64,000 nt of DNA, from positions 215,892 to 279,891 of the forward strand of contig JAWPOF010000007.1 of assembly GCA_033345275.1 (NCBI GenBank), given 5' to 3'. Origin of the DNA: Alphaproteobacteria bacterium. GTDB lineage: Bacteria > Pseudomonadota > Alphaproteobacteria > Rs-D84. The translations under genes were made by a program, and so were the position numbers. Numbering within the stretch: position 1 is the stretch's first letter; each line of letters opens with the position of its first letter. Positions 1 through 64,000 of the stretch are shown piece after piece. The notes under the pieces are model-generated. The model saw only the letters and a program-made list of their open reading frames with translations. It was not told the origin of the DNA and ran no database searches.

Positions 1-217
1 TGGCCAAGAAATACCGCCCTTTGGAATCCACACTGATTTGAATCGCATGCTCGTTACCCGTCATAGCGGACGCACCCGCCCGTGGCAATTCCAAATCAAT
101 TCCTGTTGTCATCATAGGTGTTGTCACCATAAACACCGCAAGCAACACCGTCATAACATCAATCATCGGTGTTAATTGAATAGAAAAATCTGCTTTTCTG
201 CGTCTGATTCTGGACAT
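1..217 (-). CDS. tolR: TolR/ExbD-family biopolymer transport protein (C-terminal part lies outside the window)
   Basis: My own reverse-strand translation from ATG at 217-215 gives MSRIRRRKADFSIQLTPMIDVMTVLLAVFMVTTPMMTTGIDLELP... This is a basic N-terminus plus a single TM with the TPMIDV motif typical of ExbD/TolR. It lies directly downstream of tolQ and is not in the ORF track because it runs off the edge. Confidence 0.75.
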   Translation of the reverse strand, partial: MSRIRRRKADFSIQLTPMIDVMTVLLAVFMVTTPMMTTGIDLELPRAGASAMTGNEHAIQISVDSKGRYFLA

Positions 218-228
218 CTATGCCACCA

Positions 229-708
229 TTACTTCTGGTTTTGAAATTCTTTACACGCACATTCCAGTCTTTCATACAAGTCATCCGACTTCTTCGAATA
301 CACCTGATACGCAATCGCCGCTGGAATCGCTGCAATCAACCCCAGTGCAGTTGTCCCCAGTGCAACCGCCAATCCCGGCGCAATAACGCCAATACTGACT
401 GACTGGTTCACACCAATTGACGCAAACGAATCCATAACACCCCACACAGTTCCAAACAAACCAATAAACGGTGAAATATAAGACACCATGGACAAAAACC
501 ACAAATTCTTGTCAAATGGACGAATGAACACATCTAAATTTTCACTGGGATTCATTTTAACAGGGTTGCGTTTTTGTCTGTGCCACAAACGAAATTTTTC
601 AACAATAACAGCCCAAGACATCACACTGAATGCCAACAACACCATCGACACAACAAATGTCATAATATCGCCAGTAAATAAATTTAATAACGAAAAATTG
701 TTTCCCAT
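229..708 (-). CDS. tolQ: TolQ/ExbB (MotA-family) proton channel subunit
   Basis: ORF 229..816, with probable start MGNNFSLL at 708. It has hydrophobic segments and the C-terminal 'PFIGLFGTVWGVM...ALGTTALGLIAAIPA' MotA/TolQ/ExbB-type signature, in ybgC-tolQ-tolR gene order. Confidence 0.75.
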   Translation of the reverse strand: MGNNFSLLNLFTGDIMTFVVSMVLLAFSVMSWAVIVEKFRLWHRQKRNPVKMNPSENLDVFIRPFDKNLWFLSMVSYISPFIGLFGTVWGVMDSFASIGVNQSVSIGVIAPGLAVALGTTALGLIAAIPAAIAYQVYSKKSDDLYERLECACKEFQNQK

Positions 709-725
709 TTTATTTTCCCTTTCTT

Positions 726-1100
726 TTATTTCAAGCCATCGATAAAATCCCCAGGCATACGTTTCGGACGCATATCGTCCCCCAGATATGCAACTTTCAA
801 ATTTATTATAGCACAAACATTCCCATCTTTCACGAACTTTTGTTCAACTTTTACAACCACAGCCCCAACATCCACCATCTGTGTTTCGACCACAAACTCG
901 TCCGCAACCCGCAAAGGTTGAATATACTTAACATTCAACTCGCGTACGACAAAACCGACATCGCCCCCAACATTCAGTTTACCTCGCAACCAATTCATAC
1001 GCGCCCGTTCTGCTATTTCCAGATAACGTGCATGATAAACAATACCCTCGGCATCAGTGTCAGCATATGCGATTGTAAAAGGAAATTTATGAATTTTCAT
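726..1100 (-). CDS. ybgC: YbgC-type 4HBT acyl-CoA thioesterase (tol-pal associated)
   Basis: The 124-aa product starts 'FPFTIAYADTDAEGIVYHARYLEIAERARMNWL', a hotdog-fold thioesterase N-terminus with the catalytic Asp. It lies directly upstream of tolQ. Confidence 0.75.
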   Translation of the reverse strand: MKIHKFPFTIAYADTDAEGIVYHARYLEIAERARMNWLRGKLNVGGDVGFVVRELNVKYIQPLRVADEFVVETQMVDVGAVVVKVEQKFVKDGNVCAIINLKVAYLGDDMRPKRMPGDFIDGLK

Positions 1101-1190
1101 TTATATACCCCCACCACAACTACATTTACCCCTTCTTTTAATCGTGCCATAACACACACAGCTTCGTTTATTGTCTTTTCATACTCTGGC

Positions 1191-2189
1191 TTATACATCA
1201 GACTTGTCCAACCCCAAATGCTGGTATCCCAAATCAGTAATAACACGTCCACGTGGTGTACGCTGAACAAACCCTAACTGCATCAAATATGGTTCAATAA
1301 CATCTTCAATCGTGTCACTGGGTTCTGATAATGCTGCCGCCAGATTTTCAATCCCCACAGGCCCACCCGCATAGAATTTAACAATCGTTGACATATATTC
1401 GCGATCAATTTCATCCAACCCGCATCCATCAATATGCAATTGGAACAGGGTAGTTTTAATTATTTCTGCGGTAATACGTTCCCGGTTTAGCGCTGCGGCA
1501 AAATCGCGCGCACGCTTTAACAATCTGTTTGCGATACGTGGCGTACCGCGCGCAGAACGCGCCAACATCAACGCCCCATCAGCATCAATCGGCGTTCCCA
1601 GAATATTTGCGCTGCGCATAATAATCTTGGCCAAATCTTCGGGCGAATAAAATGACAACCGCAAATCAATTCCAAATCTATCACGCAATGGATTTGACAA
1701 CAATCCCGTACGTGTTGTCGCCCCAACCAATGTAAACGGGGGCAGGTCGATACGCACACTTTTCGCACTGGGGCCTTCGCCCAGCATAATATCCAATTTG
1801 AAATCTTCCATCGCAGAATACAAGACTTCTTCTATGGCGGTTGGCAAACGATGAATCTCGTCAATGAACAAAACATCCATCGGTTCTAATGCAGTCAAGA
1901 TAGCCGCCAAATCCCCCTGTTTGGTCAGCATTGGGGCCGCCGTCGCCCGAAAATTGGTACCCAATTCATTTGCCACGATGTGTGCCAATGTCGTCTTGCC
2001 CAATCCTGGTGGCCCATACAATAAAACATGGTCCATCGCCTCGGCCCGATTACGGGCGCCAGACACAAACACCGACAGATTCTGTTTCAAACCTTCATGA
2101 CCGATAAAGTCCGACAAACTGCGCGGACGAATAGTTGCCGCCATATCATCCGGGATATTTGCATCTAAAAATCTTTCTTTATTTTGCAT
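1191..2189 (-). CDS. ruvB: Holliday junction branch migration ATPase RuvB
   Basis: The 332-aa product has Walker A '[11 protein letters not shown]', '[10 protein letters not shown]', 'LVGATTR' and a RuvB-type C-terminal domain. Confidence 0.95.
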
Positions 2190-2191
2190 AA

Positions 2192-2851
2192 TTATAACAG
2201 CTTATCCTCGGCATTTTCTCGCCCGACATAGGCCTTTAAATCATTATACATCTGACGCAAGTCAGCTGGCTGACTATACAGCGCATCCGCCCCCCTGATA
2301 CGAATGGTTTCTAAATCAATCTGCGCCTGTTTTTTCAAAACCTGGGTCATATGGGACGCAAAAGCACGAGCCTCGTCTGATTCTGCTGTACCCTGCAACA
2401 ACAAGCCGCGATTTGGTCGCGGAGACAAAAATGTAAAATCAGACATAGACACATCCGGCGACACCAATGCAAAACCCGATATTTCGGGTCTGCGCATCAT
2501 AGCTTGCAAAACATACCAAGCCCCCAACTGATGCCCAGCCAGCCAAATTTTATCGCTATCTTCATTATGATTTTGAATCCAGTCGATTACCGTCGCAATA
2601 TCCAGCATATTTTCAGATGTAATGCCTATGGTTCCCTCGGAATCTCCAACCCCACGATAATTAAACCGCACAACCGAAAACCCGATATCCATAAACGCGC
2701 GAAACATTGCGTACGACACACGATCATTCATATGAAACTTTTGTCGCGGATTTCCCGACAAAATCACCGCCAAAGGGGCTGCCTCTTGCGCAGACTTGTG
2801 ATAAACCGCATGCAATTTACCGGCCTCTCCCGCAATAATCAAATCGACCAT
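2192..2851 (-). CDS. alpha/beta-hydrolase fold protein (COG2945-like), nucleophile elbow altered
   Basis: The 219-aa product has '[11 protein letters not shown]' and '[13 protein letters not shown]' where this family normally has GFSFG. See findings. Confidence 0.55.
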
Positions 2852-2986
2852 TATTCCACCTTTCTATTATTACCCAGTCATAAAATAAACCAAAGCGATT
2901 ATAAATTTCAATAAAAATATTTTTTGTTTTGACACAATTATCAAAAATGTTCTAAGATTTATCACGAAAGAACAAAAGGCGACACG

Positions 2987-3904
2987 ATGTTAAGACCTAT
3001 TTTGACCGCTGTTTTTGCTGGAATCGCTACAATTTCTGCCCACGCAGAAGAGATTTTTTACGACAACGTGCAAACGATTTACACTGAAACACCAGTACAA
3101 TCTTACTATGCGTATCCAGACGACATAAACTTTATTCCAGAAACTACGTTTATGGAACGTGCAGACAGTTTGAATTATGACCAAAATATAATTGCCAAAC
3201 GGAAACAAGAACTTGAAGAACATCCGGGGGTTAAGTTTGCAGATCGTCCCATGGTAATTTGTCGTAATTTTGGTTGCACGCGCATGAATGACCGCATTAC
3301 GCGTTCTTTCCTGTTCAACAGTATTGCGAACATGTTTATGATGAACTCGCACTCTCGCGTTTATATATGCGAAGCAGACCCGTTCTCGCGCGATTGTCTG
3401 GAATCTGGCATTTCTTTCCCAGCGCGCAGTGGCATTGCCAACGCAATACTTAAAATTCCCAAAGCAACAATTTCCCAGGTAAACCTCTCTACAGGACTTT
3501 CCAAGGCAACCGTCAGCATGACATATGAATTCCTGGTTAACGGCATCAACCGCGTTTGCGAACCAACCGTTATGGACATCGTAGTCCCCGTTAATTCCGA
3601 GGCAGTCCTATCAAATCGTGAATTCGCCTGCAATATGACCAGCGATGGCATCAGCAGCGTTTCCTTGATTGTCAGCCTGGACTACATTGATTTGGACTAC
3701 GGTATCTTGGGTGGCTATTATTCATTGGGCATGCAGGGACCAACAACTGGCGGTGGCACAGGTTACGCGTTGTTCAAAACAGAATTTGCAACCAGCAACA
3801 TGCAATTTCGTGCTGCTACATACGAAGAATACGTAACAGGCTCGGACAACACAGTACAAACAATTCGTCCCGGCGAATACGCAGTCGAACCACTAAGAAG
3901 ATAA
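2987..3904 (+). CDS. secreted hypothetical protein
   Basis: The 305-aa product has an N-terminal signal peptide 'MLRPILTAVFAGIATISAHA/EE'. I recognise no family motif. Its stop abuts the response-regulator start. Confidence 0.5.
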   Translation: MLRPILTAVFAGIATISAHAEEIFYDNVQTIYTETPVQSYYAYPDDINFIPETTFMERADSLNYDQNIIAKRKQELEEHPGVKFADRPMVICRNFGCTRMNDRITRSFLFNSIANMFMMNSHSRVYICEADPFSRDCLESGISFPARSGIANAILKIPKATISQVNLSTGLSKATVSMTYEFLVNGINRVCEPTVMDIVVPVNSEAVLSNREFACNMTSDGISSVSLIVSLDYIDLDYGILGGYYSLGMQGPTTGGGTGYALFKTEFATSNMQFRAATYEEYVTGSDNTVQTIRPGEYAVEPLRR

Positions 3905-4552
3905 ATGAACAATACAATTCTGATTGTCGATGATGACGATATGCTGCGCCAACCTTTGGCAACAGCGTTGCGTGGCGAAGGATTTCATGTAATTACTTCT
4001 AACTCCTCGGAAAACGCCGCCGAGGTATTAAAGCGCATGTCTGTGGATGCCATTATACTGGACCGCATGATGACCAACATGGACGGACTGACTTTTTTGC
4101 GTCAACTGCGCTCAGCGGGCGACACAACCCCAGTATTGATGCTTACCGCACTCAGCGGGGCAGAAAACACAATTGACGGATTATCTTGTGGTGCGAACGA
4201 CTATCTGGCGAAACCATTTCAAATTCGTGAACTGATATTACGCCTGCGCAACATCATACGCCACACAACCACAACCCGGAAAAAAATGCCCCAGGGCCTA
4301 TCATTCACAGATAACGAGTTTTTTGTTTCAGACCCAACAGGTGAAAAAAAACAAATACTGGCTTTGTCTGGCGAAGAAAAAAGATTGTTACAATTATTAA
4401 CCAGCCCCCTGGGCAACATCGCACCTGCGGCCCCTATGGTTGCAAAACGCTTGCGAAACAAATTAAATCTAGTACTATCACACCTGGACATCATAACAAT
4501 TCGGGGGCATGGATATAAACTGATTGATAAATCCACACACCCCATAACATAA
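3905..4552 (+). CDS. OmpR-family two-component response regulator
   Basis: The receiver domain shows 'ILIVDDDD', acceptor Asp in 'AIILDRMM' and 'DYLAKPF'. The C-terminal winged helix ends 'IRGHGYKL'. Confidence 0.85.
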   Translation: MNNTILIVDDDDMLRQPLATALRGEGFHVITSNSSENAAEVLKRMSVDAIILDRMMTNMDGLTFLRQLRSAGDTTPVLMLTALSGAENTIDGLSCGANDYLAKPFQIRELILRLRNIIRHTTTTRKKMPQGLSFTDNEFFVSDPTGEKKQILALSGEEKRLLQLLTSPLGNIAPAAPMVAKRLRNKLNLVLSHLDIITIRGHGYKLIDKSTHPIT

Positions 4553-4564
4553 ACGGACCAAGAA

Positions 4565-5845
4565 ATGAGATTAGTTCCTCGCAGTTTTTTATGGCGAACC
4601 ATATTAATGATTTTAGTACCATTGATTGTCGCACAGGTTATCGTTGCCAACGCGTTCTTTGGTAACCATTGGTCACGCGTACACAATACATTGGCTCGCA
4701 CATTGGCAGGCGAAATCGCAACAATAATGAACTTTATTGACGAAGGCAACACAAATGCTGCACAAAAAATGTCACGTGACATCGGTATCAATGTCACGGT
4801 CAATGAAAAACTGAACCGCCCCAAACACAACGACAATCATGCACGCGAAACAGGTCGCTTGACATCCGAACTAAGCCAACGTCTACATCGCGACGCAGAT
4901 ATTTACATGGATCGCAACAAGCGGCTTATCTTTATTGACATACCAACCCAGAACAATCAGATTATAACATTTGGCACATCGCTATATCGGATATATTCCA
5001 CCAGCACCGAAGTATTTATTATATGGCTAATTGGTTCTATTTTGATTGTATCAATTTTAATTGCCCCGTTTATTATTACGCACACCCGCAGCATTCGTCG
5101 TATTGCGCATGCGGCGGGTCGCTTTGGTCGCGGTTTGGACGCACCTGGTTTTTCTCCAACAGGCTCCAAAGAAATCCGCGAAGCCGCCACATCTATGATA
5201 ACTATGAAAGAGCGTTTGGATAGATACAACCGAACTCGCACAGATATGTTGAACGCGGTCAGTCACGACCTTAAAGCACCATTAACCCGCATGCGTCTGG
5301 CACTAGAAACGGGGACGGCCACCAATGACAATTTGATTCGCGACATAGATCGCATGGCAGAAATGGTGAACGGTTATCTGGCATTCGCTCGTGGCGAAGC
5401 CCCGGAAATCGAACAGGCAACCGAATTGCCTCCAATGCTCACACGAATCGCGCGCGACGCGGCACCAACAAAAAAAATCATAACAAATTTCCCGGACACC
5501 CCAACACAATTCTATGCGCATCCAATGGCATTGGCGCACGCATTCAGCAACATTATTGAAAACGCCGCCAGATACTCACACAAAATCATCAGAATTACCG
5601 AACGCGATTACGCCGACAAAATCGAGGTTATTATCGAAGACGACGGCCCTGGAATCCCGGACAGTCGCAAACGTGATGCCTTGCGTCCATTTGTTCGTCT
5701 GGACGATTCGCGCAGTTCAGAAACAGGCGGAACAGGGCTGGGGCTGTCAATCGCCCAAACTGCAATTGAAAATCATGGCGGACAACTATTCCTGGAAGAC
5801 AGCGAATTTGGCGGTCTGCTTGTCAGGATAGTTTTACCTATCTAG
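4565..5845 (+). CDS. EnvZ-like sensor histidine kinase
   Basis: It has two TM segments, H-box 'AVSHDLKAPLTRM', N-box 'NIIENAARYS' and G-boxes 'EDDGPGIP' and 'GGTGLGLSI'. Confidence 0.85.
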   Translation: MRLVPRSFLWRTILMILVPLIVAQVIVANAFFGNHWSRVHNTLARTLAGEIATIMNFIDEGNTNAAQKMSRDIGINVTVNEKLNRPKHNDNHARETGRLTSELSQRLHRDADIYMDRNKRLIFIDIPTQNNQIITFGTSLYRIYSTSTEVFIIWLIGSILIVSILIAPFIITHTRSIRRIAHAAGRFGRGLDAPGFSPTGSKEIREAATSMITMKERLDRYNRTRTDMLNAVSHDLKAPLTRMRLALETGTATNDNLIRDIDRMAEMVNGYLAFARGEAPEIEQATELPPMLTRIARDAAPTKKIITNFPDTPTQFYAHPMALAHAFSNIIENAARYSHKIIRITERDYADKIEVIIEDDGPGIPDSRKRDALRPFVRLDDSRSSETGGTGLGLSIAQTAIENHGGQLFLEDSEFGGLLVRIVLPI

Positions 5846-5868
5846 CCCCCGCCACAATGCAAACAAAA

Positions 5869-5895
5869 ACGCCCGATTGGGCGTTTCTTCTTTTT
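5869..5895 (+). terminator. rho-independent terminator after the kinase gene
   Basis: Hairpin ACGCCCGATTGGGCGT is followed by TTCTTCTTTTT. Confidence 0.6.
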
Positions 5896-5918
5896 CAAAG
5901 AAAATATGCCTGTTGCCC

Positions 5919-5946
5919 CTTGAAAACAAATTTTGCATAACTATAT
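5919..5946 (+). promoter_or_regulatory. putative sigma32-type heat-shock promoter of dnaK
   Basis: CTTGAAA is followed, after about 14 nt, by AACTATAT, resembling the CTTGAAA / CCCCATnT (alphaproteobacterial CYTATNT) RpoH consensus. It sits about 35 nt upstream of the dnaK RBS AGGAG. Confidence 0.4.
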
Positions 5947-5979
5947 GGTGTGTAAGCAAATTTTTAACAGGAGTAAAAA

Positions 5980-7875
5980 ATGGGAAAAGTAATTGGTATT
6001 GACTTGGGTACAACAAATTCAGCCATGGCATTCATGGATGGTTCAGACCCAAAAATTATCGAAAATTCCGAAGGTCAGCGCACAACCCCATCCGTTGTTG
6101 CATTGACATCAAACGGAGAGCAGTTGGTTGGCATCACAGCCAAGAACCAAGCGGTCACCAACCCCGAAAACACAGTCTATGAAATCAAACGTTTAATGGG
6201 TCTGCGTTTTGACAGCCCAGCGGTTCGCGAAATCGCCACACGCGTTCCATATAAAATCGTTGCGGGCGACAATGGCGACGCATGGGTTGAAATGAACGGC
6301 AAGAAATATGCCCCATCCCAGATTTCCGCAATGATTCTGGCAAAATTAAAAAAAGATGCAGAATCCTATCTGGGCGAACCGGTCACCGACGCGGTAATCA
6401 CAGTTCCCGCATACTTCAACGATTCTCAACGTCAGGCAACCAAAGACGCAGGTCGCATCGCAGGTTTGAACGTATTGCGTATTGTTAACGAACCAACGGC
6501 AGCGGCATTGGCATACGGTCTGGACAAGGACAAAGATGGCATTATCGTGGTCTATGACTTGGGCGGGGGCACATTTGACGTATCTATTTTGGAAATTGTT
6601 GACGGCGTATTCGAAGTTAAATCTACCAATGGCGACACAGCCCTGGGCGGTTCAGATTTTGACGCGCGCATCTTGGAACACTTGATTGCCGAATTTAAAT
6701 CACAGACTGGTATTGACCTGTCGGGCGACAAATTAGCGCTGCAACGTCTAAAAGAAGCCGCCGAAAAGGCAAAAATCGAACTGTCATCCAAGACATCAAC
6801 GGACATTAACCTGCCATTCTTAACAGCGGACGCGTCGGGTCCAAAGCACTTTAACACAACCCTGACACGTGCGAAATTGGAATCATTGGTTGCGGATTTA
6901 ATCGAACGTACAATCGAACCATGCAAAAAAGCATTAAAGGATGCAGGCCTGGAAAAATCACAGATTAACGAAGTTATCTTGGTCGGGGGCCAAACCCGCA
7001 TGCCCAAGGTTGCCGAAACGGTCAAAGAATTCTTTGGTCGCGAACCGCACAAAGGCGTGAACCCAGACGAAGTTGTCGGCATGGGCGCTGCCATCCAGGG
7101 TGGCGTACTAAAAGGCGATGTCAAAGACGTTCTGTTACTGGACGTAACGCCATTGTCGCTGGGCATTGAAACATTGGGTGGTGTGTTCACACGTCTGATT
7201 GACCGCAACACAACAATTCCAACCAAAAAATCCCAGGTGTTCAGCACCGCCGAAGACAACCAATCGGCCGTAACTATCCGCGTATTCCAGGGCGAACGCG
7301 ACATGGCGGCGGACAACAAATTGCTGGGTCAATTCAATCTGGAGGGTATCGCACCAGCCCCACGTGGCATGCCACAAATCGAAGTGTCTTTTGACATCGA
7401 TGCAAACGGCATTGTGCACGTATCGGCCAAGGACAAAGGCACCGGCAAAGAACAGGCGATTTCAATCAAATCCGACGGCGGTCTGTCCGAAGACGAAATC
7501 AAACGCATGGTTGACGAAGCTGCTGCTAATGCCGAAGCGGACAAAGCAAAACGCGAACTGGCCGAGGCCAAGAACACCGCCGAAACCGCAATTTTCAGCA
7601 TTGAAAAATCACTGAAAGAACACGGCGATAAAATCAGCGAAGCCGACAAAAAAGCCATCGAAGATGCCAAGAAAGAATTGGCGGACGAATTGGCACGTGC
7701 AGAAGCAACGGTTGACAGCCTGAAATCAAAAACCGAAGCGTTAACCGAACGCGCCATGAAACTGGGCGAAGCGGTCTATAAAGCCCAACAGGCCGAGCAG
7801 GGCGCATCCGCCGACACCACAGAAAAGAAAAACGACGACGGCACCGTCGACGCAGACTTTTCTGAAAAGAAATAA
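5980..7875 (+). CDS. dnaK: molecular chaperone DnaK (Hsp70)
   Basis: The 631-aa product has 'GIDLGTTNS', '[10 protein letters not shown]', '[11 protein letters not shown]' and a C-terminal lid with an acidic tail. Confidence 0.98.
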
Positions 7876-7882
7876 TTGAAAA

Positions 7883-7905
7883 ATCCCCCAATTGGGGGAT
7901 TTTTT
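7883..7905 (+). terminator. dnaK terminator
   Basis: Perfect palindrome ATCCCCCAATTGGGGGAT is followed by TTTTT, 8 nt after the dnaK stop. Confidence 0.75.
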
Positions 7906-7913
7906 CAGACACT

Positions 7914-7935
7914 AAAAAACCCGCCAATTGGCGGG
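7914..7935 (-). terminator. rplS terminator
   Basis: On the minus strand, CCCGCCAATTGGCGGG is followed by TTTTTT, just after the rplS stop. Confidence 0.7.
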
Positions 7936-7940
7936 ATTTA

Positions 7941-8330
7941 TTATTTTGCGTTCTTTTCTGCAGATGTAGCAGCCAAGTCTTCGACGATACGCGCCTTTTT
8001 GCCTGACAACCCACGCAGGAAGAATAACTTTGCACGACGTACTTTACCGATACGAACCTTTTCAATCTTTTCGATTGCAGGGCTGTACAGTGGGAACTTG
8101 CGTTCAACACCAACACCGTATGATTCACGACGTACTGTAAAGGATGCATTATTTCCCATGCCACCATCACGTGCAATAACAACACCTTCGAAAACCTGGA
8201 TACGGAATTTATCACCATCTTTAATTTTGACGTGAACCTTTAATGTATCCCCAGCCTTAAAGTTTGGGATTTTTTTATCACCCGCCAGTTTTGCAACCTG
8301 GGCCGCTTCGATTTTTTTAATAATGCTCAT
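7941..8330 (-). CDS. rplS: 50S ribosomal protein L19
   Basis: '[33 protein letters not shown]...FTVRR' is classic L19. Confidence 0.95.
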
Positions 8331-9013
8331 TTTTCATTTTCCTTTATTAAGTCCGGCCGACGTTTTTTTGTTATGTCAACCGATTGTTGTTTCCGCCACC
8401 GTTCGATATTGCCGTGGTGACCGGACAGCAGGACTTCTGGGACGCTTCGTCCACGCCATACTGACGGACGGGTATATAACGGCCATTCCAACCCGCCGAT
8501 TTCGAAACTTTCATTTTGGGTGGTCTCATCACCACCGTGAACCACATTATCCATCACGCGAACGCAACTGTCAACAAAAACTTGGGCTGCGATTTCACCA
8601 CCCGACAGTATGTAATCCCCGATGGAAAGTTCCATTATATCATATTCTTCGATGATTCGTTCATCAATTCCTTCGTACCGACCACACAGCAGGGTATATG
8701 TCGCGTCGGGCTGGGCGACAAATTCGCGCACCATCTTTTGGTTCAGCGTTGCCCCACGTGGCGAAAAGTATATGATTTTCCCCGGATTTTTAATTGAATC
8801 CAGTGCCGCCCCCAGACAATCCGGCCGCATTACCATACCGGCACCACCCCCGAATTGCGTATCATCGACACTGCCATAATTATTTATTGCAAAATCACGA
8901 ATGTTTATTACATCATACGACCAAATCCCCCGTTCCAAAGCGCGCCCAACAACCCCGCCGGCAAGCGTCCCCGGAAACATTTCTGGAAAAACGGTCAGTA
9001 TATTAAAATGCAT
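8327..9013 (-). CDS. trmD: tRNA (guanine37-N1)-methyltransferase TrmD
   Basis: '[11 protein letters not shown]', 'YEGIDERI', '[11 protein letters not shown]' and '[13 protein letters not shown]'. It overlaps rplS by 4 nt. Confidence 0.95.
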
Positions 9014-9477
9014 TATTTTACAACCACAATCTTGTTTTCTATATCAACAGTCGCCCCAATAAAAGACACCATATCACCATTGTCCAGTTCAATAATATCG
9101 CCAGCCCCATAATTCTGGAAACAGTCTACAACACCAATTTTCCGCCCATCACGCACAACATCAAAACCAATCAAATCAGCCTGATAATATTCATCGTCCG
9201 CAACCGGGGGCAGACCATCACGCGCAACAAACAATTCTGTCCCACGCAACGTTTCCGCGGTATTTCTGTCATCAACACCACGAATTTTCGCAATTACGAC
9301 ATTAGAGTTTGGCACCGCGCGAACGAACCTAAAATCCCCAACTGCAAAACGCGAACTAATGACATTGAACTTTTGAAAATCTGTTGTTTTTTCCGCAAAG
9401 GATTGAACACGAACCTCGCCCCGAATACCTTGTGGCGCCACAATTTTCCCGACCAAGATTTTTGTTTGATTTGGCAT
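9013..9477 (-). CDS. rimM: 16S rRNA processing protein RimM
   Basis: It has the 'VGKIVAPQGIRGEVRV' N-terminus and a PRC-barrel C-terminus, in a conserved operon position. Confidence 0.9.
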   Translation of the reverse strand: MPNQTKILVGKIVAPQGIRGEVRVQSFAEKTTDFQKFNVISSRFAVGDFRFVRAVPNSNVVIAKIRGVDDRNTAETLRGTELFVARDGLPPVADDEYYQADLIGFDVVRDGRKIGVVDCFQNYGAGDIIELDNGDMVSFIGATVDIENKIVVVK

Positions 9478-9479
9478 AT

Positions 9480-9695
9480 TTATTTTTGTTTTTGTAACTC
9501 TTGTTGTTTTCTTTGTTGAAGCTTAAAGGCGCGCAGTTTTGCACATTCATGCTCTAACACCTGACACTTGCCATTTGTCACAAAGCAAACGCCCCGGTTC
9601 AACATCATATCTTCGTACATCTGACGAAAAAATTCATCCTCGCGTTCAGACTGCGTGCATTCTAATCTTTGTTCATAAGGACAATAAAAAACCAT
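9480..9695 (-). CDS. small Cys-containing hypothetical protein inserted between rpsP and rimM
   Basis: ORF 9480..9752. The hairpin at 9720-9738 and a GGGGG Shine-Dalgarno 5 nt upstream favour the start MVFYCPYE at 9695 (71 aa, 5 Cys, Lys/Gln-rich tail). The stop lies 2 nt before the rimM start. Confidence 0.45.
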   Translation of the reverse strand: MVFYCPYEQRLECTQSEREDEFFRQMYEDMMLNRGVCFVTNGKCQVLEHECAKLRAFKLQQRKQQELQKQK

Positions 9696-9719
9696 ATCAA
9701 CCCCCATATACAAAATCTT

Positions 9720-9738
9720 GCCCGGGAAAATCCCGGGC
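9720..9738 (-). terminator. stem-loop (attenuator/terminator-like) just after rpsP
   Basis: On the minus strand, GCCCGGGATTTTCCCGGGC is followed by AAGATTTTGT, 15 nt after the rpsP stop. Confidence 0.45.
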
Positions 9739-9752
9739 AACACAAACAACAA

Positions 9753-10175
9753 TTATTCCGCAACCTCTGTCGCTGGCGCTTCTGCTGCTGCCTTGGCTGC
9801 CGCTTCTGCTGCGGCTTTTTCTTCGGCTATCTTTGCCAATTTGTCAGCTTTGTCCTTGATTTTCATCTGTGTTTTTTCAGACTGCAAATGTTTCTTTGTC
9901 TGAACAGGAATCGCCTTGGCCTTTACCAAGCCAGCCTTGGCCAAAAACTTGTAAACACGATCTGATGGCTGTGCACCTTTGGCCAACCAAGCCTTGACTT
10001 CATCCAACTTCAAAACAACACGTTTGTCGCTGTCTTTTGCCTGCATTGGGTCGTATTTACCAACAACTTCCAATACATTACCTGAATTACGCGCATTGCG
10101 TGAATCTGTTACAACGATGTGATAATATGGACGTTTCTTTGCACCAAAACGCGCCAAACGAATAACAGTTGCCAT
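9753..10175 (-). CDS. rpsP: 30S ribosomal protein S16 with Ala/Lys-rich C-terminal extension
   Basis: It starts 'MATVIRLARFGAKKRPYYHIVVTDSRNARNSG'. The extended tail is 'KLAKIAEEKAAAEAAAKAAAEAP'. Confidence 0.95.
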   Translation of the reverse strand: MATVIRLARFGAKKRPYYHIVVTDSRNARNSGNVLEVVGKYDPMQAKDSDKRVVLKLDEVKAWLAKGAQPSDRVYKFLAKAGLVKAKAIPVQTKKHLQSEKTQMKIKDKADKLAKIAEEKAAAEAAAKAAAEAPATEVAE

Positions 10176-10584
10176 AATTTTGCTCCTTATATTTTATAAC
10201 TGTTTAACCACCAAAAAACCATCGCCAAGGATGAAAACTCATCGGATGACGTGCCACACGCATACTGCGAACTGGCTGTACAATAATGGCAATCTTTGGG
10301 ATTTGCCTACGCATTATGACCAAAAAAATCTAAAAAGTCAAATTTTTATTTGTTTTTCCTGATTAATATTCTGAACTATACTGCCGAAATGATAAAAACA
10401 TACGACAATTTTATCGCCAATTACTTGGGATGCTTTTATAGTCTGATAATTTTTGACATTTATAGAACGCGCCACCGACCCGGTTTCTGATTATCAAACG
10501 GTTTAGTATCCACAGATAAAATTTTCACAATACCCCCTGTGTTTAAATACCTAATACACAGCATGACACGAACTTTTTAACATA

Positions 10585-10968
10585 TCAAGATTTGACTTTC
10601 ACAAACTCAGATTTAATTCTTTCGCGTGTGATATTTTTAACCAAAGTATCGCCTTTTAAAACAACTGTATCGCCACGTTCAATATATTCACCCCCGCGCA
10701 TAGGGGAACCTTTTTGCATAACATCAAACACAATACGATCTTTATTACCTTGATTATCAACACAGGTTATAAGTCTAACCGCGTCATTCAACCCACCATA
10801 AACATCATACACGCCAGTCACTCGAACTGTATCAATATCTTTTTTAATCACACTTGTTTGATTGAATCTTTCTCGTAAAACACGGTTCTTTTCGGTTTCT
10901 GATTTTTTGCAAGAAGACAAAGCACACAAAGAAACTAATACGAACAATTTAGCATATGATTTCTTCAT
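10585..10968 (-). CDS. putative lipoprotein, function unknown
   Basis: ORF 10585..11001, with likely start MKKSYAKLFVLVSLCALSSC (lipobox LSSC) at 10968. Confidence 0.5.
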   Translation of the reverse strand: MKKSYAKLFVLVSLCALSSCKKSETEKNRVLRERFNQTSVIKKDIDTVRVTGVYDVYGGLNDAVRLITCVDNQGNKDRIVFDVMQKGSPMRGGEYIERGDTVVLKGDTLVKNITRERIKSEFVKVKS

Positions 10969-11120
10969 TTTTATATTATTTTCACATATCGCGCGCAACA
11001 TAGCAAACTCCTAATTTTCAAAACCTGGGGAATCCGCATGCATAAACACACAATAAGTTGCGCGACTGGAACGAATTGATGTGTGCGTCACAAGGATACC
11101 CGCTTCCACACAACCAACCT

Positions 11121-11150
11121 TAATCTTGGTGCGGACGAAGGGGAGCGTGT
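11121..11150. repeat. imperfect copy of the 3' end of tRNA-Gly (putative att remnant)
   Basis: TTAATCTTGGTGCGGACGAAGGGGAGCG aligns with TTAAT-TTGGTGCGGGCGAAGGGAATCG at 13316-13345 (tRNA 3' end plus 5 flanking nt), with 3 mismatches and 1 indel. Confidence 0.5.
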
Positions 11151-11276
11151 TTATGCCATTTTTATGCTTTTTGGACCCTTTTTACCGCTTTTTTCCATTA
11201 AAAACATTTAAATGCCTGACACTTTGCTTGGCACTTTTATAAAATAACATGTTTTTGGTCAAAAGCACATGGTTTT

Positions 11277-11876
11277 TTACCAACCCATACGTTGAATAAA
11301 CCGGCGAAGTGTAATTGTCTGAACATCCATTATTCTGGCAATTTGTGATTTTGATACGCCCTTGTCCAACAGTTCTTTGACCCGTTTGGTGTTTTTAGAC
11401 AGTTTTAACTTCTTTGACTGTGCTGCAAATGGTCTGCCTAACTTCTTACCCCTTGCTTTGATACTGTCCAAAGACGCTTTTGTTCGTTGCGATATCAGAT
11501 TCCGTTCAATTTCAGCGGACAAACCAAAAGCAAATGCCATGACCTTTGACTGAATATCATTCCCCAGACGATAATTTTCTTTGATTGTCCAGACCTGACA
11601 GTTTTTATTCAGACATTTTTCCAATATTTTCATAACTTCCAATAACGAACGCCCCAGTCGTGATATTTCAGCAGTAATCAAAATATCACCGTCTTGTAAA
11701 GATTTCAACAACTCCCCCAGTTGTCTTTTATGCAACGGTTTTCGTGAACAGATTGTTTCTTCAACCCATTTATCGATTGAAATCCCAGTATTTTTTGCAA
11801 ACTGTTCTATTTCAAAGTGCTGATGTTCGTGTGTTTGTTTATTGGAACTGACGCGAATGCACCCGATTACAGACAT
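11277..11876 (-). CDS. small serine recombinase (resolvase/invertase family)
   Basis: The 199-aa product has catalytic N-terminus 'IGCIRVSSNKQ', 'ISRLGRS' and 'SAEIERNLISQRTK', plus a C-terminal HTH 'VSKSQIARIMDVQTITLRRF'. It is a paralog of 38356..38958. Confidence 0.9.
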   Translation of the reverse strand: MSVIGCIRVSSNKQTHEHQHFEIEQFAKNTGISIDKWVEETICSRKPLHKRQLGELLKSLQDGDILITAEISRLGRSLLEVMKILEKCLNKNCQVWTIKENYRLGNDIQSKVMAFAFGLSAEIERNLISQRTKASLDSIKARGKKLGRPFAAQSKKLKLSKNTKRVKELLDKGVSKSQIARIMDVQTITLRRFIQRMGW

Positions 11877-12038
11877 AATTTTTCCTTTATTTTTTGTTAA
11901 TACCTGGTCATTTTTATAGAAAGATAGGTTTGAAGTGTGTTCGATCAGAATAAATTAGTTGATTTTACATAATGTACATTATAACATGATTATTGACGGG
12001 GGAAAATTGGAGATATAAAACGACAAAAGGTACATTTA

Positions 12039-12806
12039 ATGCTAAAAATCCCGTTGAATTCTGCGATATTGTCTAAACATAAATCAATTGCAGATTCTGT
12101 AAATGTTAAATACAAATCTAAATATGATCGCGAGAATTTTAGGCATACAGAATGTATGTTCCTGACGCAAAACGAAGGTAGATTAATATACACAACATGT
12201 CAAGGTACGCGTGCGTTAAAAAATTGGGAAGAAGTAGATTTTATTTTACCGTATCCGTTGGCGATTAATTTGTCGTCTGTGCCATATGGTTTATCAGAGT
12301 CATATTCTTGCTTGGAAATTCCAGATTGTACAATGGAATCAATCAAAACTTTTTATGATTCTTCGCGGCCAAAATATATCAAAGATTCTGATTTACATAC
12401 CAAGGTTGTTGCAATTAATAACCGTCGTGCAAATGTGGAATTTATTGATCCAAAACGTTTTGATCTGAATTTTGATGTTTATTTCAAAATGGTTAAGGAA
12501 AATCCACTAACAGACATAAGTAAATTTGCATGGTTTATGCGAAATAGTGAAGATAAAATTGATTATTATGATATTGCTAAAATATACAGATTAGTATTCG
12601 GACAGCATAATGTATTTTATAAAATGGGTGAACAGCAAATCTTGCGTAGTATTAATCAGTTGCATGCCAAGGCCAGCACGCACGGCATAATAGAACATTC
12701 GACACACGATGGTGTAGAAATGGAAACATATCATTTTCCATTTACGATATTCGAAGATGCAAATCAAAAACTTATGTGGCAGGGTTTTGCACAACGTGTG
12801 AAATAA
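12039..12806 (+). CDS. hypothetical protein (islet cargo)
   Basis: The 255-aa ORF is AT-rich with no recognisable motif. It is divergent from the recombinase gene. Confidence 0.4.
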   Translation: MLKIPLNSAILSKHKSIADSVNVKYKSKYDRENFRHTECMFLTQNEGRLIYTTCQGTRALKNWEEVDFILPYPLAINLSSVPYGLSESYSCLEIPDCTMESIKTFYDSSRPKYIKDSDLHTKVVAINNRRANVEFIDPKRFDLNFDVYFKMVKENPLTDISKFAWFMRNSEDKIDYYDIAKIYRLVFGQHNVFYKMGEQQILRSINQLHAKASTHGIIEHSTHDGVEMETYHFPFTIFEDANQKLMWQGFAQRVK

Positions 12807-13277
12807 ATTAAATGTTATCTAAATTGCATCACCGATAACAATAGTTTTTTTGATATTTTCTTGGTGCTGGTTGTTGTGATGCCAAGGCGAGTCCAAAGTC
12901 CCGGATTTCCAATAGTGGTTGGTCAGTTGATTTTATATCGCAGATCATAATTGGGATAAAATTGGATATCGTGGTATGGTGATTGATATTATGGCTGCGT
13001 ATTCTAGATTATATATTGCTGATAATAAATAGTTATCAAAATGCCCCAGCGTGCATTTTAATAACTGTGGTTGTGGCGCACTCAATTCCCTCGGCATAAA
13101 TGCCTGCGGGGCATTCCTAACGATTTGATTGCGCGCATATACAGATTGTCATTTGCTTGACAGTTTGCTTTACACTTTTTGAACATAGTTATTTGCCTAT
13201 TATTTTTCAAGTGTTCCAAGCAAAAAAATATTGGAATTACAATACATTGGTTGCATTGCTGTTTCTTGTGTATCAAA

Positions 13278-13305
13278 CAAAAAAATCCGACAGATAATGC
13301 CGGAT
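13278..13305 (-). terminator. terminator downstream of tRNA-Gly
   Basis: On the minus strand, ATCCGGCATTATCTGTCGGAT is followed by TTTTTTT, 17 nt after the tRNA 3' end. Confidence 0.55.
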
Positions 13306-13322
13306 TTTCAATATTTTTAATT

Positions 13323-13396
13323 TGGTGCGGGCGAAGGGAATCGAACCCTCGTCTTCAGCTTGGGAAGCTGACGTGCTACCATTATACCACGCCCGC
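13323..13396 (-). tRNA. tRNA-Gly (anticodon CCC)
   Basis: Reverse complement: GCGGGCGTGGTATAATGGTAGCACGTCAGCTTCCCAAGCTGAAGACGAGGGTTCGATTCCCTTCGCCCGCACCA. It has a 7-bp acceptor, anticodon loop TTCCCAA, T-loop TTCGATT and an encoded CCA. It closely resembles E. coli glyU. Confidence 0.9.
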
Positions 13397-13464
13397 AAAA
13401 GTACAACTTGAATGATATAACAAAAACTATCTCATGTCCAGAACAGATTTTGCTTAGCTACATT

Positions 13465-13932
13465 TTACCTGTTTTTCGACCCACGCCTTGTTAACCGTCT
13501 ATCATTACTGTACTTTTCCTTATCTTTCTTTTTATTCAAATTTTTGTCTGTATCTTTTGCAACGGTCGTCACACGGACACTCATAATAGTTTCGACAAGA
13601 CCGGATTTAATGTCATACCGATAATCGACCTGGCACAAACAATCGGCCTTGACTGCATTATTGCAATGCCTGTGCATAGGCTGCAGATTATCCAAAGAAT
13701 CACTGCCACCCGCAGATTTTGGCACTATATGATCCCAGGTAAAATCTTTTATATTATAAATATAGTCATGGCACCACGGACAGACTGGATAATGCCCACT
13801 AAGAATCAACAACGAATAAATCTTTTTCAAATGACGCCGTGTCAACTGGTCTGGATTCTTTTCCAAAGCCCGCAACAGCATCATCGCTTCACCGGCAAAC
13901 GACATACAAACACACCCTTTATTTACCTGCAA
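13465..13932 (-). CDS. HNH endonuclease-domain protein
   Basis: 'CPWCHDYI...WDHIVPKSAGGSDSLDNLQPMHRHCN' is an HNH motif, followed by a Lys-rich tail. The start is uncertain (13932 or MSFAGE at 13905). Confidence 0.7.
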   Translation of the reverse strand: MQVNKGCVCMSFAGEAMMLLRALEKNPDQLTRRHLKKIYSLLILSGHYPVCPWCHDYIYNIKDFTWDHIVPKSAGGSDSLDNLQPMHRHCNNAVKADCLCQVDYRYDIKSGLVETIMSVRVTTVAKDTDKNLNKKKDKEKYSNDRRLTRRGSKNR

Positions 13933-15070
13933 CTGGAATTTGCAACAACTGTTTTGGATAAATCAAATCCGGATTAGCGATTGCATTACGTTCTGCGATA
14001 ATACTGAATAAAATACCACGCCGCATAAAATTACGCGCAATAATCCACAAACAATCCCCGCGCCGCACAGTATAATAAGTATCGTCATCACCCGTCATTT
14101 CTGGCATAACAAATTTATGGACCACACTGCCAACTGTACGACCATCACCATCATGCATACGCACAACCAGTTCATATTCTTTTCCGCTTTCCAATTCGCC
14201 TACATCCGCCCCCAGCCCAAAGTGTTTATGGTCGGACACACGCGCAAAGCCCATATATTTATCATTCAAACTCAACGACACACGCAACCGTGGCAACCCA
14301 TCACCGGACACTACAACACGTCCCGTGTCCAAATAATCAATCTTGGACACAGACAAATCACCATCACGCAACATGGCCGGCGCTTGCAACAATGTACTGC
14401 CTTCTTTTGTCATCAACAGCGATACAGAATTATCCACCCCCTTATCCGAGATATAAACAAAAACCCTGTCCGAAGATTTTACTTCTGGTTCAGCCCCCAA
14501 CAACGCAATTGTATAATTACCCGGGCCCCATGCGTATGACGAAGTATAAACAAATTCACCCGCATAGTCTGTGCGTTCCGTCGCGACAATCTTGTTATTC
14601 ACCACAATAGAAATATTCTGATATGGCAACCAACGACCTGCGATAACAATATCCCCATCTTTTTCGATACGCACGATATCAAATGTCGGCACATTAAATT
14701 CATCATTTACTTTTTGTACAATCGGCTCTGGCACAACAGGCACCACCATAACACGAGGCTGAGTAGCCCCACGAATAAACATCACCCAAATCGCAATAAA
14801 GATTACTAAAAGCGCACACACAATCGGAAACCAATATGCACGCAATGTGCCGTGGCGATTGCGAGCGGACTCAACATCTTTGACCTCGACAGACTGATTT
14901 TCCAACTGTTTTCTTTTTGATGGGCGCGCAAACATATTCAAAGATTTCAAAAATACACGTGTATATTCACGACGATTTTCCTGCCAATCGCTTTGTCTAG
15001 CAATCGCTTCATTAATTAAATCATCGGTTGAACGTTTTATTTTTCCCATATTGTTGTTCTGTTTTGACAT
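13919..15070 (-). CDS. membrane-anchored LysM-domain protein
   Basis: It has a single TM 'YWFPIVCALLVIFIAIWVMFI' and a C-terminal LysM 'YTVRRGDCLWIIARNF...IYPKQLLQIPV'. Confidence 0.7.
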   Translation of the reverse strand: MSKQNNNMGKIKRSTDDLINEAIARQSDWQENRREYTRVFLKSLNMFARPSKRKQLENQSVEVKDVESARNRHGTLRAYWFPIVCALLVIFIAIWVMFIRGATQPRVMVVPVVPEPIVQKVNDEFNVPTFDIVRIEKDGDIVIAGRWLPYQNISIVVNNKIVATERTDYAGEFVYTSSYAWGPGNYTIALLGAEPEVKSSDRVFVYISDKGVDNSVSLLMTKEGSTLLQAPAMLRDGDLSVSKIDYLDTGRVVVSGDGLPRLRVSLSLNDKYMGFARVSDHKHFGLGADVGELESGKEYELVVRMHDGDGRTVGSVVHKFVMPEMTGDDDTYYTVRRGDCLWIIARNFMRRGILFSIIAERNAIANPDLIYPKQLLQIPVAGK

Positions 15071-15147
15071 TACTGATACTCCTGCAGAATAAAATACATA
15101 TAGTCTCAGAAAATTATTCCAAATAATATTTCTTTGTCAATTCATTT

Positions 15148-15156
15148 ATGGTATAA
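15148..15156 (+). promoter_or_regulatory. extended -10 promoter element upstream of pfk
   Basis: TGGTATAAT (TGnTATAAT) lies 25 nt upstream of the ATG, with RBS ACGGAGA. Confidence 0.4.
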
Positions 15157-15180
15157 TCTTGGGGAAATACGGAGATACAC

Positions 15181-16260
15181 ATGAAAAAGATTGGAATTAT
15201 GACAACTGGTGGCGATTGCAGTGGCCTGAACACAGCAATTTGGCACATTATGACAGGCGCACGCCTGCGTGGATGGGATGTATACGGCATCCTAGACGGC
15301 ACAGACGGCCTGTGCGTCACCCCGCCGGCAGCCATCAAACTAAGCGACATGTTGCTGCCAATCGAAAACATGCGTCTGGCAGGCAGTTTTTTGCACAACG
15401 GCCGAGCAACGGCGCTAAACTTTGAAACAGCCACCGAAACAGGCCGCATCCAGGCATTCAACAAACAGCTGCGAAAATCCTTACAGGCATTAAAACTGGA
15501 CGCACTGATTTTAATTGGTGGCAACGGCAGTTTGTCATTGGCCTGGGCGAACCGTGAAACCTATCGTGATTTACAGTTGATATGCATACCTAAAACAATC
15601 GATATGGATATTCCTGGCACCGATAGCACAATCGGGTTTAACACCGCCGTTCAACAGTTAACATCCTTTTGTGACCAATTAATGTTGACAGCACGCAGTC
15701 ATCATCGATGGTTTGTGGTTCAATCGATGGGGCGCGACTGTGGCATGCTGGCACTGCATGCCGGAATCGCTTCGGGGGCATCCGCGATATTAATCCCAGA
15801 AATAAAATTCGACATCAACAACTTAATCAAACATATAAAATCTGCTCCCCAAGACTATGGTATAATCATAGCTTCCGAGGGCATAAAACTGCGCGGACAT
15901 TCCGGCCAACCAGCTAATATGATTTCACGCAAATTAACATCTGCGGGCATAGTAAATCGTGTTGCATTCCCCGAACATACCCAACGCGCAGGCGACACAA
16001 CCGCCACCGACCGCATTTTGGCCACACGTTTTGCGGATTGCGCCTTGAACGCAATCGATAACGGCGAAACCTATGTCATGACCACCATAAAATGCGACAG
16101 CGTTCACACCATCCCCTTGGCTGAATTTGTTTCATTGGGTGAATGTGTCACAGACCCAAAAATACCAGACCTGATGACATCAAACTCCTATGTTTCTCCG
16201 GACAATCCATTATTGGATGTTGCGTATAATATGGGAATTTATATAGGGGAACAGAAATAA
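15181..16260 (+). CDS. pfk: 6-phosphofructokinase (PfkA family; phosphoryl donor uncertain)
   Basis: 'IGIMTTGGDCSGLN', 'LILIGGNGS', 'IPKTIDMDIPGTDSTIGFNTA' and 'VQSMGRDCG'. Confidence 0.8.
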   Translation: MKKIGIMTTGGDCSGLNTAIWHIMTGARLRGWDVYGILDGTDGLCVTPPAAIKLSDMLLPIENMRLAGSFLHNGRATALNFETATETGRIQAFNKQLRKSLQALKLDALILIGGNGSLSLAWANRETYRDLQLICIPKTIDMDIPGTDSTIGFNTAVQQLTSFCDQLMLTARSHHRWFVVQSMGRDCGMLALHAGIASGASAILIPEIKFDINNLIKHIKSAPQDYGIIIASEGIKLRGHSGQPANMISRKLTSAGIVNRVAFPEHTQRAGDTTATDRILATRFADCALNAIDNGETYVMTTIKCDSVHTIPLAEFVSLGECVTDPKIPDLMTSNSYVSPDNPLLDVAYNMGIYIGEQK

Positions 16261-16290
16261 AAACAACCGCCACATGGCGGTTGTTTTTAA

Positions 16291-17442
16291 CTATGCATTT
16301 TCACCGGCAACACGTCCACTGGCCCACGCCCAATGCAAATTAAATCCACCTAAATCCCCAGCAACATCCAAAACCTCGCCAGCAAAGAATAATCCCGAAC
16401 ATAACTTTGATTCCATTGTCTTGGATGACACCTCATTTGTATCAACACCGCCACGCACAACCTCGGCGCTGGCCAAATTATGATATCTAATTTTATCACC
16501 TGGAACATTCATTTTTGAAACACGTTCTGCAATTTGTGCAATCTCAGAATCTTTAATATCCGCAATATTGCGCGATTCATCCCCTGCAATCCATTTGGCT
16601 AGACGCGCCGGCAACCATTGTCCCAAAATGCCCACCAGACTTTTTTTACCATAAATCCTTTTCGCATTTCGCAACTCTTGCGCGACATCGACATCCGGCA
16701 ATAAATCAATATAAATCCCATCATGAACATCATATAAACTGGCGCGATATGTTGCGGGTCCTCCAATTCCAAAATGTGTGAACAGCAAAGAATCACGCAC
16801 TGTATTTTTTCCGATAGTTATAATCACATCCAATGTAATTCCCGCAAAATCAGATGGCATACATGCACACGCCAACGCGCACAAAGCAGGGCGCACAGGA
16901 ATAATTTTATGACCAAACTGTTTAGCAATTTTATACCCCGCGTCCGACACCCCCAACACACCAAATGACGTACCACCAGTCGCAACAATCACAGAACGCG
17001 CCACACAATTATCAACAATAAAATTATCACCATCTTTGCGCACATCGTTAATCGTCGTATTATACACAAAATCCACCCCACGCGCATCGTCCATCAAAGC
17101 ATCCAATACCACGCCCGCTCCATCGACACAGAAATACTGTCCCGCATTTTTTTCAACCAGTGATATATTATGCGCGTTTGTCCATTCGACAATATCATAC
17201 GGCGACACACGACTAATCGCACCACGTACAAAGTCCCGATTTTCACCAAAATACCTGTCATACCGCGCCGCCAGATTTGTGATATTACACCGTCCACCAC
17301 CCGACGCCATAATTTTACGCCCCGGTGTTTTACCCATATCAAACACAACAACGCGTTTCCCGCGCGAAACCAGCACGCCCGCGGCACTAAGCCCCGCCGC
17401 CCCCGCACCAATAATAATCACATCATATCTGGATAACACCAT
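16291..17442 (-). CDS. HI0933/YhiN-like FAD-dependent oxidoreductase
   Basis: ORF 16291..17526, with likely start MVLSRYDVIIIGAGAAGLSAAG (Rossmann GxGxxG) at 17442. The C-terminus is 'FFAGEVLDVAGDLGGFNLHWAWASG'. Confidence 0.75.
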   Translation of the reverse strand: MVLSRYDVIIIGAGAAGLSAAGVLVSRGKRVVVFDMGKTPGRKIMASGGGRCNITNLAARYDRYFGENRDFVRGAISRVSPYDIVEWTNAHNISLVEKNAGQYFCVDGAGVVLDALMDDARGVDFVYNTTINDVRKDGDNFIVDNCVARSVIVATGGTSFGVLGVSDAGYKIAKQFGHKIIPVRPALCALACACMPSDFAGITLDVIITIGKNTVRDSLLFTHFGIGGPATYRASLYDVHDGIYIDLLPDVDVAQELRNAKRIYGKKSLVGILGQWLPARLAKWIAGDESRNIADIKDSEIAQIAERVSKMNVPGDKIRYHNLASAEVVRGGVDTNEVSSKTMESKLCSGLFFAGEVLDVAGDLGGFNLHWAWASGRVAGENA

Positions 17443-18655
17443 CTGCAAACTCGATTGATTTTGGCACACCAGCATCCACGCGACTGATAATCTGATTGTT
17501 TTCACCGCGCACAATTGCATACCCACGCGATAAAACGCTTTTATAAGACAGCGAATTTAACATCTGCCCCAGATGCGCCACCGCCTGATTCAAACTTGCC
17601 ATACGATTTTGTAAAACATTTGGAAATGCAGACACCACTTCCATCTTTTGATAGGCGGCACTAATTTTGGCATTAACAATGATATTCATCGTCCGCCCCA
17701 AATCATCCAGTCGTTGCGCATGTTCCATAACCAGTTGTTTGGGACTTTTAATATTAATCGATTCTATACGTTGTTTTGCATTTACAAGACGAGTCATAAA
17801 ATTTCCCGACAACCGCACCCACATATTATCCAGTTCCTGAGTTAACGCCAATTTTGTTGGCACAACGGCCTCGGCCGCGCCGGTGGGGGTTGGCGCACGA
17901 TAATCGGCTGCAAAATCAATTAACATCCAATCAGGTTCATGTCCAACGCCGGAAATCAGCGGGATACGACTGGCCGCCGCCGCCCGCACAACAATTTCTT
18001 CGGAAAACGGCAACAAATCTTCCAGCGAACCACCGCCACGCGCCACAATAATAACATCAACATTATTTTCACGGTTAAAGTACTCGATACCCGCTGCCAC
18101 CTCGGCTGCTGCCGTCGCGCCCTGAACCGTCGCAGGGTATAACAACACATGCACCGGGAACCGTTCCCGCAAACGGTTTTGGATATCTTGGAACGCAGCA
18201 CCCGTTGGACTGGTCACCACCCCAATTCTTTGTGGCAATCGGGGCAGGGGCTTTTTTCGTGCGTCATCAAACAAGCCTTCTGCCGCCAATTTGCGCTTGC
18301 GCTCTTCTAACATTTTCAGTATCGCGCCCACACCCGCCATTTCAATTTCACTTGCAATAATCTGATAATTACTGCGCGCCGGGTATGTCGTAAAACGTCC
18401 AGTAATAATAACCTCTAACCCATCTTCCAACTTGAACGGAACGGGCGTGCCACGCCAAATTATCACAGAAATCGCAGCCCCCGAATCCTTAATCGTCATA
18501 TACATATGCCCCGATGTCGCACGTGTAATCTGCGATAATTCACCACGAATTTTAATCCGCGGGAACGCCGATTCCACAACCCCCTTTAACAGGGCGGACG
18601 CATCCGACACACTAAAAATCATTTCACCGTTAACAAAAGATTCTGGTTTTTGCAT
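17423..18655 (-). CDS. xseA: exodeoxyribonuclease VII large subunit
   Basis: The 410-aa product has an N-terminal OB fold ('IKIRGELSQ'), 'RIGVVTSPTGAAFQDI' and 'VIIVARGGGSLEDL'. Confidence 0.9.
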   Translation of the reverse strand: MQKPESFVNGEMIFSVSDASALLKGVVESAFPRIKIRGELSQITRATSGHMYMTIKDSGAAISVIIWRGTPVPFKLEDGLEVIITGRFTTYPARSNYQIIASEIEMAGVGAILKMLEERKRKLAAEGLFDDARKKPLPRLPQRIGVVTSPTGAAFQDIQNRLRERFPVHVLLYPATVQGATAAAEVAAGIEYFNRENNVDVIIVARGGGSLEDLLPFSEEIVVRAAAASRIPLISGVGHEPDWMLIDFAADYRAPTPTGAAEAVVPTKLALTQELDNMWVRLSGNFMTRLVNAKQRIESINIKSPKQLVMEHAQRLDDLGRTMNIIVNAKISAAYQKMEVVSAFPNVLQNRMASLNQAVAHLGQMLNSLSYKSVLSRGYAIVRGENNQIISRVDAGVPKSIEFADGVIQI

Positions 18656-18660
18656 ACTAT

Positions 18661-19152
18661 TTACCGTCTGTCTAATTCATGTTTAACACGTTTAATAAAT
18701 TCAGCCTTATTCGGGGTTTTCATATCCCGCATATGTTTATTAATCGGCTCGCCCAAATGATATGGCACAACCAAAGGCGCAAATTGATCGCCCGTTGTAT
18801 CAAATGGCATATTCGTAAATTTGTTCTGCAAATACACAACCGGCGCATACTCCCACACCCCCGGTTTAATTGCAGAAGGTTCCCAAACGTCGTCCCCACC
18901 ATACAATTCATATATACAAATACTGGACAATGCACAAAATCCCTTAGTCCACGGCACAAATCTCTGAAACGCATCTTGCCCCACGAATTTACGTCTAAAT
19001 TTTTCATCCGCGTACAAATTTCGCAACACATAAACAATATCATACAAAGTATACTGTGCGTCAAAATGCGACAAACTGCCCCGGTCGATTTCCGCCGCCT
19101 GCCTCAGCAATTTTTGTGTTGCCATATCATAAGTTTTCTTATAGTTTTCCAT
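18661..19152 (-). CDS. hypothetical protein
   Basis: ORF 18661..19182, with likely start MENYKK. No recognisable motif. Confidence 0.4.
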   Translation of the reverse strand: MENYKKTYDMATQKLLRQAAEIDRGSLSHFDAQYTLYDIVYVLRNLYADEKFRRKFVGQDAFQRFVPWTKGFCALSSICIYELYGGDDVWEPSAIKPGVWEYAPVVYLQNKFTNMPFDTTGDQFAPLVVPYHLGEPINKHMRDMKTPNKAEFIKRVKHELDRR

Positions 19153-19182
19153 ACCACACATTATAGCACACATAAACATCAA

Positions 19183-20307
19183 TTACAATTCTGTCAACGG
19201 CCACCGCGGACGTGGCGCAATCGGTTCAACAACAACGCACCCCACACGATAATTTTCAATTCCAGCCCACGCAATCATCGCGCCATTATCCGTACATAAA
19301 TTCATCGGTGGCGCGGCAAACACCATATTATTTTTCTTGGCCAGTTTTTCCATTGCGGCACGAATTGCACTGTTTTTTGCAACACCGCCCGCCACAACCA
19401 ATGTTTTTGGCATCGCATCGCGCACACGTGAATCACGCATTGCATTATTCAATCTGTTAACGATACAATCAACAACCGCCGCCTGGAAAGATGCACAAAA
19501 ATCATTGATATATTCATCTGTTAATGGCGTTTCCGCCCGACCTAAAAATGTACGCGCCGCGGTCTTAATCCCACTGAATGAAAAATCACACCCCGGCTTA
19601 TCACACAGTGGCCGCGGAAAGTCAAACGCGCGCGGATTGCCATCTTGGGCGCGTTTATCTACAATCGGCCCACCTGGATAGCCCAACCCCAGCATTTTTG
19701 CCACCTTGTCATAGGCTTCACCTGCGCTGTCATCCAACGTCTGCCCAATCAATTCATATTGTCCAACACCACGCACCAACAAAATCTGACAATGCCCACC
19801 AGATGCCAACATTAATAAATAAGGGAACTCAACATCGACACCCGCACCTGTACCATCTGCACGCGTTGCATGCAATCGTGGGACCAAAGCATGCCCCTCC
19901 AGATGATTGACCGCAACCAATGGTTTGCCTGTTGACTGGGCAATCCCGGTTGCCGCCATCCATCCGACCAACACGCCACCAATCAGCCCCGGTCCTGCAG
20001 TTGCCGCCACAACATCAACGTCATCAATTATCTTGCCTGCCTTTACCAAGGTTTGCTTTATCACTTCATCAATCGCCAAGATATGTGCCCGTGCCGCCAA
20101 TTCTGGCACGACACCGCCATATTTTTGATGTTCTGGAATTTGCGAATAAATGACATGCGATAAAATATTGCGATTACTGTCCACCAGCGCAGCCGATGTT
20201 TCATCACAAGACGATTCAATCCCCAGACACAACACCGCGTTATCATCATGGGCTACACCGCGCATCCCGCCCATATCCATACAAATTAGTTTTTCATCAT
20301 TATTCAT
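19183..20307 (-). CDS. tsaD: tRNA N6-adenosine threonylcarbamoyltransferase TsaD
   Basis: 'LGIESSCDETSAA', 'NHLEGHAL', 'LMLASGGHCQ' and 'VVAGGVAKNSAIR'. The true start may be an internal Met. Confidence 0.92.
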   Translation of the reverse strand: MNNDEKLICMDMGGMRGVAHDDNAVLCLGIESSCDETSAALVDSNRNILSHVIYSQIPEHQKYGGVVPELAARAHILAIDEVIKQTLVKAGKIIDDVDVVAATAGPGLIGGVLVGWMAATGIAQSTGKPLVAVNHLEGHALVPRLHATRADGTGAGVDVEFPYLLMLASGGHCQILLVRGVGQYELIGQTLDDSAGEAYDKVAKMLGLGYPGGPIVDKRAQDGNPRAFDFPRPLCDKPGCDFSFSGIKTAARTFLGRAETPLTDEYINDFCASFQAAVVDCIVNRLNNAMRDSRVRDAMPKTLVVAGGVAKNSAIRAAMEKLAKKNNMVFAAPPMNLCTDNGAMIAWAGIENYRVGCVVVEPIAPRPRWPLTEL

Positions 20308-20993
20308 TTTATTTCAACCACAGCTATTCCCAGATTCTGTTTGTCCTTCATTCGTTGGCGCACATAGTCCATCATATCAACATCTATGACCGTCCCCCGT
20401 TCACTGGACGCATGTCGCAGGACACCATTCGGCAACCACAACCCCATATGCACGACCGCCAAATCGGTGCCCATTGTATCATGAATTTTTGGGTTGTCAG
20501 TAATAAACAACACTATCACAGGCGTATCTATTTTTACATCTGCCACATACTTATATGGTATATATTCCAAATCCACCACAACGGGCGCAACATCTACATC
20601 CAACCCATGCGCGACACGGAACCAATTCGCCTTGTCAATCACAACACGACGCACGGCTGTTGGCGCATATTGCGCACTAGCATTACGCACAATACCAGAA
20701 TTGTTCGCCAACCAATCAGATTCAATAAAATGATTACGAGTCAAAAATCCAACTTTGCCGTCCTTGTATCGAATTTGTGTCAAGCAACACTCACAACCAT
20801 CCGCCAGCACCGTTTCCACAAATGTGGTACAATCAAACGCATCAAATCGTATCAGCGGATCATCATCGGGCAAAAAACCTTCGCCCAGCGGAGAATTTAT
20901 ATACCGCGCCCCTAAATAAGACTGACCGGAGTCGCTGTCACCACAACCGCCACACCCGGCCAGAAAAACCAACAATAAAATTCCGCGCCACAT
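20304..20993 (-). CDS. DUF1460-like lipoprotein (amidase/transglutaminase-like fold)
   Basis: It has the lipobox 'LVFLAGCGGC' and 'YLGARYINSPLGEG...FDCTTFVETVLA'. Confidence 0.55.
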   Translation of the reverse strand: MWRGILLLVFLAGCGGCGDSDSGQSYLGARYINSPLGEGFLPDDDPLIRFDAFDCTTFVETVLADGCECCLTQIRYKDGKVGFLTRNHFIESDWLANNSGIVRNASAQYAPTAVRRVVIDKANWFRVAHGLDVDVAPVVVDLEYIPYKYVADVKIDTPVIVLFITDNPKIHDTMGTDLAVVHMGLWLPNGVLRHASSERGTVIDVDMMDYVRQRMKDKQNLGIAVVEIK

Positions 20994-20994
20994 T

Positions 20995-21300
20995 TTACAA
21001 ATTTTCTTTTAATCGAATCCCGGTATGACACAGCGAGACAGCATCGCGAATCAACAACTCGCCACTATTGTCCAAAGTTGCCATTTTATCCACACAGGCC
21101 ACCAGCAGTTCGATATCTTTATCTGTGCCACTTAAAATTTGCGCAGCTGACACACGACTGTCCACTGATGCTGCCCGCCAATTTTTCAGTGTCCCTGTTT
21201 CCAAGGCCCCACTGCGTTGTGCAAAAAAGAACACCATCACAACCAAAACCAGCGCACAAATACCGATACCAATCTTCAGATACTTTTTCAAAGAATTCAT
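20995..21300 (-). CDS. small exported/membrane hypothetical protein
   Basis: The 101-aa product has the N-terminal hydrophobic segment 'IGIGICALVLVVMVFFF'. Confidence 0.4.
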   Translation of the reverse strand: MNSLKKYLKIGIGICALVLVVMVFFFAQRSGALETGTLKNWRAASVDSRVSAAQILSGTDKDIELLVACVDKMATLDNSGELLIRDAVSLCHTGIRLKENL

Positions 21301-21692
21301 TTCTCTCTCTCCTGTTCCAAACTAAGCATTAGACGTGCAAATTTACCATGTTGCTTGCGAGCCTTCACAATCAAATCAGCATCTGTTATCTGTCTGGTAT
21401 CTTTGTGAAAAACAACCCTATCCACAACAATCTTGGTTGGCGTATTTGTGTACAACAGCCCATCACAATCCCTTTCACAAGCAATATCCTTTGCCGACAC
21501 CTGATAAATAGTCGTCCACACACCGCCAGGTTTTAAATAATTGGACTGCGACTCGGCCAACTTCCTTTCCGCAATCCCCCGCGTAGGACAAATCCAAACA
21601 CGACAATCCGACTTACACCACTCGCACCCAACGTGATGTTCAACACTTGGATTCCCCAGCATATAGCCAACCATATTCTTCATTTTTTTCAT
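21297..21692 (-). CDS. hypothetical Cys-containing protein
   Basis: The 131-aa ORF has a 4-nt overlap with the downstream ORF. No recognisable motif. Confidence 0.4.
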   Translation of the reverse strand: MKKMKNMVGYMLGNPSVEHHVGCEWCKSDCRVWICPTRGIAERKLAESQSNYLKPGGVWTTIYQVSAKDIACERDCDGLLYTNTPTKIVVDRVVFHKDTRQITDADLIVKARKQHGKFARLMLSLEQEREK

Positions 21693-21704
21693 TTTTACAA
21701 TCCC

Positions 21705-22058
21705 TTATTCGCAACGCACCAGCCAAACATCATAATCTGCATGCTGTAATGGATTCTGCCCAGGCTCGTTACGATTCATCCAATTACTGTAAATCAATTC
21801 TCTATCTTCAGTAATTTCCAGAAACGCCCAATAATCTTCTGCCTCGAACGGATCGCTTTGTTTACATGCACGTACATTTATAAACAGTTTTTCATGTTGC
21901 GCTTCATCTCCTACCGATATTTTTATTTCCTGGGCTTTGCCGGCATCCTTGTTCATTACACGCAACACCGCGACATCCCGTTCAACAAAAGCCGTCGCCA
22001 ACTGCGGCAACGCACAAACCAACAACAAAGCAACAAGCAGATTTTTCATACCGAACAT
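21705..22058 (-). CDS. DUF2155-domain periplasmic protein
   Basis: 'AVLRVMNKDAGKAQEIKISVG...FINVRACKQSDPFEAEDYWAFLEI...HADYDVWLVRC' matches the alphaproteobacterial DUF2155 pattern. It has a signal peptide, and the start is uncertain. Confidence 0.6.
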   Translation of the reverse strand: MFGMKNLLVALLLVCALPQLATAFVERDVAVLRVMNKDAGKAQEIKISVGDEAQHEKLFINVRACKQSDPFEAEDYWAFLEITEDRELIYSNWMNRNEPGQNPLQHADYDVWLVRCE

Positions 22059-22149
22059 ATTACAGCCCCAATACCACAAAGTCAATTTATTAAACAATCA
22101 AAGTTCAAAAAAACGCCCCGCTTTTTCCCAGAGCAGGGCGCAACACTTT

Positions 22150-24549
22150 TTACTTTTTTACAACAAAGTTAACCAACTTTTTCGGCACCACAATCGTTTT
22201 AATGATTTCTGCCCCTTGCAGTTTGGCGCACGCTACGCTTTTTGCGGTGGCCACAATCTCATTTTCATCCGCACCCACAGGCACAACAAAATCACTTACA
22301 CGTTTACCATTTATCGACACAACGACTGTCACCTGTGTTACAATCAGTTTATCTTTGTCAAATGTTGGCCACGGCGTGAACACCAGCATTTCATCATGTC
22401 CAATTTTTTCCCACATTTCTTCGGTTAAATGTGGCGCAAATGGATTCAGCACCTGCAACAACGCTTCGTACGCAGGGCGGGGCATAGTTCCGCCAGGGAA
22501 CGCATTGATATATTCCATCATGGCGGAAACAGTCGTATTAAACTTCATATTTTCCAGGCGTTCCGTTGAATCTGCAATCAATTTATGCATCAGTCGTTCT
22601 TGTTCCGCAGTCATTGGTGCTTCGGTCAAATTATCCGCCAAGTTTTCCACGCGCTTCAAGAAACGTTGAACGCCCGCCAACGCACCATCGGTCCACACGA
22701 CATTATTTTCCCACGGCCCCAGCGATAAAACCGCCACACGCCCCGCGTCCGCCCCAACATTGTCAACCAAGTCCGCCACCATAAACCCATTGCCACGAGA
22801 TTTGGACATTTTATACCCATCATTCCCCATCAACAATCCCTGAGCGGTACGCCTAGCGTATGGTTCCGGCGTATTAACCAGCCCCAAATCATACAGCGCA
22901 TGATGCCAAAACCGCGAATAAATCAAATGACGCGTATTATGTTCATGCCCACCGTTATAGTGTGTCACAGGCATCCAATTTTCCATCTGTTTGCGCGAAC
23001 AAAAGTCATTATCATTTTTCGGATCCAAATACCGCAGGAAATACCACGAAGACCCCGCCCATCCTGGCATAGTATCCGTTTCGCGACGCGCTGCTGCGCC
23101 ACAATGCGGGCAGGGCACATTTACCCAATCTGTCGCACGCGCCAACGGCCCTTCACCTTGGTCAGTTGGGCGATAATCCGACATATATGGTTGCATAACC
23201 GGCAATTGATCTTCTGGCACCGGCACCCAACCGCATTTATCACAATAAATCATCGGAATAGGCTCGCCCCAATACATCTGACGTGAAAACCCCCAATCTT
23301 TTAACTTATACTTGGTTGTTCCACGTGCGAACCCATGTTCGGTTCCATACTTAATCGCGGCCGCAATTGCATCATCTTTGCCCATGCCATCCAAGAACGA
23401 TGAATTAATATGCTTCCCGTCGCCTTCCCAAACTTTGTCTGGTTCACCACCTGCCAAAACAGGGATAATATCCAACCCAAATTTCTTGGCAAAGTCCCAA
23501 TCGCGCCCATCATGCGCCGGCACCGCCATAATCGTCCCATACGCATAGTCTGCTAACACATAGTCCGATGTGAACACCGGAATCTCGCGTCCATTAAATG
23601 GATTAACCGCCCGAATTCCCTTTAATTCAACGCCTGTCTTTTCTTTGGTCGCATCTGTCCTTTCGATTTCAGACTTAGTCGCAGATTCTTTAATATACGC
23701 ACGAACTTCGTCGGCATTTTCAATTTTTCCATCATCCAACCATTTTGCCAACAACTTGTGTTCAGGCGCAATCACACAAAAAGTCACACCAAATATGGTA
23801 TCAACTCGCGTTGTATAAACCGTCATAACATCATCGCCAACACGAAAATCGACATCCGCCCCACGCGATTTACCAATCAGATTTATTTCATCTTTTTTAA
23901 TACGTTCTTCAAAATCAATATCGTTCAAACCATCCAGCAACTTATCCGCGTACTTTGATAGCGCCAAATTCCACTGTAATTTTTCTTTTTTCTCGATAAG
24001 GCCATGACAACGCGGACATCTGTTATCTTCCAGTTCTTCATTTGTGAACGTTGTACGACATGACGGACACCAATTCATCGGCAGGGCAGACTTATACGCC
24101 AATCCCGCCTTCCAGAATTGAATAAACATCCACTGTGTCCATTTAATATATTCCGGATCTGATGTTGAAACACGCGTATCAGGACTGACCGACCAACCGA
24201 CACGATCAATCATATCAGAATATGCGATAATTAATTCACGCGCAACGTCGCGTGGATGCCTGCCAATTTTGGTTGCATAGTGTTCACCTGCAATTCCCAT
24301 AGCATCAAATCCCATCGGGAACAACACATCATACCCACGCGCACGACGAAAACGCGCCAAGACATCGATACCTGAATAATTCATCATGTGCCCCGCATGC
24401 ATTCCTGCCCCAGACAAGAACGGAAATTCCACCAATGTATAAAAACGCGGTTTAGAGCCATCGTCTTTCGGTATAAACGCGCGCGCATCGCGCCAACGTT
24501 TCTGCCACTTTGCCTCACGCTCATGAATCTTTTTAATATCGTCTGCCAT
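22150..24549 (-). CDS. leuS: leucyl-tRNA synthetase
   Basis: The 799-aa product has class I 'HAGH' and 'KMSKS' motifs and the LeuRS-typical 'TTRVDTIFGVTFCVIAPEH'. Confidence 0.88.
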   Translation of the reverse strand: MADDIKKIHEREAKWQKRWRDARAFIPKDDGSKPRFYTLVEFPFLSGAGMHAGHMMNYSGIDVLARFRRARGYDVLFPMGFDAMGIAGEHYATKIGRHPRDVARELIIAYSDMIDRVGWSVSPDTRVSTSDPEYIKWTQWMFIQFWKAGLAYKSALPMNWCPSCRTTFTNEELEDNRCPRCHGLIEKKEKLQWNLALSKYADKLLDGLNDIDFEERIKKDEINLIGKSRGADVDFRVGDDVMTVYTTRVDTIFGVTFCVIAPEHKLLAKWLDDGKIENADEVRAYIKESATKSEIERTDATKEKTGVELKGIRAVNPFNGREIPVFTSDYVLADYAYGTIMAVPAHDGRDWDFAKKFGLDIIPVLAGGEPDKVWEGDGKHINSSFLDGMGKDDAIAAAIKYGTEHGFARGTTKYKLKDWGFSRQMYWGEPIPMIYCDKCGWVPVPEDQLPVMQPYMSDYRPTDQGEGPLARATDWVNVPCPHCGAAARRETDTMPGWAGSSWYFLRYLDPKNDNDFCSRKQMENWMPVTHYNGGHEHNTRHLIYSRFWHHALYDLGLVNTPEPYARRTAQGLLMGNDGYKMSKSRGNGFMVADLVDNVGADAGRVAVLSLGPWENNVVWTDGALAGVQRFLKRVENLADNLTEAPMTAEQERLMHKLIADSTERLENMKFNTTVSAMMEYINAFPGGTMPRPAYEALLQVLNPFAPHLTEEMWEKIGHDEMLVFTPWPTFDKDKLIVTQVTVVVSINGKRVSDFVVPVGADENEIVATAKSVACAKLQGAEIIKTIVVPKKLVNFVVKK

Positions 24550-24888
24550 AATTTCGTCCTATGCGTTATTAAAATTGCCTTAAACACCAGTTTATATTTC
24601 ACGCGCACATTATTCAAGTTTTTTTATAAAGACACACAAAAAAATCTAGACTTTTTTGATTTTTCAATAAATACTTGTTACGGGGCACACACATGCCCCG
24701 GACATAGTGATGTGGCTTTGGCTTAGAACACCAAAACATTGAACGAAATGGCTATCACTTTATGTCCCGACCAAACGGTCGGGATGTCGTTGCTCGCAAG
24801 ACAACGAGGTCATCAATGTTTGACTGTTCTAACTCCCGACCACCACTTGCTATGGTGGTTTTTTATTATAATCGAAAGGAAAGAAAAT

Positions 24889-25443
24889 ATGTCAAGACTT
24901 AGAACTCTTGTCGCGTTTTCTGTTTGCGGGGCATTGACCGCAAATGGTGCAATTGCGGGTGGACCTTTTTCATTTTCCAACCCAAATAAACTAAGCGATA
25001 CATTTATGGTAATGACGGTGGCATACGCCCTGGGGCTAAGCAGTACCGAAGATAACTTTGACGGCGCTATTGAATTAGCCACCAGCATTGCCGGTGCTCA
25101 AATAATCGCCGAAGGCATCAAGGGCCTTGAACTGGAACGTCGCCCAAATGGTTCAGACTGGAAATCGTTCCCCAGTGGCCATGCCGCCGCCGCATTCAGC
25201 AGTGCAATGTTCGTCCACCGTCGTTACGGATGGAAACCGGCAATAATACCATATGCAATGGCCGCGGTAACTGGTTGGGGCCGGGTAAGGGCCGACGCAC
25301 ACTATTGGCACGACGTCCTGGGCGGGGCGGCGGTATCTGCGCTTTTTACATGGCTGGTTGTGGATAAATATGATACAGCGCAAAATATTACAGTTGCTGC
25401 CACCCCCGATAACATCCACGTCGGGTTCAAGACAGAATTTTAA
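24889..25443 (+). CDS. PAP2-family phosphatase (exported)
   Basis: ORF 24739..25443, with likely start MSRLRTLVAFSVCG at 24889. The PAP2 motifs are 'ERRPNG', 'PSGHAAAAFS' and 'RVRADAHYWHDVLGG'. Confidence 0.75.
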   Translation: MSRLRTLVAFSVCGALTANGAIAGGPFSFSNPNKLSDTFMVMTVAYALGLSSTEDNFDGAIELATSIAGAQIIAEGIKGLELERRPNGSDWKSFPSGHAAAAFSSAMFVHRRYGWKPAIIPYAMAAVTGWGRVRADAHYWHDVLGGAAVSALFTWLVVDKYDTAQNITVAATPDNIHVGFKTEF

Positions 25444-26147
25444 TATTTAAAACATGCTAAAAATTCGGTATTACCACTGCCACCTTTTATCGGAGACTCC
25501 GTAACTCCACACAACGAAAATCCGCACTTTTCAAACGCTTCAACGACACGCGCAATCGACTCTTTATGTAACTGTTGCGATTTTATAACACCATCATATT
25601 TTGCCGCGACTTCGCGCGGAACCTCGAACTGTGGCTTTATCAGCGCAATTATATTTTTCGCACCCCACGCCCCCAAACAACCAACGATATTCGTCAACGA
25701 TACAAACGACACATCGATTACAATTAAATCAACCGTCTCAGTCGGCACAACATCGCGAATATCGGTCTGTTCCATTGAAATCACACGCGGGTCATGACGC
25801 AGTTCTTCTGCCAACTGATTTGTCCCGACATCGACGGCATACACGCGCTGCGCCCCGCGTCGCAACAGCACGTCTGTAAATCCGCCGGTACTGGCCCCAA
25901 TATCCAGACAAAACAAACCATCTGGATTTATCTTGAAATAATCCAAGGCATGTTCTAACTTCAAACTGCCGCGACCAACGGAATAGGGCAAATCACCCCC
26001 AACAACAATATCTGTGGATTCTATCATTTGGCTGGGCTTCTTAGCCGGTTTTCCATTAACCGTCACCAACCCAGCACGAATACCCGCCACAGCCTTGGCG
26101 CGCGTCGGATACAAATTACGTTGAACTAATGCTATATCTAACCTCAT
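25440..26147 (-). CDS. tlyA: TlyA-family rRNA 2'-O-methyltransferase
   Basis: It has the S4-like N-terminus 'RLDIALVQRNLYPTRAKA' and the SAM motif 'CLDIGASTGGFTDVLL'. Confidence 0.88.
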   Translation of the reverse strand: MRLDIALVQRNLYPTRAKAVAGIRAGLVTVNGKPAKKPSQMIESTDIVVGGDLPYSVGRGSLKLEHALDYFKINPDGLFCLDIGASTGGFTDVLLRRGAQRVYAVDVGTNQLAEELRHDPRVISMEQTDIRDVVPTETVDLIVIDVSFVSLTNIVGCLGAWGAKNIIALIKPQFEVPREVAAKYDGVIKSQQLHKESIARVVEAFEKCGFSLCGVTESPIKGGSGNTEFLACFKY

Positions 26148-26183
26148 ACAAAATAAGGTAACATAAAAAATCTTAAAATCAAC

Positions 26184-26212
26184 TTGACATTTTATTTATT
26201 TTGTCTATATAA
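26184..26212 (+). promoter_or_regulatory. sigma70-like promoter
   Basis: TTGACA, a 16-nt spacer, then TATATA, 30 nt upstream of the small ORF at 26243. Confidence 0.45.
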
Positions 26213-26242
26213 CACATAACAAAAATGAAAGGATTTATACCC

Positions 26243-26494
26243 ATGGGTAAGAAAAACCAGATAAAAACAGAATGTAACGGATGCGAATTTAATTGCAAAA
26301 TCGACGCCGCACTGGCGCCCGGAAACGTCGGCGTAATACAACGACATTATCCAACAATCGGCGGCGAAACATATCACACATACACACAAAACAAGAAAAC
26401 AAAAGCCGTACCGTTCCTTGGAACGCGCGCAGGCGCCATACAATACGGTATAAAAATCGCAAAATTATGCTCTTTGAACACTAAAAAGCACTAA
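26243..26494 (+). CDS. small hypothetical protein (83 aa)
   Basis: ORF 26225..26494. The MGKKNQIKTECNGCEFNCK start is preceded by AAAGGA and a good promoter. No family recognised. Confidence 0.3.
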   Translation: MGKKNQIKTECNGCEFNCKIDAALAPGNVGVIQRHYPTIGGETYHTYTQNKKTKAVPFLGTRAGAIQYGIKIAKLCSLNTKKH

Positions 26495-26890
26495 AAACCG
26501 CAGAAATCCGCCATTTTTTCGATTTTTTTGACCCAGAATAGGGCACAAATCACCATTTTTAGACATTTTTACCTAAAAAGCCCCCATAACAACAAATCAG
26601 CAAAAATCAATTTATGACACTGATAACAAATCACTACCCAGCACTTTAAACACAAAACTTTAACTTTTTATCAAATCACAAAAAAACACTCAAATCCATT
26701 ATCAATATTATACCACAAATCAAACCAAAACGCAAACCAGACCGAAATCTATCGTTGCGCATCGGCCGAAAAAGGCAATTCATCCGGACACGACCGACAA
26801 AAGTGCAAAACGTCCCATAATCAATGGCATCACATCTGTCTATTATTATATCACACACACCGTTCGCCACAACGAACAAAACCCAAATCC

Positions 26891-27055
26891 ATCTATATTA
26901 TGTATACGTTTGTCCGTGCCACAGCACAGCAGATTCCCAAATTCCAAAATCATCTATATTATGTATACATTTGTCCGTGCCACAGCACAGCAGATTCCCA
27001 AATTCCAAAATTATCTATATTTATGTATACGTTTGTCTGTGCCACAGCACAGCAA
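26891..27055. repeat. 61-bp tandem repeat, about 2.7 copies
   Basis: The units are 26891-26951, 26952-27012 and 27013-~27055: ATCTATATTATGTATAC(G/A)TTTGTCCGTGCCACAGCACAGCAGATTCCCAAATTCCAAAAT. The first two units differ at 2 positions and the third is diverged and truncated. Confidence 0.85.
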
Positions 27056-27117
27056 ACTATACATAATATACATTATACGCCTTTTATTAGTCGCGCCCTA
27101 ACGTCGCCCCGCTGCAC

Positions 27118-27142
27118 AAAAAAAAACCGGCAAAAATCCGGT
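27118..27142 (-). terminator. mscL terminator
   Basis: On the minus strand, ACCGGATTTTTGCCGGT is followed by a T9 run, 35 nt after the mscL stop. Confidence 0.7.
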
Positions 27143-27176
27143 CTTATTGTTAATAATCGATTACCACAAACATAAA

Positions 27177-27758
27177 CTAATGCGTTGTAATCTTTTTTAT
27201 TTTCTTAATTGCGCCCAACGCATCATCAGCAACCCCGGTCGCAAACTTCGTCACTTCTTTAATTCCTTTTTTCAATTCGCTTTCTTCAACCTCGCCCGTT
27301 TTCACCGGTTCAACATCCGAACAGCAAAACGCACACTTAGTCGCGGCATTATTAATCGTCGAGTGACAATATGGACACGCATGCGTATTCGCCGGTTTTT
27401 TATCACGCATCTTGTTCATCGTGCGTACAAACAAGAATATCGCAAACATTGTGATAAAGAAGCTGACCACAGAATTTAAAAACACGCCCAAATTCAAAGT
27501 AGTCGCCCCCGCCGCCTGGGCCGCCGCAATTGTTTCATAATGCACCCCCGGCTGACCACCCCCCAAAACAAAGAACCATTGCGAGAAATCCACCCCACCA
27601 ACCAACAACCCAATAGGAGGCATAATAACATCTTTGACCAATGAATTTACCACCCCGGTCATAACGCTACCAACAATGATACCGACCGCCATATCGATAG
27701 CATTTCCACGTTGAACAAAAGTCCCAAATTCTTTTAATATTCCATTCTTTTTTGCCAT
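27177..27758 (-). CDS. mscL: large-conductance mechanosensitive channel MscL with zinc-ribbon-containing C-terminal extension
   Basis: The core is 'LKEFGTFVQRGNAIDMAVGIIVG...VIMPPIGLLVGGVDF'. The product is 193 aa versus about 140 typical, with the extra 'CPYCHSTINNAATKCAFCCSDV' and an acidic/Lys-rich tail. Confidence 0.88.
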   Translation of the reverse strand: MAKKNGILKEFGTFVQRGNAIDMAVGIIVGSVMTGVVNSLVKDVIMPPIGLLVGGVDFSQWFFVLGGGQPGVHYETIAAAQAAGATTLNLGVFLNSVVSFFITMFAIFLFVRTMNKMRDKKPANTHACPYCHSTINNAATKCAFCCSDVEPVKTGEVEESELKKGIKEVTKFATGVADDALGAIKKIKKITTH

Positions 27759-27761
27759 TTT

Positions 27762-28370
27762 TTACTCCTTGTCTTGTTTGTTTGAATATTCTTCTATTCC
27801 ACGCAAAACCGCCCCAAGCGTTTTACGCAAATTCTCGTCATGCGTTTCAACTGTTATATCTGCCAAAGCATAAATCCCATAACGCTCGTCAATCAGCTGC
27901 TGCAAAATTTTACGACTGTCCGCATTCAGCAACTGAGGGCGAGTATCGCGCGCGCCCGTACGCCTAACCAACAAATCTAAATCCGCACGCAACCACACCG
28001 ACAACGCCCTTTCCAAAATCATTTCGCGCACAGCCGGCGTAATAAAAGCCCCCTCGCCTGTAGAAATCACCTTCAAGGCCGGCGGAGTATCCAACAGCCG
28101 TTCAATCACCCGCTGTTCCACACGACGAAACTCTTCTTCGCCATACAACGAAAAAATATCAACTACACTACATCCAGCGGCAGCTTCTATCTCTTTATCT
28201 GAATCAACAAACGGAATCCCCAAGCGCCGCGCCAACGCACGCCCCACACTGGTCTTACCTGCCCCCATCAACCCAACCATAACAACAGGTCTGTCTATAA
28301 AATCATCTTTTGTTTCGCTCATAACAACATCCATCTTATCAAATTTCACAAAACTCTCAACAAAAAACAC
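27762..28370 (-). CDS. aroK: shikimate kinase
   Basis: 'VVMVGLMGAGKTSVGRALARRLGIPFVDSDKEIE'. The start codon is uncertain, with several in-frame Met. Confidence 0.85.
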   Translation of the reverse strand: MFFVESFVKFDKMDVVMSETKDDFIDRPVVMVGLMGAGKTSVGRALARRLGIPFVDSDKEIEAAAGCSVVDIFSLYGEEEFRRVEQRVIERLLDTPPALKVISTGEGAFITPAVREMILERALSVWLRADLDLLVRRTGARDTRPQLLNADSRKILQQLIDERYGIYALADITVETHDENLRKTLGAVLRGIEEYSNKQDKE

Positions 28371-28437
28371 ATTACCATTTTCAACAACAGGTATTTTATG
28401 CTATAATACAATCAAGATAACAAACCGAGAGAACATC

Positions 28438-29547
28438 ATGAAACCTAGAACACACCTAACAAATGCATCATTATTTTTACTTGCGTTTACGACCTGCGCA
28501 CACGCAGCAACACACACCAACGCACACACAACCTCTATCACAGCACACAGCATAGCCTCATTTCAACACAGCATAACACAAACCGTATTCTCGTCATTTT
28601 CGGGCAACGCTTATACCAAACTTGACACACAAAAAACACCCTGCAATTACGGTTTGCAAAAAACACACGAAGACCCCACAGCAACATACGGCCATGCACC
28701 AATGTACGGCACCGCGCCCACATACGGGGAATATAACGACGACGGACGGGCCGGCCGCAACGGAGGCGACACCTTTTCTACAAATACTGCACTCAGCAAC
28801 ATTTGGTTAAACTGGGAACACCTGAACGGAAACACCAAATTTGACAATTTCGCACACCTAGACTCTAAAACGAACATATATACATTTGGAATTGCAGGCG
28901 ACGCATCAGATTCAACACCAAGTCTATCCAAATGGGGACTGTATACCGGCTTTATCAAAAACCAACAAGAAACCCAAGAAATCGCAATCAAATCTCAGGG
29001 CGGCTATTTTGGAATCTATAATGGCAACAAAATTGGAAATACAGGCCTGTACTTTACCGCCAACGGTGGCGTACTAAACAACAAAACATCCGCAGCCCAC
29101 AACAACGACGAGTACACCAATTTCTGGGCAGGTGGCGCAATTAACGCGACATACGATTTTGCGATGGATACTACATTCACTTTACAACCCGGACTTAGTT
29201 TGGGCTATACATGGATACGTGGCGAAAACTATACATCCGCGTCCAACAAAATCGCATCCGACGACTTCCATATATTCGAAGTAACACCTGCTCTGCGCGC
29301 AATCAAACATATTTCCAACGGATGGTTTGGCGCACTTAACGCAAAATACATAATCCCCCTAAACAAAGGCGGCAAAACATACGTCAACAACACGCCCATC
29401 ACAACACCCCAAGCCGACGATTATCACGAATACACAATATCGCTTGAAAAAAGCGTCCATAACTTTAATCTGTATATAAATTTTGGCCGTCGCGACGGAA
29501 CCTATAGTGGCTGGATCAGCGACCTGAATATAAAATACATATTCTAA
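28438..29547 (+). CDS. outer-membrane beta-barrel protein (autotransporter-beta-like)
   Basis: It has signal peptide 'LFLLAFTTCAHA', alternating aromatic/Gly-rich strands and a C-terminal '...LNIKYIF' aromatic terminus. Confidence 0.6.
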   Translation: MKPRTHLTNASLFLLAFTTCAHAATHTNAHTTSITAHSIASFQHSITQTVFSSFSGNAYTKLDTQKTPCNYGLQKTHEDPTATYGHAPMYGTAPTYGEYNDDGRAGRNGGDTFSTNTALSNIWLNWEHLNGNTKFDNFAHLDSKTNIYTFGIAGDASDSTPSLSKWGLYTGFIKNQQETQEIAIKSQGGYFGIYNGNKIGNTGLYFTANGGVLNNKTSAAHNNDEYTNFWAGGAINATYDFAMDTTFTLQPGLSLGYTWIRGENYTSASNKIASDDFHIFEVTPALRAIKHISNGWFGALNAKYIIPLNKGGKTYVNNTPITTPQADDYHEYTISLEKSVHNFNLYINFGRRDGTYSGWISDLNIKYIF

Positions 29548-29574
29548 AAAAATCCCGCGTTTGCGGGATTTTTT
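29546..29574. terminator. bidirectional terminator between the OMP gene and prfA
   Basis: AAAAAA-ATCCCGCGTTTGCGGGAT-TTTTT. Confidence 0.75.
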
Positions 29575-40012: not shown

Positions 40013-40145
40013 TCTCTATGCCCTTAAATATATTCTGTGCGCGTTTAACAATTGTAGCATCAACAGGCTTTTTCAAATCATTGAAAAAACTAGCACCAGG
40101 TGCAGTAACACCCTTAACACCAAAATTATTACGCATATTTTTCAT
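39981..40145 (-). CDS. small ORF upstream of and overlapping the GNAT gene (possible antitoxin)
   Basis: ORF 39981..40181, with likely start MKNMRNNFGV. It overlaps the GNAT start as in TA operons. I cannot see sequence similarity to DUF1778. Confidence 0.25.
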   Translation of the reverse strand: MKNMRNNFGVKGVTAPGASFFNDLKKPVDATIVKRAQNIFKGIENVKVCRVDAQ

Positions 40146-40310
40146 AGGTTTACCCTTATATCTGTTTGCACTTTGGCACAAGAAACGTTATAAGTCAAGC
40201 AACGGAATAAAAATTCTCCCTCATCCTTGCTCATAATTATACCATAAATTTACGCAAAAATCAATAGCATTTTATGCTTAACGATTCATTTTAGCACATG
40301 GTTTGAACTT

Positions 40311-40333
40311 AAAAAAAACCCGAACATTCGGGG
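40311..40333 (-). terminator. terminator retained next to the displaced tRNA-Arg 3' half
   Basis: On the minus strand, CCCGAATGTTCGGG is followed by a T8 run, 10 nt beyond the tRNA-derived repeat. Confidence 0.55.
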
Positions 40334-40343
40334 CTTTTATATC

Positions 40344-40387
40344 TGGCGTGCCCAGCAGGACTCGAACCTGCAACCTATTGCTTAGAA
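40344..40387 (-). repeat. direct repeat: 3' half of tRNA-Arg(UCU), from CCA end to anticodon loop
   Basis: TGGCGTGCCCAGCAGGACTCGAACCTGCAACCTATTGCTTAGAA matches 54682-54725 at 43 of 44 positions (C/T at position 18). Homology stops inside the anticodon loop. Confidence 0.9.
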
Positions 40388-40606
40388 ATCGTCTGAACCC
40401 AGACCGATGGTTCGCCCGATTTCTGCCCACTTGCGCCATTTTACCCTTATGGCAAACGCCATACTATGTAGCAAATATGTAACATTTTTGTAAAAATGTC
40501 CATAAAAAACTATAAAACTCCCTTTGTTGTATCTTGCACGCTGTTTTTTACTGACAAATATTTTGAACCATTGTATAAATAATATCGTTATGTACATGAA
40601 AGGACT

Positions 40607-40852
40607 ATGGAAATGGACAATATTTCAAATTTATTACAAGAGGCGAAACCGCTGTACTTGCAACGCAAGCAAATACGCAATCGTGTTAAATACCATTGTA
40701 TGGTCGTTGCAGTGGTGGCAATTTTTACCCCAATTTTTATCCATACACATCAAAATAACATTGATGTCGGTGCGCTGTATGCAGAATTGTATTCCACAGA
40801 CACAAATACCGAATACTATATTGATGAATTTGATGCCATAGGAATCATTTAA
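40607..40852 (+). CDS. small membrane hypothetical protein
   Basis: The 81-aa product has one TM, 'CMVVAVVAIFTPIFI'. Confidence 0.3.
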   Translation: MEMDNISNLLQEAKPLYLQRKQIRNRVKYHCMVVAVVAIFTPIFIHTHQNNIDVGALYAELYSTDTNTEYYIDEFDAIGII

Positions 40853-40921
40853 TGCGCGATACTGTGGATACGTATAAATTTCTGGTTCGCAAAATCGCAT
40901 AAATTCGGGCAAATAACACGA

Positions 40922-40946
40922 AATAAAAAATCCCGGAACACCGGGA
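40922..40946 (-). terminator. terminator following the tRNA-like fragment
   Basis: On the minus strand, TCCCGGTGTTCCGGGA is followed by TTTTTTATTT, starting 6 nt after the CCA-like end. Confidence 0.55.
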
Positions 40947-40951
40947 AATTC

Positions 40952-40983
40952 TGGTAGCAGCGGAGGGATTCGGACCCCCGACC
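40952..40983 (-). pseudogene. tRNA 3'-end-like fragment (T arm + acceptor strand + CCA) without a 5' half
   Basis: Reverse complement: GGTCGGGGGTCCGAATCCCTCCGCTGCTACCA. The T stem-loop is plausible, but no matching 5' acceptor strand, D arm or anticodon arm lies upstream. Confidence 0.4.
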
Positions 40984-41227
40984 AAAGGATTATGATAAGC
41001 AACCTAAACACGCCATACACCGTAGATTTCTGCGGTTTTTTGACTTTTGTAATGGCAGATGTCGCTAATATGTCGCCCACCGATTACAAGATTTTGCGAG
41101 TAAATACAAAAACTTACAAAAGCCAGCACAATGGTAAAAATATCACAATAAGCAAGACAAGTTTTTTATATATTGAAATGACGTATTGAATGCTTTGAAT
41201 AGAATTAAATAAAAATAGGTAAGTATC

Positions 41228-41256
41228 TTGACTTTTTTATAAAAATCCTATACCAT
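41228..41256 (+). promoter_or_regulatory. sigma70-like promoter of the thrS-paralog cassette
   Basis: TTGACT, a 17-nt spacer, then TACCAT (alternatively TATACC). Confidence 0.4.
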
Positions 41257-41266
41257 ACCAAACGTT

Positions 41267-41323
41267 ATGAAATTGTTATTTTTTATCTTTGAAACTTATA
41301 CTACAACCCCTTTTGGGGTGTAA
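41267..41323 (+). promoter_or_regulatory. 18-codon Thr-rich mini-ORF in the thrS-paralog leader (candidate leader peptide)
   Basis: ATG AAA TTG TTA TTT TTT ATC TTT GAA ACT TAT ACT ACA ACC CCT TTT GGG GTG TAA encodes MKLLFFIFETYTTTPFGV*. The Thr codons lie in the 5' arm of an imperfect hairpin at 41294-41325 (ACTTA...ACCCC TTTT GGGGT...TAAGT). Confidence 0.4.
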
Positions 41324-41410
41324 GTTCTTGTGCGTTTGCAAAAAAACAATAAAATCAGATGATGTAAAAACAAGGCTATTTTGAGCCTACTTGTATAAAA
41401 AGGTTAAATA

Positions 41411-43174
41411 ATGTCAAACAAATATGAAATAGAAATAATCAGACATAGTCTGGCACACGTTTTGGCGGCGGCTATAAAAAAACTATACCCAGATGTAAAA
41501 TTTGGCGGTGGTCCCGCTATTGCTAATGGCTTTTATTATGATTTTGATACGGAACATAGATTTTCTGATGCAGAATTTGCCACAATTGAAAAGGAAATGA
41601 AAAACCTAATTAAAAGCCGCGGTAATTTCGTTCAAAAAAACGTGTCTCTTGATGAAGCGAAAGAGATTTTCAAAGACCAACCATATAAAACCGAATGGCT
41701 AAATGAATATAATGATTTTGGCAAACAGCTATCTATTTACTCTTTTCGTGATTTTACAGACTTGTGTATTGGTCCCCACGTTGAAAATTCAAAAGATTTA
41801 CCAACAGACTCTTTTAAAATCAAATCTATTGCCGGCGCTTATTGGAAAGGCGACAGTAAAAATAAAATGTTGCAACGTATTTATGTAGATGCTTTCGCCA
41901 CAAAAGAAGAATTGGATTCGTTTCTTTTCGCACAAGAGGAGGCCGCAAAACGAGACCATAGAAAAATTGGTCCGGCGCTAGATTTATTTTTCTTTGATGA
42001 AAGGTCTCCGGGCGTTCCGTATTTTATGCCAAACGGGTGGATTGTTTATCGCGAATTATATAATTTTTGGTCCGAATATCACGAAAAACACGGCTATTTG
42101 GAATTTCGTTCGCCACTGATGAACAAAAAAGAACTGTACGAAACAAGTGGGCATTGGGAACATTATAAGGATAGTATGTTCACTTTCAAAGAAGATGATA
42201 ACAATGTTTTTGCTCTAGCGCCAATGTCTTGTCCGAATGCTATTGTTGCATATCAACACGAATCACGCAGTTATCACGATTTACCGTGGCGTTTGGCCGA
42301 TGCAGATATGCTCTATCGTTATGAAAATTCTGGTGCTTTGAACGGGTTGTTTAGGTCTTTTGAATTTAATCAAGACGATGCGCATATTTTTATTAGTGAA
42401 GATATGATAGAAGACGAGTACAATCGTATTATTGACATAATTCAATATTATTATAAATTGTTTGATATGAAATATTTTATAAAATTATCAACAAGACCTG
42501 ACGATTTTATGGGAGATATTGAAACTTGGAACAAAGCAGAGGCCATTTTGAAAAAAGTACTTACTGCACGATTTGGAGAAAATGGTTTTGGAATCAAGGA
42601 AAAAGACGGTGCGTTCTATGGACCAAAATTAGACATTCAGATGGTTGATAGTTTGGGAAGAGAATGGCAAACAGGTACTATCCAATTAGATTTCCAATTG
42701 CCACGAAATTTCAACTGTGTGTACACGGATAAGAATGGCGAGAAACAAACACCAATTATTGTTCATCGTACCGTTTATGGTTCTTTGGGCAGATTTATGG
42801 GATTGATGCTGGAACACTTGGCAGGCAAGCTGCCCGTTTGGTTGTCTCCTGTTCACGCAGTAATTATACCGATTTCCGACCACTGCAAAGAATATGCAGA
42901 TAGCATAGCTGCCCAGTTGCAAGATGTATATGTAAGAACTGCAACAGCTGGATTGCGCATCAAAAAAGACTATTCGTCTGAAAGTATGCAAAAGAAGATA
43001 CGAAATGCGCAACTTAAACAAGTTCCATATATGATTATTGTTGGCGATAAAGAACTAGAATCGCAAACAATATCGGTCAGAACCAGAGACGGCAAACAAG
43101 AAAATAATGTACAAATAGATAGTTTTATACAAAAGTTAACAGATAAAATCAAAAATAGAGACTTAACTATATGA
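41411..43174 (+). CDS. thrS: threonyl-tRNA synthetase paralog lacking the N-terminal TGS domain
   Basis: The 587-aa product starts at the editing domain ('IIRHSLAHVLAAAIKKLYP...GFYYDFD'). The class II core is 'PMSCPNAIV', 'YRYENSGALNGLFRSFEFNQDDAHIF' and 'PIIVHRTVYGSLGRF', followed by an anticodon-binding domain. It is AT-rich and inside the island. Confidence 0.9.
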   Translation: MSNKYEIEIIRHSLAHVLAAAIKKLYPDVKFGGGPAIANGFYYDFDTEHRFSDAEFATIEKEMKNLIKSRGNFVQKNVSLDEAKEIFKDQPYKTEWLNEYNDFGKQLSIYSFRDFTDLCIGPHVENSKDLPTDSFKIKSIAGAYWKGDSKNKMLQRIYVDAFATKEELDSFLFAQEEAAKRDHRKIGPALDLFFFDERSPGVPYFMPNGWIVYRELYNFWSEYHEKHGYLEFRSPLMNKKELYETSGHWEHYKDSMFTFKEDDNNVFALAPMSCPNAIVAYQHESRSYHDLPWRLADADMLYRYENSGALNGLFRSFEFNQDDAHIFISEDMIEDEYNRIIDIIQYYYKLFDMKYFIKLSTRPDDFMGDIETWNKAEAILKKVLTARFGENGFGIKEKDGAFYGPKLDIQMVDSLGREWQTGTIQLDFQLPRNFNCVYTDKNGEKQTPIIVHRTVYGSLGRFMGLMLEHLAGKLPVWLSPVHAVIIPISDHCKEYADSIAAQLQDVYVRTATAGLRIKKDYSSESMQKKIRNAQLKQVPYMIIVGDKELESQTISVRTRDGKQENNVQIDSFIQKLTDKIKNRDLTI

Positions 43175-43183
43175 TTTTATTGA

Positions 43184-43212
43184 TTGACAATTGGAAAATA
43201 ATCCTTTATCCT
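43184..43212 (+). promoter_or_regulatory. sigma70-like promoter in front of the peptide gene
   Basis: TTGACA, a 17-nt spacer, then TATCCT, 10 nt after the thrS stop. Confidence 0.5.
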
Positions 43213-43243
43213 TGGTGTAGGCCACCAGAAAAAGGAGTCTATT

Positions 43244-43345
43244 ATGACAAAAATTAAATTGTCTGCGATAATCCGTGTATCAAAATGCAATTCTTGCACT
43301 TGCTGCTGTGGCGGCGGCGGTGTTGGAGGAGATCCAGACCAATAA
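43244..43345 (+). CDS. 33-aa Cys-rich peptide, candidate RiPP precursor (unannotated, below the ORF-track cutoff)
   Basis: My translation is MTKIKLSAIIRVSKCNSCTCCCGGGGVGGDPDQ*. The strong RBS AAAGGAG ends 6 nt before the ATG. The gene lies 83 nt upstream of the radical SAM gene and is followed by a hairpin. Confidence 0.7.
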   Translation: MTKIKLSAIIRVSKCNSCTCCCGGGGVGGDPDQ

Positions 43346-43365
43346 AAAATACAGAGATAGTATTT

Positions 43366-43397
43366 CTGGGAAATATGTATTTGTTTCCCAGTTTTTT
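43366..43397 (+). terminator. intra-operon (probably leaky) terminator after the peptide gene
   Basis: CTGGGAAA-TATGTATTTG-TTTCCCAG (8-bp perfect stem) is followed by TTTTTT. Confidence 0.65.
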
Positions 43398-43428
43398 AAT
43401 AAATAATCTAATAAAGACAGGCAAAAAA

Positions 43429-44589
43429 ATGTTAAAACTATCCTCAGACATTATACGGTTCAAAAATTTTCTTATTAACACCAGAACAGGCGACTCTTTT
43501 GAAGTAGATGAAAAAACGAGTAGACTGATTGACTTTAAGGCAATAAATAGAACGGAAGAAAATTCATCTTTATTGGATACGATGATAGATAACAACATTA
43601 TTGTTGATACTGCTTATGATAAAGAAAAAAACTTTTTTCATTTGCAATGGCATTTGTTAAACGCCTGTAATTTAAGATGCAAACATTGTTATGATTGGAA
43701 AAACAAAACACAGACTTTAAATATTAAACAGATGTTTAAGGTGTATGACGATTTTGTATTTTTTGTAAAAAACGTTGGAGCACAGGCAGAAATTTCTTTG
43801 ACGGGAGGCGAACCTACCCTGTTCAAAGATTTAATACCCCTTATAGAATACATAAAGTCTAGAGATGTTTTTGCCCAAATTTACATACTATCTAATGGTT
43901 ATAATTTATTTAGCGATGAACTCTTGGAATGTTGCATAAAACATAATGTTGGTGTTCAAATCAGTTTAGATGGCTTAGAAGAAAAGCACGACGAGATAAG
44001 AGGCACTGGCGCTTTTGCTAAATCTATTGCAACTATCAAACAGCTAATAAGCAAAGGAATTTCTACCACGGTTCATTGCGTTCTTATGAAACGGAATATT
44101 GATGGAGTAGCAGAGTTTATTAGATTTTTAGACCCGATGGGATTATCAAGAATCAATTTCTCTACATTGATACCTATTGGTCCGGGGGCAGCAGAAGCAG
44201 CAGCAACTCCTCAAGAATTAAAAAAATGTATGGAGATGATAGTTGAAATGCAATCGACCACAAAAGCACGCATAATAGGAGAACGTCCATTATGGGCTTT
44301 GGTAGGTGGTTCTGGTATTTGCCCAATAGGAGACAAAACGTTGACCGTAGATGCAGCAGGCAATATGATGCCGTGTCGCAGACTACCTATGGTTATGGGA
44401 AATGTTCTTGAAGATAATTTATTAGAAGTTTGGTTAAAAAATGACTTTTTGAATAAAATGAGAGATAAGAAAAAGAATCTGGAAAAATGCGGAACGTGCA
44501 AATTTCTGGAAAGATGCGGCGGGTGTAGAGCTATGGCAGCGGCTGTCACTGGCAATCCACTAGCAGCAGACCCCTATTGCTGGCTCTAA
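43429..44589 (+). CDS. radical SAM/SPASM-type peptide-modifying enzyme (candidate maturase)
   Basis: ORF 43285..44589, with real start most likely MLKLSSD at 43429 because the upstream part overlaps the peptide gene out of frame. It has the 'CNLRCKHC' CxxxCxxC cluster, a ~90-aa N-terminal pre-domain, and the C-terminal Cys cluster 'CPIGDKTLTVDAAGNMMPC...CGTCKFLERCGGC...C'. Confidence 0.8.
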   Translation: MLKLSSDIIRFKNFLINTRTGDSFEVDEKTSRLIDFKAINRTEENSSLLDTMIDNNIIVDTAYDKEKNFFHLQWHLLNACNLRCKHCYDWKNKTQTLNIKQMFKVYDDFVFFVKNVGAQAEISLTGGEPTLFKDLIPLIEYIKSRDVFAQIYILSNGYNLFSDELLECCIKHNVGVQISLDGLEEKHDEIRGTGAFAKSIATIKQLISKGISTTVHCVLMKRNIDGVAEFIRFLDPMGLSRINFSTLIPIGPGAAEAAATPQELKKCMEMIVEMQSTTKARIIGERPLWALVGGSGICPIGDKTLTVDAAGNMMPCRRLPMVMGNVLEDNLLEVWLKNDFLNKMRDKKKNLEKCGTCKFLERCGGCRAMAAAVTGNPLAADPYCWL

Positions 44590-44632
44590 GTTATGGATAT
44601 AATACAATAAAAAAGCAGAACCTATTGATAAA

Positions 44633-45697
44633 ATGAGAGTAGTAATGAAAAATAGTTTGAACAAAAGTCTTTTAAAACAATTATTGAATACCGTTGTTCC
44701 TTCTGGTTATGAACAAGATATTGTTCGTCTTTGGACAAGTAAGGCAAAAGAGTTTACAAAAGATGTATATGTTGACTCAATGGGTTCTGCTCACGCTGTA
44801 ATAAATTCCAAGGCTAAAAGAAAAATTATAATAGCTGGACATTGTGATGAGATAGGTCTTATTGTAAAATCAATCACAGATAAGGGTTTTTTGAAAATAG
44901 GAACTATTGGTGGTTGGGACCCGCAAGTAGTTGTAGGACAACACGTTTTAATAAAAACCGCGAAAGGAATACAAAGGGGCGTTGTTGGTAAGCAACCAAT
45001 TCATAATATAATAGATATTAAAGCAGCCTCAAAAATAAAAGATTTATTTGTTGATATTGGCGCACCGGATAAACAATCCGCTGAAGCAATAGTGCAGATT
45101 GGGGACGCTATGGTTTTAGACCACGATTATGTAGAACTTCAAAACAATAACTTTGCTTCTAGGGGGTGCGATGATAAAGTCGGTGCTTTCATAGCATTGG
45201 AGGTTTTGCGTGAATTAAGCAAAGAAAAACTAGCAGTTGCAGTTGAGTTTATTGCATCTGTACAAGAAGAAGTCGGTACAAGAGGTATTCAACCTGCGGC
45301 ATATTTAGCAGATGCAGATATTGCTATCGCGGTAGATGTTAGCCCGACTAACGACTACCCCAATGCAGGCGCAGACAATGAACTTAAATTGGGCAAAGGG
45401 GCAGTAATCGGTAGAGGTCCACACGTAAATGCAAAATTATTTGAACTTCTCAAAAGTACTGCGGAATCCAATTCAATTCCATATCAAATAGAGGCTAGTG
45501 GTCGTCCATACGGAACAGACACAGAACCTTTGCAACGGGTTCGCAAGGGAACGGCGAGCGCTTTGCTTAGTATCCCTTGTAGGTATATTCATTCTCCATC
45601 TGAAACCTGCAATTTTGATGATATTCAGGCCATAATAAAATTGTTAGTACAAACTATATCTAAGATAACTACAAAAACAGATTTTAATTTTATTTAA
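44633..45697 (+). CDS. M42-family (FrvX/YsdC-like) aminopeptidase
   Basis: 'LLNTVVPSGYEQDI', 'IIIAGHCDEIGLIV', 'SRGCDDKVG', 'VQEEVGTRG' and 'PCRYIHSPSE'. The start is 44633 or MKNSL at 44645. Confidence 0.8.
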   Translation: MRVVMKNSLNKSLLKQLLNTVVPSGYEQDIVRLWTSKAKEFTKDVYVDSMGSAHAVINSKAKRKIIIAGHCDEIGLIVKSITDKGFLKIGTIGGWDPQVVVGQHVLIKTAKGIQRGVVGKQPIHNIIDIKAASKIKDLFVDIGAPDKQSAEAIVQIGDAMVLDHDYVELQNNNFASRGCDDKVGAFIALEVLRELSKEKLAVAVEFIASVQEEVGTRGIQPAAYLADADIAIAVDVSPTNDYPNAGADNELKLGKGAVIGRGPHVNAKLFELLKSTAESNSIPYQIEASGRPYGTDTEPLQRVRKGTASALLSIPCRYIHSPSETCNFDDIQAIIKLLVQTISKITTKTDFNFI

Positions 45698-45780
45698 AAT
45701 AAGCCTATGCCGTTTTTGGTGTCGGCTTTTCTCTATTGCTTTTTTTATAGTTTTGTGATATAATACCATAAAATCAAGTG

Positions 45781-45802
45781 GACGGTTCTAACCGTCTTTT
45801 TT
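45781..45802 (+). terminator. terminator-like hairpin downstream of the cassette
   Basis: GACGGTTCTAACCGTC is followed by TTTTTT. Confidence 0.5.
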
Positions 45803-45852
45803 ATTGCCTTGGCGCTCGTGCCGGGGCTTTTTTTCTTTCCGTAGGAGTTTTT

Positions 45853-45981
45853 ATGGCTAACACCAGCGCAAAGTTATTGCGTGCTAAACAGACTAAAAAT
45901 GATGAGTTCTATACGCAATACAACGATATAAAATCAGAACTAGAGGGAGAGAAATATGAAGAACAAACAGACCAAGAATAA
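45853..45981 (+). pseudogene. N-terminal fragment of an EcoRI-like (DEFYTQ-type) adenine methyltransferase
   Basis: 'MANTSAKLLRAKQTKNDEFYTQYNDIKSELE' has RBS AGGAG. As I recall it, this is the N-terminus of phage/RM adenine MTases. The ORF ends after 42 codons, overlapping the macA-like start. Confidence 0.5.
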
Positions 45982-47155
45982 AAAATCCAGCAAACGCATT
46001 CTGAAATACGGTGTGTTTGCGCTGGCAATTATTGGTACGATTGCAGTGTTTAGTGGTGGTGGCGATGAAAAACGCAACTATATCACGATAAATATAACGC
46101 GTGGCGACCTGTCCTATACGGTCAGTGCAACCGGTGAAATTCAACCTGTCAACACAGTAAATGTGGGTTCGCAAGTATCGGGAACAATTGACAATCTGTA
46201 TGTTGACTTTAATTCCAACGTTAAAAAAGGCGATATATTGCTGACGATTGAACCATCTGTTCTTCAGGCATCTGTTGACGAGGCCATGGCATCACTAACA
46301 TCTGCAAAATCCCAACGGGATTTCGCATTCAGCGAATACAAACGCAACAAAACCTTGTATAACGATGGCTTTATTTCACGTGCAGAAATGGAACAATCCG
46401 AAACCACATATAACCAGGCCGAACAATCTGTTAAAAAAGCCCAATCTACATACGACCGTGCGGTGACAAATCTGGGCTATGCAACGATTACATCCCCTGT
46501 CGATGGCACAGTTATATCACGCAAAGTTGATGTTGGTCAAACGGTTGCGGCATCTTTTTCAACACCCGACCTGTTTGAAATCGCCGAAGACCTGACCAAA
46601 ATGCAGATTGAAACATCTGTATCCGAGGCAGACATTGGTGTTATCCGCGAAGGTCAACCCGTCACATTCACCGTTGATGCATACCCAACAGATATTTTTA
46701 ACGGCACTGTTCGTCAGGTTCGCTTGTCCCCCACAACAACATCCAACGTTGTCGTTTATACGGTTGTAATTGATGTTGATAATTCTGATATGCGCCTGAT
46801 GCCAGGAATGACCGCATTCGTAACCGTTATTATCAACAGTGCTGAAAATGTGTACAAAGCACAAAATGCCGCTTTCCTTATTCGCAATTTCAAAAGCATT
46901 GACCCAACATTAGATGAAACGATTACACCCGACACCCATCTGGCAATTATGCGTGATGGTGAAATTCAATTTATTGAATATAAAAAAGGGCTGGAATCTG
47001 CCACAGAAACACAAATTATATCAGACCAGATAATGGATGGCGACCGCATCGTTGTCGGTGTCCAAGGACAAACATCCACAACCCAATCAAGCAACAATCG
47101 CGGTGGTCCAATGGGCGGTCCTGGTGGTGGCGGTCCAATGGGTAGACCAATGTAA
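45956..47155 (+). CDS. macA: HlyD/MacA-family periplasmic adaptor
   Basis: It has an N-terminal TM, 'ATGEIQPVNTVNVGSQVSGTI', a coiled-coil hairpin, 'ATITSPVDGTVISRKVDVGQTV' and a Gly-rich tail. Confidence 0.8.
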   Translation: MKNKQTKNKKSSKRILKYGVFALAIIGTIAVFSGGGDEKRNYITINITRGDLSYTVSATGEIQPVNTVNVGSQVSGTIDNLYVDFNSNVKKGDILLTIEPSVLQASVDEAMASLTSAKSQRDFAFSEYKRNKTLYNDGFISRAEMEQSETTYNQAEQSVKKAQSTYDRAVTNLGYATITSPVDGTVISRKVDVGQTVAASFSTPDLFEIAEDLTKMQIETSVSEADIGVIREGQPVTFTVDAYPTDIFNGTVRQVRLSPTTTSNVVVYTVVIDVDNSDMRLMPGMTAFVTVIINSAENVYKAQNAAFLIRNFKSIDPTLDETITPDTHLAIMRDGEIQFIEYKKGLESATETQIISDQIMDGDRIVVGVQGQTSTTQSSNNRGGPMGGPGGGGPMGRPM

Positions 47156-47168
47156 TATGGGGGCGACT

Positions 47169-47906
47169 ATGGCAAAAAATACACCTGTTATTTCAATGCA
47201 TAAAATCTGCAAATCGTTTCCCATGGAAATGGGCGGCGAACAACAGGTTTTATTTGACAACACATTTGATATTTATTCTGGCGAATTTGTATCTATTATG
47301 GGACCATCAGGGTCTGGCAAATCAACATGTATGAACATTATTGGTGCGCTGGACACCGCCACATCTGGGACATATAAACTCTATGGCACAGATATTACAA
47401 CAATGTTGCCCGATGAATTGGCCGTTGTCAGAAATGAACATATTGGCTTTGTTTTTCAACAGTTTAACCTGTTGCCGAAACGCAATGTTTTGGACAATGT
47501 AATGTTGCCATTGATGTATCGCGGACTGCCAATGGCGAAACGGGTACAAAGCGCCCGCGAAATGCTGAAACTGGTGGGGTTGGAAAACTTTGAAACATAC
47601 CTGCCAACACAATTATCAGGGGGGATGAAGCAACGTGTTGCAATCGCACGTGCGTTGGCAGGCAACCCAAAACTGATTTTGGCAGACGAACCTACAGGCG
47701 CACTGGACAGTAAAATGGGAAATGAAATTTTACAGTTCTTCAAGAAATTAAATCGTGAACTGGGGATAACAATCATAATGATTACACACGAATTTGATAT
47801 TGCCATGTATTCTGACCGCCTGATTCATATCTATGACGGGCATATCACATACGATGGCAAAATCCCAAAATCAGAATCACATATACCAAAGGCATATAAA
47901 AAATGA
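47169..47906 (+). CDS. macB: MacB/LolD-type ABC transporter ATP-binding protein
   Basis: The start MAKNTPVI has a GGGGG RBS. It has Walker A 'GPSGSGKST', signature 'LSGGMKQRVAIARAL' and Walker B 'ILADEPTGALD'. Confidence 0.88.
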   Translation: MAKNTPVISMHKICKSFPMEMGGEQQVLFDNTFDIYSGEFVSIMGPSGSGKSTCMNIIGALDTATSGTYKLYGTDITTMLPDELAVVRNEHIGFVFQQFNLLPKRNVLDNVMLPLMYRGLPMAKRVQSAREMLKLVGLENFETYLPTQLSGGMKQRVAIARALAGNPKLILADEPTGALDSKMGNEILQFFKKLNRELGITIIMITHEFDIAMYSDRLIHIYDGHITYDGKIPKSESHIPKAYKK

Positions 47907-49120
47907 ATATACAAGATATCGCCAAAGAATCATGGCTGTCCATCAGTGGTAATAAGATGCGGTCTTTTTTAACCGTCTTGGGAATTGTTATCGGTGTTAT
48001 GGCGGTGGTAATTATGGTGGCTGTCGGTGAAACTGTACAAAAATCCATCACAGACCAATTTTCATCGCTGGGGACGAACACCATTATGATACGAGCTGGC
48101 GCGGCACAGTCCGCCGGTGTGCGTGGTGGAAATCGCCAAACCCTAACCATGGACGATGCAGAATTTTTGGGACAATTACCCGATGTTGCGGCGGTCACCC
48201 CTGTTCAAAATGCTGCCGCCCAGGTTGTCTATGGGAATAAAAACTGGTCCACATCAATGGTCGGTGCATGGCCAGATTATGCAACCGTACAAAATATAGA
48301 AATAGAATATGGAACTTTCTTTGATATGTCTGCGGTACGAAACGCATCAACACATGCTGTCATTGGTCCCGAAACCGCCGAAGAGCTGGGGATGGGGAAA
48401 AATCCTGTGGGGCAAGTTATACGTGTGCAAAACACACCATTTACAATTGTCGGGGTCACACGTGCCAAGGGTGATTCATCTATGGGCAGCCAAGACGATA
48501 TGATTATCATTCCAATCACAACATTAAAGAAACGCCTGTCGGGTTCTCGTTTCCCAAATGCAGTACAAATGGTGTCATTAAAACTATATAACGATGCTGA
48601 TAATAATTTGGCAATTGAACAAATGACATTATTGTTGCGTCAACGACATAAACTGGACGACAATGATGCAGATGATTTTCAAATTACAGATATGAAGCAA
48701 GTCATGGAAACAATGGAAACTGTATCTGGATACTTAAAATTATTACTGGTTGCGATTGCGGCGGTGTCGCTTTTGGTTGGGGCAATCGGCATTATGAATA
48801 TGATGTTGGTTTCTGTTGCAGAACGCACACGTGAAATCGGTATTCGCAAGGCAATTGGTGCACGCGAACGCATGATTATTATTCAGTTTTTGTCGGAATC
48901 TGTTCTGATTTCTTTTATCGGTTCTATGATTGGTTTGATATTAGGGGTGGGATTATCCCAGGGCATTGGGCGTTTTGTATTGGGGTATGCTGTACCGTTC
49001 AGTATTTGGCCGGTTGTTGTATCGGTTACAGTTGCGATTGTGGTAGGGCTCGCATCTGGTGTTATGCCTGCACGCAAAGCCGCCAAATTACACCCAATAG
49101 ACAGCCTGCGATACGAGTAA
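47903..49120 (+). CDS. MacB/FtsX-type ABC transporter permease
   Basis: The 405-aa product has TM1, a large periplasmic domain and a C-terminal FtsX 3-TM bundle ('ERTREIGIRKAIGAR'). It overlaps the ATPase gene by 4 nt. Confidence 0.85.
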   Translation: MNIQDIAKESWLSISGNKMRSFLTVLGIVIGVMAVVIMVAVGETVQKSITDQFSSLGTNTIMIRAGAAQSAGVRGGNRQTLTMDDAEFLGQLPDVAAVTPVQNAAAQVVYGNKNWSTSMVGAWPDYATVQNIEIEYGTFFDMSAVRNASTHAVIGPETAEELGMGKNPVGQVIRVQNTPFTIVGVTRAKGDSSMGSQDDMIIIPITTLKKRLSGSRFPNAVQMVSLKLYNDADNNLAIEQMTLLLRQRHKLDDNDADDFQITDMKQVMETMETVSGYLKLLLVAIAAVSLLVGAIGIMNMMLVSVAERTREIGIRKAIGARERMIIIQFLSESVLISFIGSMIGLILGVGLSQGIGRFVLGYAVPFSIWPVVVSVTVAIVVGLASGVMPARKAAKLHPIDSLRYE

Positions 49121-49121
49121 C

Positions 49122-49149
49122 ACACCGCCCGTTCTGGGCGGTGTTTTTA
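49122..49149 (+). terminator. terminator after the exporter operon
   Basis: ACACCGCCCGTTCTGGGCGGTGT is followed by TTTTT, immediately after the stop. Confidence 0.8.
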
Positions 49150-49281
49150 TACCAAAATTCCTGTGTAAAAAATATGTAAAACTAAAACCATATCCGGACC
49201 AAGATATAAAAAGCTTGTTTATTTCCCTGGCTATTCCATTTTTTGTTGGCATTGTTGTGTTGAAAAAACAAGAGGCACAAC

Positions 49282-49815
49282 ATGACAGCAATAAACAAGC
49301 AACACGGATTTTATGGTGCGCTGGCGGCGCACTATGACAGTCCAGACCACCGAAAAGCAATCTGGGACGTGACGGTCAAACGCCTGAGGCAAATTCACCC
49401 CGAAAAGTCCGCCGAAGAAATCATAAACTTTCTGAACAGTCGCGCCGGGCGACACCTGGCCGACGAGATATTCGACGGTCCCGGCACCATGAGTTATGGG
49501 GTTGCAATGCTGCGTGTGGCAATGCTGAACAAACTAAAAATGGCCAAGTGGTGGGCATATCACACCGGTACAACACCATGCCCCGTCACGGTGGACAAGC
49601 GCATGCTGTACCGGTCCGCAATCAAGAACGAAATGCGCAACTGCCGCATCCGCAAATTGGTGGACGGTGCGCTGGCCTGTGCCCAGGACGACGTATGGCA
49701 GACCCCAGAAATGTGGTTAAAATCAGACCTGACGGGGCTGGACGAACTGGAAATGATATGGACACAGATTCAGCAAGAACTAAAAACCAAAGGCACCGCA
49801 CATGGAAACGATTGA
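49282..49815 (+). CDS. hypothetical protein (island)
   Basis: The 177-aa ORF is visibly GC-richer than its neighbours and overlaps the next ORF by 14 nt. Confidence 0.45.
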   Translation: MTAINKQHGFYGALAAHYDSPDHRKAIWDVTVKRLRQIHPEKSAEEIINFLNSRAGRHLADEIFDGPGTMSYGVAMLRVAMLNKLKMAKWWAYHTGTTPCPVTVDKRMLYRSAIKNEMRNCRIRKLVDGALACAQDDVWQTPEMWLKSDLTGLDELEMIWTQIQQELKTKGTAHGND

Positions 49816-50077
49816 TGCGCTGGAACGCAAACTGCATGCTGCCCGGCGGGGTGTGCCGGGGGCGAGATATCAAACAGGCCTGGTCATTGACCTGAACGGA
49901 CCGGAGGGCAATATCTTCTATCTTATGGGTGTGTGCAATCACCTGGTGCGTGAACTTGGGTTGTCAGCACAACTAAAACACGAATACGAAACAGAAATCA
50001 ACTCTGCGGACGACTATCAATCCCGCCTGACCATCATGCAAAAATGGTTTGGGATTGTGTTCGTAAATTACGGATAA
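49802..50077 (+). CDS. hypothetical protein (island)
   Basis: The 91-aa ORF appears translationally coupled to the preceding ORF. Confidence 0.4.
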   Translation: METIDALERKLHAARRGVPGARYQTGLVIDLNGPEGNIFYLMGVCNHLVRELGLSAQLKHEYETEINSADDYQSRLTIMQKWFGIVFVNYG

Positions 50078-50089
50078 ATTACCGTTAAA

Positions 50090-50692
50090 TCAAAATTTAT
50101 CTCTCAAAATGCAAAAACGTCTGCGTTTATGAAACTTTCTTTGAGCTTTGTCTTTTTCTCGGCATTTTTTACATTTTTCTTGATATGCGGACTTTTTATC
50201 TGCATAAAATTTATTCATCTCTTCTAGGTAATCTTTAAAAGAATTTTGCAACTGTTTCGTGTTTTTATTTTTAGTGTATTTATCAAGAATATGTTGATGC
50301 TTTTTGTCTTGCATAACTATCAATGTACCTACCTGATCGAATAACTCCATGTATGACCATTTTGGTAATTTTTTACGATATATTCCAAGATTGGTACGAA
50401 TCCGTAATGAAACGGTTTTTACTTTTTCGAATCCAGTAATATCGGAAAGATAATGCTCAAAGACCTGTTTGTTGGTTTGTAGGATGTTTTTTGTGTGTTT
50501 AGAACCTCTATACGCGTCTTTTGGATCGATAAACAAGAAGTCAATCTCTTCTTCCGATAAAGGCAAAAGCTTTAATTCGCAGTTTTGCTGTAGATGAAAA
50601 CAAAGGTTAAAATTTCGATAGTCGTGTAGTGTGAATATAAGCGCAACATCTTTAATTGTCAAAGTCTCTCTTGACAAGTTTCTAATTGACAA
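50090..50692 (-). CDS. hypothetical protein with strongly basic C-terminus (island moron)
   Basis: The 200-aa ORF is AT-rich, antisense to the flanking island genes, and has an apparent TTG start. Its tail is 'KKCREKDKAQRKFHKRRR'. Confidence 0.4.
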   Translation of the reverse strand: MSIRNLSRETLTIKDVALIFTLHDYRNFNLCFHLQQNCELKLLPLSEEEIDFLFIDPKDAYRGSKHTKNILQTNKQVFEHYLSDITGFEKVKTVSLRIRTNLGIYRKKLPKWSYMELFDQVGTLIVMQDKKHQHILDKYTKNKNTKQLQNSFKDYLEEMNKFYADKKSAYQEKCKKCREKDKAQRKFHKRRRFCILRDKF

Positions 50693-50723
50693 TGATACGT
50701 GTGGACGTTTTTCTGGATCTAGA

Positions 50724-50948
50724 TTAGCTTCTCTTATTTCGGGTATTTTTGCTTTTAGGGAGAATCTTGCAAATGTTCTTATGTATTTCCCTTAATGGAA
50801 AAAACAATGCAACGATCACTGCAGCAAAAGTTGCACAAACATTAGCTATATCCCAACCACTGACTCTGTTCAATTGTTCTAAAAGAACTGTAAATTCTGT
50901 GTCCGATAAAATTACCATTTTGCTACCCTTGGTATTTTTTTTATTCAT
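50724..50948 (-). CDS. small membrane protein (island moron)
   Basis: The likely start is MNKKNTKGSKM. It has one TM, 'IANVCATFAAVIVALFFPL'. It lies upstream of 50090..50692 on the same strand. Confidence 0.35.
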   Translation of the reverse strand: MNKKNTKGSKMVILSDTEFTVLLEQLNRVSGWDIANVCATFAAVIVALFFPLREIHKNICKILPKSKNTRNKRS

Positions 50949-51145
50949 ATAAATCCCACAAGTATTCAAACCTGTGAAAGTATTCTTGCACAAAAATGTC
51001 TAAAAACAAACAATTTTCGCTATTGAACTTGGTAGCGATGGCGGTTCGGTTGTTCAACTTATTGATTTTGTGGGTTACCCGAAAACAATTTTCTTACTTT
51101 ATTGCTTTTTCTTGATTTTTATGGATTATGGGGTATGATTTCTGT

Positions 51146-51598
51146 ATGAAAAATAATAATCGACGTGTTATTCTTAACCGTTTTTTTGAAGAATTGGACG
51201 ATGAGACAAAGTGGACCCGGGCACGCGTTGAGGCACAAATTTACTCTGCGGTCATCCTTGCTATTCAGATGGATAAAAACGACAAAACACGGCAACACAT
51301 GTTGGCAACATGGCCGGCGGAATGTTCCGTTCGATATGAATGGTTTGAATCTGTTATTGCAGACGTTAAATTGCCCCCAAATATAGCCCCCTTTGATAAC
51401 ACACACGATAATTTTTATAATGTTTTGGTGCATTGGTTAGATTCTGTGGACAGTGTCACAGATAGAAAATTATTGATTCTGCACTCAATCGGTTTATCAA
51501 TGAATAAAATTGGCAAAAAGACTGGGCTGTTACGTCAGACCGCCAGTCGTCGTTACACCAACGCAATCGATGCGCTGGTTTGGAAATTAAACCACTAA
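51146..51598 (+). CDS. phage-like regulator with sigma-70 region-4/LuxR-like HTH
   Basis: The C-terminal 'LILHSIGLSMNKIGKKTGLLRQTASRRYTNAIDALVWKL' is HTH-like. Confidence 0.4.
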   Translation: MKNNNRRVILNRFFEELDDETKWTRARVEAQIYSAVILAIQMDKNDKTRQHMLATWPAECSVRYEWFESVIADVKLPPNIAPFDNTHDNFYNVLVHWLDSVDSVTDRKLLILHSIGLSMNKIGKKTGLLRQTASRRYTNAIDALVWKLNH

Positions 51599-51759
51599 AC
51601 AAACTAACCTGTATACTTATATCGTACCTTTTTATACCGTAAAGTAACCTAAACTAACTTAATTTCCTTTTTGTCGCAAAAACGTGCATTGCGCACGGTT
51701 ATTTTTTATGCATATATCTTTACATAGACCCATCAAAACCCGAAACAAAAGGACAAACC

Positions 51760-51969
51760 ATGACAACAATATTATCCAAGGACGAATATATGACGGAACG
51801 TGCGCTGGCTGAAATGTGGGGATTGAAACGCAATACTTTACAAAAATGGCGCAGCACCGGTGTTGGACCAAAATTTCTAAAACGTGTTGGTCGCATTGTA
51901 TATCGGAAACAAGATATAGCTGAATTTGAACAAAACAACATATTCCAGCGTACAAGCGACAAGCAATAG
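51760..51969 (+). CDS. AlpA/excisionase-type HTH protein
   Basis: 'MTERALAEMWGLKRNTLQKWRSTGVGPKFLKRVGRIVYRKQDIAEFE' fits the MerR-like excisionase/AlpA pattern. Confidence 0.65.
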   Translation: MTTILSKDEYMTERALAEMWGLKRNTLQKWRSTGVGPKFLKRVGRIVYRKQDIAEFEQNNIFQRTSDKQ

Positions 51970-51978
51970 GAAACGGTT

Positions 51979-52560
51979 ATGAAACGGCTGGCCAATCCAA
52001 AATGGGCACTTTTATTGGAAAATATATCACGCGAAGAACGCGGCGATATATTCATGGCGGTTTTAAAATATCCCGATATAGAATGTTCAAGTGCTGTGTG
52101 GCCATTTATAAAAGCCGAACTATATGAAGACGATATTAAATACAAAGCCAAATGTGAACGACTGGCCACGAACAGATTGGCACGTTGGGGAGAACAGAAT
52201 TCATCAGATATCAAACAGAACTTATCAGATATCAGACAGAAATCAGATGCAATAGCAAATGGCAAGTACAGTACAAACACAATAAAACAAAGCAAGGAAA
52301 CGCATGATCATACGAACGATTTAATTCAAAAACTAGCAACCTCTTTCAGTCCATTGCGCGAGCATAAATATCATATAGACAACGAATTTTCACTGTCAAA
52401 AATCATTGAACGAAACCCAAAGTTGTTTCCAATATTTAACGAATTTACACCGGAACAACTGGAAAACGGGCAAGCGTCATTGAAACGCAAATGTATGGGG
52501 CAAGATAAAACAATGGCACAAATCATAGGATGGATAAGGAATGAAGGAAATTTTACATAA
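51979..52560 (+). CDS. phage-related hypothetical protein
   Basis: The 193-aa ORF is in the same operon-like string as the AlpA-like gene. Confidence 0.4.
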   Translation: MKRLANPKWALLLENISREERGDIFMAVLKYPDIECSSAVWPFIKAELYEDDIKYKAKCERLATNRLARWGEQNSSDIKQNLSDIRQKSDAIANGKYSTNTIKQSKETHDHTNDLIQKLATSFSPLREHKYHIDNEFSLSKIIERNPKLFPIFNEFTPEQLENGQASLKRKCMGQDKTMAQIIGWIRNEGNFT

Positions 52561-52673
52561 AAATATAATAGGTTCTGTGACGACTTTTCGCATTGAGGGT
52601 AACGGCGACCCTGACACTTGCCCAGCGACAGAAATAAAAAAACGGTGAACGGCGAACACTAAAAGGGGTAACG

Positions 52674-53153
52674 ATGTTATTATCAAGAAGAGAATATGCA
52701 GCGCATCGCGGGGTTGCGGTATCCGCGGTCCAAAAGGCCATTGAAACAAGACGAATAACACTAATAGACGGGAAAATAGACCCCGAAAAGGCAGATAAAG
52801 AATGGGCAGAGAACACTAACCCAGCCTATAACACCCCGCGCACAAATGACAGTTCTTCAAATTCTTATCAAAGAAGCAAAGCAATGAAGTCGACATACGA
52901 TGCAATGCTAAAGAAACTAGAATACGAAGAACGTGCAGGAAAGCTAATACCATTAGCACAAGCACAATCTGAGGCTTTTGCAGCAGCCCGATTTTCAAGG
53001 GAACAATTACTGATGATTCCGCGACGTGTTGCACCGCGACTTATCGGACAAACAAACATTTCCGACATTGAGTATATCTTGACCCAAGAAATTACAGAGG
53101 CGTTAAGAAATTTATGCAACATATTACAAGGAAACAAAGGAGAACAAAAATGA
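52674..53153 (+). CDS. terminase small subunit-like (Nu1-type HTH) protein
   Basis: 'LSRREYAAHRGVAVSAVQKAIETRRITLIDGKIDPEKADKEWAEN' resembles Nu1/DUF1441 N-terminal HTH proteins. This is from memory and not searched. Confidence 0.45.
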   Translation: MLLSRREYAAHRGVAVSAVQKAIETRRITLIDGKIDPEKADKEWAENTNPAYNTPRTNDSSSNSYQRSKAMKSTYDAMLKKLEYEERAGKLIPLAQAQSEAFAAARFSREQLLMIPRRVAPRLIGQTNISDIEYILTQEITEALRNLCNILQGNKGEQK

Positions 53154-53380
53154 CAAAAAACACAAAAACTGAAATCAAAACTGCATGGGATAAAACAGTT
53201 GCGTTTTTAATAAAACAATCAGACACAGTATCAGAAAACATCGCTTTGGAAATAATAGGGAAACCCAAAGATGAAATGCATGCAATTTTAAGTCGTGCAA
53301 TGACAGAATTCTGGGACATGGGCGAGCAATATTTCATACAAGAAATCCGCAAAAGCCAACAAAAAACACAAGAGCCTTGA
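53150..53380 (+). CDS. small hypothetical protein
   Basis: The MTKNTKTEIK start has RBS AAGGAG and overlaps the previous stop (ATGA). Confidence 0.4.
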   Translation: MTKNTKTEIKTAWDKTVAFLIKQSDTVSENIALEIIGKPKDEMHAILSRAMTEFWDMGEQYFIQEIRKSQQKTQEP

Positions 53381-53398
53381 TAGTCTTATTCACTGGAC

Positions 53399-54655
53399 TT
53401 GTGCGCTTTTATTATCAATGTTGTGTGTAACAAAGGACAACATATGCGAGCACTCAAATGTCAAAAGTTGGTTTTAACAACAGGATTTCTGAACAAGCTG
53501 AAATCTGACATTGATTTGCAGATAACAGATGCGGCACTGCCGGGGCTACAATGCCGGTATTCTGCCGCATCTGGGCGCAAAGTGTTCTATTTGGGATATC
53601 GCGTTCGCGGTTCATATCAACAAAAGCATATGAGATTGGGCACATTGGCGGAATTTAGCTTAAATGAGATTCGCGCACGTGCGATACAAACCAAGCAAGA
53701 TATCGCCAAGGGCCTGGACCCGCAATCAGAACAGCGCATACGCATAAAGCAAAACGAAATAGCCGCAGCACTACGGAAACAAGTCCGTGAACTAACCCCA
53801 ATATTTATGGAAAAACATTGTCGCGAAAACAATCGGGAAAACACCTATCGCTCAAACGAAATATTGATGCGCCTGTATATAATCCCATATCTTGGCGATA
53901 AATACATTGCAGATATCGATCTGTGCACAATCCAAGACATGTACGACAAAATCAAAAACACTAAAACCGTTGCTGTCGCACTACACGTTATGCGGTTATT
54001 GTCGACTTTTCTGAATTGGTGCGAAAAATACAATTATCGCACAATAAATTCAAATCCGTGCCATTTGGTTCAAAAGGCAAAATCCCCAAAGATGAACCAT
54101 ACGATTCTAGATATTGATGGTTATAAACGTTTATTTACTGCACTGGACGAGGCATTTTGTGCTGGGAAATATGCACCGCAAACCATCCTGGCTATTAAAA
54201 CACTTGCACTGACAGGCTGTCGCAGCAGCGAAATAACAAGCCTGGAACGGGACGAATTAGACCTAGAAAACGGGTATCTACGTTTAAATAAACGCAAAAC
54301 AGATGCATTTAATGTGCCACTGGGCGATCCAGCAATAGAAGTTATAAAACAGGCGTTAAGAATTTGTAAAAGCAAACAGTATGTTTTTCATTCCCCAATT
54401 GACCATACACGCCCATTAACCGATTTGCGTAAAGCGTTCTGGTGGGCATTGGACCGTGCGGAATTACCGCGTATGCGCATACATGACCTGCGTCATTCGT
54501 TTGCAACACTAGCAACCAGCATGGGCGAAGATATACGAATATTAAAAGACGTACTGGGACACACAAAAATCACCACAACAGAAATATACGCACACGCATC
54601 AAGTATTGCAGCACGTCGCACCGCAAACAATGTCGCCAGCATGATAACAGGATAA
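53399..54655 (+). CDS. int: tyrosine-type (phage) integrase
   Basis: It has 'LTGCRSSEITSL', 'RIHDLRHSFATLA' and 'LGHTKITTTEIYAH' (R..HxxR..Y). The start is possibly MRALKC at 53444. It ends 26 nt from tRNA-Arg. Confidence 0.92.
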   Translation: MCAFIINVVCNKGQHMRALKCQKLVLTTGFLNKLKSDIDLQITDAALPGLQCRYSAASGRKVFYLGYRVRGSYQQKHMRLGTLAEFSLNEIRARAIQTKQDIAKGLDPQSEQRIRIKQNEIAAALRKQVRELTPIFMEKHCRENNRENTYRSNEILMRLYIIPYLGDKYIADIDLCTIQDMYDKIKNTKTVAVALHVMRLLSTFLNWCEKYNYRTINSNPCHLVQKAKSPKMNHTILDIDGYKRLFTALDEAFCAGKYAPQTILAIKTLALTGCRSSEITSLERDELDLENGYLRLNKRKTDAFNVPLGDPAIEVIKQALRICKSKQYVFHSPIDHTRPLTDLRKAFWWALDRAELPRMRIHDLRHSFATLATSMGEDIRILKDVLGHTKITTTEIYAHASSIAARRTANNVASMITG

Positions 54656-54681
54656 ATTGGTGGGGAATCATACTTTAAACT

Positions 54682-54758
54682 TGGCGTGCCCAGCAGGATT
54701 CGAACCTGCAACCTATTGCTTAGAAGGCAATTGCTCTATCCGGTTGAGCCATGGGCAC
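54682..54758 (-). tRNA. tRNA-Arg (anticodon UCU)
   Basis: Reverse complement: GTGCCCATGGCTCAACCGGATAGAGCAATTGCCTTCTAAGCAATAGGTTGCAGGTTCGAATCCTGCTGGGCACGCCA. All four stems pair perfectly, with anticodon loop CTTCTAA and an encoded CCA. Confidence 0.92.
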
Positions 54759-54962
54759 AAAACCAACTCGTGGAATTCGGCGCAAACATGCGGTCAATTC
54801 CTGTGTAACATTCTATGTAACAAATATGTAACATTATACATACAATTACATACAATTCAATCAATCTGTGTCAAGTTTTATACAGAACTGATTTTCGCAC
54901 GCACCCGCATAAATCCAGCGTTTATACATCTTTATCCAAATCTATCCATAAAAATTGCGGAC

Positions 54963-55003
54963 GATTAGAAATCTGATGCTCTATCCAGCTGAGCTAAGGG
55001 CGC
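54963..55003 (-). pseudogene. orphan 5' half of a second, different tRNA-Arg(UCU)-like gene
   Basis: Reverse complement: GCGCCCTTAGCTCAGCTGGATAGAGCATCAGATTTCTAATC. The acceptor strand, D arm and anticodon stem-loop (TTTCTAA) are intact, then similarity to a tRNA ends with no T arm. Confidence 0.6.
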
Positions 55004-55242
55004 AACGAAACATATTCTATACTATTTTTTACAAAATTCAAGCACGAACCTCTCCGACAAACAAAACAAGATTATTTACCCCAAATCCAATTAATATAAC
55101 TATCAACCGCGACACGACATCGCGCCCCCAATTGTACCTTTAAGCGATTCAACACGTCCACATTTTTTTCAATACAGCTCATCAAACAAATTTTTCCACA
55201 ACCAGCTAAAAACAATAAAAACGACACACCAACGCATCCCAT

Positions 55243-55263
55243 AAAAAACGCCCCTTTCGGGGC
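55243..55263 (-). terminator. terminator of the zinc-ribbon membrane protein gene
   Basis: On the minus strand, GCCCCGAAAGGGGC is followed by GTTTTTT, 6 nt after the stop. Confidence 0.7.
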
Positions 55264-55268
55264 ATTTT

Positions 55269-55640
55269 TTATAAACCAGCAGCCATACAATCAGCCATTT
55301 CTATTTCTTTCCACTGATTATAACCAGCCTCGTCCTGCGCCTGCAAATAAGCCTGGGCCACAATACCAGCCTGCACACACGTTTGTATTACATCGCCCTC
55401 TGCTGCTATAAGTTCATACTCTTGTTCAGCATCAATTATCTCCTGTGTTTTCGCAGGTCCCGCAATCATCATGCTACCAAAATTAGTCCACAAGAACCAG
55501 CCCGCCGCAAGCAACAAAACCAACAAAACCAATCTTTTCAGCCATCTACCTCCACGAGAAACCTTACCCCCACAATTTGGACAACGTCTGGCCGACGCGC
55601 TGATTTCCTTACCACATTCCCTACATTTAATCAAAGACAT
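55269..55640 (-). CDS. zinc-ribbon membrane protein, function unknown
   Basis: It has the 'CRECGKEISASARRCPNCG' ribbon and the TM 'LVLLVLLLAAGWFLW'. Confidence 0.55.
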   Translation of the reverse strand: MSLIKCRECGKEISASARRCPNCGGKVSRGGRWLKRLVLLVLLLAAGWFLWTNFGSMMIAGPAKTQEIIDAEQEYELIAAEGDVIQTCVQAGIVAQAYLQAQDEAGYNQWKEIEMADCMAAGL

Positions 55641-55835
55641 TTATATTTCTCCTTTTTTTATTGCAATTAAGACCGCAGCCAATGACCAACCAGGACGCCA
55701 AGATTTTTTGCACCCCAATTCCACAAAATAAAGCCCCCCTTGTTATTCCATCAGCTGACGCCAACTTGTCTATAAGTTTACGAAAAATTCACACATAATT
55801 CAAGAACAAATATACCACATTCAGCAAATCAGTCA

Positions 55836-55862
55836 TATAAAAAGACCCGACACAGTCGGGTC
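55836..55862 (-). terminator. terminator of the 53-aa ORF
   Basis: On the minus strand, GACCCGACTGTGTCGGGTC is followed by TTTTTAT, 7 nt after the stop. Confidence 0.6.
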
Positions 55863-55868
55863 CGAATC

Positions 55869-56030
55869 TTATATTTCGTTGCCACCATTTTCCCCCAAGA
55901 ATACATCACGCAAACGAAACTCTTTCATAATATCAACTTTGATGCCAGCGTTCTTAAAACCGCGCACTTTACCCCCAGTCTGTTCCAAGGATTGCGTCGC
56001 AACATTAAATTTTTCTACCATATCAGTCAT
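55869..56030 (-). CDS. 53-aa hypothetical protein (unannotated, below ORF-track cutoff)
   Basis: My translation is MTDMVEKFNVATQSLEQTGGKVRGFKNAGIKVDIMKEFRLRDVFLGENGGNEI*. RBS AAGAGG lies ~7 nt upstream and the ORF has its own terminator. Confidence 0.4.
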   Translation of the reverse strand: MTDMVEKFNVATQSLEQTGGKVRGFKNAGIKVDIMKEFRLRDVFLGENGGNEI

Positions 56031-56119
56031 TTCAAATGCCTCTTATCAAAACATCTCTCTGACCTGACGACTATACACCACAAAAAACTTTTTGTCAAGT
56101 CCAAGATGTTACACTATCG

Positions 56120-57979
56120 TTATTTACACACATCCTCGCCACAATCCTCTATCACAGATTCAGCAACCTCTATCTCCACAGGGGCTATTTTGGGCTTCTC
56201 TGTATAAGGAATTTCTTTAACAACACGTACACGACGATTTTCTGCGTTCCGCGTATTATCCGGAGTTGGCACCGCCAAATCCTCTTCCCCAGCAGATACT
56301 GCAACAATCTGACTGGCCGGCACACCATATTCAATCAGCATTTTCTGCACGGCCTCGGCACGACGCCCCCCCAACGCATAGTTATAATTGCTTGTTCCTG
56401 ACGTATCAGTATGCCCAACCACAGAAATTTTAATATTTTTATTTTCTTGGGTCGCCTCGACCAACTGCTTAATCAACTCTTTGTATTCAGGCTTAATTAC
56501 CGATTTATTAAAGTCAAAACGAACTTCGAAAACCTCTTCCATTACGTGTTGAGTCGGTTCCAGCGGAATCTGCTGAACTTTAATCATCGTTTTTTCACCC
56601 TGATCTGCATGCATTTTATCCAAACGTGCATTAATTACCTCCAGCGCCTCGCGCATTTCCATCATTATATTGATAAATTCTTCTCGCGTTACCAGCTCAT
56701 CACCAATCAACGGAATCGCCTCTGCGCATTGCAACTCATCGGAACAATCGGGAGATTTTTGACATTCCTGACACCGCTTACACTCAGAACAATTTGGACA
56801 AGCATCGCACATTGAACATTTCGCTGTCGCTTCGCGTTCCTTTTTTATTTCTTCACGCATATCAGCCATCAAACCCATCAGCTCGTTACGCGTAACCAGC
56901 TCTTCCGCAACAACAGAAACCTCTGCGGCACATCCCAAAGCATCAGGACAATCCGGGCATTTTTGGCATTCCTGACAACGTTGACATTCCAAGCACGTCG
57001 AACAAATCTCGCACATCGGACACGACGCCACAGGATGATCTTTTTCCGTTATCACAACCGCAACCGATGGCGCATTTTGTTGTGCTTGACACGACACATC
57101 TCCAACAGGACACTCTCCAACGGTCAAACTATTTCCACTGTTATTGACGCTGTTATCATTCGAACTTTTTGTAATTGTCTTATCCCCACCATAAATATTC
57201 TGGTTAAAGACCATCGGCTGTGCTGGCTGTACTGGCGCAGGATTGACCAAACTTTCAGGCACATTGACATTATTAACGATAATCAACCCCTCACGAGCTT
57301 GTCCCCCAGTACGCACAGACTTCATTTCTCGCGTTTCCGGGTAATAACTGCCTGACACTCGTTGTGTAGTCGTTTCAACAATTTCATTACGTTCGGTTGT
57401 ACTTTGTGTAACCGCAGTTCCGTTACCATCCCGCAACGCCAACAATGTCCTGTTAAATCTGTCCTTGCACTGGCTCGCAGTCGCAAGCTGTCCGCTGGCT
57501 GTTGCTGTCAACCAACAGTCAAATTTCGCCTGCGCCTCGGCCGCCAACTCGGGCCTTGTTTGCGCTGCATCGTTCTTCAACAAATCCATCAAATCATTAT
57601 ACGCCGCATATAATTCAAAAGCTTCTTGTTCATCCTCTACACCCCAATCTTTTACAGACTCTGGGTATGGTGTCTCGCCAGCATATGCCGCCATCGTTTT
57701 ATCGGCAAACAATTCGCCCATACCGGCATAACCACTGGTTCTTGCGTTATAAACCGCATACGAGCGATAATTCATAGCCAACTGATTCAAAAAAGGATCC
57801 TGATGAGGAGCAGAATATACATCCAACGCCTCAACATAATCAACTGTGGGCGTTGCCACCATCCCCGTATATTGCGCCAACTTGCTATTGCCCCCACCGC
57901 ACGCAGCCAATACAAAAACACCAACAACTGCCAGTGTCCGAGACACCCCTCTATTCACGACAAGCGATTTATATTCCAT
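56120..57979 (-). CDS. OmpA-domain lipoprotein with two internal Cys-ladder repeats
   Basis: It has lipobox 'VFVLAACGG' and the C-terminal OmpA_C motif 'VVGHTDTSGTSNYNYALGGRRAEAV...NRRVRVV'. Two ~60-aa repeats carry Cys at every third residue (aa 320-378 and 388-446). Confidence 0.8.
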   Translation of the reverse strand: MEYKSLVVNRGVSRTLAVVGVFVLAACGGGNSKLAQYTGMVATPTVDYVEALDVYSAPHQDPFLNQLAMNYRSYAVYNARTSGYAGMGELFADKTMAAYAGETPYPESVKDWGVEDEQEAFELYAAYNDLMDLLKNDAAQTRPELAAEAQAKFDCWLTATASGQLATASQCKDRFNRTLLALRDGNGTAVTQSTTERNEIVETTTQRVSGSYYPETREMKSVRTGGQAREGLIIVNNVNVPESLVNPAPVQPAQPMVFNQNIYGGDKTITKSSNDNSVNNSGNSLTVGECPVGDVSCQAQQNAPSVAVVITEKDHPVASCPMCEICSTCLECQRCQECQKCPDCPDALGCAAEVSVVAEELVTRNELMGLMADMREEIKKEREATAKCSMCDACPNCSECKRCQECQKSPDCSDELQCAEAIPLIGDELVTREEFINIMMEMREALEVINARLDKMHADQGEKTMIKVQQIPLEPTQHVMEEVFEVRFDFNKSVIKPEYKELIKQLVEATQENKNIKISVVGHTDTSGTSNYNYALGGRRAEAVQKMLIEYGVPASQIVAVSAGEEDLAVPTPDNTRNAENRRVRVVKEIPYTEKPKIAPVEIEVAESVIEDCGEDVCK

Positions 57980-58080
57980 GCTAATTCTCTTCTTTCCTTT
58001 CCTTTATTATACGATTTTTTTGCCTTTTAGTAAAGCAGAAAAAACACAAAAAAAAAGAACCACCAACTTCTGGTGGCATA

Positions 58081-58551
58081 TCACTTCCCCTTCAAAATTC
58101 TTGCCTTGTTTTTTTCCCATTCACGATGCTTGATAGTTTCACGTTTATCAACTTTGTTTTTACCATACCCCACACCCAACAACACCTTTAGTCGTCCCCG
58201 ATTACTAAAATACATTTTCAGTGGCACAATTGTCGCCCCCTTTTCCTGCAATTTTCCAATCAGACGATTTATCTGATTACGATGCAACAACAGTTGCCGA
58301 CTGCGCCGTTCATCAAAGTTCACAATTCTTGCCGCCGTTGGCAATTTTTGAATTTCCACCCCAGCCAGCCACAAATTATCACCACGACGCTGTACAAAAC
58401 CATCAACAATAGTCACCAAACCATATCGGATTGATTTTACTTCTGCACCTGTCAAAGAAATCCCGGCCTCGATAGTATCCTCTATAGAATAATTAAATCG
58501 CGCCTTGCGATTTTCCGAAACCTGACCAGATTTAATAAGCTGTCTTGCCAT
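58081..58551 (-). CDS. smpB: SsrA-binding protein SmpB
   Basis: 'ENRKARFNYSIEDTIEAGISLTGAEVKSIR...LLLHRNQINRL...GATIVPLKMYF'. Confidence 0.93.
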   Translation of the reverse strand: MARQLIKSGQVSENRKARFNYSIEDTIEAGISLTGAEVKSIRYGLVTIVDGFVQRRGDNLWLAGVEIQKLPTAARIVNFDERRSRQLLLHRNQINRLIGKLQEKGATIVPLKMYFSNRGRLKVLLGVGYGKNKVDKRETIKHREWEKNKARILKGK

Positions 58552-58693
58552 AACAGCACAATTCTATACCAACCCCACAAAAAAAGCAAATGCTTAGATC
58601 AATAAAAGTTTTTACGCCATTTTCTTAACCGATTGTGCAACCACGCTCCATATCCCTATTATTTTGTATAACAAACAGGCATCTCGACAAAAA

Positions 58694-59413
58694 TTAAACA
58701 CAAAAATCCCCTGGCCGCGCACGACTCCACCCTATATCATTTCTAACAACCCCAGCGGGTACCCCAGCAATCACAACATTACTATCTTTAAACTGACGTG
58801 TTACTATACTTTGCGTACCAACGATCGTATTATCTGGAATAATCGCCCCTTTTAAAATTCGCACCTCTGCCCCAACCCAAACATGATTACCAATTTTCAC
58901 ATCCTTATTCGGATTTAACAGTTCCTTTGTATCCAAACTATATATAGAATGAAAATCGCCTGTCCGCACCTGTATCCCCCACGAGAACATACAATCATCA
59001 CCAATAATTATATCACCTTTACCCTGGCAAAAATCAAAGTGCACAAAATTTGTGGACGTAAATCCCTTTCCAATAATTAATTTATTAACATTATTGTGCC
59101 CCTCCTCTTTAACCACAGATATTTTTCGACTCCAACCGTCTGAACCAAATATTTCTATAAACACGCCCGAGCTAACACGAACCTTTAGTTTCAAATTTTT
59201 TAACGGTTCATGCAAAACAATATGATTATCACCACCATTAAAACGAAATTCACATCCCCGAACTTTTTTCACCTGAACACGCAAACCATTTTCTTTTACA
59301 ATTTCAATAATATTATTTTTATACGTGACCTGCACGCCCAACCCGCGAATTTTATGCCGCAACCCAGCCCACGGCACAAAGCAACAAATAAAATTTAACA
59401 CAAACTTTTTCAT
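58694..59413 (-). CDS. hexapeptide-repeat (LbH) acyltransferase
   Basis: 'IGNHVWVGAEVRILKGAIIPDNTIVGTQSIV' shows left-handed beta-helix repeats. The start is probably MKKFVLNF. Confidence 0.65.
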   Translation of the reverse strand: MKKFVLNFICCFVPWAGLRHKIRGLGVQVTYKNNIIEIVKENGLRVQVKKVRGCEFRFNGGDNHIVLHEPLKNLKLKVRVSSGVFIEIFGSDGWSRKISVVKEEGHNNVNKLIIGKGFTSTNFVHFDFCQGKGDIIIGDDCMFSWGIQVRTGDFHSIYSLDTKELLNPNKDVKIGNHVWVGAEVRILKGAIIPDNTIVGTQSIVTRQFKDSNVVIAGVPAGVVRNDIGWSRARPGDFCV

Positions 59414-59731
59414 ACATCCCCCTATTAACAAAAATCCGCCCAAAACAATTCAAGGCGGTTGGGGGTTCGAAACTATAATATAGAATAGTGCGGTGCATTC
59501 GATACATTCCACCAACCCCCAAACCCATTTGGTTGGAGATTTTTCATTCAATAAGAATTGAACGCTACATTCAAGGGTTTCGACACCCCATTACAACAAC
59601 TTGCTGCAACACCACAATTATACAACATAAAAAATAACTATACAAATAATAAAAATAAAAAAAAGCACCCCATCTGCACTTTATCATCGCAGGACAGGAC
59701 CGTGGCCCCCATATTTATCTAATTTTATGCA

Positions 59732-60424
59732 TTAAAACCAACGATGCAACGTACCACCATTCTGTTTCAGCCAACGTTTGGCACGTTCCACCCCTGGCCC
59801 ATATAACTCACGAACCACAGCCCAAAATTCTGGCGAATGATTCATTTGTTTTTTATGCGCCAATTCATGCATAACAACATAACGCATAACTTCATATGGG
59901 GCGAACGCCAACCGCCACGAAAACGACATTGTGCCAGAACTGGAACAACTGCCCCAACGACTGGTTGTATCACGCAACGCTATACGCTGTGGCCACAAAT
60001 CGCGCGGGGTTGTCCGTATTATATTTTTTAATTCAACCAAAAATTCAGCCTTGATAACATCACGCACACGCCGCTCAAACATTTCTGGCACGCCACCAAC
60101 CAACATCTTATCGCCATCCAATTTATTAGAACGCATTGTCGGCACATGCACCAGTTCCACCACGTGTCCCAAAAACTCAATTTTGTCACCAGACTTTAAC
60201 ACAACCTTATCTGGACATTTTTGAAATATGCACTCAATCCACTTTTGTTTTGAAACCAGAAATTTAATCGCCGCATTTTCTGACACCAGCCAAGGCCTTG
60301 AAATATGAATTTCACGCCTGGGATTCAGTTTCGGTCGCAATGTAATATTTCGCAACCCACTACGCGTTGTAATTACAACCGGAATCTCTTCACCCGACGA
60401 CAAAGTAAAGACATATTCTGACAT
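59732..60424 (-). CDS. YgjP-like (DUF45/M48-type) metal-dependent hydrolase
   Basis: 'YVVMHELAHKKQMNHSPEFWAVV' is an HExxH...H motif. Confidence 0.75.
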   Translation of the reverse strand: MSEYVFTLSSGEEIPVVITTRSGLRNITLRPKLNPRREIHISRPWLVSENAAIKFLVSKQKWIECIFQKCPDKVVLKSGDKIEFLGHVVELVHVPTMRSNKLDGDKMLVGGVPEMFERRVRDVIKAEFLVELKNIIRTTPRDLWPQRIALRDTTSRWGSCSSSGTMSFSWRLAFAPYEVMRYVVMHELAHKKQMNHSPEFWAVVRELYGPGVERAKRWLKQNGGTLHRWF

Positions 60425-60425
60425 A

Positions 60426-62207
60426 TTATTTTATTTTACTTTGAATATCACGCACGATGGCATCAACGTTAAATCCCATCTGTGAATACACCGCATCACC
60501 CGGCCCAGACATACCGAACCCATCAACACCAACAACCGCATCTGCAAATTCAAACCACGGGGCGGACGCTGCCGCTTCTATGGCAATAACAAAACCGCAC
60601 AAAATCTGTTGTTTATATTCTGGGGATTGGGCGCGAAAATCTGCAACCGACGGCATTGATACCACCTGAACACCATTACCCAATTTTTCCGCCACCGCAA
60701 TTGCCAATGGCACTTCACTGCCTGTGGCAATAATTGTCGCACGCACACGCGCCGAATTTGCCGGTCGAATAACATACGCACCGCGCGCCAAATCCGCCCC
60801 CAGTGGCGCAGAATACTGTTTAAATTTCTGACGCGACAAAACGATACACGACGGCCGCGCTTTTTCAGTCAACGCGCGTCGCCAGGCATAAACCACTTCG
60901 GCCCCATTACACGGACGAAACACATTCATATTCGGAATCATACGCAAAGATGGCAACTGTTCAATCGGCTGATGTGTTGGTCCATCTTCACCAACCGCAA
61001 CGCTGTCATGCGTCAAAACATAAACCACCGGCACACCCATCAGCGCTGACAAACGCATCGCCGGCCGCATATAATCACTGAACACCAAGAACGTTGAACC
61101 AAACACGCGCGACCCTGACAACCCCATACCATTTAATATCGCCGCCATCGCCCCTTCGCGCACACCAAAGTTTATATAATTCCCAGAAAAATCGTTGGCT
61201 GCAACATCATGCATTTCATCCACATGCACACCGGTACTGCCCCCCAGGTCTGCACTGCCCCCAATAACATTACCCCCCGCTCGTAACAAAGCATCTAAAT
61301 ACAGTCCTGACAATTCACGTGTAGATATTTTATCCGCCACCACAGGCAAAGCCACATGTGGCAATTCATACTTTGTTTCCCCTGACACAACCGGCATCTG
61401 CTCCATAGCAACATTTCGCCACAATTCGTCCCCACATACAGATATAAACTTTTGCACCAACTGCATCAATTCAGCATCACCAACACCAAACCCATGCGCC
61501 TTGCTGGTCCCTGCCACAGAAGTCCCTTGTCCTATTTCAGTTTTACACTGAACAAATACCGGCACGTCAGATTTTTTTGCATTTTCCAACGCACGATTTA
61601 TCCGAACATAATCATGCCCATCAACACTAAAAACCTTCCATCCAGCGGCCACCATACGCGCAGGCACATCCACATCAGTCAGTGCCCTGCCATCAATACT
61701 GATTCCATTATCATCCCACATCAGCACCAAATTATTCAATTTATAGCGCCCAGCCAACGCAATCGCCTCTTGGGCGACACCTTCCATCAAATCACCGTCA
61801 GAGCACAAACAATACACACGCGCATCGGTCTTGTTTATTTTCTCGGCCAATGCCATACCAACCGCATTTCCAACCCCCTGCCCCAAAGGCCCTGTTGTAG
61901 CCTCGACCCCATCAATTCCATATTCTGGATGTCCTGGCAGTCCGCCAATTTTTCTGAACGTCTCCATATCACCGACATTATATCCCGCCAGCTTTAACAC
62001 GGAATACAGCAATGCGCTGCCGTGTCCTGCTGACATTACAAAGCGGTCACGCCCACGTCGTAAAAAATTCGCATAAACCACCGTAATAATATCCGCCGCC
62101 CCCAGCACGACACCTATATGCCCACTGCCAGCATTTCGAATCGCATGCAAAGCCCACGCACGCACCGAATTCGCCATTTCTTTTAAATCTTTGGAATTAT
62201 AGTTCAT
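60426..62207 (-). CDS. tkt: transketolase (compact, 593 aa)
   Basis: 'SGHIGVVLGAADI', 'RDRFVMSAGHGS', 'TTGPLGQGVGNAVGMA', 'GDGDLMEG' and 'THDSVAVGEDGPTHQPIEQ'. Confidence 0.9.
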   Translation of the reverse strand: MNYNSKDLKEMANSVRAWALHAIRNAGSGHIGVVLGAADIITVVYANFLRRGRDRFVMSAGHGSALLYSVLKLAGYNVGDMETFRKIGGLPGHPEYGIDGVEATTGPLGQGVGNAVGMALAEKINKTDARVYCLCSDGDLMEGVAQEAIALAGRYKLNNLVLMWDDNGISIDGRALTDVDVPARMVAAGWKVFSVDGHDYVRINRALENAKKSDVPVFVQCKTEIGQGTSVAGTSKAHGFGVGDAELMQLVQKFISVCGDELWRNVAMEQMPVVSGETKYELPHVALPVVADKISTRELSGLYLDALLRAGGNVIGGSADLGGSTGVHVDEMHDVAANDFSGNYINFGVREGAMAAILNGMGLSGSRVFGSTFLVFSDYMRPAMRLSALMGVPVVYVLTHDSVAVGEDGPTHQPIEQLPSLRMIPNMNVFRPCNGAEVVYAWRRALTEKARPSCIVLSRQKFKQYSAPLGADLARGAYVIRPANSARVRATIIATGSEVPLAIAVAEKLGNGVQVVSMPSVADFRAQSPEYKQQILCGFVIAIEAAASAPWFEFADAVVGVDGFGMSGPGDAVYSQMGFNVDAIVRDIQSKIK

Positions 62208-62243
62208 GTATGATATTATATCATAAAAAGGACGGATATAAAA

Positions 62244-62672
62244 ATGCTAAAAATTTGGACAGACGGATCTTGCCTGGGCAACCCAGGCCCAGGTGGCTGG
62301 GGTTTTATTGCAACCGACGGTAAAAACATCGCAGAACGTAGTGGTGGCGAACAAAACACAACGAACAATCGTATGGAATTAATGGCGGTAATTTGCGCAT
62401 TAACAGCGGCCCGCAAACACGACGAATTGGAAATCCACACAGACAGCCAATATGTCAAAAACGGCATGCAATCCTGGATGAAAAACTGGAAAAAAAACAA
62501 TTGGCGAACAGCAAACAAACAACCTGTAAAGAATCAGGATTTGTGGCAACAACTAGACGCACTGGCTTCCACGAAAAAAATTCACTGGTTTTGGATTCGC
62601 GGACACAACGGCGATGAAATGAACGAACGCGTTGATACGCTTGCCCGCACCGCCGCGGAATCGCTGAAATAG
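62244..62672 (+). CDS. rnhA: ribonuclease HI
   Basis: 'IWTDGSCLGNPGPGGWG', 'TNNRMEL', 'IHTDSQYV' and 'WIRGHNGDEMNERVDTLA'. Confidence 0.93.
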   Translation: MLKIWTDGSCLGNPGPGGWGFIATDGKNIAERSGGEQNTTNNRMELMAVICALTAARKHDELEIHTDSQYVKNGMQSWMKNWKKNNWRTANKQPVKNQDLWQQLDALASTKKIHWFWIRGHNGDEMNERVDTLARTAAESLK

Positions 62673-62794
62673 CCCCCAAGCATTATCTGTAAATCAAGCC
62701 TATTGTCTGATAATGGCGCACACTTTCACGCATCCAACATATACAATTCACCCAGCCCTTTAAAAGCACTTTTGCCCAAGCTTTTGCGCCTATT

Positions 62795-64000
62795 TTATTC
62801 GTTTGTCGTCCATGGCACATCATTCATAATTAAATAATATAATTCTGGGTTTTCTGAACCAGGGTTGCGCAAAACCGGTCGCACGACAAATATATCGACA
62901 TTACATGGAGACGCGGTATTATTTTGATATTCTGATAAATCCTGGTGAAATTTTGCAGCAAAATCCATCGCCTGCAAGTATGCAGCATCATCGTCAGCAG
63001 CGCTGACAGAATCGCCCACCCACATCAACCACATACCATGATTGACAACGTTTTCTTGGCCTTGCAAATCATCCGCTGATAATAACAACAGGGGGGCAAA
63101 ATCAACACCACTGGTAAATTCGCCGGTGCTGGTTTCGGTCCAGTCGTACATGTCGCCCGCAAATTTAATCGCACCATATAACAATCCACCGGTTGCCTGC
63201 ATTTTACCCAGGGCACCGATATTTTTCATGGTAAAATTAAACAACCGATCGCGTACGCGTGCGGATATTTTACCAGTGCGCCCAAGTTTTGCCGCCTTGT
63301 TAATTTTTGCGCCACCCGTCCATGCGGCTTTGGTTGCACGCGCAAGACGTGCAACAATATTTCCGCGCTGTGCGTTGCGCACGGCACGCAGACCGCGGCG
63401 GACGGCGTTTGCTTCGGAAAAAGCGCGTGATGTGTCGCGATATTTTTTGACATCGTCAATTTTTTCCATGTCTTTAATGGAATTTTGTAATTTTTTCAGT
63501 TCGTCGGTTTTGTCTGCAATTTTTGTTGCGTCTGCAACCTTGTCCAATGTTTTGATTTCGTCTGTTAATTTTTCTGCCTGGCGAACGGCGCGAACGTATT
63601 TTACAACATCGTCTGATTTGCTTAGTGTGCGTAGGGTTGTGGACATTCCCTTTAATGCACGTGATGCGCGTGCCGCCTTGGTCGTTCCCATAACCATCGT
63701 GCCCGCCCCAAATGTTGCAACAGTAATAACAACGTCCAATGCCATTTCGGCATATGATAACCATTGTAAATTCACATCACCCGCAACATAATAGTCGTTT
63801 GTGTCGTCCTTGATATTAACGGTGTGTTCTGACATAACTTTGTTTATGACGGTAATATCGCGAGATTTTGCGCTGCGGTCTGTACATTTACCGCCCCGCC
63901 CCGATGGGAATAATTTATTTATATTATTTTTTATATAGTTCAATGAAATTGTATTATTTTTGTCAGGGCCTACAAATTCATCCAATGCGCCGTGTTCGGT
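62795..64000 (-). CDS. hypothetical protein, 5' end outside the window
   Basis: The track start at 63985 is a TTG, and the frame stays open to nt 64000 (…TEHGA-LDEFVGP…). It has a hydrophobic segment 'LDVVITVATFGAGTMVMG' and a Lys/Ala-rich helical middle. No family recognised. Confidence 0.5.
   Translation of the reverse strand, partial: TEHGALDEFVGPDKNNTISLNYIKNNINKLFPSGRGGKCTDRSAKSRDITVINKVMSEHTVNIKDDTNDYYVAGDVNLQWLSYAEMALDVVITVATFGAGTMVMGTTKAARASRALKGMSTTLRTLSKSDDVVKYVRAVRQAEKLTDEIKTLDKVADATKIADKTDELKKLQNSIKDMEKIDDVKKYRDTSRAFSEANAVRRGLRAVRNAQRGNIVARLARATKAAWTGGAKINKAAKLGRTGKISARVRDRLFNFTMKNIGALGKMQATGGLLYGAIKFAGDMYDWTETSTGEFTSGVDFAPLLLLSADDLQGQENVVNHGMWLMWVGDSVSAADDDAAYLQAMDFAAKFHQDLSEYQNNTASPCNVDIFVVRPVLRNPGSENPELYYLIMNDVPWTTNE

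Follow-up and report, generated by a model that had tools for sequence, protein, structure and literature searches.

The window analysed here, a stretch of 64,000 nucleotides from an alphaproteobacterium, contains between 41.2 and 45.8 kb the genes for a threonyl-tRNA synthetase (ThrRS), a very small peptide, a radical SAM enzyme and an M42 aminopeptidase, followed by the genes of a MacAB-type exporter. This arrangement raises the question of what the peptide is made into, which of the neighbouring genes belong to its pathway, and why a gene for an aminoacyl-tRNA synthetase is located beside it. An earlier interpretation of this DNA, made without database searches (the sequence-only reading), had proposed an undescribed system for a ribosomally synthesized and post-translationally modified peptide (RiPP), with a Cys-rich precursor and a radical SAM/SPASM enzyme. 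This proposal was upheld, since the precursor is kept in about 20 loci and the enzyme scores below all curated cutoffs; the gene positions were all confirmed by ORF calls and family searches. The best explanation for the 41.2-45.8 kb region is a biosynthetic cassette for ribosomal peptides that are modified by a radical SAM enzyme and constitute a new family. The genes and signals of the cassette described below all lie on the plus strand.

The precursor peptide and its maturase

The gene for the precursor peptide (43244..43345) codes for 33 amino acids, MTKIKLSAIIRVSKCNSCTCCCGGGGVGGDPDQ, and is preceded by the ribosome-binding site AAGGAG at a distance of 7 nt. It had been picked out as a hidden ORF with a strong ribosome-binding site, and homologous short ORFs were identified beside the enzyme in about 20 loci. 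With the exception of the distant member L012, every relative with adequate flanks contains, on the same strand and immediately before or after the maturase gene, a Cys-rich ORF of 24-39 aa. In the alignment, 17 distinct precursor sequences from these loci share a leader, MKK[IV]x[LI] (also given as M-K/T-K-I/V-x-L/I), and a core, which is [AS]CTCCxCGG[PG] in type A, where the Thr is invariant, and SCCTSCK in type B; core positions 4 and 7 are Cys in both types, with a CxxC-like spacing. In the window peptide the leader comprises approximately residues 1-16, followed by the core SCTCCCGGGG and a variable tail. The description of a five-Cys core was correct with respect to its Cys-rich nature, but the fifth Cys (C15) is not kept in the closest homologue. 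Between the window and L183 (78% DNA identity), the core differs by 0 non-synonymous and 5 synonymous changes and the leader by 5 of each, a pattern indicating that the core is under purifying selection. Judged by this conservation, the 33-codon ORF is a real gene, which encodes a predicted RiPP precursor. The family peptides match no NCBIfam model, including the ACGX-repeat and selenobiotic precursor models at E<=10, and no SCIFF or other peptide model.

The radical SAM/SPASM peptide maturase (43429..44589) comprises 386 amino acids, the first 70 of which form a fused RRE-like domain, as assigned by Pfam and by fold. Scores of 67 bits for PF04055 (Radical_SAM, cutoff 29.5) and 39 bits for PF13186 (SPASM, cutoff 21.5) bear out the radical SAM enzyme with a CNLRCKHC motif and a C-terminal SPASM-like Cys cluster that had been recognised from the sequence. 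Across 36 homologues, no exchange is seen at the Cys residues of the CX3CX2C motif (C80, C84 and C87) or at seven SPASM Cys residues (C298, C316, C354, C357, C363, C366 and C384). For the AlphaFold model of the maturase (pLDDT 93), the best PDB folds over the full length are SkfB, SuiB and CteB; by sequence, the solved proteins nearest to it are SkfB, anSME, CteB and PqqE. An N-terminal pre-domain of about 90 aa had been described; the domain is present, but its length is about 70 aa. The model of these 70 residues (pLDDT 81) was matched best by RREs, namely TbiB1 (TMq 0.67), TfuB1, the SuiB N-terminus, MadB and MibB, with TMq values of 0.57-0.67 and E-values of 0.05-3, which are non-significant for a 70-aa domain. 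The PqqD Pfam model gave weak matches in 4 of 22 family members (best E 0.011).

The maturase reaches no curated NCBIfam cutoff. The best match was obtained with TIGR04053 (156 bits versus a cutoff of 395), and ACGX (TIGR04340) gave 153 versus 400 bits. The scores for the sactipeptide maturases SkfB (TIGR04403, 80 versus 300 bits) and StsB (NF045574, 97 versus 625) and for the ranthipeptide maturase PapB (NF047865, 91 versus 340) are lower, and the SCIFF maturase model (TIGR03974) is absent among the best 25 matches. Non-RiPP families (AhbD, 128 versus 500 bits; NirJ, 107 versus 515) were likewise far from their cutoffs, so that by this classification the enzyme falls robustly into no non-RiPP family. 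Together, sequence and model support its assignment as a RiPP maturase. That the small ORF is a chance occurrence and the enzyme a non-RiPP one, such as a sulfatase maturase or a heme or cofactor enzyme, is extremely improbable and is already contradicted: AhbD, NirJ and anSME-like models do occur among the sub-threshold matches, but the peptide is kept beside the enzyme across phyla under purifying selection, and the RRE-like N-terminal domain is absent from AhbD/TIGR04053-like relatives (coverage 82-83%).

The family is rare. The maturase was identified in 6 of 185,579 species genomes, and full-length matches are limited to a few 50%-identity representatives among 1.84 billion. Its distribution is patchy and includes mobile DNA as well as CPR bacteria. 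No paper describing it was found in a literature search, and the sequence evidence supports the view that precursor and maturase constitute a previously uncatalogued family of radical SAM RiPPs.

The cassette, its island and the MacAB operon

The cassette is contained in a 14.3-kb integrase island at a tRNA-Arg gene, as had been proposed. The tRNA-Arg(TCT) gene (54682..54758, minus strand) forms the attachment site and the right end of the island, and the tyrosine integrase gene (53399..54655, plus strand; PF00589, Arm-DNA-bind_3 and Phage_int_SAM_3) is located beside it. At the left end, the 3' half of tRNA-Arg is repeated in direct orientation (40344..40387, 44 nt, 43 of 44 identical to 54682-54725). 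The cassette was found to be AT-richer than the core genes, as the sequence-only reading had it, with a computed GC content of 0.32-0.385 at 41-46 kb. A hand count on single lines had given about 32% at the start of thrS and about 42% at the start of dnaK; for dnaK (6-8 kb), 0.48-0.51 was computed. The best explanation for the cassette is its acquisition from a low-GC alphaproteobacterial lineage.

The cassette had also been described as having its own promoter-like and terminator-like signals. Overall, terminator-like matches are in excess (18 versus 7 expected from shuffles) but promoter-like matches are not (38 versus 31 expected). A promoter-like site, TTGACT-17-TACCAT, was identified by a consensus scan before thrS (41228..41256). 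Its -35 element, TTGACTTTT, occurs unchanged in front of the orthologous thrS genes of L172, L182 and L183. A possible internal promoter, TTGACA-17-TATCCT (43184..43212), which matches the consensus in 10 of 12 positions, precedes the precursor gene, and a hairpin with a T-run was found by a terminator scan behind it (43366..43391). The precursor gene of L183 is also followed by a hairpin at its 3' side. A single transcript could cover the first three genes of the cassette (thrS, precursor and maturase), and the hairpin is likely to be a partial terminator which sets the ratio of precursor to enzyme. Two tandem intrinsic terminators (45780..45827), with stems of 7 and 9 bp and a T-run each, close the cassette.

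The last gene of the cassette codes for an M42 (TET-type) aminopeptidase (44633..45697, with an alternative start at 44645), as the sequence-only reading had recognised; PF05343 gave 274 bits versus a cutoff of 23. The product reaches no NCBIfam equivalog cutoff (lysyl aminopeptidase, 204 versus 700 bits). An M42 gene is present beside the family in two loci only, the window and L178, where it directly follows the maturase gene, and in none of 132 control loci. It is probable that the M42 protein is the peptidase trimming the leader.

Downstream of the cassette, macA (45956..47155; adaptor TIGR01730, 167 bits versus 95), a macB-type ATPase gene (47157..47906; ABC_tran) and a gene for a MacB_PCD/FtsX permease (47903..49120; MacB_PCD and FtsX) are located on the plus strand, and a terminator scan placed a terminator after the permease gene (49122-49144). 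The sequence-only reading had counted these genes as part of the system and had compared the layout to that of the darobactin operon. In that case MacAB would be a dedicated exporter, and 41.2-49.1 kb would be one darobactin-like operon. The genes do follow one another directly on one strand, the MacB ATPase is similar to DarD (222 bits), and any expression of the efflux operon, whose own sigma factor and promoter region are gone, may now rely on read-through from the cassette. However, homology of the MacAB segment to L167 begins at 45925, and the segment is 93.8% identical at the nucleotide level to L167/L169, where the cassette is absent and genes for an ECF sigma factor, an LTXXQ protein and a TolC-like OEP precede macA. 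In the window the adaptor, ATPase and permease genes are present and this OEP gene is missing. The M42 gene and macA are separated by two terminators and by what is left of a DNA methyltransferase gene, a piece of its N-terminus (45853..45981, plus strand; weak PF13651 on a called 67-aa gene); the GC content across MacAB is 0.43-0.44 as compared to 32-38% in the cassette, and MacAB is absent from all other family loci. Darobactin models are also far from their cutoffs, both for the exporter (DarD, 222 versus 375 bits; DarB, 15 versus 700) and for the maturase (DarW, 66 versus 650 bits; DynA, 86 versus 450). A single operon is therefore quite improbable, and the analogy to darobactin is superficial because the exporter is probably not part of the system. 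The comparison indicates that the cassette replaced the 5' part, from sigma factor to TolC, of an older tripartite efflux operon (ECF sigma/TolC-like/MacAB). MacAB is what remains of this operon and probably has no dedicated role in the RiPP pathway.

The threonyl-tRNA synthetase and the predicted product

The first gene of the cassette, thrS (41411..43174), codes for a ThrRS of 587 aa (TIGR00418, 615 bits versus a cutoff of 384) with an editing domain (tRNA_SAD), the class II catalytic core and the anticodon-binding domain. The TGS domain is absent, as described previously, but the protein is not the specialised paralog that it had been taken for: forms of 585-587 aa are usual in the low-GC alphaproteobacterial lineage, and by sequence the TGS-less protein is the ordinary form there, encoded by a copy that keeps its native leader. 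It is 88% identical to ThrRSs encoded in core-like contexts of 35%-GC genomes. In an alignment to E. coli ThrRS (1QF6), Cys334, His385 and His511, which we take to be the Zn ligands, and HxxxH, presumably the editing motif, are conserved, as are R363, R375 and D383. Compared to 33 close homologues, only three unique substitutions were found, all conservative, and no diagnostic resistance substitution was seen; the ThrRSs of the window and L183 form no clade apart from non-linked ThrRSs. The enzyme is not visibly specialised and has its catalytic and Zn residues intact, an observation that speaks against a self-resistance role.

Between the promoter-like site and thrS, a mini-ORF of 18 codons, MKLLFFIFETYTTTPFGV, with a run of Thr codons was identified (41267..41323), the 3' end of which overlaps a conserved CCCC-N4-GGGG hairpin. 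It is conserved in L172 (MMYRLFVLTLTTTTPLGV), L182 (MSILFFILNNSTTTPSGV) and L183; the leader region has no Rfam match. The mini-ORF is a putative sensor of Thr-tRNA charging, which would attenuate thrS.

The linkage of ThrRS to the family is not confined to the window. A ThrRS gene adjoins the maturase gene in 5 of 10 distinct type-A loci (window/L183, L002, L011/L106, L087-89/L176 and L096), in four gene arrangements, and in none of 132 control radical SAM/SPASM loci (1.64 Mb). These loci range in GC content from 35 to 62%, their ThrRS proteins are mutually only 37-50% identical, and the loci fall into two separate parts of the maturase tree. In L096, two ThrRS genes, one bacterial-type and one archaeal-type, are located side by side. 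Within view, ThrRS genes are absent from the other half of the type-A loci and from all type-B loci. This repeated co-localisation shows that the link between ThrRS and the family is real, and the suggested search for co-occurring thrS and M42 genes was positive for both.

Homologues of ThrRS serve in self-resistance in the gene clusters for borrelidin, obafluorin and the vibriomycins (PMC13515044, bioRxiv 10.1101/704981). Because the precursor repeatedly adjoins a ThrRS gene in unrelated bacteria, its product may be an antibiotic of a new kind, aimed at ThrRS. To our preferred reading, a new radical SAM RiPP which would target ThrRS, with the linked thrS serving in self-protection, we give an even chance. 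The short conserved leader of the precursor would be bound by the RRE-like domain of the maturase, as its fold suggests, and the three-cluster radical SAM/SPASM enzyme would modify the conserved S/A-C-T-C-C core. The most likely chemistry would be the formation of an intramolecular thioether (sacti- or ranthi-type) or a related Cys-centred reaction, yielding a compact, protease-resistant core. The M42 peptidase, as its recurrence in two loci suggests, would trim the leader from the N-terminus until it reaches the modified core, and export might proceed via whatever drug-type pump is at hand, here perhaps MacAB and elsewhere MatE or EamA. The product would then act on ThrRS; the cassette thrS could supply an insensitive or additional ThrRS protecting the producer, and the Thr-codon leader would raise thrS expression when charging of tRNA-Thr drops.

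An unlikely alternative is that the maturase turns the Cys-rich core into a metal chelator, for example with thiooxazole-type groups; ThrRS, a zinc enzyme, would then be linked because it is a zinc-limitation paralog and not a drug target. The CxxC-like spacing of core Cys 4 and 7 in both types would suit such a peptide, and M42 peptidases are Zn/Co enzymes. SbtM (TIGR04082), a thio(seleno)oxazole-forming radical SAM enzyme, is the third-best NCBIfam match, and a gene for an HMA P-type ATPase is located 2.6 kb upstream in L176, as are EamA and MatE exporter genes near some loci. For Anabaena, duplicated ThrRS genes under zinc and Zur control are described (PMC4787780). However, genes for metal regulators, importers or receptors do not recur in the family loci, thrS is preceded by the Thr-codon leader and no obvious metal-regulator box, SbtM scores 145 versus 350 bits, and the HMA ATPase gene is found in one locus only.

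ThrRS might instead be a biosynthetic partner, supplying Thr-tRNA for a tRNA-dependent tailoring step or acting directly, for example by threonylating a Cys thiol. The Thr of the type-A core is invariant, the linked ThrRS appears fully active from its conserved residues, and aminoacyl-tRNA synthetase genes in clusters sometimes supply tRNA-dependent enzymes (review PMC12945691). This role is nevertheless distinctly doubtful: the window contains no tRNA-dependent transferase (PEARL/LanB, Fem/GNAT or CDPS type), nor does one recur in type-A loci, the conserved type-B partner protein matches no detectable family, half of the type-A loci have no ThrRS gene nearby, and a housekeeping ThrRS could serve equally well. 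It is very unlikely that the product is a peptide-derived cofactor or signal used intracellularly, like PQQ or mycofactocin, with ThrRS linked by regulation only, via the Thr-sensing leader. Its precursors do not exceed PqqA and MftA in length, an RRE-like domain, a radical SAM/SPASM enzyme and a peptidase are combined in the same way, both PqqE and MftC occur among the matches, and the thrS, peptide and maturase genes are co-transcribable, but MftC scored 100 versus 265 bits and PqqE 84 versus 381, and no cofactor-dependent enzyme recurs beside the family. The patchy and rare occurrence, with mobile DNA and CPR bacteria among the carriers, fits an accessory competitive trait better than a cofactor.

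Comparison with known systems

SkfB (6EFN), CteB/SCIFF (5WGG) and SuiB (5V1T) have the same architecture as the maturase, in which an N-terminal domain for leader binding (putative in the family enzyme) precedes the radical SAM core and a SPASM/twitch domain containing auxiliary clusters, and likewise act on the Cys-containing core of a short precursor encoded by a neighbouring gene. They are its best PDB matches in sequence and fold, yet only 17-20% identical to it, and the precursor of the new family is much shorter, with a CTCC or SCCTSC core. The highest-scoring curated models, TIGR04053, ACGX and SbtM (145-156 bits), each remain under half of their cutoff. The cores on which ACGX and SbtM act are small and contain Cys or Sec as well, and the TIGR04053-like relatives, unlike the family maturase, have no N-terminal domain.

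Darobactin (darABCDE) is also made in Gram-negative bacteria from a short precursor by a radical SAM/SPASM enzyme with an ABC exporter nearby, but the core described here is Cys-rich and not aromatic, and its exporter genes belong to an unrelated leftover operon. In the PQQ and mycofactocin systems a very short precursor, a PqqD-like RRE, which has a putative counterpart in the N-terminal domain of the maturase, and a radical SAM/SPASM enzyme are likewise combined with a peptidase releasing a small product; here, partner dehydrogenases are absent, and the family is mobile and rare.

With respect to the synthetase, the clusters for borrelidin (BorO), obafluorin (ObaO) and the vibriomycins contain a complete ThrRS gene in or beside the biosynthetic genes, recurrent across producers, as is the case here. 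Their products are of the polyketide, NRPS or beta-lactone type and not RiPPs, and in contrast to BorO and ObaO the cassette ThrRS, for which we infer a role in resistance, is not a visibly diverged paralog. In the "Trojan horse" antibiotics of the microcin C type, a ribosomal peptide serves as carrier, an aminoacyl-tRNA synthetase (AspRS) is the target, and broad aminopeptidases matter for processing. The system described here differs in having a radical SAM enzyme in place of an MccB-type adenylyltransferase, in its proposed target, ThrRS instead of AspRS, and in a peptidase that is encoded by the producer.

Organization of the cassette and the precursor peptide

The thrS gene of the cassette (41411-43174) was identified with TIGR00418 (615 bits, cutoff 384) and codes for an enzyme with editing, catalytic and anticodon-binding domains, devoid of the TGS domain. 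Downstream of it, and like it on the forward strand, are a 33-codon precursor ORF (43244-43345) with an AAGGAG ribosome-binding site ahead, a hairpin with a T-run (43366-43391), the gene for the radical SAM/SPASM maturase (386 aa, the true start at 43429 being set from homologues), the gene for an M42 aminopeptidase (44633-45697) and two strong terminators (45780-45827). These are followed, also on the forward strand, by macA and the genes for a MacB-type ATPase and a MacB_PCD/FtsX permease, extending to 49120. Domain searches with NCBIfam and Pfam placed all genes where the sequence-only reading had put them. Its view that the cassette is AT-richer than the core genes was borne out by the computed GC content, which is 0.32-0.385 at 41-46 kb, compared to 0.43-0.44 in the MacAB genes and 0.48-0.51 around dnaK.

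The small Cys-rich ORF had been proposed to be a hidden gene, and the comparison of loci agrees with this. In neighbourhoods drawn from assemblies, from one genome per species and from JGI metagenomes, a same-strand ORF of 24-39 aa was identified directly up- or downstream of the maturase gene in nearly every locus of the family, so that homologous maturase genes lacking an adjacent small ORF are confined to two cases. One is L012, a locus from an alphaproteobacterial MAG with a maturase of 42% identity, where no recognisable precursor was identified within 1.5-2 kb of the maturase; the other is L108, where the contig ends. Seventeen distinct precursor peptides could be aligned, with the common leader M-K-K-[IV]-x-[LI]-x-x-[IL]-x-P and two kinds of core. 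The type-A core, [AS]-C-T-C-C-x-C-G-G-[PG] with a variable tail, is present in the window and in L183, L002, L007, L011/L106, L087-89/L176, L090-95, L096, L100, L178 and L179. Type-B precursors end in S-C-C-[TMA]-S-C-K and were identified in the CPR loci L008-L010, L097-99, L101-105, L107 and L181. None of the peptides matched an NCBIfam peptide model at E<=10.

For the window cassette, a second copy of the thrS, peptide and maturase genes was identified in L183, which has a GC content of 35% and is 78% identical in nucleotide sequence. The core NSCTCCCGGGGVGGDPDQ is identical in both copies despite five synonymous differences, and the leader differs by five nonsynonymous and five synonymous changes, with Cys15 replaced by Ser. 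The unchanged core together with its synonymous differences indicates that the coding sequence is under purifying selection. L183 is a contig of 3.67 kb carrying only these three genes, with the same 23 nt, TTTGACTATTTGTTGTGCGCTGG, at 1-23 and 3649-3671; this may point to a unit that is circular or repeated in tandem, or else to a promoter present twice.

The maturase and its family

About 36 clusters of full-length relatives of the maturase were identified, with identities of 40-56%, and more distant matches lack the first ~70 residues. Without exception, the homologues retain a CX3CX2C motif and seven cysteines in SPASM. The protein stays below the cutoff of every NCBIfam model, the best being TIGR04053 (156 bits, cutoff 395), followed by the ACGX model (153 bits, cutoff 400) and the SbtM model (145 bits, cutoff 350). 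An assignment to a non-RiPP family, which the sequence-only reading had considered, was not obtained: the cutoffs of the AhbD, NirJ, MftC and PqqE models were missed even further. Profile searches among PDB sequences identified SkfB, anSME, CteB and PqqE, and the best whole-length fold matches of the AlphaFold model (pLDDT 93) were SkfB, SuiB and CteB. By these comparisons, the enzyme is classed as a RiPP maturase outside every catalogued family. With a conserved Cys-rich precursor beside a radical SAM/SPASM maturase that reaches no NCBIfam cutoff, the proposal of an undescribed RiPP-type system is supported.

A RiPP recognition element (RRE) had been suspected in an N-terminal pre-domain of ~90 aa. 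Residues 1-70 modelled alone (pLDDT 81) gave leader-binding RRE domains as best matches, namely TbiB1 (TMq 0.67), TfuB1, the SuiB N-terminus, MadB and MibB, with E-values that are non-significant for so small a domain, and PqqD Pfam matches to the family are weak. The N-terminal ~70 residues are thus likely to form an RRE; the best fold matches are in line with the proposal, but the E-values are non-significant and the domain is shorter than proposed.

The family is rare. It was identified in 6 of 185,579 species genomes, and of 1.84 billion representatives at 50% identity only a handful match at full length. Its hosts are uncultured gut Alphaproteobacteria, a Tannerella MAG and CPR bacteria. 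The window itself belongs to an uncultured Alphaproteobacteria MAG, judging by how the proteins are named that cluster with its DnaK, LeuRS, MacA and FtsX at identities of at least 90%. Among PLSDB plasmids and IMG/VR viruses no member was identified, only radical SAM proteins of 25-30% identity. The literature on RiPPs with ThrRS, aminoacyl-tRNA synthetase immunity in RiPPs, M42 peptidases with RiPPs and Cys-rich radical SAM RiPPs of CPR bacteria, as searched mostly outside subscription journals, contained no description of it. For one binned Burkholderiales MAG (L009, JAMPXW010000001.1), ~20 kb of gene order is common with L099, a metagenome contig of CPR type (Nomurabacteria-like), and the taxonomic label of this bin is therefore doubtful.

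Several accessory genes were identified in the family loci. In L178, which has a type-A precursor, a gene for an M42 peptidase with 34% identity to that of the window lies directly 3' of the maturase gene, in keeping with the earlier listing of M42 as a linked gene; none was present in 132 control loci. A 48-aa ORF and then a second radical SAM/SPASM gene follow directly 3' of this M42 gene (L178 5913-7365); the best match of the second enzyme is the PapB ranthipeptide maturase (129 bits, cutoff 340), and together with the 48-aa ORF it may form a further RiPP pair within this cluster. A second radical SAM gene is also present in L091. A small TehB-like SAM methyltransferase is encoded directly 3' of the precursor gene in L091 (1921-2493) and L179 (11279-11857), both type-A loci without ThrRS, where it may be an alternative gene for tailoring or self-protection; a small methyltransferase is encoded in L092 as well. 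MatE is encoded in L176 and EamA in L002, L105 and L181. The type-B loci have in common a conserved 257-aa protein, encoded directly 3' of the precursor gene and aligned from L181 (11289-12062), L009, L099, L101, L103 and L105. It has 48 homologue clusters, nearly all from CPR bacteria (Nomurabacteria/Parcubacteria) and named hypothetical. By eye it resembles GNAT/Fem proteins; neither Pfam nor NCBIfam nor the PDB yielded a match, and the conjecture of a tRNA-dependent transferase theme was dropped.

The island, the MacAB genes and the thrS leader

The cassette had been described as cargo of a tRNA-Arg island, and this holds. An island of 14.3 kb is bounded by a 44-nt copy of the tRNA-Arg 3' half (40344-40387, 43/44 identical) and by an integrase gene (53399-54655) and the tRNA-Arg gene (54682-54758); within these limits lie the cassette, MacAB and phage-like genes. 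Just outside it, an ORF of 1859 aa (32582-38161, reverse strand; GC ~0.39), rich in Cys and Lys and with low-complexity stretches, has no Pfam match. Two resolvase/invertase genes face each other at 38356-39403 with an overlap of ~80 nt, the second lacking the first ~60 residues of the catalytic domain. These facing genes and the low GC at 32.5-40.3 kb suggest an older mobile segment beside the island.

The MacAB genes had been assigned to the system as its exporter, in a layout like that of darobactin. This reading was rejected. Window positions 45925-49149 are 93.8% identical to L167/L169, relatives' loci without the cassette, where an ECF sigma factor, an LTXXQ protein and a TolC-like OEP precede macA, with the OEP end overlapping macA. 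Window positions 40554-40896 match the stretch just upstream of that sigma factor gene, which implies an older operon in which the cassette took the place of everything from the sigma factor to the OEP gene. Fragments of this operon flank the cassette at 40554-40996 and 45925-49149, and 49 nt of the window (40948-40996) are 100% identical to an intergenic site in L167 ~2.6 kb downstream of the pump. The window pump has neither an outer-membrane partner nor a sigma factor, two terminators and a methyltransferase gene stub lie at the junction of cassette and macA, and no other locus of the maturase family contains MacAB. MacAB is probably a bystander and not a designed part of the RiPP system, which could still use the pump opportunistically.

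The closest relatives of the cassette ThrRS (80-88% identity, 585 aa) likewise lack TGS and derive from 35%-GC genomes, in ordinary chromosomal contexts, one with rsmE, rluB, TPR, thrS and SPOR and a second with LysM and pfk. Further down, identity drops smoothly to ~52% through proteins named ThrRS from Alphaproteobacteria/Rickettsiales MAGs. The cassette enzyme retains its Zn ligands, the residues that contact ATP and Thr, and the HxxxH motif for editing, and a search for resistance-type substitutions against 33 close homologues revealed only three unique ones, all conservative. Of the earlier description as an extra, TGS-less paralog, the absence of TGS stands, and the rest is softened to a possible additional copy that, by these substitutions and by the TGS-less orthologues in ordinary contexts, is not visibly specialised.

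The cassette thrS retains the native promoter and leader seen upstream of its orthologues. The leader contains a mini-ORF of 17-18 codons with a run of Thr codons, MKLLFFIFETYTTTPFGV (41267-41323, forward strand), with counterparts in L172 (3162-3218), L182 (179-235) and L183 (about 150-205); across these loci the peptides end in TYTTTPFGV, TLTTTTPLGV or NNSTTTPSGV. The mini-ORF extends at its 3' end into a conserved CCCC-N4-GGGG hairpin, after which comes a T-rich tract. The leader looks like a leader-peptide attenuator of the pheL/thrL type, which would sense tRNA-Thr charging. Rfam gave no match in it, and elsewhere in the window matched only two tRNAs.

Linkage to ThrRS and its possible meaning

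The coupling of ThrRS to the peptide and maturase genes, proposed from the window, is real. A ThrRS gene adjoins them in 5 of 10 distinct type-A loci; around more distant radical SAM/SPASM genes (132 control loci, 1.64 Mb) neither ThrRS nor M42 genes were identified, and no type-B locus has a ThrRS gene. In the window and L183 the order is thrS, peptide and maturase gene, all forward, and in L087-89/L176 (62% GC) it is matE, peptide, maturase and thrS, all forward. In L002 the peptide and maturase genes are forward and thrS, here with a TGS domain, is reverse; in L011/L106 (Moranbacteria) and L096 the maturase gene precedes the peptide gene, both forward, and thrS is reverse. L096 contains two adjacent ThrRS genes (1620-5168): one codes for a bacterial-type enzyme that includes an editing domain, the other for an archaeal-type, catalytic-only enzyme, which narrowly misses the cutoff of NF003068 (473 bits, cutoff 484). 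The linked ThrRSs are 37-50% identical to one another, and their loci group at two distinct places in the maturase tree, so the linkage was either kept for very long or made more than once.

For the meaning of this linkage, the following mechanism is proposed. The precursor leader would be bound by the RRE-like domain of the maturase, and the three-cluster enzyme would cross-link or otherwise modify the Cys-rich core. The leader would be trimmed by M42 or host peptidases; TET/M42 enzymes break down oligopeptides from the N-terminus, which suits leader removal from a 33-mer. The small product would leave via drug-type pumps and target ThrRS, with the linked thrS serving in self-protection. This last step is suggested by the borrelidin, obafluorin and vibriomycin clusters, in which ThrRS homologues are self-resistance genes (PMC13515044; bioRxiv 10.1101/704981). 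The system might accordingly represent the first class of radical SAM RiPP inhibitors of an aminoacyl-tRNA synthetase, a tentative reading in which a tiny cross-linked CTCC peptide blocks ThrRS, the in-cluster ThrRS protects producers from CPR bacteria to gut Alphaproteobacteria and, in the lineage of the window, the Thr-codon leader turns thrS on at low tRNA-Thr charging.

Other explanations of the same gene arrangement carry less weight. That the peptide binds metal, with ThrRS as a zinc-related duplicate (PMC4787780), appears unlikely; a biosynthetic role of ThrRS is rather more doubtful, and an internal product like PQQ or mycofactocin is more improbable still. If the link is metabolic or metal-related, the recurrent coupling of the modified peptide to an enzyme of translation would still call for an explanation. 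The main interpretation, an undescribed RiPP-type system, is supported, and its linkage to ThrRS is unusual and testable. The unit for biosynthesis is very small, comprising a precursor of 24-39 aa and a single enzyme, to which some loci add an aminopeptidase. As the family is covered by no curated model and brings its own target hypothesis, it lends itself to direct tests in which two or three genes are expressed.

As an antibacterial target ThrRS has been validated, and its natural inhibitors are few: borrelidin, obafluorin and the vibriomycins, none of which, to our knowledge, is a peptide. Radical SAM RiPPs, already known as a kind, have been productive in yielding new chemistry; new are this family and its link to ThrRS.

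What the first reader, a model, noticed from the sequence alone, without database searches (positions are those of the whole stretch)
41411..43174. Island-borne, TGS-less threonyl-tRNA synthetase heading the peptide cassette: self-resistance copy or Thr-tRNA supplier?
The 587-aa ThrRS begins at the editing domain (RHSLAH...) and lacks the ~60-aa N-terminal TGS domain. It is not followed by infC-rpmI-rplT as chromosomal thrS usually is. It sits inside a mobile island and shares the AT-rich composition of the peptide, rSAM and M42 genes. The Zn-ligand positions look conserved (C in PMSCP, H in DDAHIF, H in IVHRTV). Neighbouring active-site residues differ from the E. coli pattern as I recall it (CPGH becomes CPNA, HRNE becomes YRYE). 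Extra aaRS copies in biosynthetic clusters are established as self-resistance determinants for aaRS inhibitors; examples for ThrRS are BorO (borrelidin) and ObaO (obafluorin). Other clusters carry aaRS copies to supply aminoacyl-tRNA for peptide tailoring. Either role would tie the peptide product to threonyl-tRNA metabolism.
Basis: partly seen in the sequence, partly recalled or inferred. Interest (0 to 1): 0.8.

Follow-up and report, generated by a model that had tools for sequence, protein, structure and literature searches.

The report
Mobile ThrRS gene coupled to peptide cassette
A complete threonyl-tRNA synthetase gene, acquired from a related gut bacterium, travels on a mobile island together with a small cysteine-rich peptide gene and its radical-SAM maturase; relatives of this cassette sit beside thrS in several unrelated bacteria, so either the peptide acts on ThrRS or the cassette spreads by recombining through thrS.

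Summary
ORF 41411-43174 is an intact 587-aa ThrRS with editing, catalytic and anticodon-binding domains and no TGS domain. It heads a low-GC module: thrS, a 33-aa precursor, an rSAM/SPASM maturase and an M42 peptidase. The module lies in a 14.3-kb integrase-bearing island at tRNA-Arg.

Lack of TGS, CPNA/YRYE and the absence of infC are shared by all housekeeping ThrRS genes of the host genus (Ca. Enterousia, Rs-D84). Those genes occupy a conserved RsmE-RluA-TPR-thrS-SPOR locus.

The window copy is ectopic and compositionally foreign (GC3 0.31 against 0.42-0.52). It is at most 88% identical to any housekeeping copy and is under strong purifying selection.

New result: the peptide/maturase pair belongs to an undescribed "CTCC" RiPP family. 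thrS is adjacent in 5 of 16 lineages, in three arrangements, and in 0 of 60 outgroup loci. One relative has a chimeric thrS.

I could not test whether this genome also keeps a native thrS. Target-copy immunity (0.4) and a recombination passenger (0.35) remain close rivals. A Thr-tRNA supply role is unsupported.

The parts
41411..43174 (+). thrS: a complete TGS-less threonyl-tRNA synthetase (N2 editing, class II catalytic and anticodon-binding domains). It is an ectopic, horizontally acquired copy of the Enterousia type.
   Evidence: domains and catalytic residues; GC3 0.31; native locus elsewhere in relatives; phylogeny; dN/dS
41228..41321 (+). Promoter-like site (TTGACT-17-TACCAT, 41228-41256) and a 5'-UTR hairpin (ACAACCCC-TTTT-GGGGTGT, 41303-41321). 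The hairpin is also found upstream of native thrS genes and of the L088 cassette copy.
   Evidence: These are consensus matches and a short blastn match; function was not tested.
43244..43345 (+). Precursor peptide MTKIKLSAIIRVSKCNSCTCCCGGGGVGGDPDQ. It has an MKKIKLS-type leader and a conserved CTCC core.
   Evidence: ORF with AGGAG upstream; conserved family next to homologous maturases in 15 or more loci; no known family
43366..43400 (+). Terminator-like or attenuator hairpin between the precursor and the maturase gene.
43429..44589 (+). RiPP maturase: an N-terminal RRE-like domain, a radical SAM core (CNLRCKHCY) and a SPASM domain.
   Evidence: start as called in L001; conserved Cys; model pLDDT 90; best structural matches are SkfB, SuiB and CteB over the full length
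44633..45697 (+). M42-family metallo-aminopeptidase. It shares the low GC of the module but is not conserved in related cassettes. It is possibly a leader-trimming peptidase.
45778..45981 (+). N-terminal fragment of a DNA methyltransferase with two terminator-like hairpins. This is a junction scar between the low-GC module and the MacAB genes.
45956..49120 (+). MacA-like adaptor (45956-47155), ABC ATPase (47157-47906; DarD-like, 221 bits) and MacB-type permease (47903-49120). This is a likely exporter. Its composition is closer to the host's.
40344..40387 (.). attL: a direct repeat of the 3' half of tRNA-Arg (43/44 identical to 54682-54725). It marks the left end of the 14.3-kb island.
40952..40983 (-). 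Orphan tRNA/tmRNA-like 3'-end fragment at the left edge of the low-GC module. The Logan contig L001 starts here.
   Evidence: weak hit
52674..54655 (+). Small-terminase-like gene (52674-53153) and a P4-type tyrosine integrase (53399-54655). These are the mobility genes of the island.
54682..54758 (-). tRNA-Arg(TCT), the integration site (attR lies in its 3' half).

Best explanation
The gene is a working ThrRS that belongs to a mobile three-gene unit: thrS, a CTCC precursor and an RRE-rSAM/SPASM maturase. In this window the unit also carries an M42 peptidase and sits next to a MacAB-type exporter. The unit was imported from a lower-GC Enterousia relative on an integrase-bearing island at tRNA-Arg.

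The most likely role of thrS is to keep threonyl-tRNA charging going in a cell that makes, or meets, the cassette's thioether-type peptide. On this reading ThrRS is the peptide's target, and protection comes from a tolerant allele or simply from extra enzyme.

Shown: the gene is intact and catalytically complete; it is foreign, ectopic and co-mobilised with the peptide genes; and the cassette family is non-randomly linked to thrS.

Inferred: that a native thrS coexists in this genome; that the peptide acts on ThrRS; and that this copy protects.
For: 1. The copy is foreign and ectopic.
- GC3 matches rSAM and M42, not the host.
- Thirteen or more relatives keep thrS in a conserved RsmE-RluA-TPR-thrS-lipoprotein-SPOR locus.
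- No GTDB species representative has a copy more than 86% aa or 79% nt identical.
- The host's LeuRS falls in 90%-identity clusters of 6 and 260 sequences. This ThrRS's cluster has 4 members, and the exact sequence is on 2 contigs.

2. The same three genes recur as a unit in another context. L088 has rSAM and ThrRS each 86% identical, on 3.65-kb contigs with identical 23-nt ends.

3. thrS is adjacent to the cassette in 5 of 16 lineages of the close maturase family. The arrangements are upstream, downstream co-directional, and convergent. It is adjacent in none of 60 outgroup loci covering 259 kb of flank.

4. The copy is under strong purifying selection: dN/dS 0.02-0.05.

5. Six positions that are invariant in the housekeeping copies are changed in both cassette copies, where about 1.6 are expected by chance. 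They include E. coli positions 376/377 near the ATP site.

6. An ectopic thrS without a cassette lies next to tRNA-Gly in L086, which resembles an orphan immunity gene.

7. A GNAT replaces thrS beside the basal family member in L092.

8. There is precedent. RiPP BGCs of the tiarin family carry aaRS copies or GNATs as immunity (preprint 10.64898/2025.12.02.691738). BorO and ObaO are the ThrRS examples, cited from my own knowledge.
Against: - No distinctive active-site substitution separates this copy from 19 housekeeping orthologs. The changed residues (S, F) occur naturally in other relatives.
- In other lineages the adjacent thrS looks like the host's own gene. L099 is host-like in GC3 along its whole length. 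L116 is an ordinary CPR ThrRS with only two conservative unique changes. L089 is host-like except for its last ~100 codons.
- The relative-rate excess is slight.
- A second thrS in this genome was not demonstrated.
- The peptide's activity is unknown.
Confidence: 0.4

Rival explanations
1. Passenger or recombination anchor. The cassette family was ancestrally placed beside thrS and spreads by recombining within or next to thrS. thrS sequence is therefore dragged along, exchanged or duplicated as a by-product. In this window a whole thrS came along with the peptide genes. It is an ordinary synthetase with no role in the peptide's biology: redundant, or a replacement for a lost native copy.
For: - L089 has a chimeric thrS. 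GC3 is 0.42-0.64 over ~540 codons, then 0.18 over the last ~100, which matches the foreign rSAM at 0.16. A displaced host-like thrS 3' fragment lies on the other side of the cassette.
- The window and L088 thrS genes are mosaics. The window's first ~300 nt are 85% identical to L086 and at most 71% to the others. The L088 5' end and 190 nt upstream match native loci.
- Between the window and L088, thrS dS exceeds rSAM dS.
- thrS-adjacent members are basal in both clades of the maturase tree, so one ancestral linkage plus losses is enough.
- No resistance-like substitutions were found.
Against: - Adjacency survives in three different arrangements and across hosts whose thrS genes are only 38-44% identical. 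That is hard to achieve by homology alone.
- None of 15 native Enterousia thrS loci carries the cassette, although this model predicts such donors.
- A redundant 1.8-kb gene should decay in genomes under 1 Mb (PMC12306168). Yet two cassette copies that have diverged to 78% nt identity are both intact.
Confidence: 0.35
2. Sole housekeeping thrS. The genome has lost or never had the native-locus copy, and the island gene does all Thr-tRNA charging. It overlaps with the passenger model.
For: - Enterousia genomes are under 1 Mb and streamlined, so duplicates should be rare.
- The gene is intact, carries every catalytic residue and is under strong purifying selection.
- L089 keeps only one intact thrS and a remnant of another, which shows that redundancy is resolved in this cassette family.
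Against: - Foreign composition and island location mean it cannot be the vertically inherited copy.
- The relatives examined carry thrS at the native locus or, in L086, at another ectopic site.
- The island looks recent. A 6.5-kb stretch is 100% identical in another sample, and only two contigs carry it.
Confidence: 0.15
3. Thr-tRNA supplier. The extra ThrRS feeds threonyl-tRNA to a tRNA-dependent tailoring step on the peptide.
For: - An invariant Thr lies in the CTCC core.
- aaRS genes occur in some tRNA-dependent pathways (mentioned).
Against: - No PEARL/LanB-like, Fem-type, CDPS or L/F-transferase-like protein is present in the module or in the minimal cassettes of relatives, which hold only a peptide, an rSAM and thrS.
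- The enzyme is a full housekeeping-type synthetase, not a truncated paralog.
- The core Thr is genetically encoded.
Confidence: 0.05

Closest known systems
BGC-encoded resistant aaRS copies: BorO (borrelidin) and ObaO (obafluorin) for ThrRS, and the aaRS(BGC) copies of tiarin RiPP clusters
   Same: - A full-length aaRS gene lies next to biosynthetic genes and is mobilised with them.
- In tiarins, RiPP clusters are enriched in aaRS genes, with GNATs as the alternative. That pattern is echoed here by L092.
   Different: - The biosynthetic chemistry differs: an rSAM/SPASM maturase acting on a CTCC peptide, not TfxB/C, PKS or NRPS.
- A second housekeeping copy was not shown here.
- There are no diagnostic substitutions.
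- In several relatives the adjacent thrS appears to be the host's own gene, which is not the tiarin pattern, where a duplicate was found in every case.
Sactipeptide/ranthipeptide maturases with an RRE (SkfB, CteB/SCIFF, SuiB)
   Same: - RRE, radical SAM and SPASM architecture.
- A short Cys-rich precursor encoded immediately upstream.
- These are the best sequence and structure matches.
   Different: - Only 17-20% identity.
- All NCBIfam maturase models score below their cut-offs.
- The precursor family (MKKIKLS...SCTCC.GG) matches no curated family.
- None of those systems is linked to thrS, to my knowledge.
Integrative islands at tRNA genes (P4-type integrase; PICI-like satellites with terS)
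   Same: - The integrase lies next to tRNA-Arg.
- There is a 44-nt att repeat.
- The island has foreign composition and a small-terminase-like gene.
   Different: - The cargo includes an essential-type translation gene.
- The island is a mosaic, with an orphan tRNA-like fragment, a methylase scar and the remnant of an older integrase beside it.
Duplicated ThrRS T1/T2 of cyanobacteria (stress-specialised paralogs; PMC4787780, seen)
   Same: Possibly two ThrRS genes of the same specificity in one genome.
   Different: - No link to zinc regulation is known here.
- The copy is mobile and attached to a RiPP cassette.
- This comparison was not examined further.

Membership tests
Threonine--tRNA ligase (TIGR00418 equivalog) | Whole-protein score above the curated cut-off | tested here: met
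   615.2 bits against a cut-off of 383.65, covering model positions 1-564 of 565
Threonine--tRNA ligase (TIGR00418 equivalog) | Class II catalytic core with Zn ligands (E. coli C334, H385, H511) and the substrate residues R363, Y462 and K465 | tested here: met
   All are conserved in the alignment to 1QF6
Threonine--tRNA ligase (TIGR00418 equivalog) | N2 editing domain with H73, H77, C182 and H186 | tested here: met
   RHSLAH and DLCIGPH align to the E. coli motifs; tRNA_SAD Pfam hit
Threonine--tRNA ligase (TIGR00418 equivalog) | N-terminal TGS (N1) domain. This is typical of bacterial ThrRS but does not define the family. | tested here: not met
   No PF02824 hit, and the alignment starts at E. 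coli residue 67. Housekeeping orthologs of the genus, and many CPR and Clostridia ThrRS, also lack it.
BGC-borne self-resistance aaRS (BorO / ObaO / tiarin aaRS-BGC type) | Encoded inside or directly beside the biosynthetic genes and inherited with them | tested here: met
   thrS lies 70 bp upstream of the precursor. It shares the module's composition, and the same unit recurs in L088.
BGC-borne self-resistance aaRS (BorO / ObaO / tiarin aaRS-BGC type) | A second, housekeeping copy of the same specificity elsewhere in the same genome | not testable with these tools
   Only 64 kb of the MAG is visible, and the genome collection scan returned no locus from this genome. Indirect support only: relatives keep a native locus, and the window copy is not the lineage's vertical copy.
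BGC-borne self-resistance aaRS (BorO / ObaO / tiarin aaRS-BGC type) | Sequence differences from the sensitive housekeeping enzyme at inhibitor-contact sites | tested here: inconclusive
   About 30 changes fall at positions invariant in the housekeeping copies. Six are shared by position with the L088 copy, including E. coli 376/377. All are conservative and seen in other relatives. L116 has none.
BGC-borne self-resistance aaRS (BorO / ObaO / tiarin aaRS-BGC type) | The cluster product inhibits the cognate aaRS, and the BGC copy confers resistance | not testable with these tools
   Needs biochemistry
RRE-dependent rSAM/SPASM RiPP maturase with adjacent precursor (sacti-/ranthipeptide-like) | CxxxCxxC radical SAM motif and a SPASM domain | tested here: met
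   Pfam Radical_SAM and SPASM hits. C80/C84/C87 and the C-terminal Cys residues are invariant in 25 homologs.
RRE-dependent rSAM/SPASM RiPP maturase with adjacent precursor (sacti-/ranthipeptide-like) | N-terminal RiPP recognition element | tested here: met
   There is no Pfam PqqD hit. The AF2 model (pLDDT 90) shows a beta-sheet-plus-helices N-domain, and it aligns over the full length with SkfB, SuiB and CteB.
RRE-dependent rSAM/SPASM RiPP maturase with adjacent precursor (sacti-/ranthipeptide-like) | A conserved short precursor encoded next to the maturase | tested here: met
   MKK(I/V)KLS...(S/A)CTCC.(C/G)GG peptides lie upstream of the maturase in the window, L088, L089, L094, L096, L102, L110 and L116. 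A derived ...SCCTSCK group also exists.
RRE-dependent rSAM/SPASM RiPP maturase with adjacent precursor (sacti-/ranthipeptide-like) | Membership of a named maturase family (CteB/SCIFF, PapB, SkfB, ACGX, SbtM and others) | tested here: not met
   All NCBIfam maturase models score far below their cut-offs; the best is 155 bits against 395.
tRNA-dependent peptide tailoring systems (PEARL, Fem-type, CDPS) | An aminoacyl-tRNA-using transferase in the cluster | tested here: not met
   No such domain appears among the module's proteins or in the minimal cassettes of relatives.
tRNA-targeting integrative island | Tyrosine integrase beside a tRNA gene, att direct repeats and foreign composition | tested here: met
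   Integrase at 53399-54655, tRNA-Arg at 54682-54758, a 43/44 repeat at 40344-40387, and a low-GC interior

The most novel reading that the evidence does not exclude
CTCC peptides matured by this RRE-rSAM/SPASM family are a new class of ThrRS-directed ribosomal peptides. Their cassettes either carry their own thrS, as here and in the 3.65-kb L088 unit, or recombine into the host's thrS. Target and toxin genes therefore stay linked as the cassette moves between reduced-genome gut and groundwater bacteria (Rs-D84 Alphaproteobacteria, Patescibacteria and others).
Probability: 0.3. Interest if true: 0.85.

Novelty: new variant of a known kind. Interest (0 to 1): 0.66.

Why it matters
If the link is functional, thrS adjacency predicts the target of an uncharacterised RiPP family, which would be a natural peptide inhibitor of ThrRS. 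It would also extend the 'resistant target copy in the cluster' rule from PKS/NRPS products and tiarins to radical-SAM peptides, in bacteria with genomes under 1 Mb where a duplicated essential gene is costly.

If the link is only mechanical, it is a clear case of a small gene cassette spreading by recombination through an essential gene and leaving chimeric synthetases behind. That matters for reading aaRS phylogenies, and it warns against taking every aaRS near a BGC as a resistance gene.

Either outcome can be tested with a few expression constructs.

Tried and rejected
1. Two ThrRS genes on one 575-kb contig. P0027 and the L099 cassette lie on contigs of 575,070 and 574,916 bp. I rejected the idea that these are the same contig: GC is 0.38 against 0.61 and the tetranucleotide correlation is 0.4.

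2. Finding a native thrS of the window's own MAG. The genome-contig scan returned only other genomes. Cluster listings show no member on the 292,839-bp contig.

3. Convergent substitutions in cassette-linked ThrRS. L116 differs from 21 CPR relatives at only two conservative sites. No shared signature was found.

4. Accelerated evolution of the ectopic copies. They show only about 1% lower identity to outgroups (z = -1.3 to -2.1), which is not convincing.

5. Monophyly of the ectopic copies. Bootstrap support is 24-62%, so this is unresolved, probably because the genes are mosaics.

6. Phage or plasmid carriage of the cassette. There were no relatives in IMG/VR and only matches below 30% identity in PLSDB.

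7. T-box or another known RNA element upstream of thrS. Rfam found nothing significant.

8. A known family for the precursor or the maturase. None was found in NCBIfam, and Pfam found no PqqD domain.

9. A precursor-like gene downstream of native thrS. It is instead a conserved small lipoprotein.

10. thrS remnants flanking the window module or L088. None were found.
Full report
**1. The gene**

ORF 41411-43174 (+) encodes 587 aa.
- Pfam finds the ThrRS/AlaRS second additional (editing) domain, the class II core and the anticodon-binding domain. It finds no TGS domain.
- NCBIfam TIGR00418 (thrS) scores 615 bits against a cut-off of 384.
- Against E. coli ThrRS (1QF6) the alignment runs from E. 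coli residue 67 to 637.
- The Zn ligands C334/H385/H511, the editing residues H73/H77/C182/H186, and R363, Y462 and K465 are all conserved.

This is a complete, apparently competent synthetase that lacks only the N1/TGS domain.

**2. The host, and which traits are lineage traits**

DnaK, MacA and MacB cluster with proteins named 'MAG: Alphaproteobacteria bacterium', and the source contig is 292,839 bp. The closest ThrRS relatives (80-88% identity) come from rumen and gut MAGs that include 'Candidatus Enterousia sp.'. Enterousia belongs to the order Rs-D84 and has genomes under 1 Mb (PMC12306168).

Close relatives with enough flanking sequence to judge place thrS in one conserved locus: RsmE-like methyltransferase, pseudouridine synthase, TPR protein, thrS, a small lipoprotein, a SPOR protein, TatA. 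P0004 in L086 is an exception, treated in section 4. Those housekeeping genes are 585 aa. They lack TGS, read MSCPNA and LYRYE(N/S)SG, and are not followed by infC.

**3. Island and module**

tRNA-Arg(TCT) lies at 54682-54758 (-), with a P4-type integrase (Arm-DNA-binding plus catalytic domains) ending 27 bp away. A 44-nt copy of the tRNA's 3' half lies at 40344-40387 and is 43/44 identical. Together these bracket a 14.3-kb island. The island also holds a small-terminase-like gene.

Inside the island, the genes fall into two composition groups:

| Genes | GC3 |
|---|---|
| thrS | 0.31 |
| rSAM | 0.31 |
| M42 | 0.25 |
| Host housekeeping genes | 0.42-0.52 |
| MacAB | 0.39-0.42 |

A methyltransferase N-terminal fragment with terminators separates M42 from MacA. 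An orphan tRNA-like 3' end lies at the module's left edge. The island is therefore a mosaic, and thrS-precursor-rSAM-M42 is one imported block within it.

A promoter-like site follows thrS. A terminator-like hairpin separates the precursor from the maturase, which is a common RiPP operon layout.

**4. The copy is not the lineage's vertical thrS**

- No GTDB species representative has a copy more than 86% aa or 79% nt identical.
- The exact protein is on two contigs only. One of them is a 6.5-kb Logan contig that is 100% identical to the window.
- The host's LeuRS belongs to well-populated 90%-identity clusters of 6 and 260 sequences. The ThrRS cluster has four members.
- In an NJ tree, the genus housekeeping copies plus the ectopic copies (window, L088/P0007 and P0004) form a clade with 100% bootstrap support. 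Internal branching is unresolved.
- The gene is a mosaic. Its first ~300 nt are 85% identical to the ectopic thrS of L086, which lies beside tRNA-Gly, and at most 71% to the others. The rest of the gene is 80-90% identical to housekeeping types.
- dN/dS against any partner is 0.02-0.05, with synonymous sites saturated.
- The relative-rate excess is marginal.

Whether this genome also keeps a native-locus thrS could not be tested. That is the main gap.

**5. The peptide cassette is real and new**

The 33-aa ORF at 43244-43345 (MTKIKLSAIIRVSKCNSCTCCCGGGGVGGDPDQ) has an AGGAG upstream.

The maturase has the CxxxCxxC motif and a SPASM domain. Its AF2 model (pLDDT 90) has an N-terminal RRE-like domain. 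Its best full-length structural matches are SkfB, SuiB and CteB.

Homologs at 42-86% identity occur in Alphaproteobacteria, Tannerella, Patescibacteria and others. Most of those examined are preceded by a related peptide, MKK(I/V)KLS...(S/A)CTCC.(C/G)GG, or by a derived ...SCCTSCK form. No such peptide was found in L092 or in the partial locus L118. No curated family covers either the peptide or the enzyme.

M42 and MacAB are not conserved parts of the cassette.

**6. The cassette family is linked to thrS**

Among 16 lineages of the close maturase family, thrS is the immediate neighbour in five:

| Locus | Arrangement |
|---|---|
| Window / L001 | thrS > peptide > rSAM |
| L088 | Same order; rSAM and ThrRS each 86% identical to the window's; 3.65-kb contigs with identical 23-nt ends |
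| L089-L091 | peptide > rSAM, convergent with a 644-aa thrS that has a TGS domain |
| L096-L101 | peptide > rSAM > a 591-aa thrS |
| L116 (Moranbacteria) | rSAM convergent with thrS |

None of 60 more distant rSAM loci, with 259 kb of flanks, has a thrS. The ThrRS proteins involved are only 38-44% identical to one another.

Even if thrS adjacency had a chance probability as high as 0.4% per lineage, four or five independent hits in 16 lineages would be very unlikely. This is my own estimate. In the maturase tree, however, the thrS-linked members are basal in both clades. One ancestral linkage followed by losses is therefore as parsimonious as repeated gains.

**7. What the relatives say about mechanism**

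- In L099 the adjacent thrS is host-like in GC3 throughout (0.86-1.0). MatE, the maturase and a downstream antitoxin-like gene are foreign in composition (about 0.6), and tRNA-Val and the peptide gene lie between MatE and the maturase.
- In L089, thrS is host-like for ~540 codons. It then drops to GC3 0.18 for the last ~100 codons, matching the foreign maturase at 0.16. A host-like fragment encoding a ThrRS C-terminus lies on the far side of the cassette. The cassette evidently entered by recombination inside thrS and brought a replacement 3' end.
- L116's ThrRS is an ordinary CPR enzyme.

These facts fit a model in which the cassette travels with thrS sequence and recombines with the resident gene. 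They do not require ThrRS to be the peptide's target.

Other facts point the other way:
- Linkage persists in three orientations.
- The cassette is absent from all 15 native Enterousia loci examined.
- Two intact cassette-borne copies that diverged long ago exist in genomes prone to gene loss.
- L086 has an 'orphan' ectopic thrS.
- A GNAT stands in place of thrS in L092.
- The tiarin work found aaRS genes and GNATs enriched next to RiPP operons as immunity determinants.

**8. Sequence test for a resistant allele**

I compared the window copy with 19 housekeeping copies. It differs at about 30 near-invariant positions. Six of these are also changed in the L088 copy: Y205F, T316S, Y317F/L, E507, D571 and D586. 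About 1.6 would be expected by chance. Two of the six (E. coli 376/377) lie in the motif-2 region near the ATP site.

All the replacements are conservative, and S and F occur in other relatives. This is a hint of an altered selective regime, not evidence of resistance.

**9. Verdict**

The gene is an imported, ectopic, functional-looking thrS that forms a mobile unit with a new RiPP cassette, and the thrS link is a property of the whole cassette family.

I rank the explanations as follows:
- Target-copy protection: 0.4.
- Passenger or recombination anchor: 0.35.
- Sole-copy replacement: 0.15. This overlaps with the passenger model.
- Thr-tRNA supply: 0.05. No aminoacyl-tRNA-using enzyme is present.

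It is a new variant of a known kind, namely an aaRS gene tied to a biosynthetic cluster. It deserves experimental follow-up, because a few constructs would decide between the two leading models.

Noticed in passing
L020 3691-10597 (MAG SGB_6600, Alphaproteobacteria): Two ThrRS genes flank a kinase-like gene and two rSAM/SPASM genes. One is a housekeeping-type 587-aa copy. The other is a divergent 644-aa copy (35-37% identical) that keeps CPGH/YRNE but has lost the editing HxxxH motif. These rSAM genes belong to a different family from the window's, so this is a second, independent thrS-rSAM neighbourhood.
   Followed up: partly
L089 7658-11142 (also L090, L091): A chimeric thrS. The 5' ~540 codons are host-like and the last ~100 codons have the very low GC3 (0.18) of the adjacent foreign maturase. 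A displaced host-like ThrRS C-terminal fragment lies on the other side of the cassette.
   Followed up: yes
L088 1-3671 (Logan SRR31228071) and sister contigs of 3653-3656 bp: The thrS-precursor-rSAM unit assembles as ~3.65-kb contigs in four runs. The first and last 23 nt of L088 are identical. This suggests a circular, tandem or repeat-flanked three-gene element. Its 190 nt upstream of thrS match native thrS upstream regions.
   Followed up: partly
L086 1-2100: A 587-aa thrS with the same MSNKY N-terminus as the window copy lies 250 bp downstream of a tRNA-Gly 3' end and next to LysM-PFK-DnaK. That region is syntenic with window 13.3-16.3 kb. This is an ectopic thrS without any peptide cassette.
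   Followed up: partly
window 10000-13932: A second low-GC patch (0.33-0.39) lies downstream of tRNA-Gly(CCC) at 13323-13396. It holds a serine resolvase (11277-11876) and an HNH endonuclease (13465-13932). It is probably another integrated element.
   Followed up: no
window 32582-38161 (-): A giant 1859-aa ORF with low GC, strong AT skew and no Pfam or NCBIfam hit. One segment is 60% identical to part of a CarboxypepD_reg-like protein next to the native thrS locus in L002.
   Followed up: no
window 38356-40012: To the left of attL lie an Mpi-like DNA invertase (38356-38958), a 34-nt remnant of an integrase 3' end (39394-39427, 91% identical to the intact integrase end) and a low-GC 175-aa ORF. 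That ORF matches a PHROG acetyltransferase family but no Pfam family. This looks like the remains of an older island at the same tRNA-Arg site.
   Followed up: partly
window 40460-40486 and 54809-54835: A 27-nt block (CATnCTATGTAnCAAATATGTAACATT, 93% identical) lies at a similar distance (about 75-85 nt) beyond both att copies. It may be an integrase arm site or part of a captured tRNA upstream region.
   Followed up: no
L002, L004, L006-L015, L087: first ~200 bp after thrS: Every native Enterousia thrS is followed by a conserved ~50-aa lipoprotein gene (MKKI...AGC..CE.EPIVE.NHKLIVPP.FG..P.K). Several assemblies did not call it as a gene.
   Followed up: no
window 49282-49815: A 177-aa ORF with GC 0.53 and GC3 0.62, far above both the island and the host. 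Its only match is an unknown-function PHROG.
   Followed up: no
P0375: A LeuRS 84% identical to the host's is named in nr as 'MAG TPA: leucyl-tRNA synthetase [Microviridae sp.]'. This is almost certainly a mis-binned or mislabelled record.
   Followed up: no

Follow-up and report, generated by a model that had tools for sequence, protein, structure and literature searches.

A very small Cys/Thr-rich peptide gene paired with a radical SAM/SPASM enzyme and its recurrent proximity to threonyl-tRNA synthetase genes

Does the short open reading frame (ORF) that lies between a threonyl-tRNA synthetase (ThrRS) gene, thrS, and a radical SAM (rSAM) gene encode a peptide on which the rSAM enzyme acts, and what might such a peptide be for? 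The ORF was noticed in a 64,000-nucleotide stretch of chromosomal DNA, hereafter the window, from Candidatus Enterousia (order Rs-D84, Alphaproteobacteria), in which leuS is up to 88% identical, and thrS 86% identical, to their counterparts in Enterousia metagenome-assembled genomes (MAGs). Enterousia is a gut lineage with reduced genomes of less than ~1 Mbp (PMC12306168). The genes follow the order thrS, small ORF, rSAM/SPASM gene, M42 aminopeptidase gene and MacA/MacB-like exporter genes (Table 1). We consider it likely, with a probability of roughly 0.8, that positions 43244-43345 are a genuine translated gene encoding the 33-residue precursor of an undescribed family of very small Cys/Thr-rich RiPP-like peptides.

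Table 1. Positions of the thrS-peptide-rSAM region and its flanking genes in the window.
Feature	Position	Strand	Basis or detail
thrS, threonyl-tRNA synthetase, 587 aa, without N-terminal TGS domain	41411..43174	+	NCBIfam TIGR00418, 615 bits against a cut-off of 384
Promoter-like TTGACA-17-TATCCT between thrS and peptide gene	43184..43212	+	Consensus scan, 10/12 positions
Shine-Dalgarno motif AAAGGAG	43231..43237	+	Read directly; spacer to ATG 6 nt
Proposed precursor peptide gene, 33 aa	43244..43345	+	ATG 43244, stop TAA 43343-43345; product MTKIKLSAIIRVSKCNSCTCCCGGGGVGGDPDQ
Leader, approximately residues 1-14/17, and core of the product			Family alignments; leader MTKIKLSAIIRVSK..., core (C)NSCTCCCGGGGVGGDPDQ
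Hairpin of 10 bp followed by TTTTTT, in the gap between peptide and rSAM genes	43366..43397	+	Terminator scan
Predicted radical SAM/SPASM peptide maturase, 386 aa	43429..44589	+	Pfam Radical_SAM and SPASM
M42-family metallo-aminopeptidase, candidate leader-trimming peptidase	44633..45697	+	Pfam Peptidase_M42, 274 bits
MacA-like adaptor with MacB-like ABC ATPase and permease	45956..49120	+	NCBIfam RND_mfp and MacA matches

The ORF had first been proposed in a sequence-only reading of the window, and direct inspection bore out its description as a Cys-rich frame of 33 codons with an ATG start, a TAA stop, five Cys, six Gly and an acidic C-terminus, preceded at 6 nt by AAAGGAG. The cysteines occupy residues 15, 18, 20, 21 and 22. 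The notion of a five-Cys core held only in part: the count was right, but Cys15 is not conserved, being Ser in lineage L163, so that the conserved core begins at C18 and reads C18-T19-C20-C21. Mechanical ORF calling had returned a 434-aa frame at 43285..44589 that overlaps the small ORF in a different frame. The suspicion that this longer frame was over-extended proved correct, since all rSAM homologues align from the Met at 43429 (386 aa, 100% coverage).

The length of the small ORF is by itself unremarkable, because an ATG ORF of at least 33 codons arose in 23% of 5000 dinucleotide-preserving shuffles of the 254-nt intergenic spacer between thrS and the rSAM gene. The proportion fell to 1.5% when a Shine-Dalgarno motif was also required and to 0.06% with the further requirement of at least four Cys. 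The promoter-like site upstream constitutes weak evidence, as such sites occur in this region at the frequency expected from shuffles. The hairpin downstream (RNA fold -16 kcal/mol, z = -4.2) probably acts as the terminator of the thrS/peptide transcript and limits the transcription that runs on into the rSAM gene. An Rfam scan of positions 42800-43700 returned just two sub-threshold chance matches and no model fitting the peptide region. The decisive evidence lies in related loci, in the retention of the frame, the translation signals and the sequence motifs.

These loci come from metagenomes and genomes and represent, after dereplication, 25 lineages of the rSAM clade to which the window enzyme belongs (42-86% identity), among them Enterousia, a Tannerella MAG, Nomura-, Moran- and Staskawiczbacteria, and MAGs labelled Burkholderiales and Alphaproteobacteria. 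Looking for similar peptides beside rSAM genes, as the sequence-only reading had suggested, turned up an adjacent small ORF of one family in every lineage with flanking sequence available (24/24). It stands upstream of the rSAM gene in nine lineages, downstream in 14 and divergently in one (L088). Upstream examples are MKKVKISTIAKKRTMKCGVCTCCRCSGPQ, MKKIKLSQVAPKVSGSACTCCQCGGPTGGGTTSN and MSEIKLSAITPYVNGSSCTCCQGGGQMG; downstream examples are MKKVKLIAILSANTCKGACTCCSCGGPQPSFSTK, MKKVPLTVLQPSVKSSACTCCCCGGPL and MKKVSIARIKPVINNSASCCTSCK. The peptides range from 24 to 39 aa, and the alignments revealed a leader, M-[KR]-K-[IV]-x-[LI]-x-x-[IV], common to nearly all members, followed by a core of the form CTCCxC(GG...) or SCCTSC[KH]; L175 (CAYCQTC) and L088 (YCNICQ) have divergent cores. 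GGAG or GGAGG lies 5-9 nt upstream of the start codon in nearly all of the 22 homologous peptide ORFs. Many of the peptide genes are followed by hairpins, with equivalents of the window hairpin in L163, L001 and L003. Instead of the tolerated frameshifts or stops that would have spoken against a gene, the frame, motifs and ribosome-binding site are kept in 24 lineages.

The L163 locus, whose rSAM enzyme is 86% identical to that of the window, permits a comparison at the codon level. Its peptide is MKKIKLSTVIRVSNSNSCTCCCGGGGVGGDPDQQ, and a hand count from the alignment gives ten synonymous and five non-synonymous differences over the whole ORF, while the core NSCTCCCGGGGVGGDPDQ differs by five synonymous changes and no non-synonymous ones. 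On this comparative evidence the small ORF looks translated, has been selectively maintained and is strictly paired with one rSAM/SPASM clade. The homologous ORF in all 24 assessable lineages, the conserved leader, the Cys/Thr core, the Shine-Dalgarno motif and the purifying selection together strongly support the original proposal of a substrate peptide for the adjacent rSAM enzyme.

The family does not correspond to a described one. The window peptide matched no NCBIfam model even at E = 10, and none in Pfam; scans of 13 family members against Pfam and NCBIfam produced a single weak match, of one Patescibacteria-type peptide to the geopeptide model (E = 0.028). Family members contain neither ACGX repeats nor an in-frame UGA (selenocysteine) codon. 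Our searches of the literature on geopeptides, on rSAM enzymes and ranthipeptides in Patescibacteria/CPR, and on ThrRS in connection with RiPPs or radical SAM enzymes did not find the peptide family.

The 386-aa enzyme has the CxxxCxxC motif in the form CNLRCKHC (C80/C84/C87), with cysteines that are invariant across 30 clade members, and matches Pfam Radical_SAM at 67 bits and Pfam SPASM at 39 bits against a cut-off of 21.5. The seven-Cys SPASM pattern is complete: C298 and C316 are invariant, and C354, C357, C363, C366 and C384 are at least 90% conserved. The clade comprises about 30 clusters (42-86% identity), all of which possess an additional N-terminal region of ~65 residues, whereas the next tier of homologues (at most 38% identity) is without it. 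In an AF2 model of the enzyme (pLDDT 89.5), this region is predicted to form four short strands, two helices and one more strand, at a pLDDT of about 90. The top Foldseek matches of the model were SkfB (8e-20), CteB and SuiB, and the full-length alignments to CteB and SuiB, both of which carry N-terminal domains, span 430-460 columns. There was no Pfam PqqD hit at E <= 0.01, and the view of the N-terminal domain as a peptide-recognition element thus rests on its position and predicted topology.

A profile of the clade found SkfB (5e-31) and CteB (2e-15) in the PDB, with PqqE and anSME also among the closest structures; identity to the nearest characterised relatives is 17-20%. The enzyme matched 81 NCBIfam families at E <= 0.01, and among the best 25 of these no curated cut-off was reached. 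The highest scores were those for TIGR04053 (156 bits against a cut-off of 395), ACGX (153 against 400), SbtM (145 against 350) and GeoRSP (125 against 400), and ten other members of the clade and the next tier likewise fell below the cut-offs of these four models. Thioether-family models gave 91 bits against 340 (rSAM_PapB), 80 against 300 (rSAM_skfB) and 97 against 625 (StsB), and cofactor-family models 84 against 381 (pqqE) and 100 against 265 (mycofactocin rSAM). The SCIFF maturase model is not among the best 25 of the 81 families. The earlier opinion that the peptide is not of the SCIFF type thus agrees with both scans, in that no NCBIfam peptide model matched and no maturase cut-off was reached among those 25. 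Viral and plasmid collections contained no close rSAM relative, the best match having at most 30% identity.

Taken together, the pairing and the domain content support modification of the small peptide by the adjoining rSAM enzyme, and place the two in a new family inside the known class of radical SAM/SPASM-modified ribosomal peptides. Thioether crosslinks are the most likely modification by analogy, because the nearest characterised relatives, SkfB and CteB, form them. Since no curated cut-off was reached among the best 25 NCBIfam families (highest 156 bits against 395), other SPASM chemistries, namely thiooxazole formation, epimerisation, C-C crosslinks and cofactor formation, are equally conceivable. 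In the mechanism that we envisage, the extra N-terminal domain of the enzyme would bind the basic leader at the N-terminus of the peptide, M-[KT]-K-[IV]-K-[LI]-S-x-[IV], and the radical SAM cluster and two auxiliary SPASM clusters would then modify the CTCC core. The likeliest product would carry thioether crosslinks from Cys to carbon within the peptide, of the kind known from sactipeptides and ranthipeptides, after which the adjacent M42 aminopeptidase could trim the leader. The hairpin between the two genes may hold the precursor mRNA above the enzyme mRNA; its recurrence in L163, L001 and L003 fits the usual excess of precursor over enzyme transcript.

Tailoring genes differ by lineage, as is typical of RiPP clusters. 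The M42 peptidase gene directly follows the rSAM gene in two lineages besides the window (L173 and L174), a TehB-like methyltransferase is found in L006 and L176, L006 also has a second rSAM protein and a PqqD protein, and six Patescibacteria-type lineages have a putatively Fem-like tandem-GNAT protein. The MacAB genes of the window are possibly an exporter for the system. Their membership is doubtful, because their GC3 (0.39-0.41) is host-like and they are not conserved beside the cassette in the other lineages. The M42, rSAM and thrS genes have GC3 values of 0.25, 0.31 and 0.31, compared with 0.40-0.52 in the housekeeping genes of the window. Recent transfer of thrS does not follow from its low GC, because other Enterousia genomes likewise show a thrS with less GC than leuS.

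The aspect of this system that is the most interesting, and the least explained, is its association with ThrRS. A ThrRS gene is the immediate neighbour of the peptide/rSAM pair in 8/25 lineages, against none of 139 control loci (second-tier rSAM loci with a median length of 6.3 kb); by our own arithmetic, a Fisher test gives about 1e-7, to be read with the caveat that the lineages are not fully independent. The orders seen are thrS, peptide, rSAM (window and L163); peptide, rSAM, thrS (L003-5); peptide, rSAM and a convergent thrS (L165-170); and rSAM, peptide and a convergent thrS (L087, L339 and L337). These four arrangements occur in unrelated hosts. The linked synthetases fall into three types. 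Two are bacterial, one full-length and one lacking the TGS domain, and the third is an archaeal-type catalytic core that has no editing domain (PRK03991, 472 bits). L337 has such an archaeal-type core beside the cassette, and L339 has two ThrRS genes side by side, one of bacterial type and one an editing-less archaeal-type core. All eight ThrRS-linked peptides have CTCC[CQG][CG]GG cores.

Among the linked lineages the rSAM enzymes are 45-60% identical and the ThrRSs 37-50%, and the window thrS is of the native Enterousia type, 86% identical to that of species without the cassette. Since the rSAMs are more alike than the synthetases beside them and the window thrS is native, it follows that the cassette moves alone and settles next to various resident thrS genes; joint transfer of cassette and thrS was rejected as a general explanation on the same grounds. 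The CTCC-type pair may have come to lie beside thrS repeatedly and independently. The cassette was absent from all of 80 related thrS loci, which included 13 Enterousia/Rs-D84 genomes. In L165 a 62-codon 3' remnant of a different thrS adjoins the cassette; a tblastn search of the window with five ThrRS proteins found no displaced thrS. Mobile or defence-type contexts of the cassette were observed in L001 (Mob_Pre relaxase) and L338.

The repeated adjacency suggests that the role or the biosynthesis of the product is tied to ThrRS or to aminoacyl-tRNA. If such a coupling is real, the product might be an inhibitor, a regulator or a helper of ThrRS; alternatively, an aminoacyl-tRNA might take part in assembling or tailoring the product. 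We found no description in the literature of linkage to ThrRS, or to the Fem-like protein described below, as a feature of a RiPP system, and we put forward only tentatively, with the odds somewhat against it, that this is the first RiPP-type system functionally coupled to threonyl-tRNA synthetase or aminoacyl-tRNA chemistry.

A second neighbour offers a hint in the same direction. Six Patescibacteria lineages with SCCTSCK-type peptides have, after the peptide gene, a gene for a 258-aa protein that was found only in Patescibacteria-type genomes. This protein has no Pfam match, and profile comparison with the PDB gave no match at E <= 1. Its AlphaFold model (pLDDT 92) is closest in fold to Sbb17/Sba18 (aminoacyl-tRNA-dependent peptide synthases), FemX, aminoacyl-phosphatidylglycerol synthases and ATE1, and also matches tandem-GNAT acetyltransferases, at TM-scores for the fold matches of 0.45-0.47. 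At the level of a hint from the predicted fold, it may be a Fem-like tandem-GNAT protein and a putative aminoacyl-tRNA transferase. The fold match and the ThrRS linkage would then hint jointly at aminoacyl-tRNA or ThrRS.

Most loci are minimal, consisting of peptide and rSAM genes without a protease or exporter, and such loci suit a product kept inside the cell more than a secreted bacteriocin of the classical kind. They bring into consideration an alternative that differs from our preferred explanation in the function of the product alone, namely that the peptide gives rise to a cofactor, a metal-binding peptide or a regulator that works inside the cell, in the manner of PqqA/PqqE or MftA/MftC, and not to a secreted antimicrobial. 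Its function could then tie to ThrRS, a zinc enzyme, or to aminoacyl-tRNA. The lack of an exporter or dedicated protease, which is most evident in Patescibacteria, agrees with this view, as do the genome reduction of the hosts (less than ~1 Mbp in Enterousia; PMC12306168), the adjoining ThrRS in 8/25 lineages, the presence of PqqE among the closest solved relatives of the enzyme, and the very short, thiol-rich cores (seven residues in the SCCTSCK type). However, cofactor precursors usually differ less from lineage to lineage than these cores do, and the cassette also occurs in the mobile or defence-type contexts of L001 and L338. Furthermore, its distribution is patchy and sister Enterousia species lack it at their thrS loci, which indicates an accessory rather than an essential system. 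We regard a cofactor or regulator as unlikely.

The ThrRS linkage could also be taken to mean that the product is an inhibitor of threonyl-tRNA synthetase that serves in competition with other organisms, with the adjacent thrS as the protected or resistant target of the producer. ThrRS paralogues are known to confer self-resistance in this way, BorO against borrelidin and ObaO against obafluorin, and this precedent speaks for the idea. So do the specificity of the adjacency for this clade (8/25 against 0/139), the four gene arrangements, some of them convergent and thus excluding simple co-transcription, the two ThrRS genes of L339 together with the archaeal-type core of L337, and the remnant of a different thrS kept in L165. 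Against it, the window thrS is an ordinary Enterousia-type gene, 86% identical to that of cassette-less species and probably the sole copy in a ~0.9 Mbp genome. The two cassette-linked Enterousia ThrRSs share just one change at invariant positions, and none that is resistance-like; on a reading of the sequences, the zinc-ligand motifs are intact. Nor does a resistant thrS allele travel with the cassette, given that the linked ThrRSs are 37-50% identical and the rSAMs 45-60%. A targeted literature search found no aminoacyl-tRNA synthetase self-resistance gene in a RiPP cluster. We consider ThrRS inhibition, with the neighbouring thrS as protected target, to be quite improbable.

A very improbable alternative is that the small ORF is a regulatory leader peptide and not a substrate, with stalling at Cys/Thr codons controlling the hairpin and, through it, expression of the rSAM gene. 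The run of Cys codons (CTCCC), the terminator-like hairpin ahead of the rSAM gene and the adjacent thrS would suit such an arrangement. However, members from different phyla share the N-terminal leader as an amino-acid motif, the RNA showed no alternative anti-terminator structure, and the enzyme has an extra N-terminal domain that resembles those of peptide-binding maturases. Moreover, attenuation of the rSAM gene is impossible in the 14 lineages whose peptide gene comes after it. The notion of a chance open frame in the thrS-rSAM spacer, with the hairpin as a mere thrS terminator, has next to no probability and is effectively refuted by the conservation data: although an ORF of this length is common among shuffles (23%), one with a Shine-Dalgarno motif and at least four Cys is not (0.06%), the changes relative to L163 are biased to synonymous ones, and frame, motifs and ribosome-binding site are kept in 24 lineages of several phyla on either side of the enzyme gene.

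A very small peptide modified by the adjacent enzyme is the reading that we prefer. With it, the radical SAM-modified peptides gain an uncharacterised family, of very small members rich in Cys and Thr, together with its maturase clade; the mature cores may have as few as seven residues. The family is almost confined to uncultured, genome-reduced bacteria: Patescibacteria, gut Ca. Enterousia and a few Bacteroidota. Genome-reduced bacteria are expected to have a use for each gene that they keep, and are considered poor in secondary metabolism. The ThrRS linkage and the Fem-like neighbour in the other subfamily provide a testable lead to the function or biosynthesis of the product, and a coupling to ThrRS or aminoacyl-tRNA, if true, would operate in bacteria whose genomes are among the smallest known. 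The system is also well suited to heterologous reconstitution, because it is small (a peptide, one enzyme and one peptidase).

Several known systems resemble this one in part. The best solved-structure match of the enzyme, by profile (5e-31) and by fold (8e-20), is SkfB of the sporulation killing factor, which forms a Cys-to-C-alpha thioether on a ribosomal peptide. The rSAM_skfB model is nevertheless matched at only 80 bits against a cut-off of 300, and both the N-terminal domain of SkfB and its precursor SkfA are unrelated to those of the window. A tiny Cys-rich peptide beside a SPASM enzyme is also the pattern of pairs defined in silico in NCBIfam/TIGRFAMs, namely GeoRSP/geopeptide (TIGR04303/TIGR04229), ACGX (TIGR04340), SbtM (TIGR04082; a thio(seleno)oxazole maturase model), TIGR04053 and TIGR04463. 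The TIGR04053, ACGX, SbtM and GeoRSP models gave the highest NCBIfam scores of the enzyme (125-156 bits) and TIGR04463 gave 69, but all lie far under the cut-offs of 350-525 bits, and the peptides described here have leader and core motifs of their own. PqqA/PqqE and MftA/MftC are likewise minimal pairs of a peptide and an rSAM/SPASM enzyme, and PqqE is a detectable relative. Those pathways feature PqqD-like peptide recognition and an intracellular product, and yield redox cofactors; their companion genes are absent here, and the Cys/Thr core chemistry differs.

With regard to the neighbouring synthetase, the clusters with aminoacyl-tRNA synthetase self-resistance, BorO in borrelidin and ObaO in obafluorin biosynthesis, provide the parallel of a ThrRS gene right beside a biosynthetic cassette, here in two lineages with an additional divergent copy. 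Those clusters are polyketide or non-ribosomal and have a dedicated second ThrRS, whereas the neighbour here is usually a host thrS of the ordinary housekeeping type, and the linked Enterousia ThrRSs showed no resistance signature. The remaining comparison is with SCIFF/thermocellin, the ranthipeptide system of CteA and CteB. The peptides described here are shorter (24-39 aa, against about 45 in SCIFF) and differ in leader and core, the curated NCBIfam cut-off is reached by neither the peptide nor the enzyme (best 25 of 81 families), and identity to CteB is ~18%. The hosts are Patescibacteria, Enterousia and Bacteroidota, while those of SCIFF are Clostridia. Both systems nonetheless place a small Cys-rich precursor beside an rSAM/SPASM enzyme with an N-terminal domain and two auxiliary clusters, and CteB is among the best sequence and structural matches of the window enzyme. 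The characterised CteB product contains a Cys-Thr thioether, and the core of the window peptide has, in a similar manner, a conserved Thr flanked by Cys.

Threonyl-tRNA synthetase (ThrRS) genes, thrS, directly adjoin the pair of precursor peptide and radical SAM genes in eight of the 25 lineages carrying this radical SAM clade, in four arrangements and with three ThrRS types. Among the 139 control radical SAM loci, no threonyl-tRNA synthetase gene was present. The positions of these genes and of the other features discussed here are given in the table.

One of these loci, L165, also retains the 3' end of a thrS gene at the cassette. This remnant derives from a different thrS and shares 43% identity with the C-terminal end of the intact copy across the cassette. 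The finding suggests that an older thrS was disrupted by a past insertion or replacement event.

The window thrS was compared with related thrS loci from other genomes (L177-L256). The Enterousia thrS lacks a TGS domain. Apart from homologues in Rs-D84 and in certain spirochaete MAGs of termite guts, the proteins closest to it are ThrRS of Patescibacteria (∼50% identity), and in several Enterousia genomes its GC content is lower than that of leuS. These features hint at an old horizontal acquisition of thrS in the Enterousia lineage.

In the window, this gene lies within a low-GC block (32582-45697; GC3 of 0.25-0.37 vs 0.40-0.52 elsewhere), in which the recombinase ORFs are followed by thrS, the cassette and the M42 metallo-aminopeptidase gene. 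The 175-aa and 66-aa ORFs had no match in Pfam or NCBIfam; in arrangement and sequence they may resemble a GNAT-type toxin/antitoxin pair. The 177-aa ORF had no family match and is probably foreign DNA.

Table: Coordinates of thrS genes and other features in the window and compared loci
Feature	Locus	Position	Strand	Remarks
1859-aa protein	window	32582-38161	-	HExxH-like motif close to C-terminus; in low-GC block
Mpi-type serine invertase	window	38356-38958		in low-GC block
Second recombinase ORF	window	38876-39403	opposite to invertase	overlaps invertase
175-aa ORF, then overlapping 66-aa ORF	window	39485-40181	-	
thrS beside pair	window	41411-43174		
177-aa ORF	window	49282-49815	+	GC 0.53, GC3 0.62, far above surroundings
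thrS beside pair	L003	4252-6027		
thrS beside pair	L087	1447-3177		
thrS beside pair	L165	7208-9142		
thrS 3'-end remnant	L165	5655-5843	-	62 codons; immediately upstream of peptide gene
Two thrS beside pair	L339	1620-3419, 3726-5168		
thrS beside pair	L337	2813-4237		
258-aa protein gene	L085	4385-5161		after SCCTSCK-type peptide; also in L010, L012, L014, L016, L017, L084, L086

Further genes surround the cassette in other loci. In a Tannerella MAG (L001, 304-2633) it stands immediately 3' of primase-like (Toprim/CHC2) and Mob_Pre relaxase genes and, on the evidence of these neighbours, is on a mobilisable element. A small ORF directly 3' of the M42 gene in L173 (5913-7365) and L174 (2431-4797), Cys-rich in the former (MDNNDFYAGELVVTNNFSTTVSCAMFDDPCGCEGGEGSCECGYDPECE), is followed by one and two further radical SAM genes, respectively; the genes past M42 look like a neighbouring second, different RiPP-like cluster. 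Two Patescibacteria-type loci, L006 (1921-4320) and L176 (5279-5857), have a TehB/TPMT-like methyltransferase gene 3' of the peptide gene, and L006 additionally encodes another radical SAM enzyme, its second, along with a protein bearing a PqqD domain.

The 258-aa protein, absent from the window and without a Pfam match, is highly conserved and restricted to Patescibacteria-type genomes. The top matches to its predicted fold are aminoacyl-tRNA-dependent peptide synthases, FemX and MprF (tandem GNAT).
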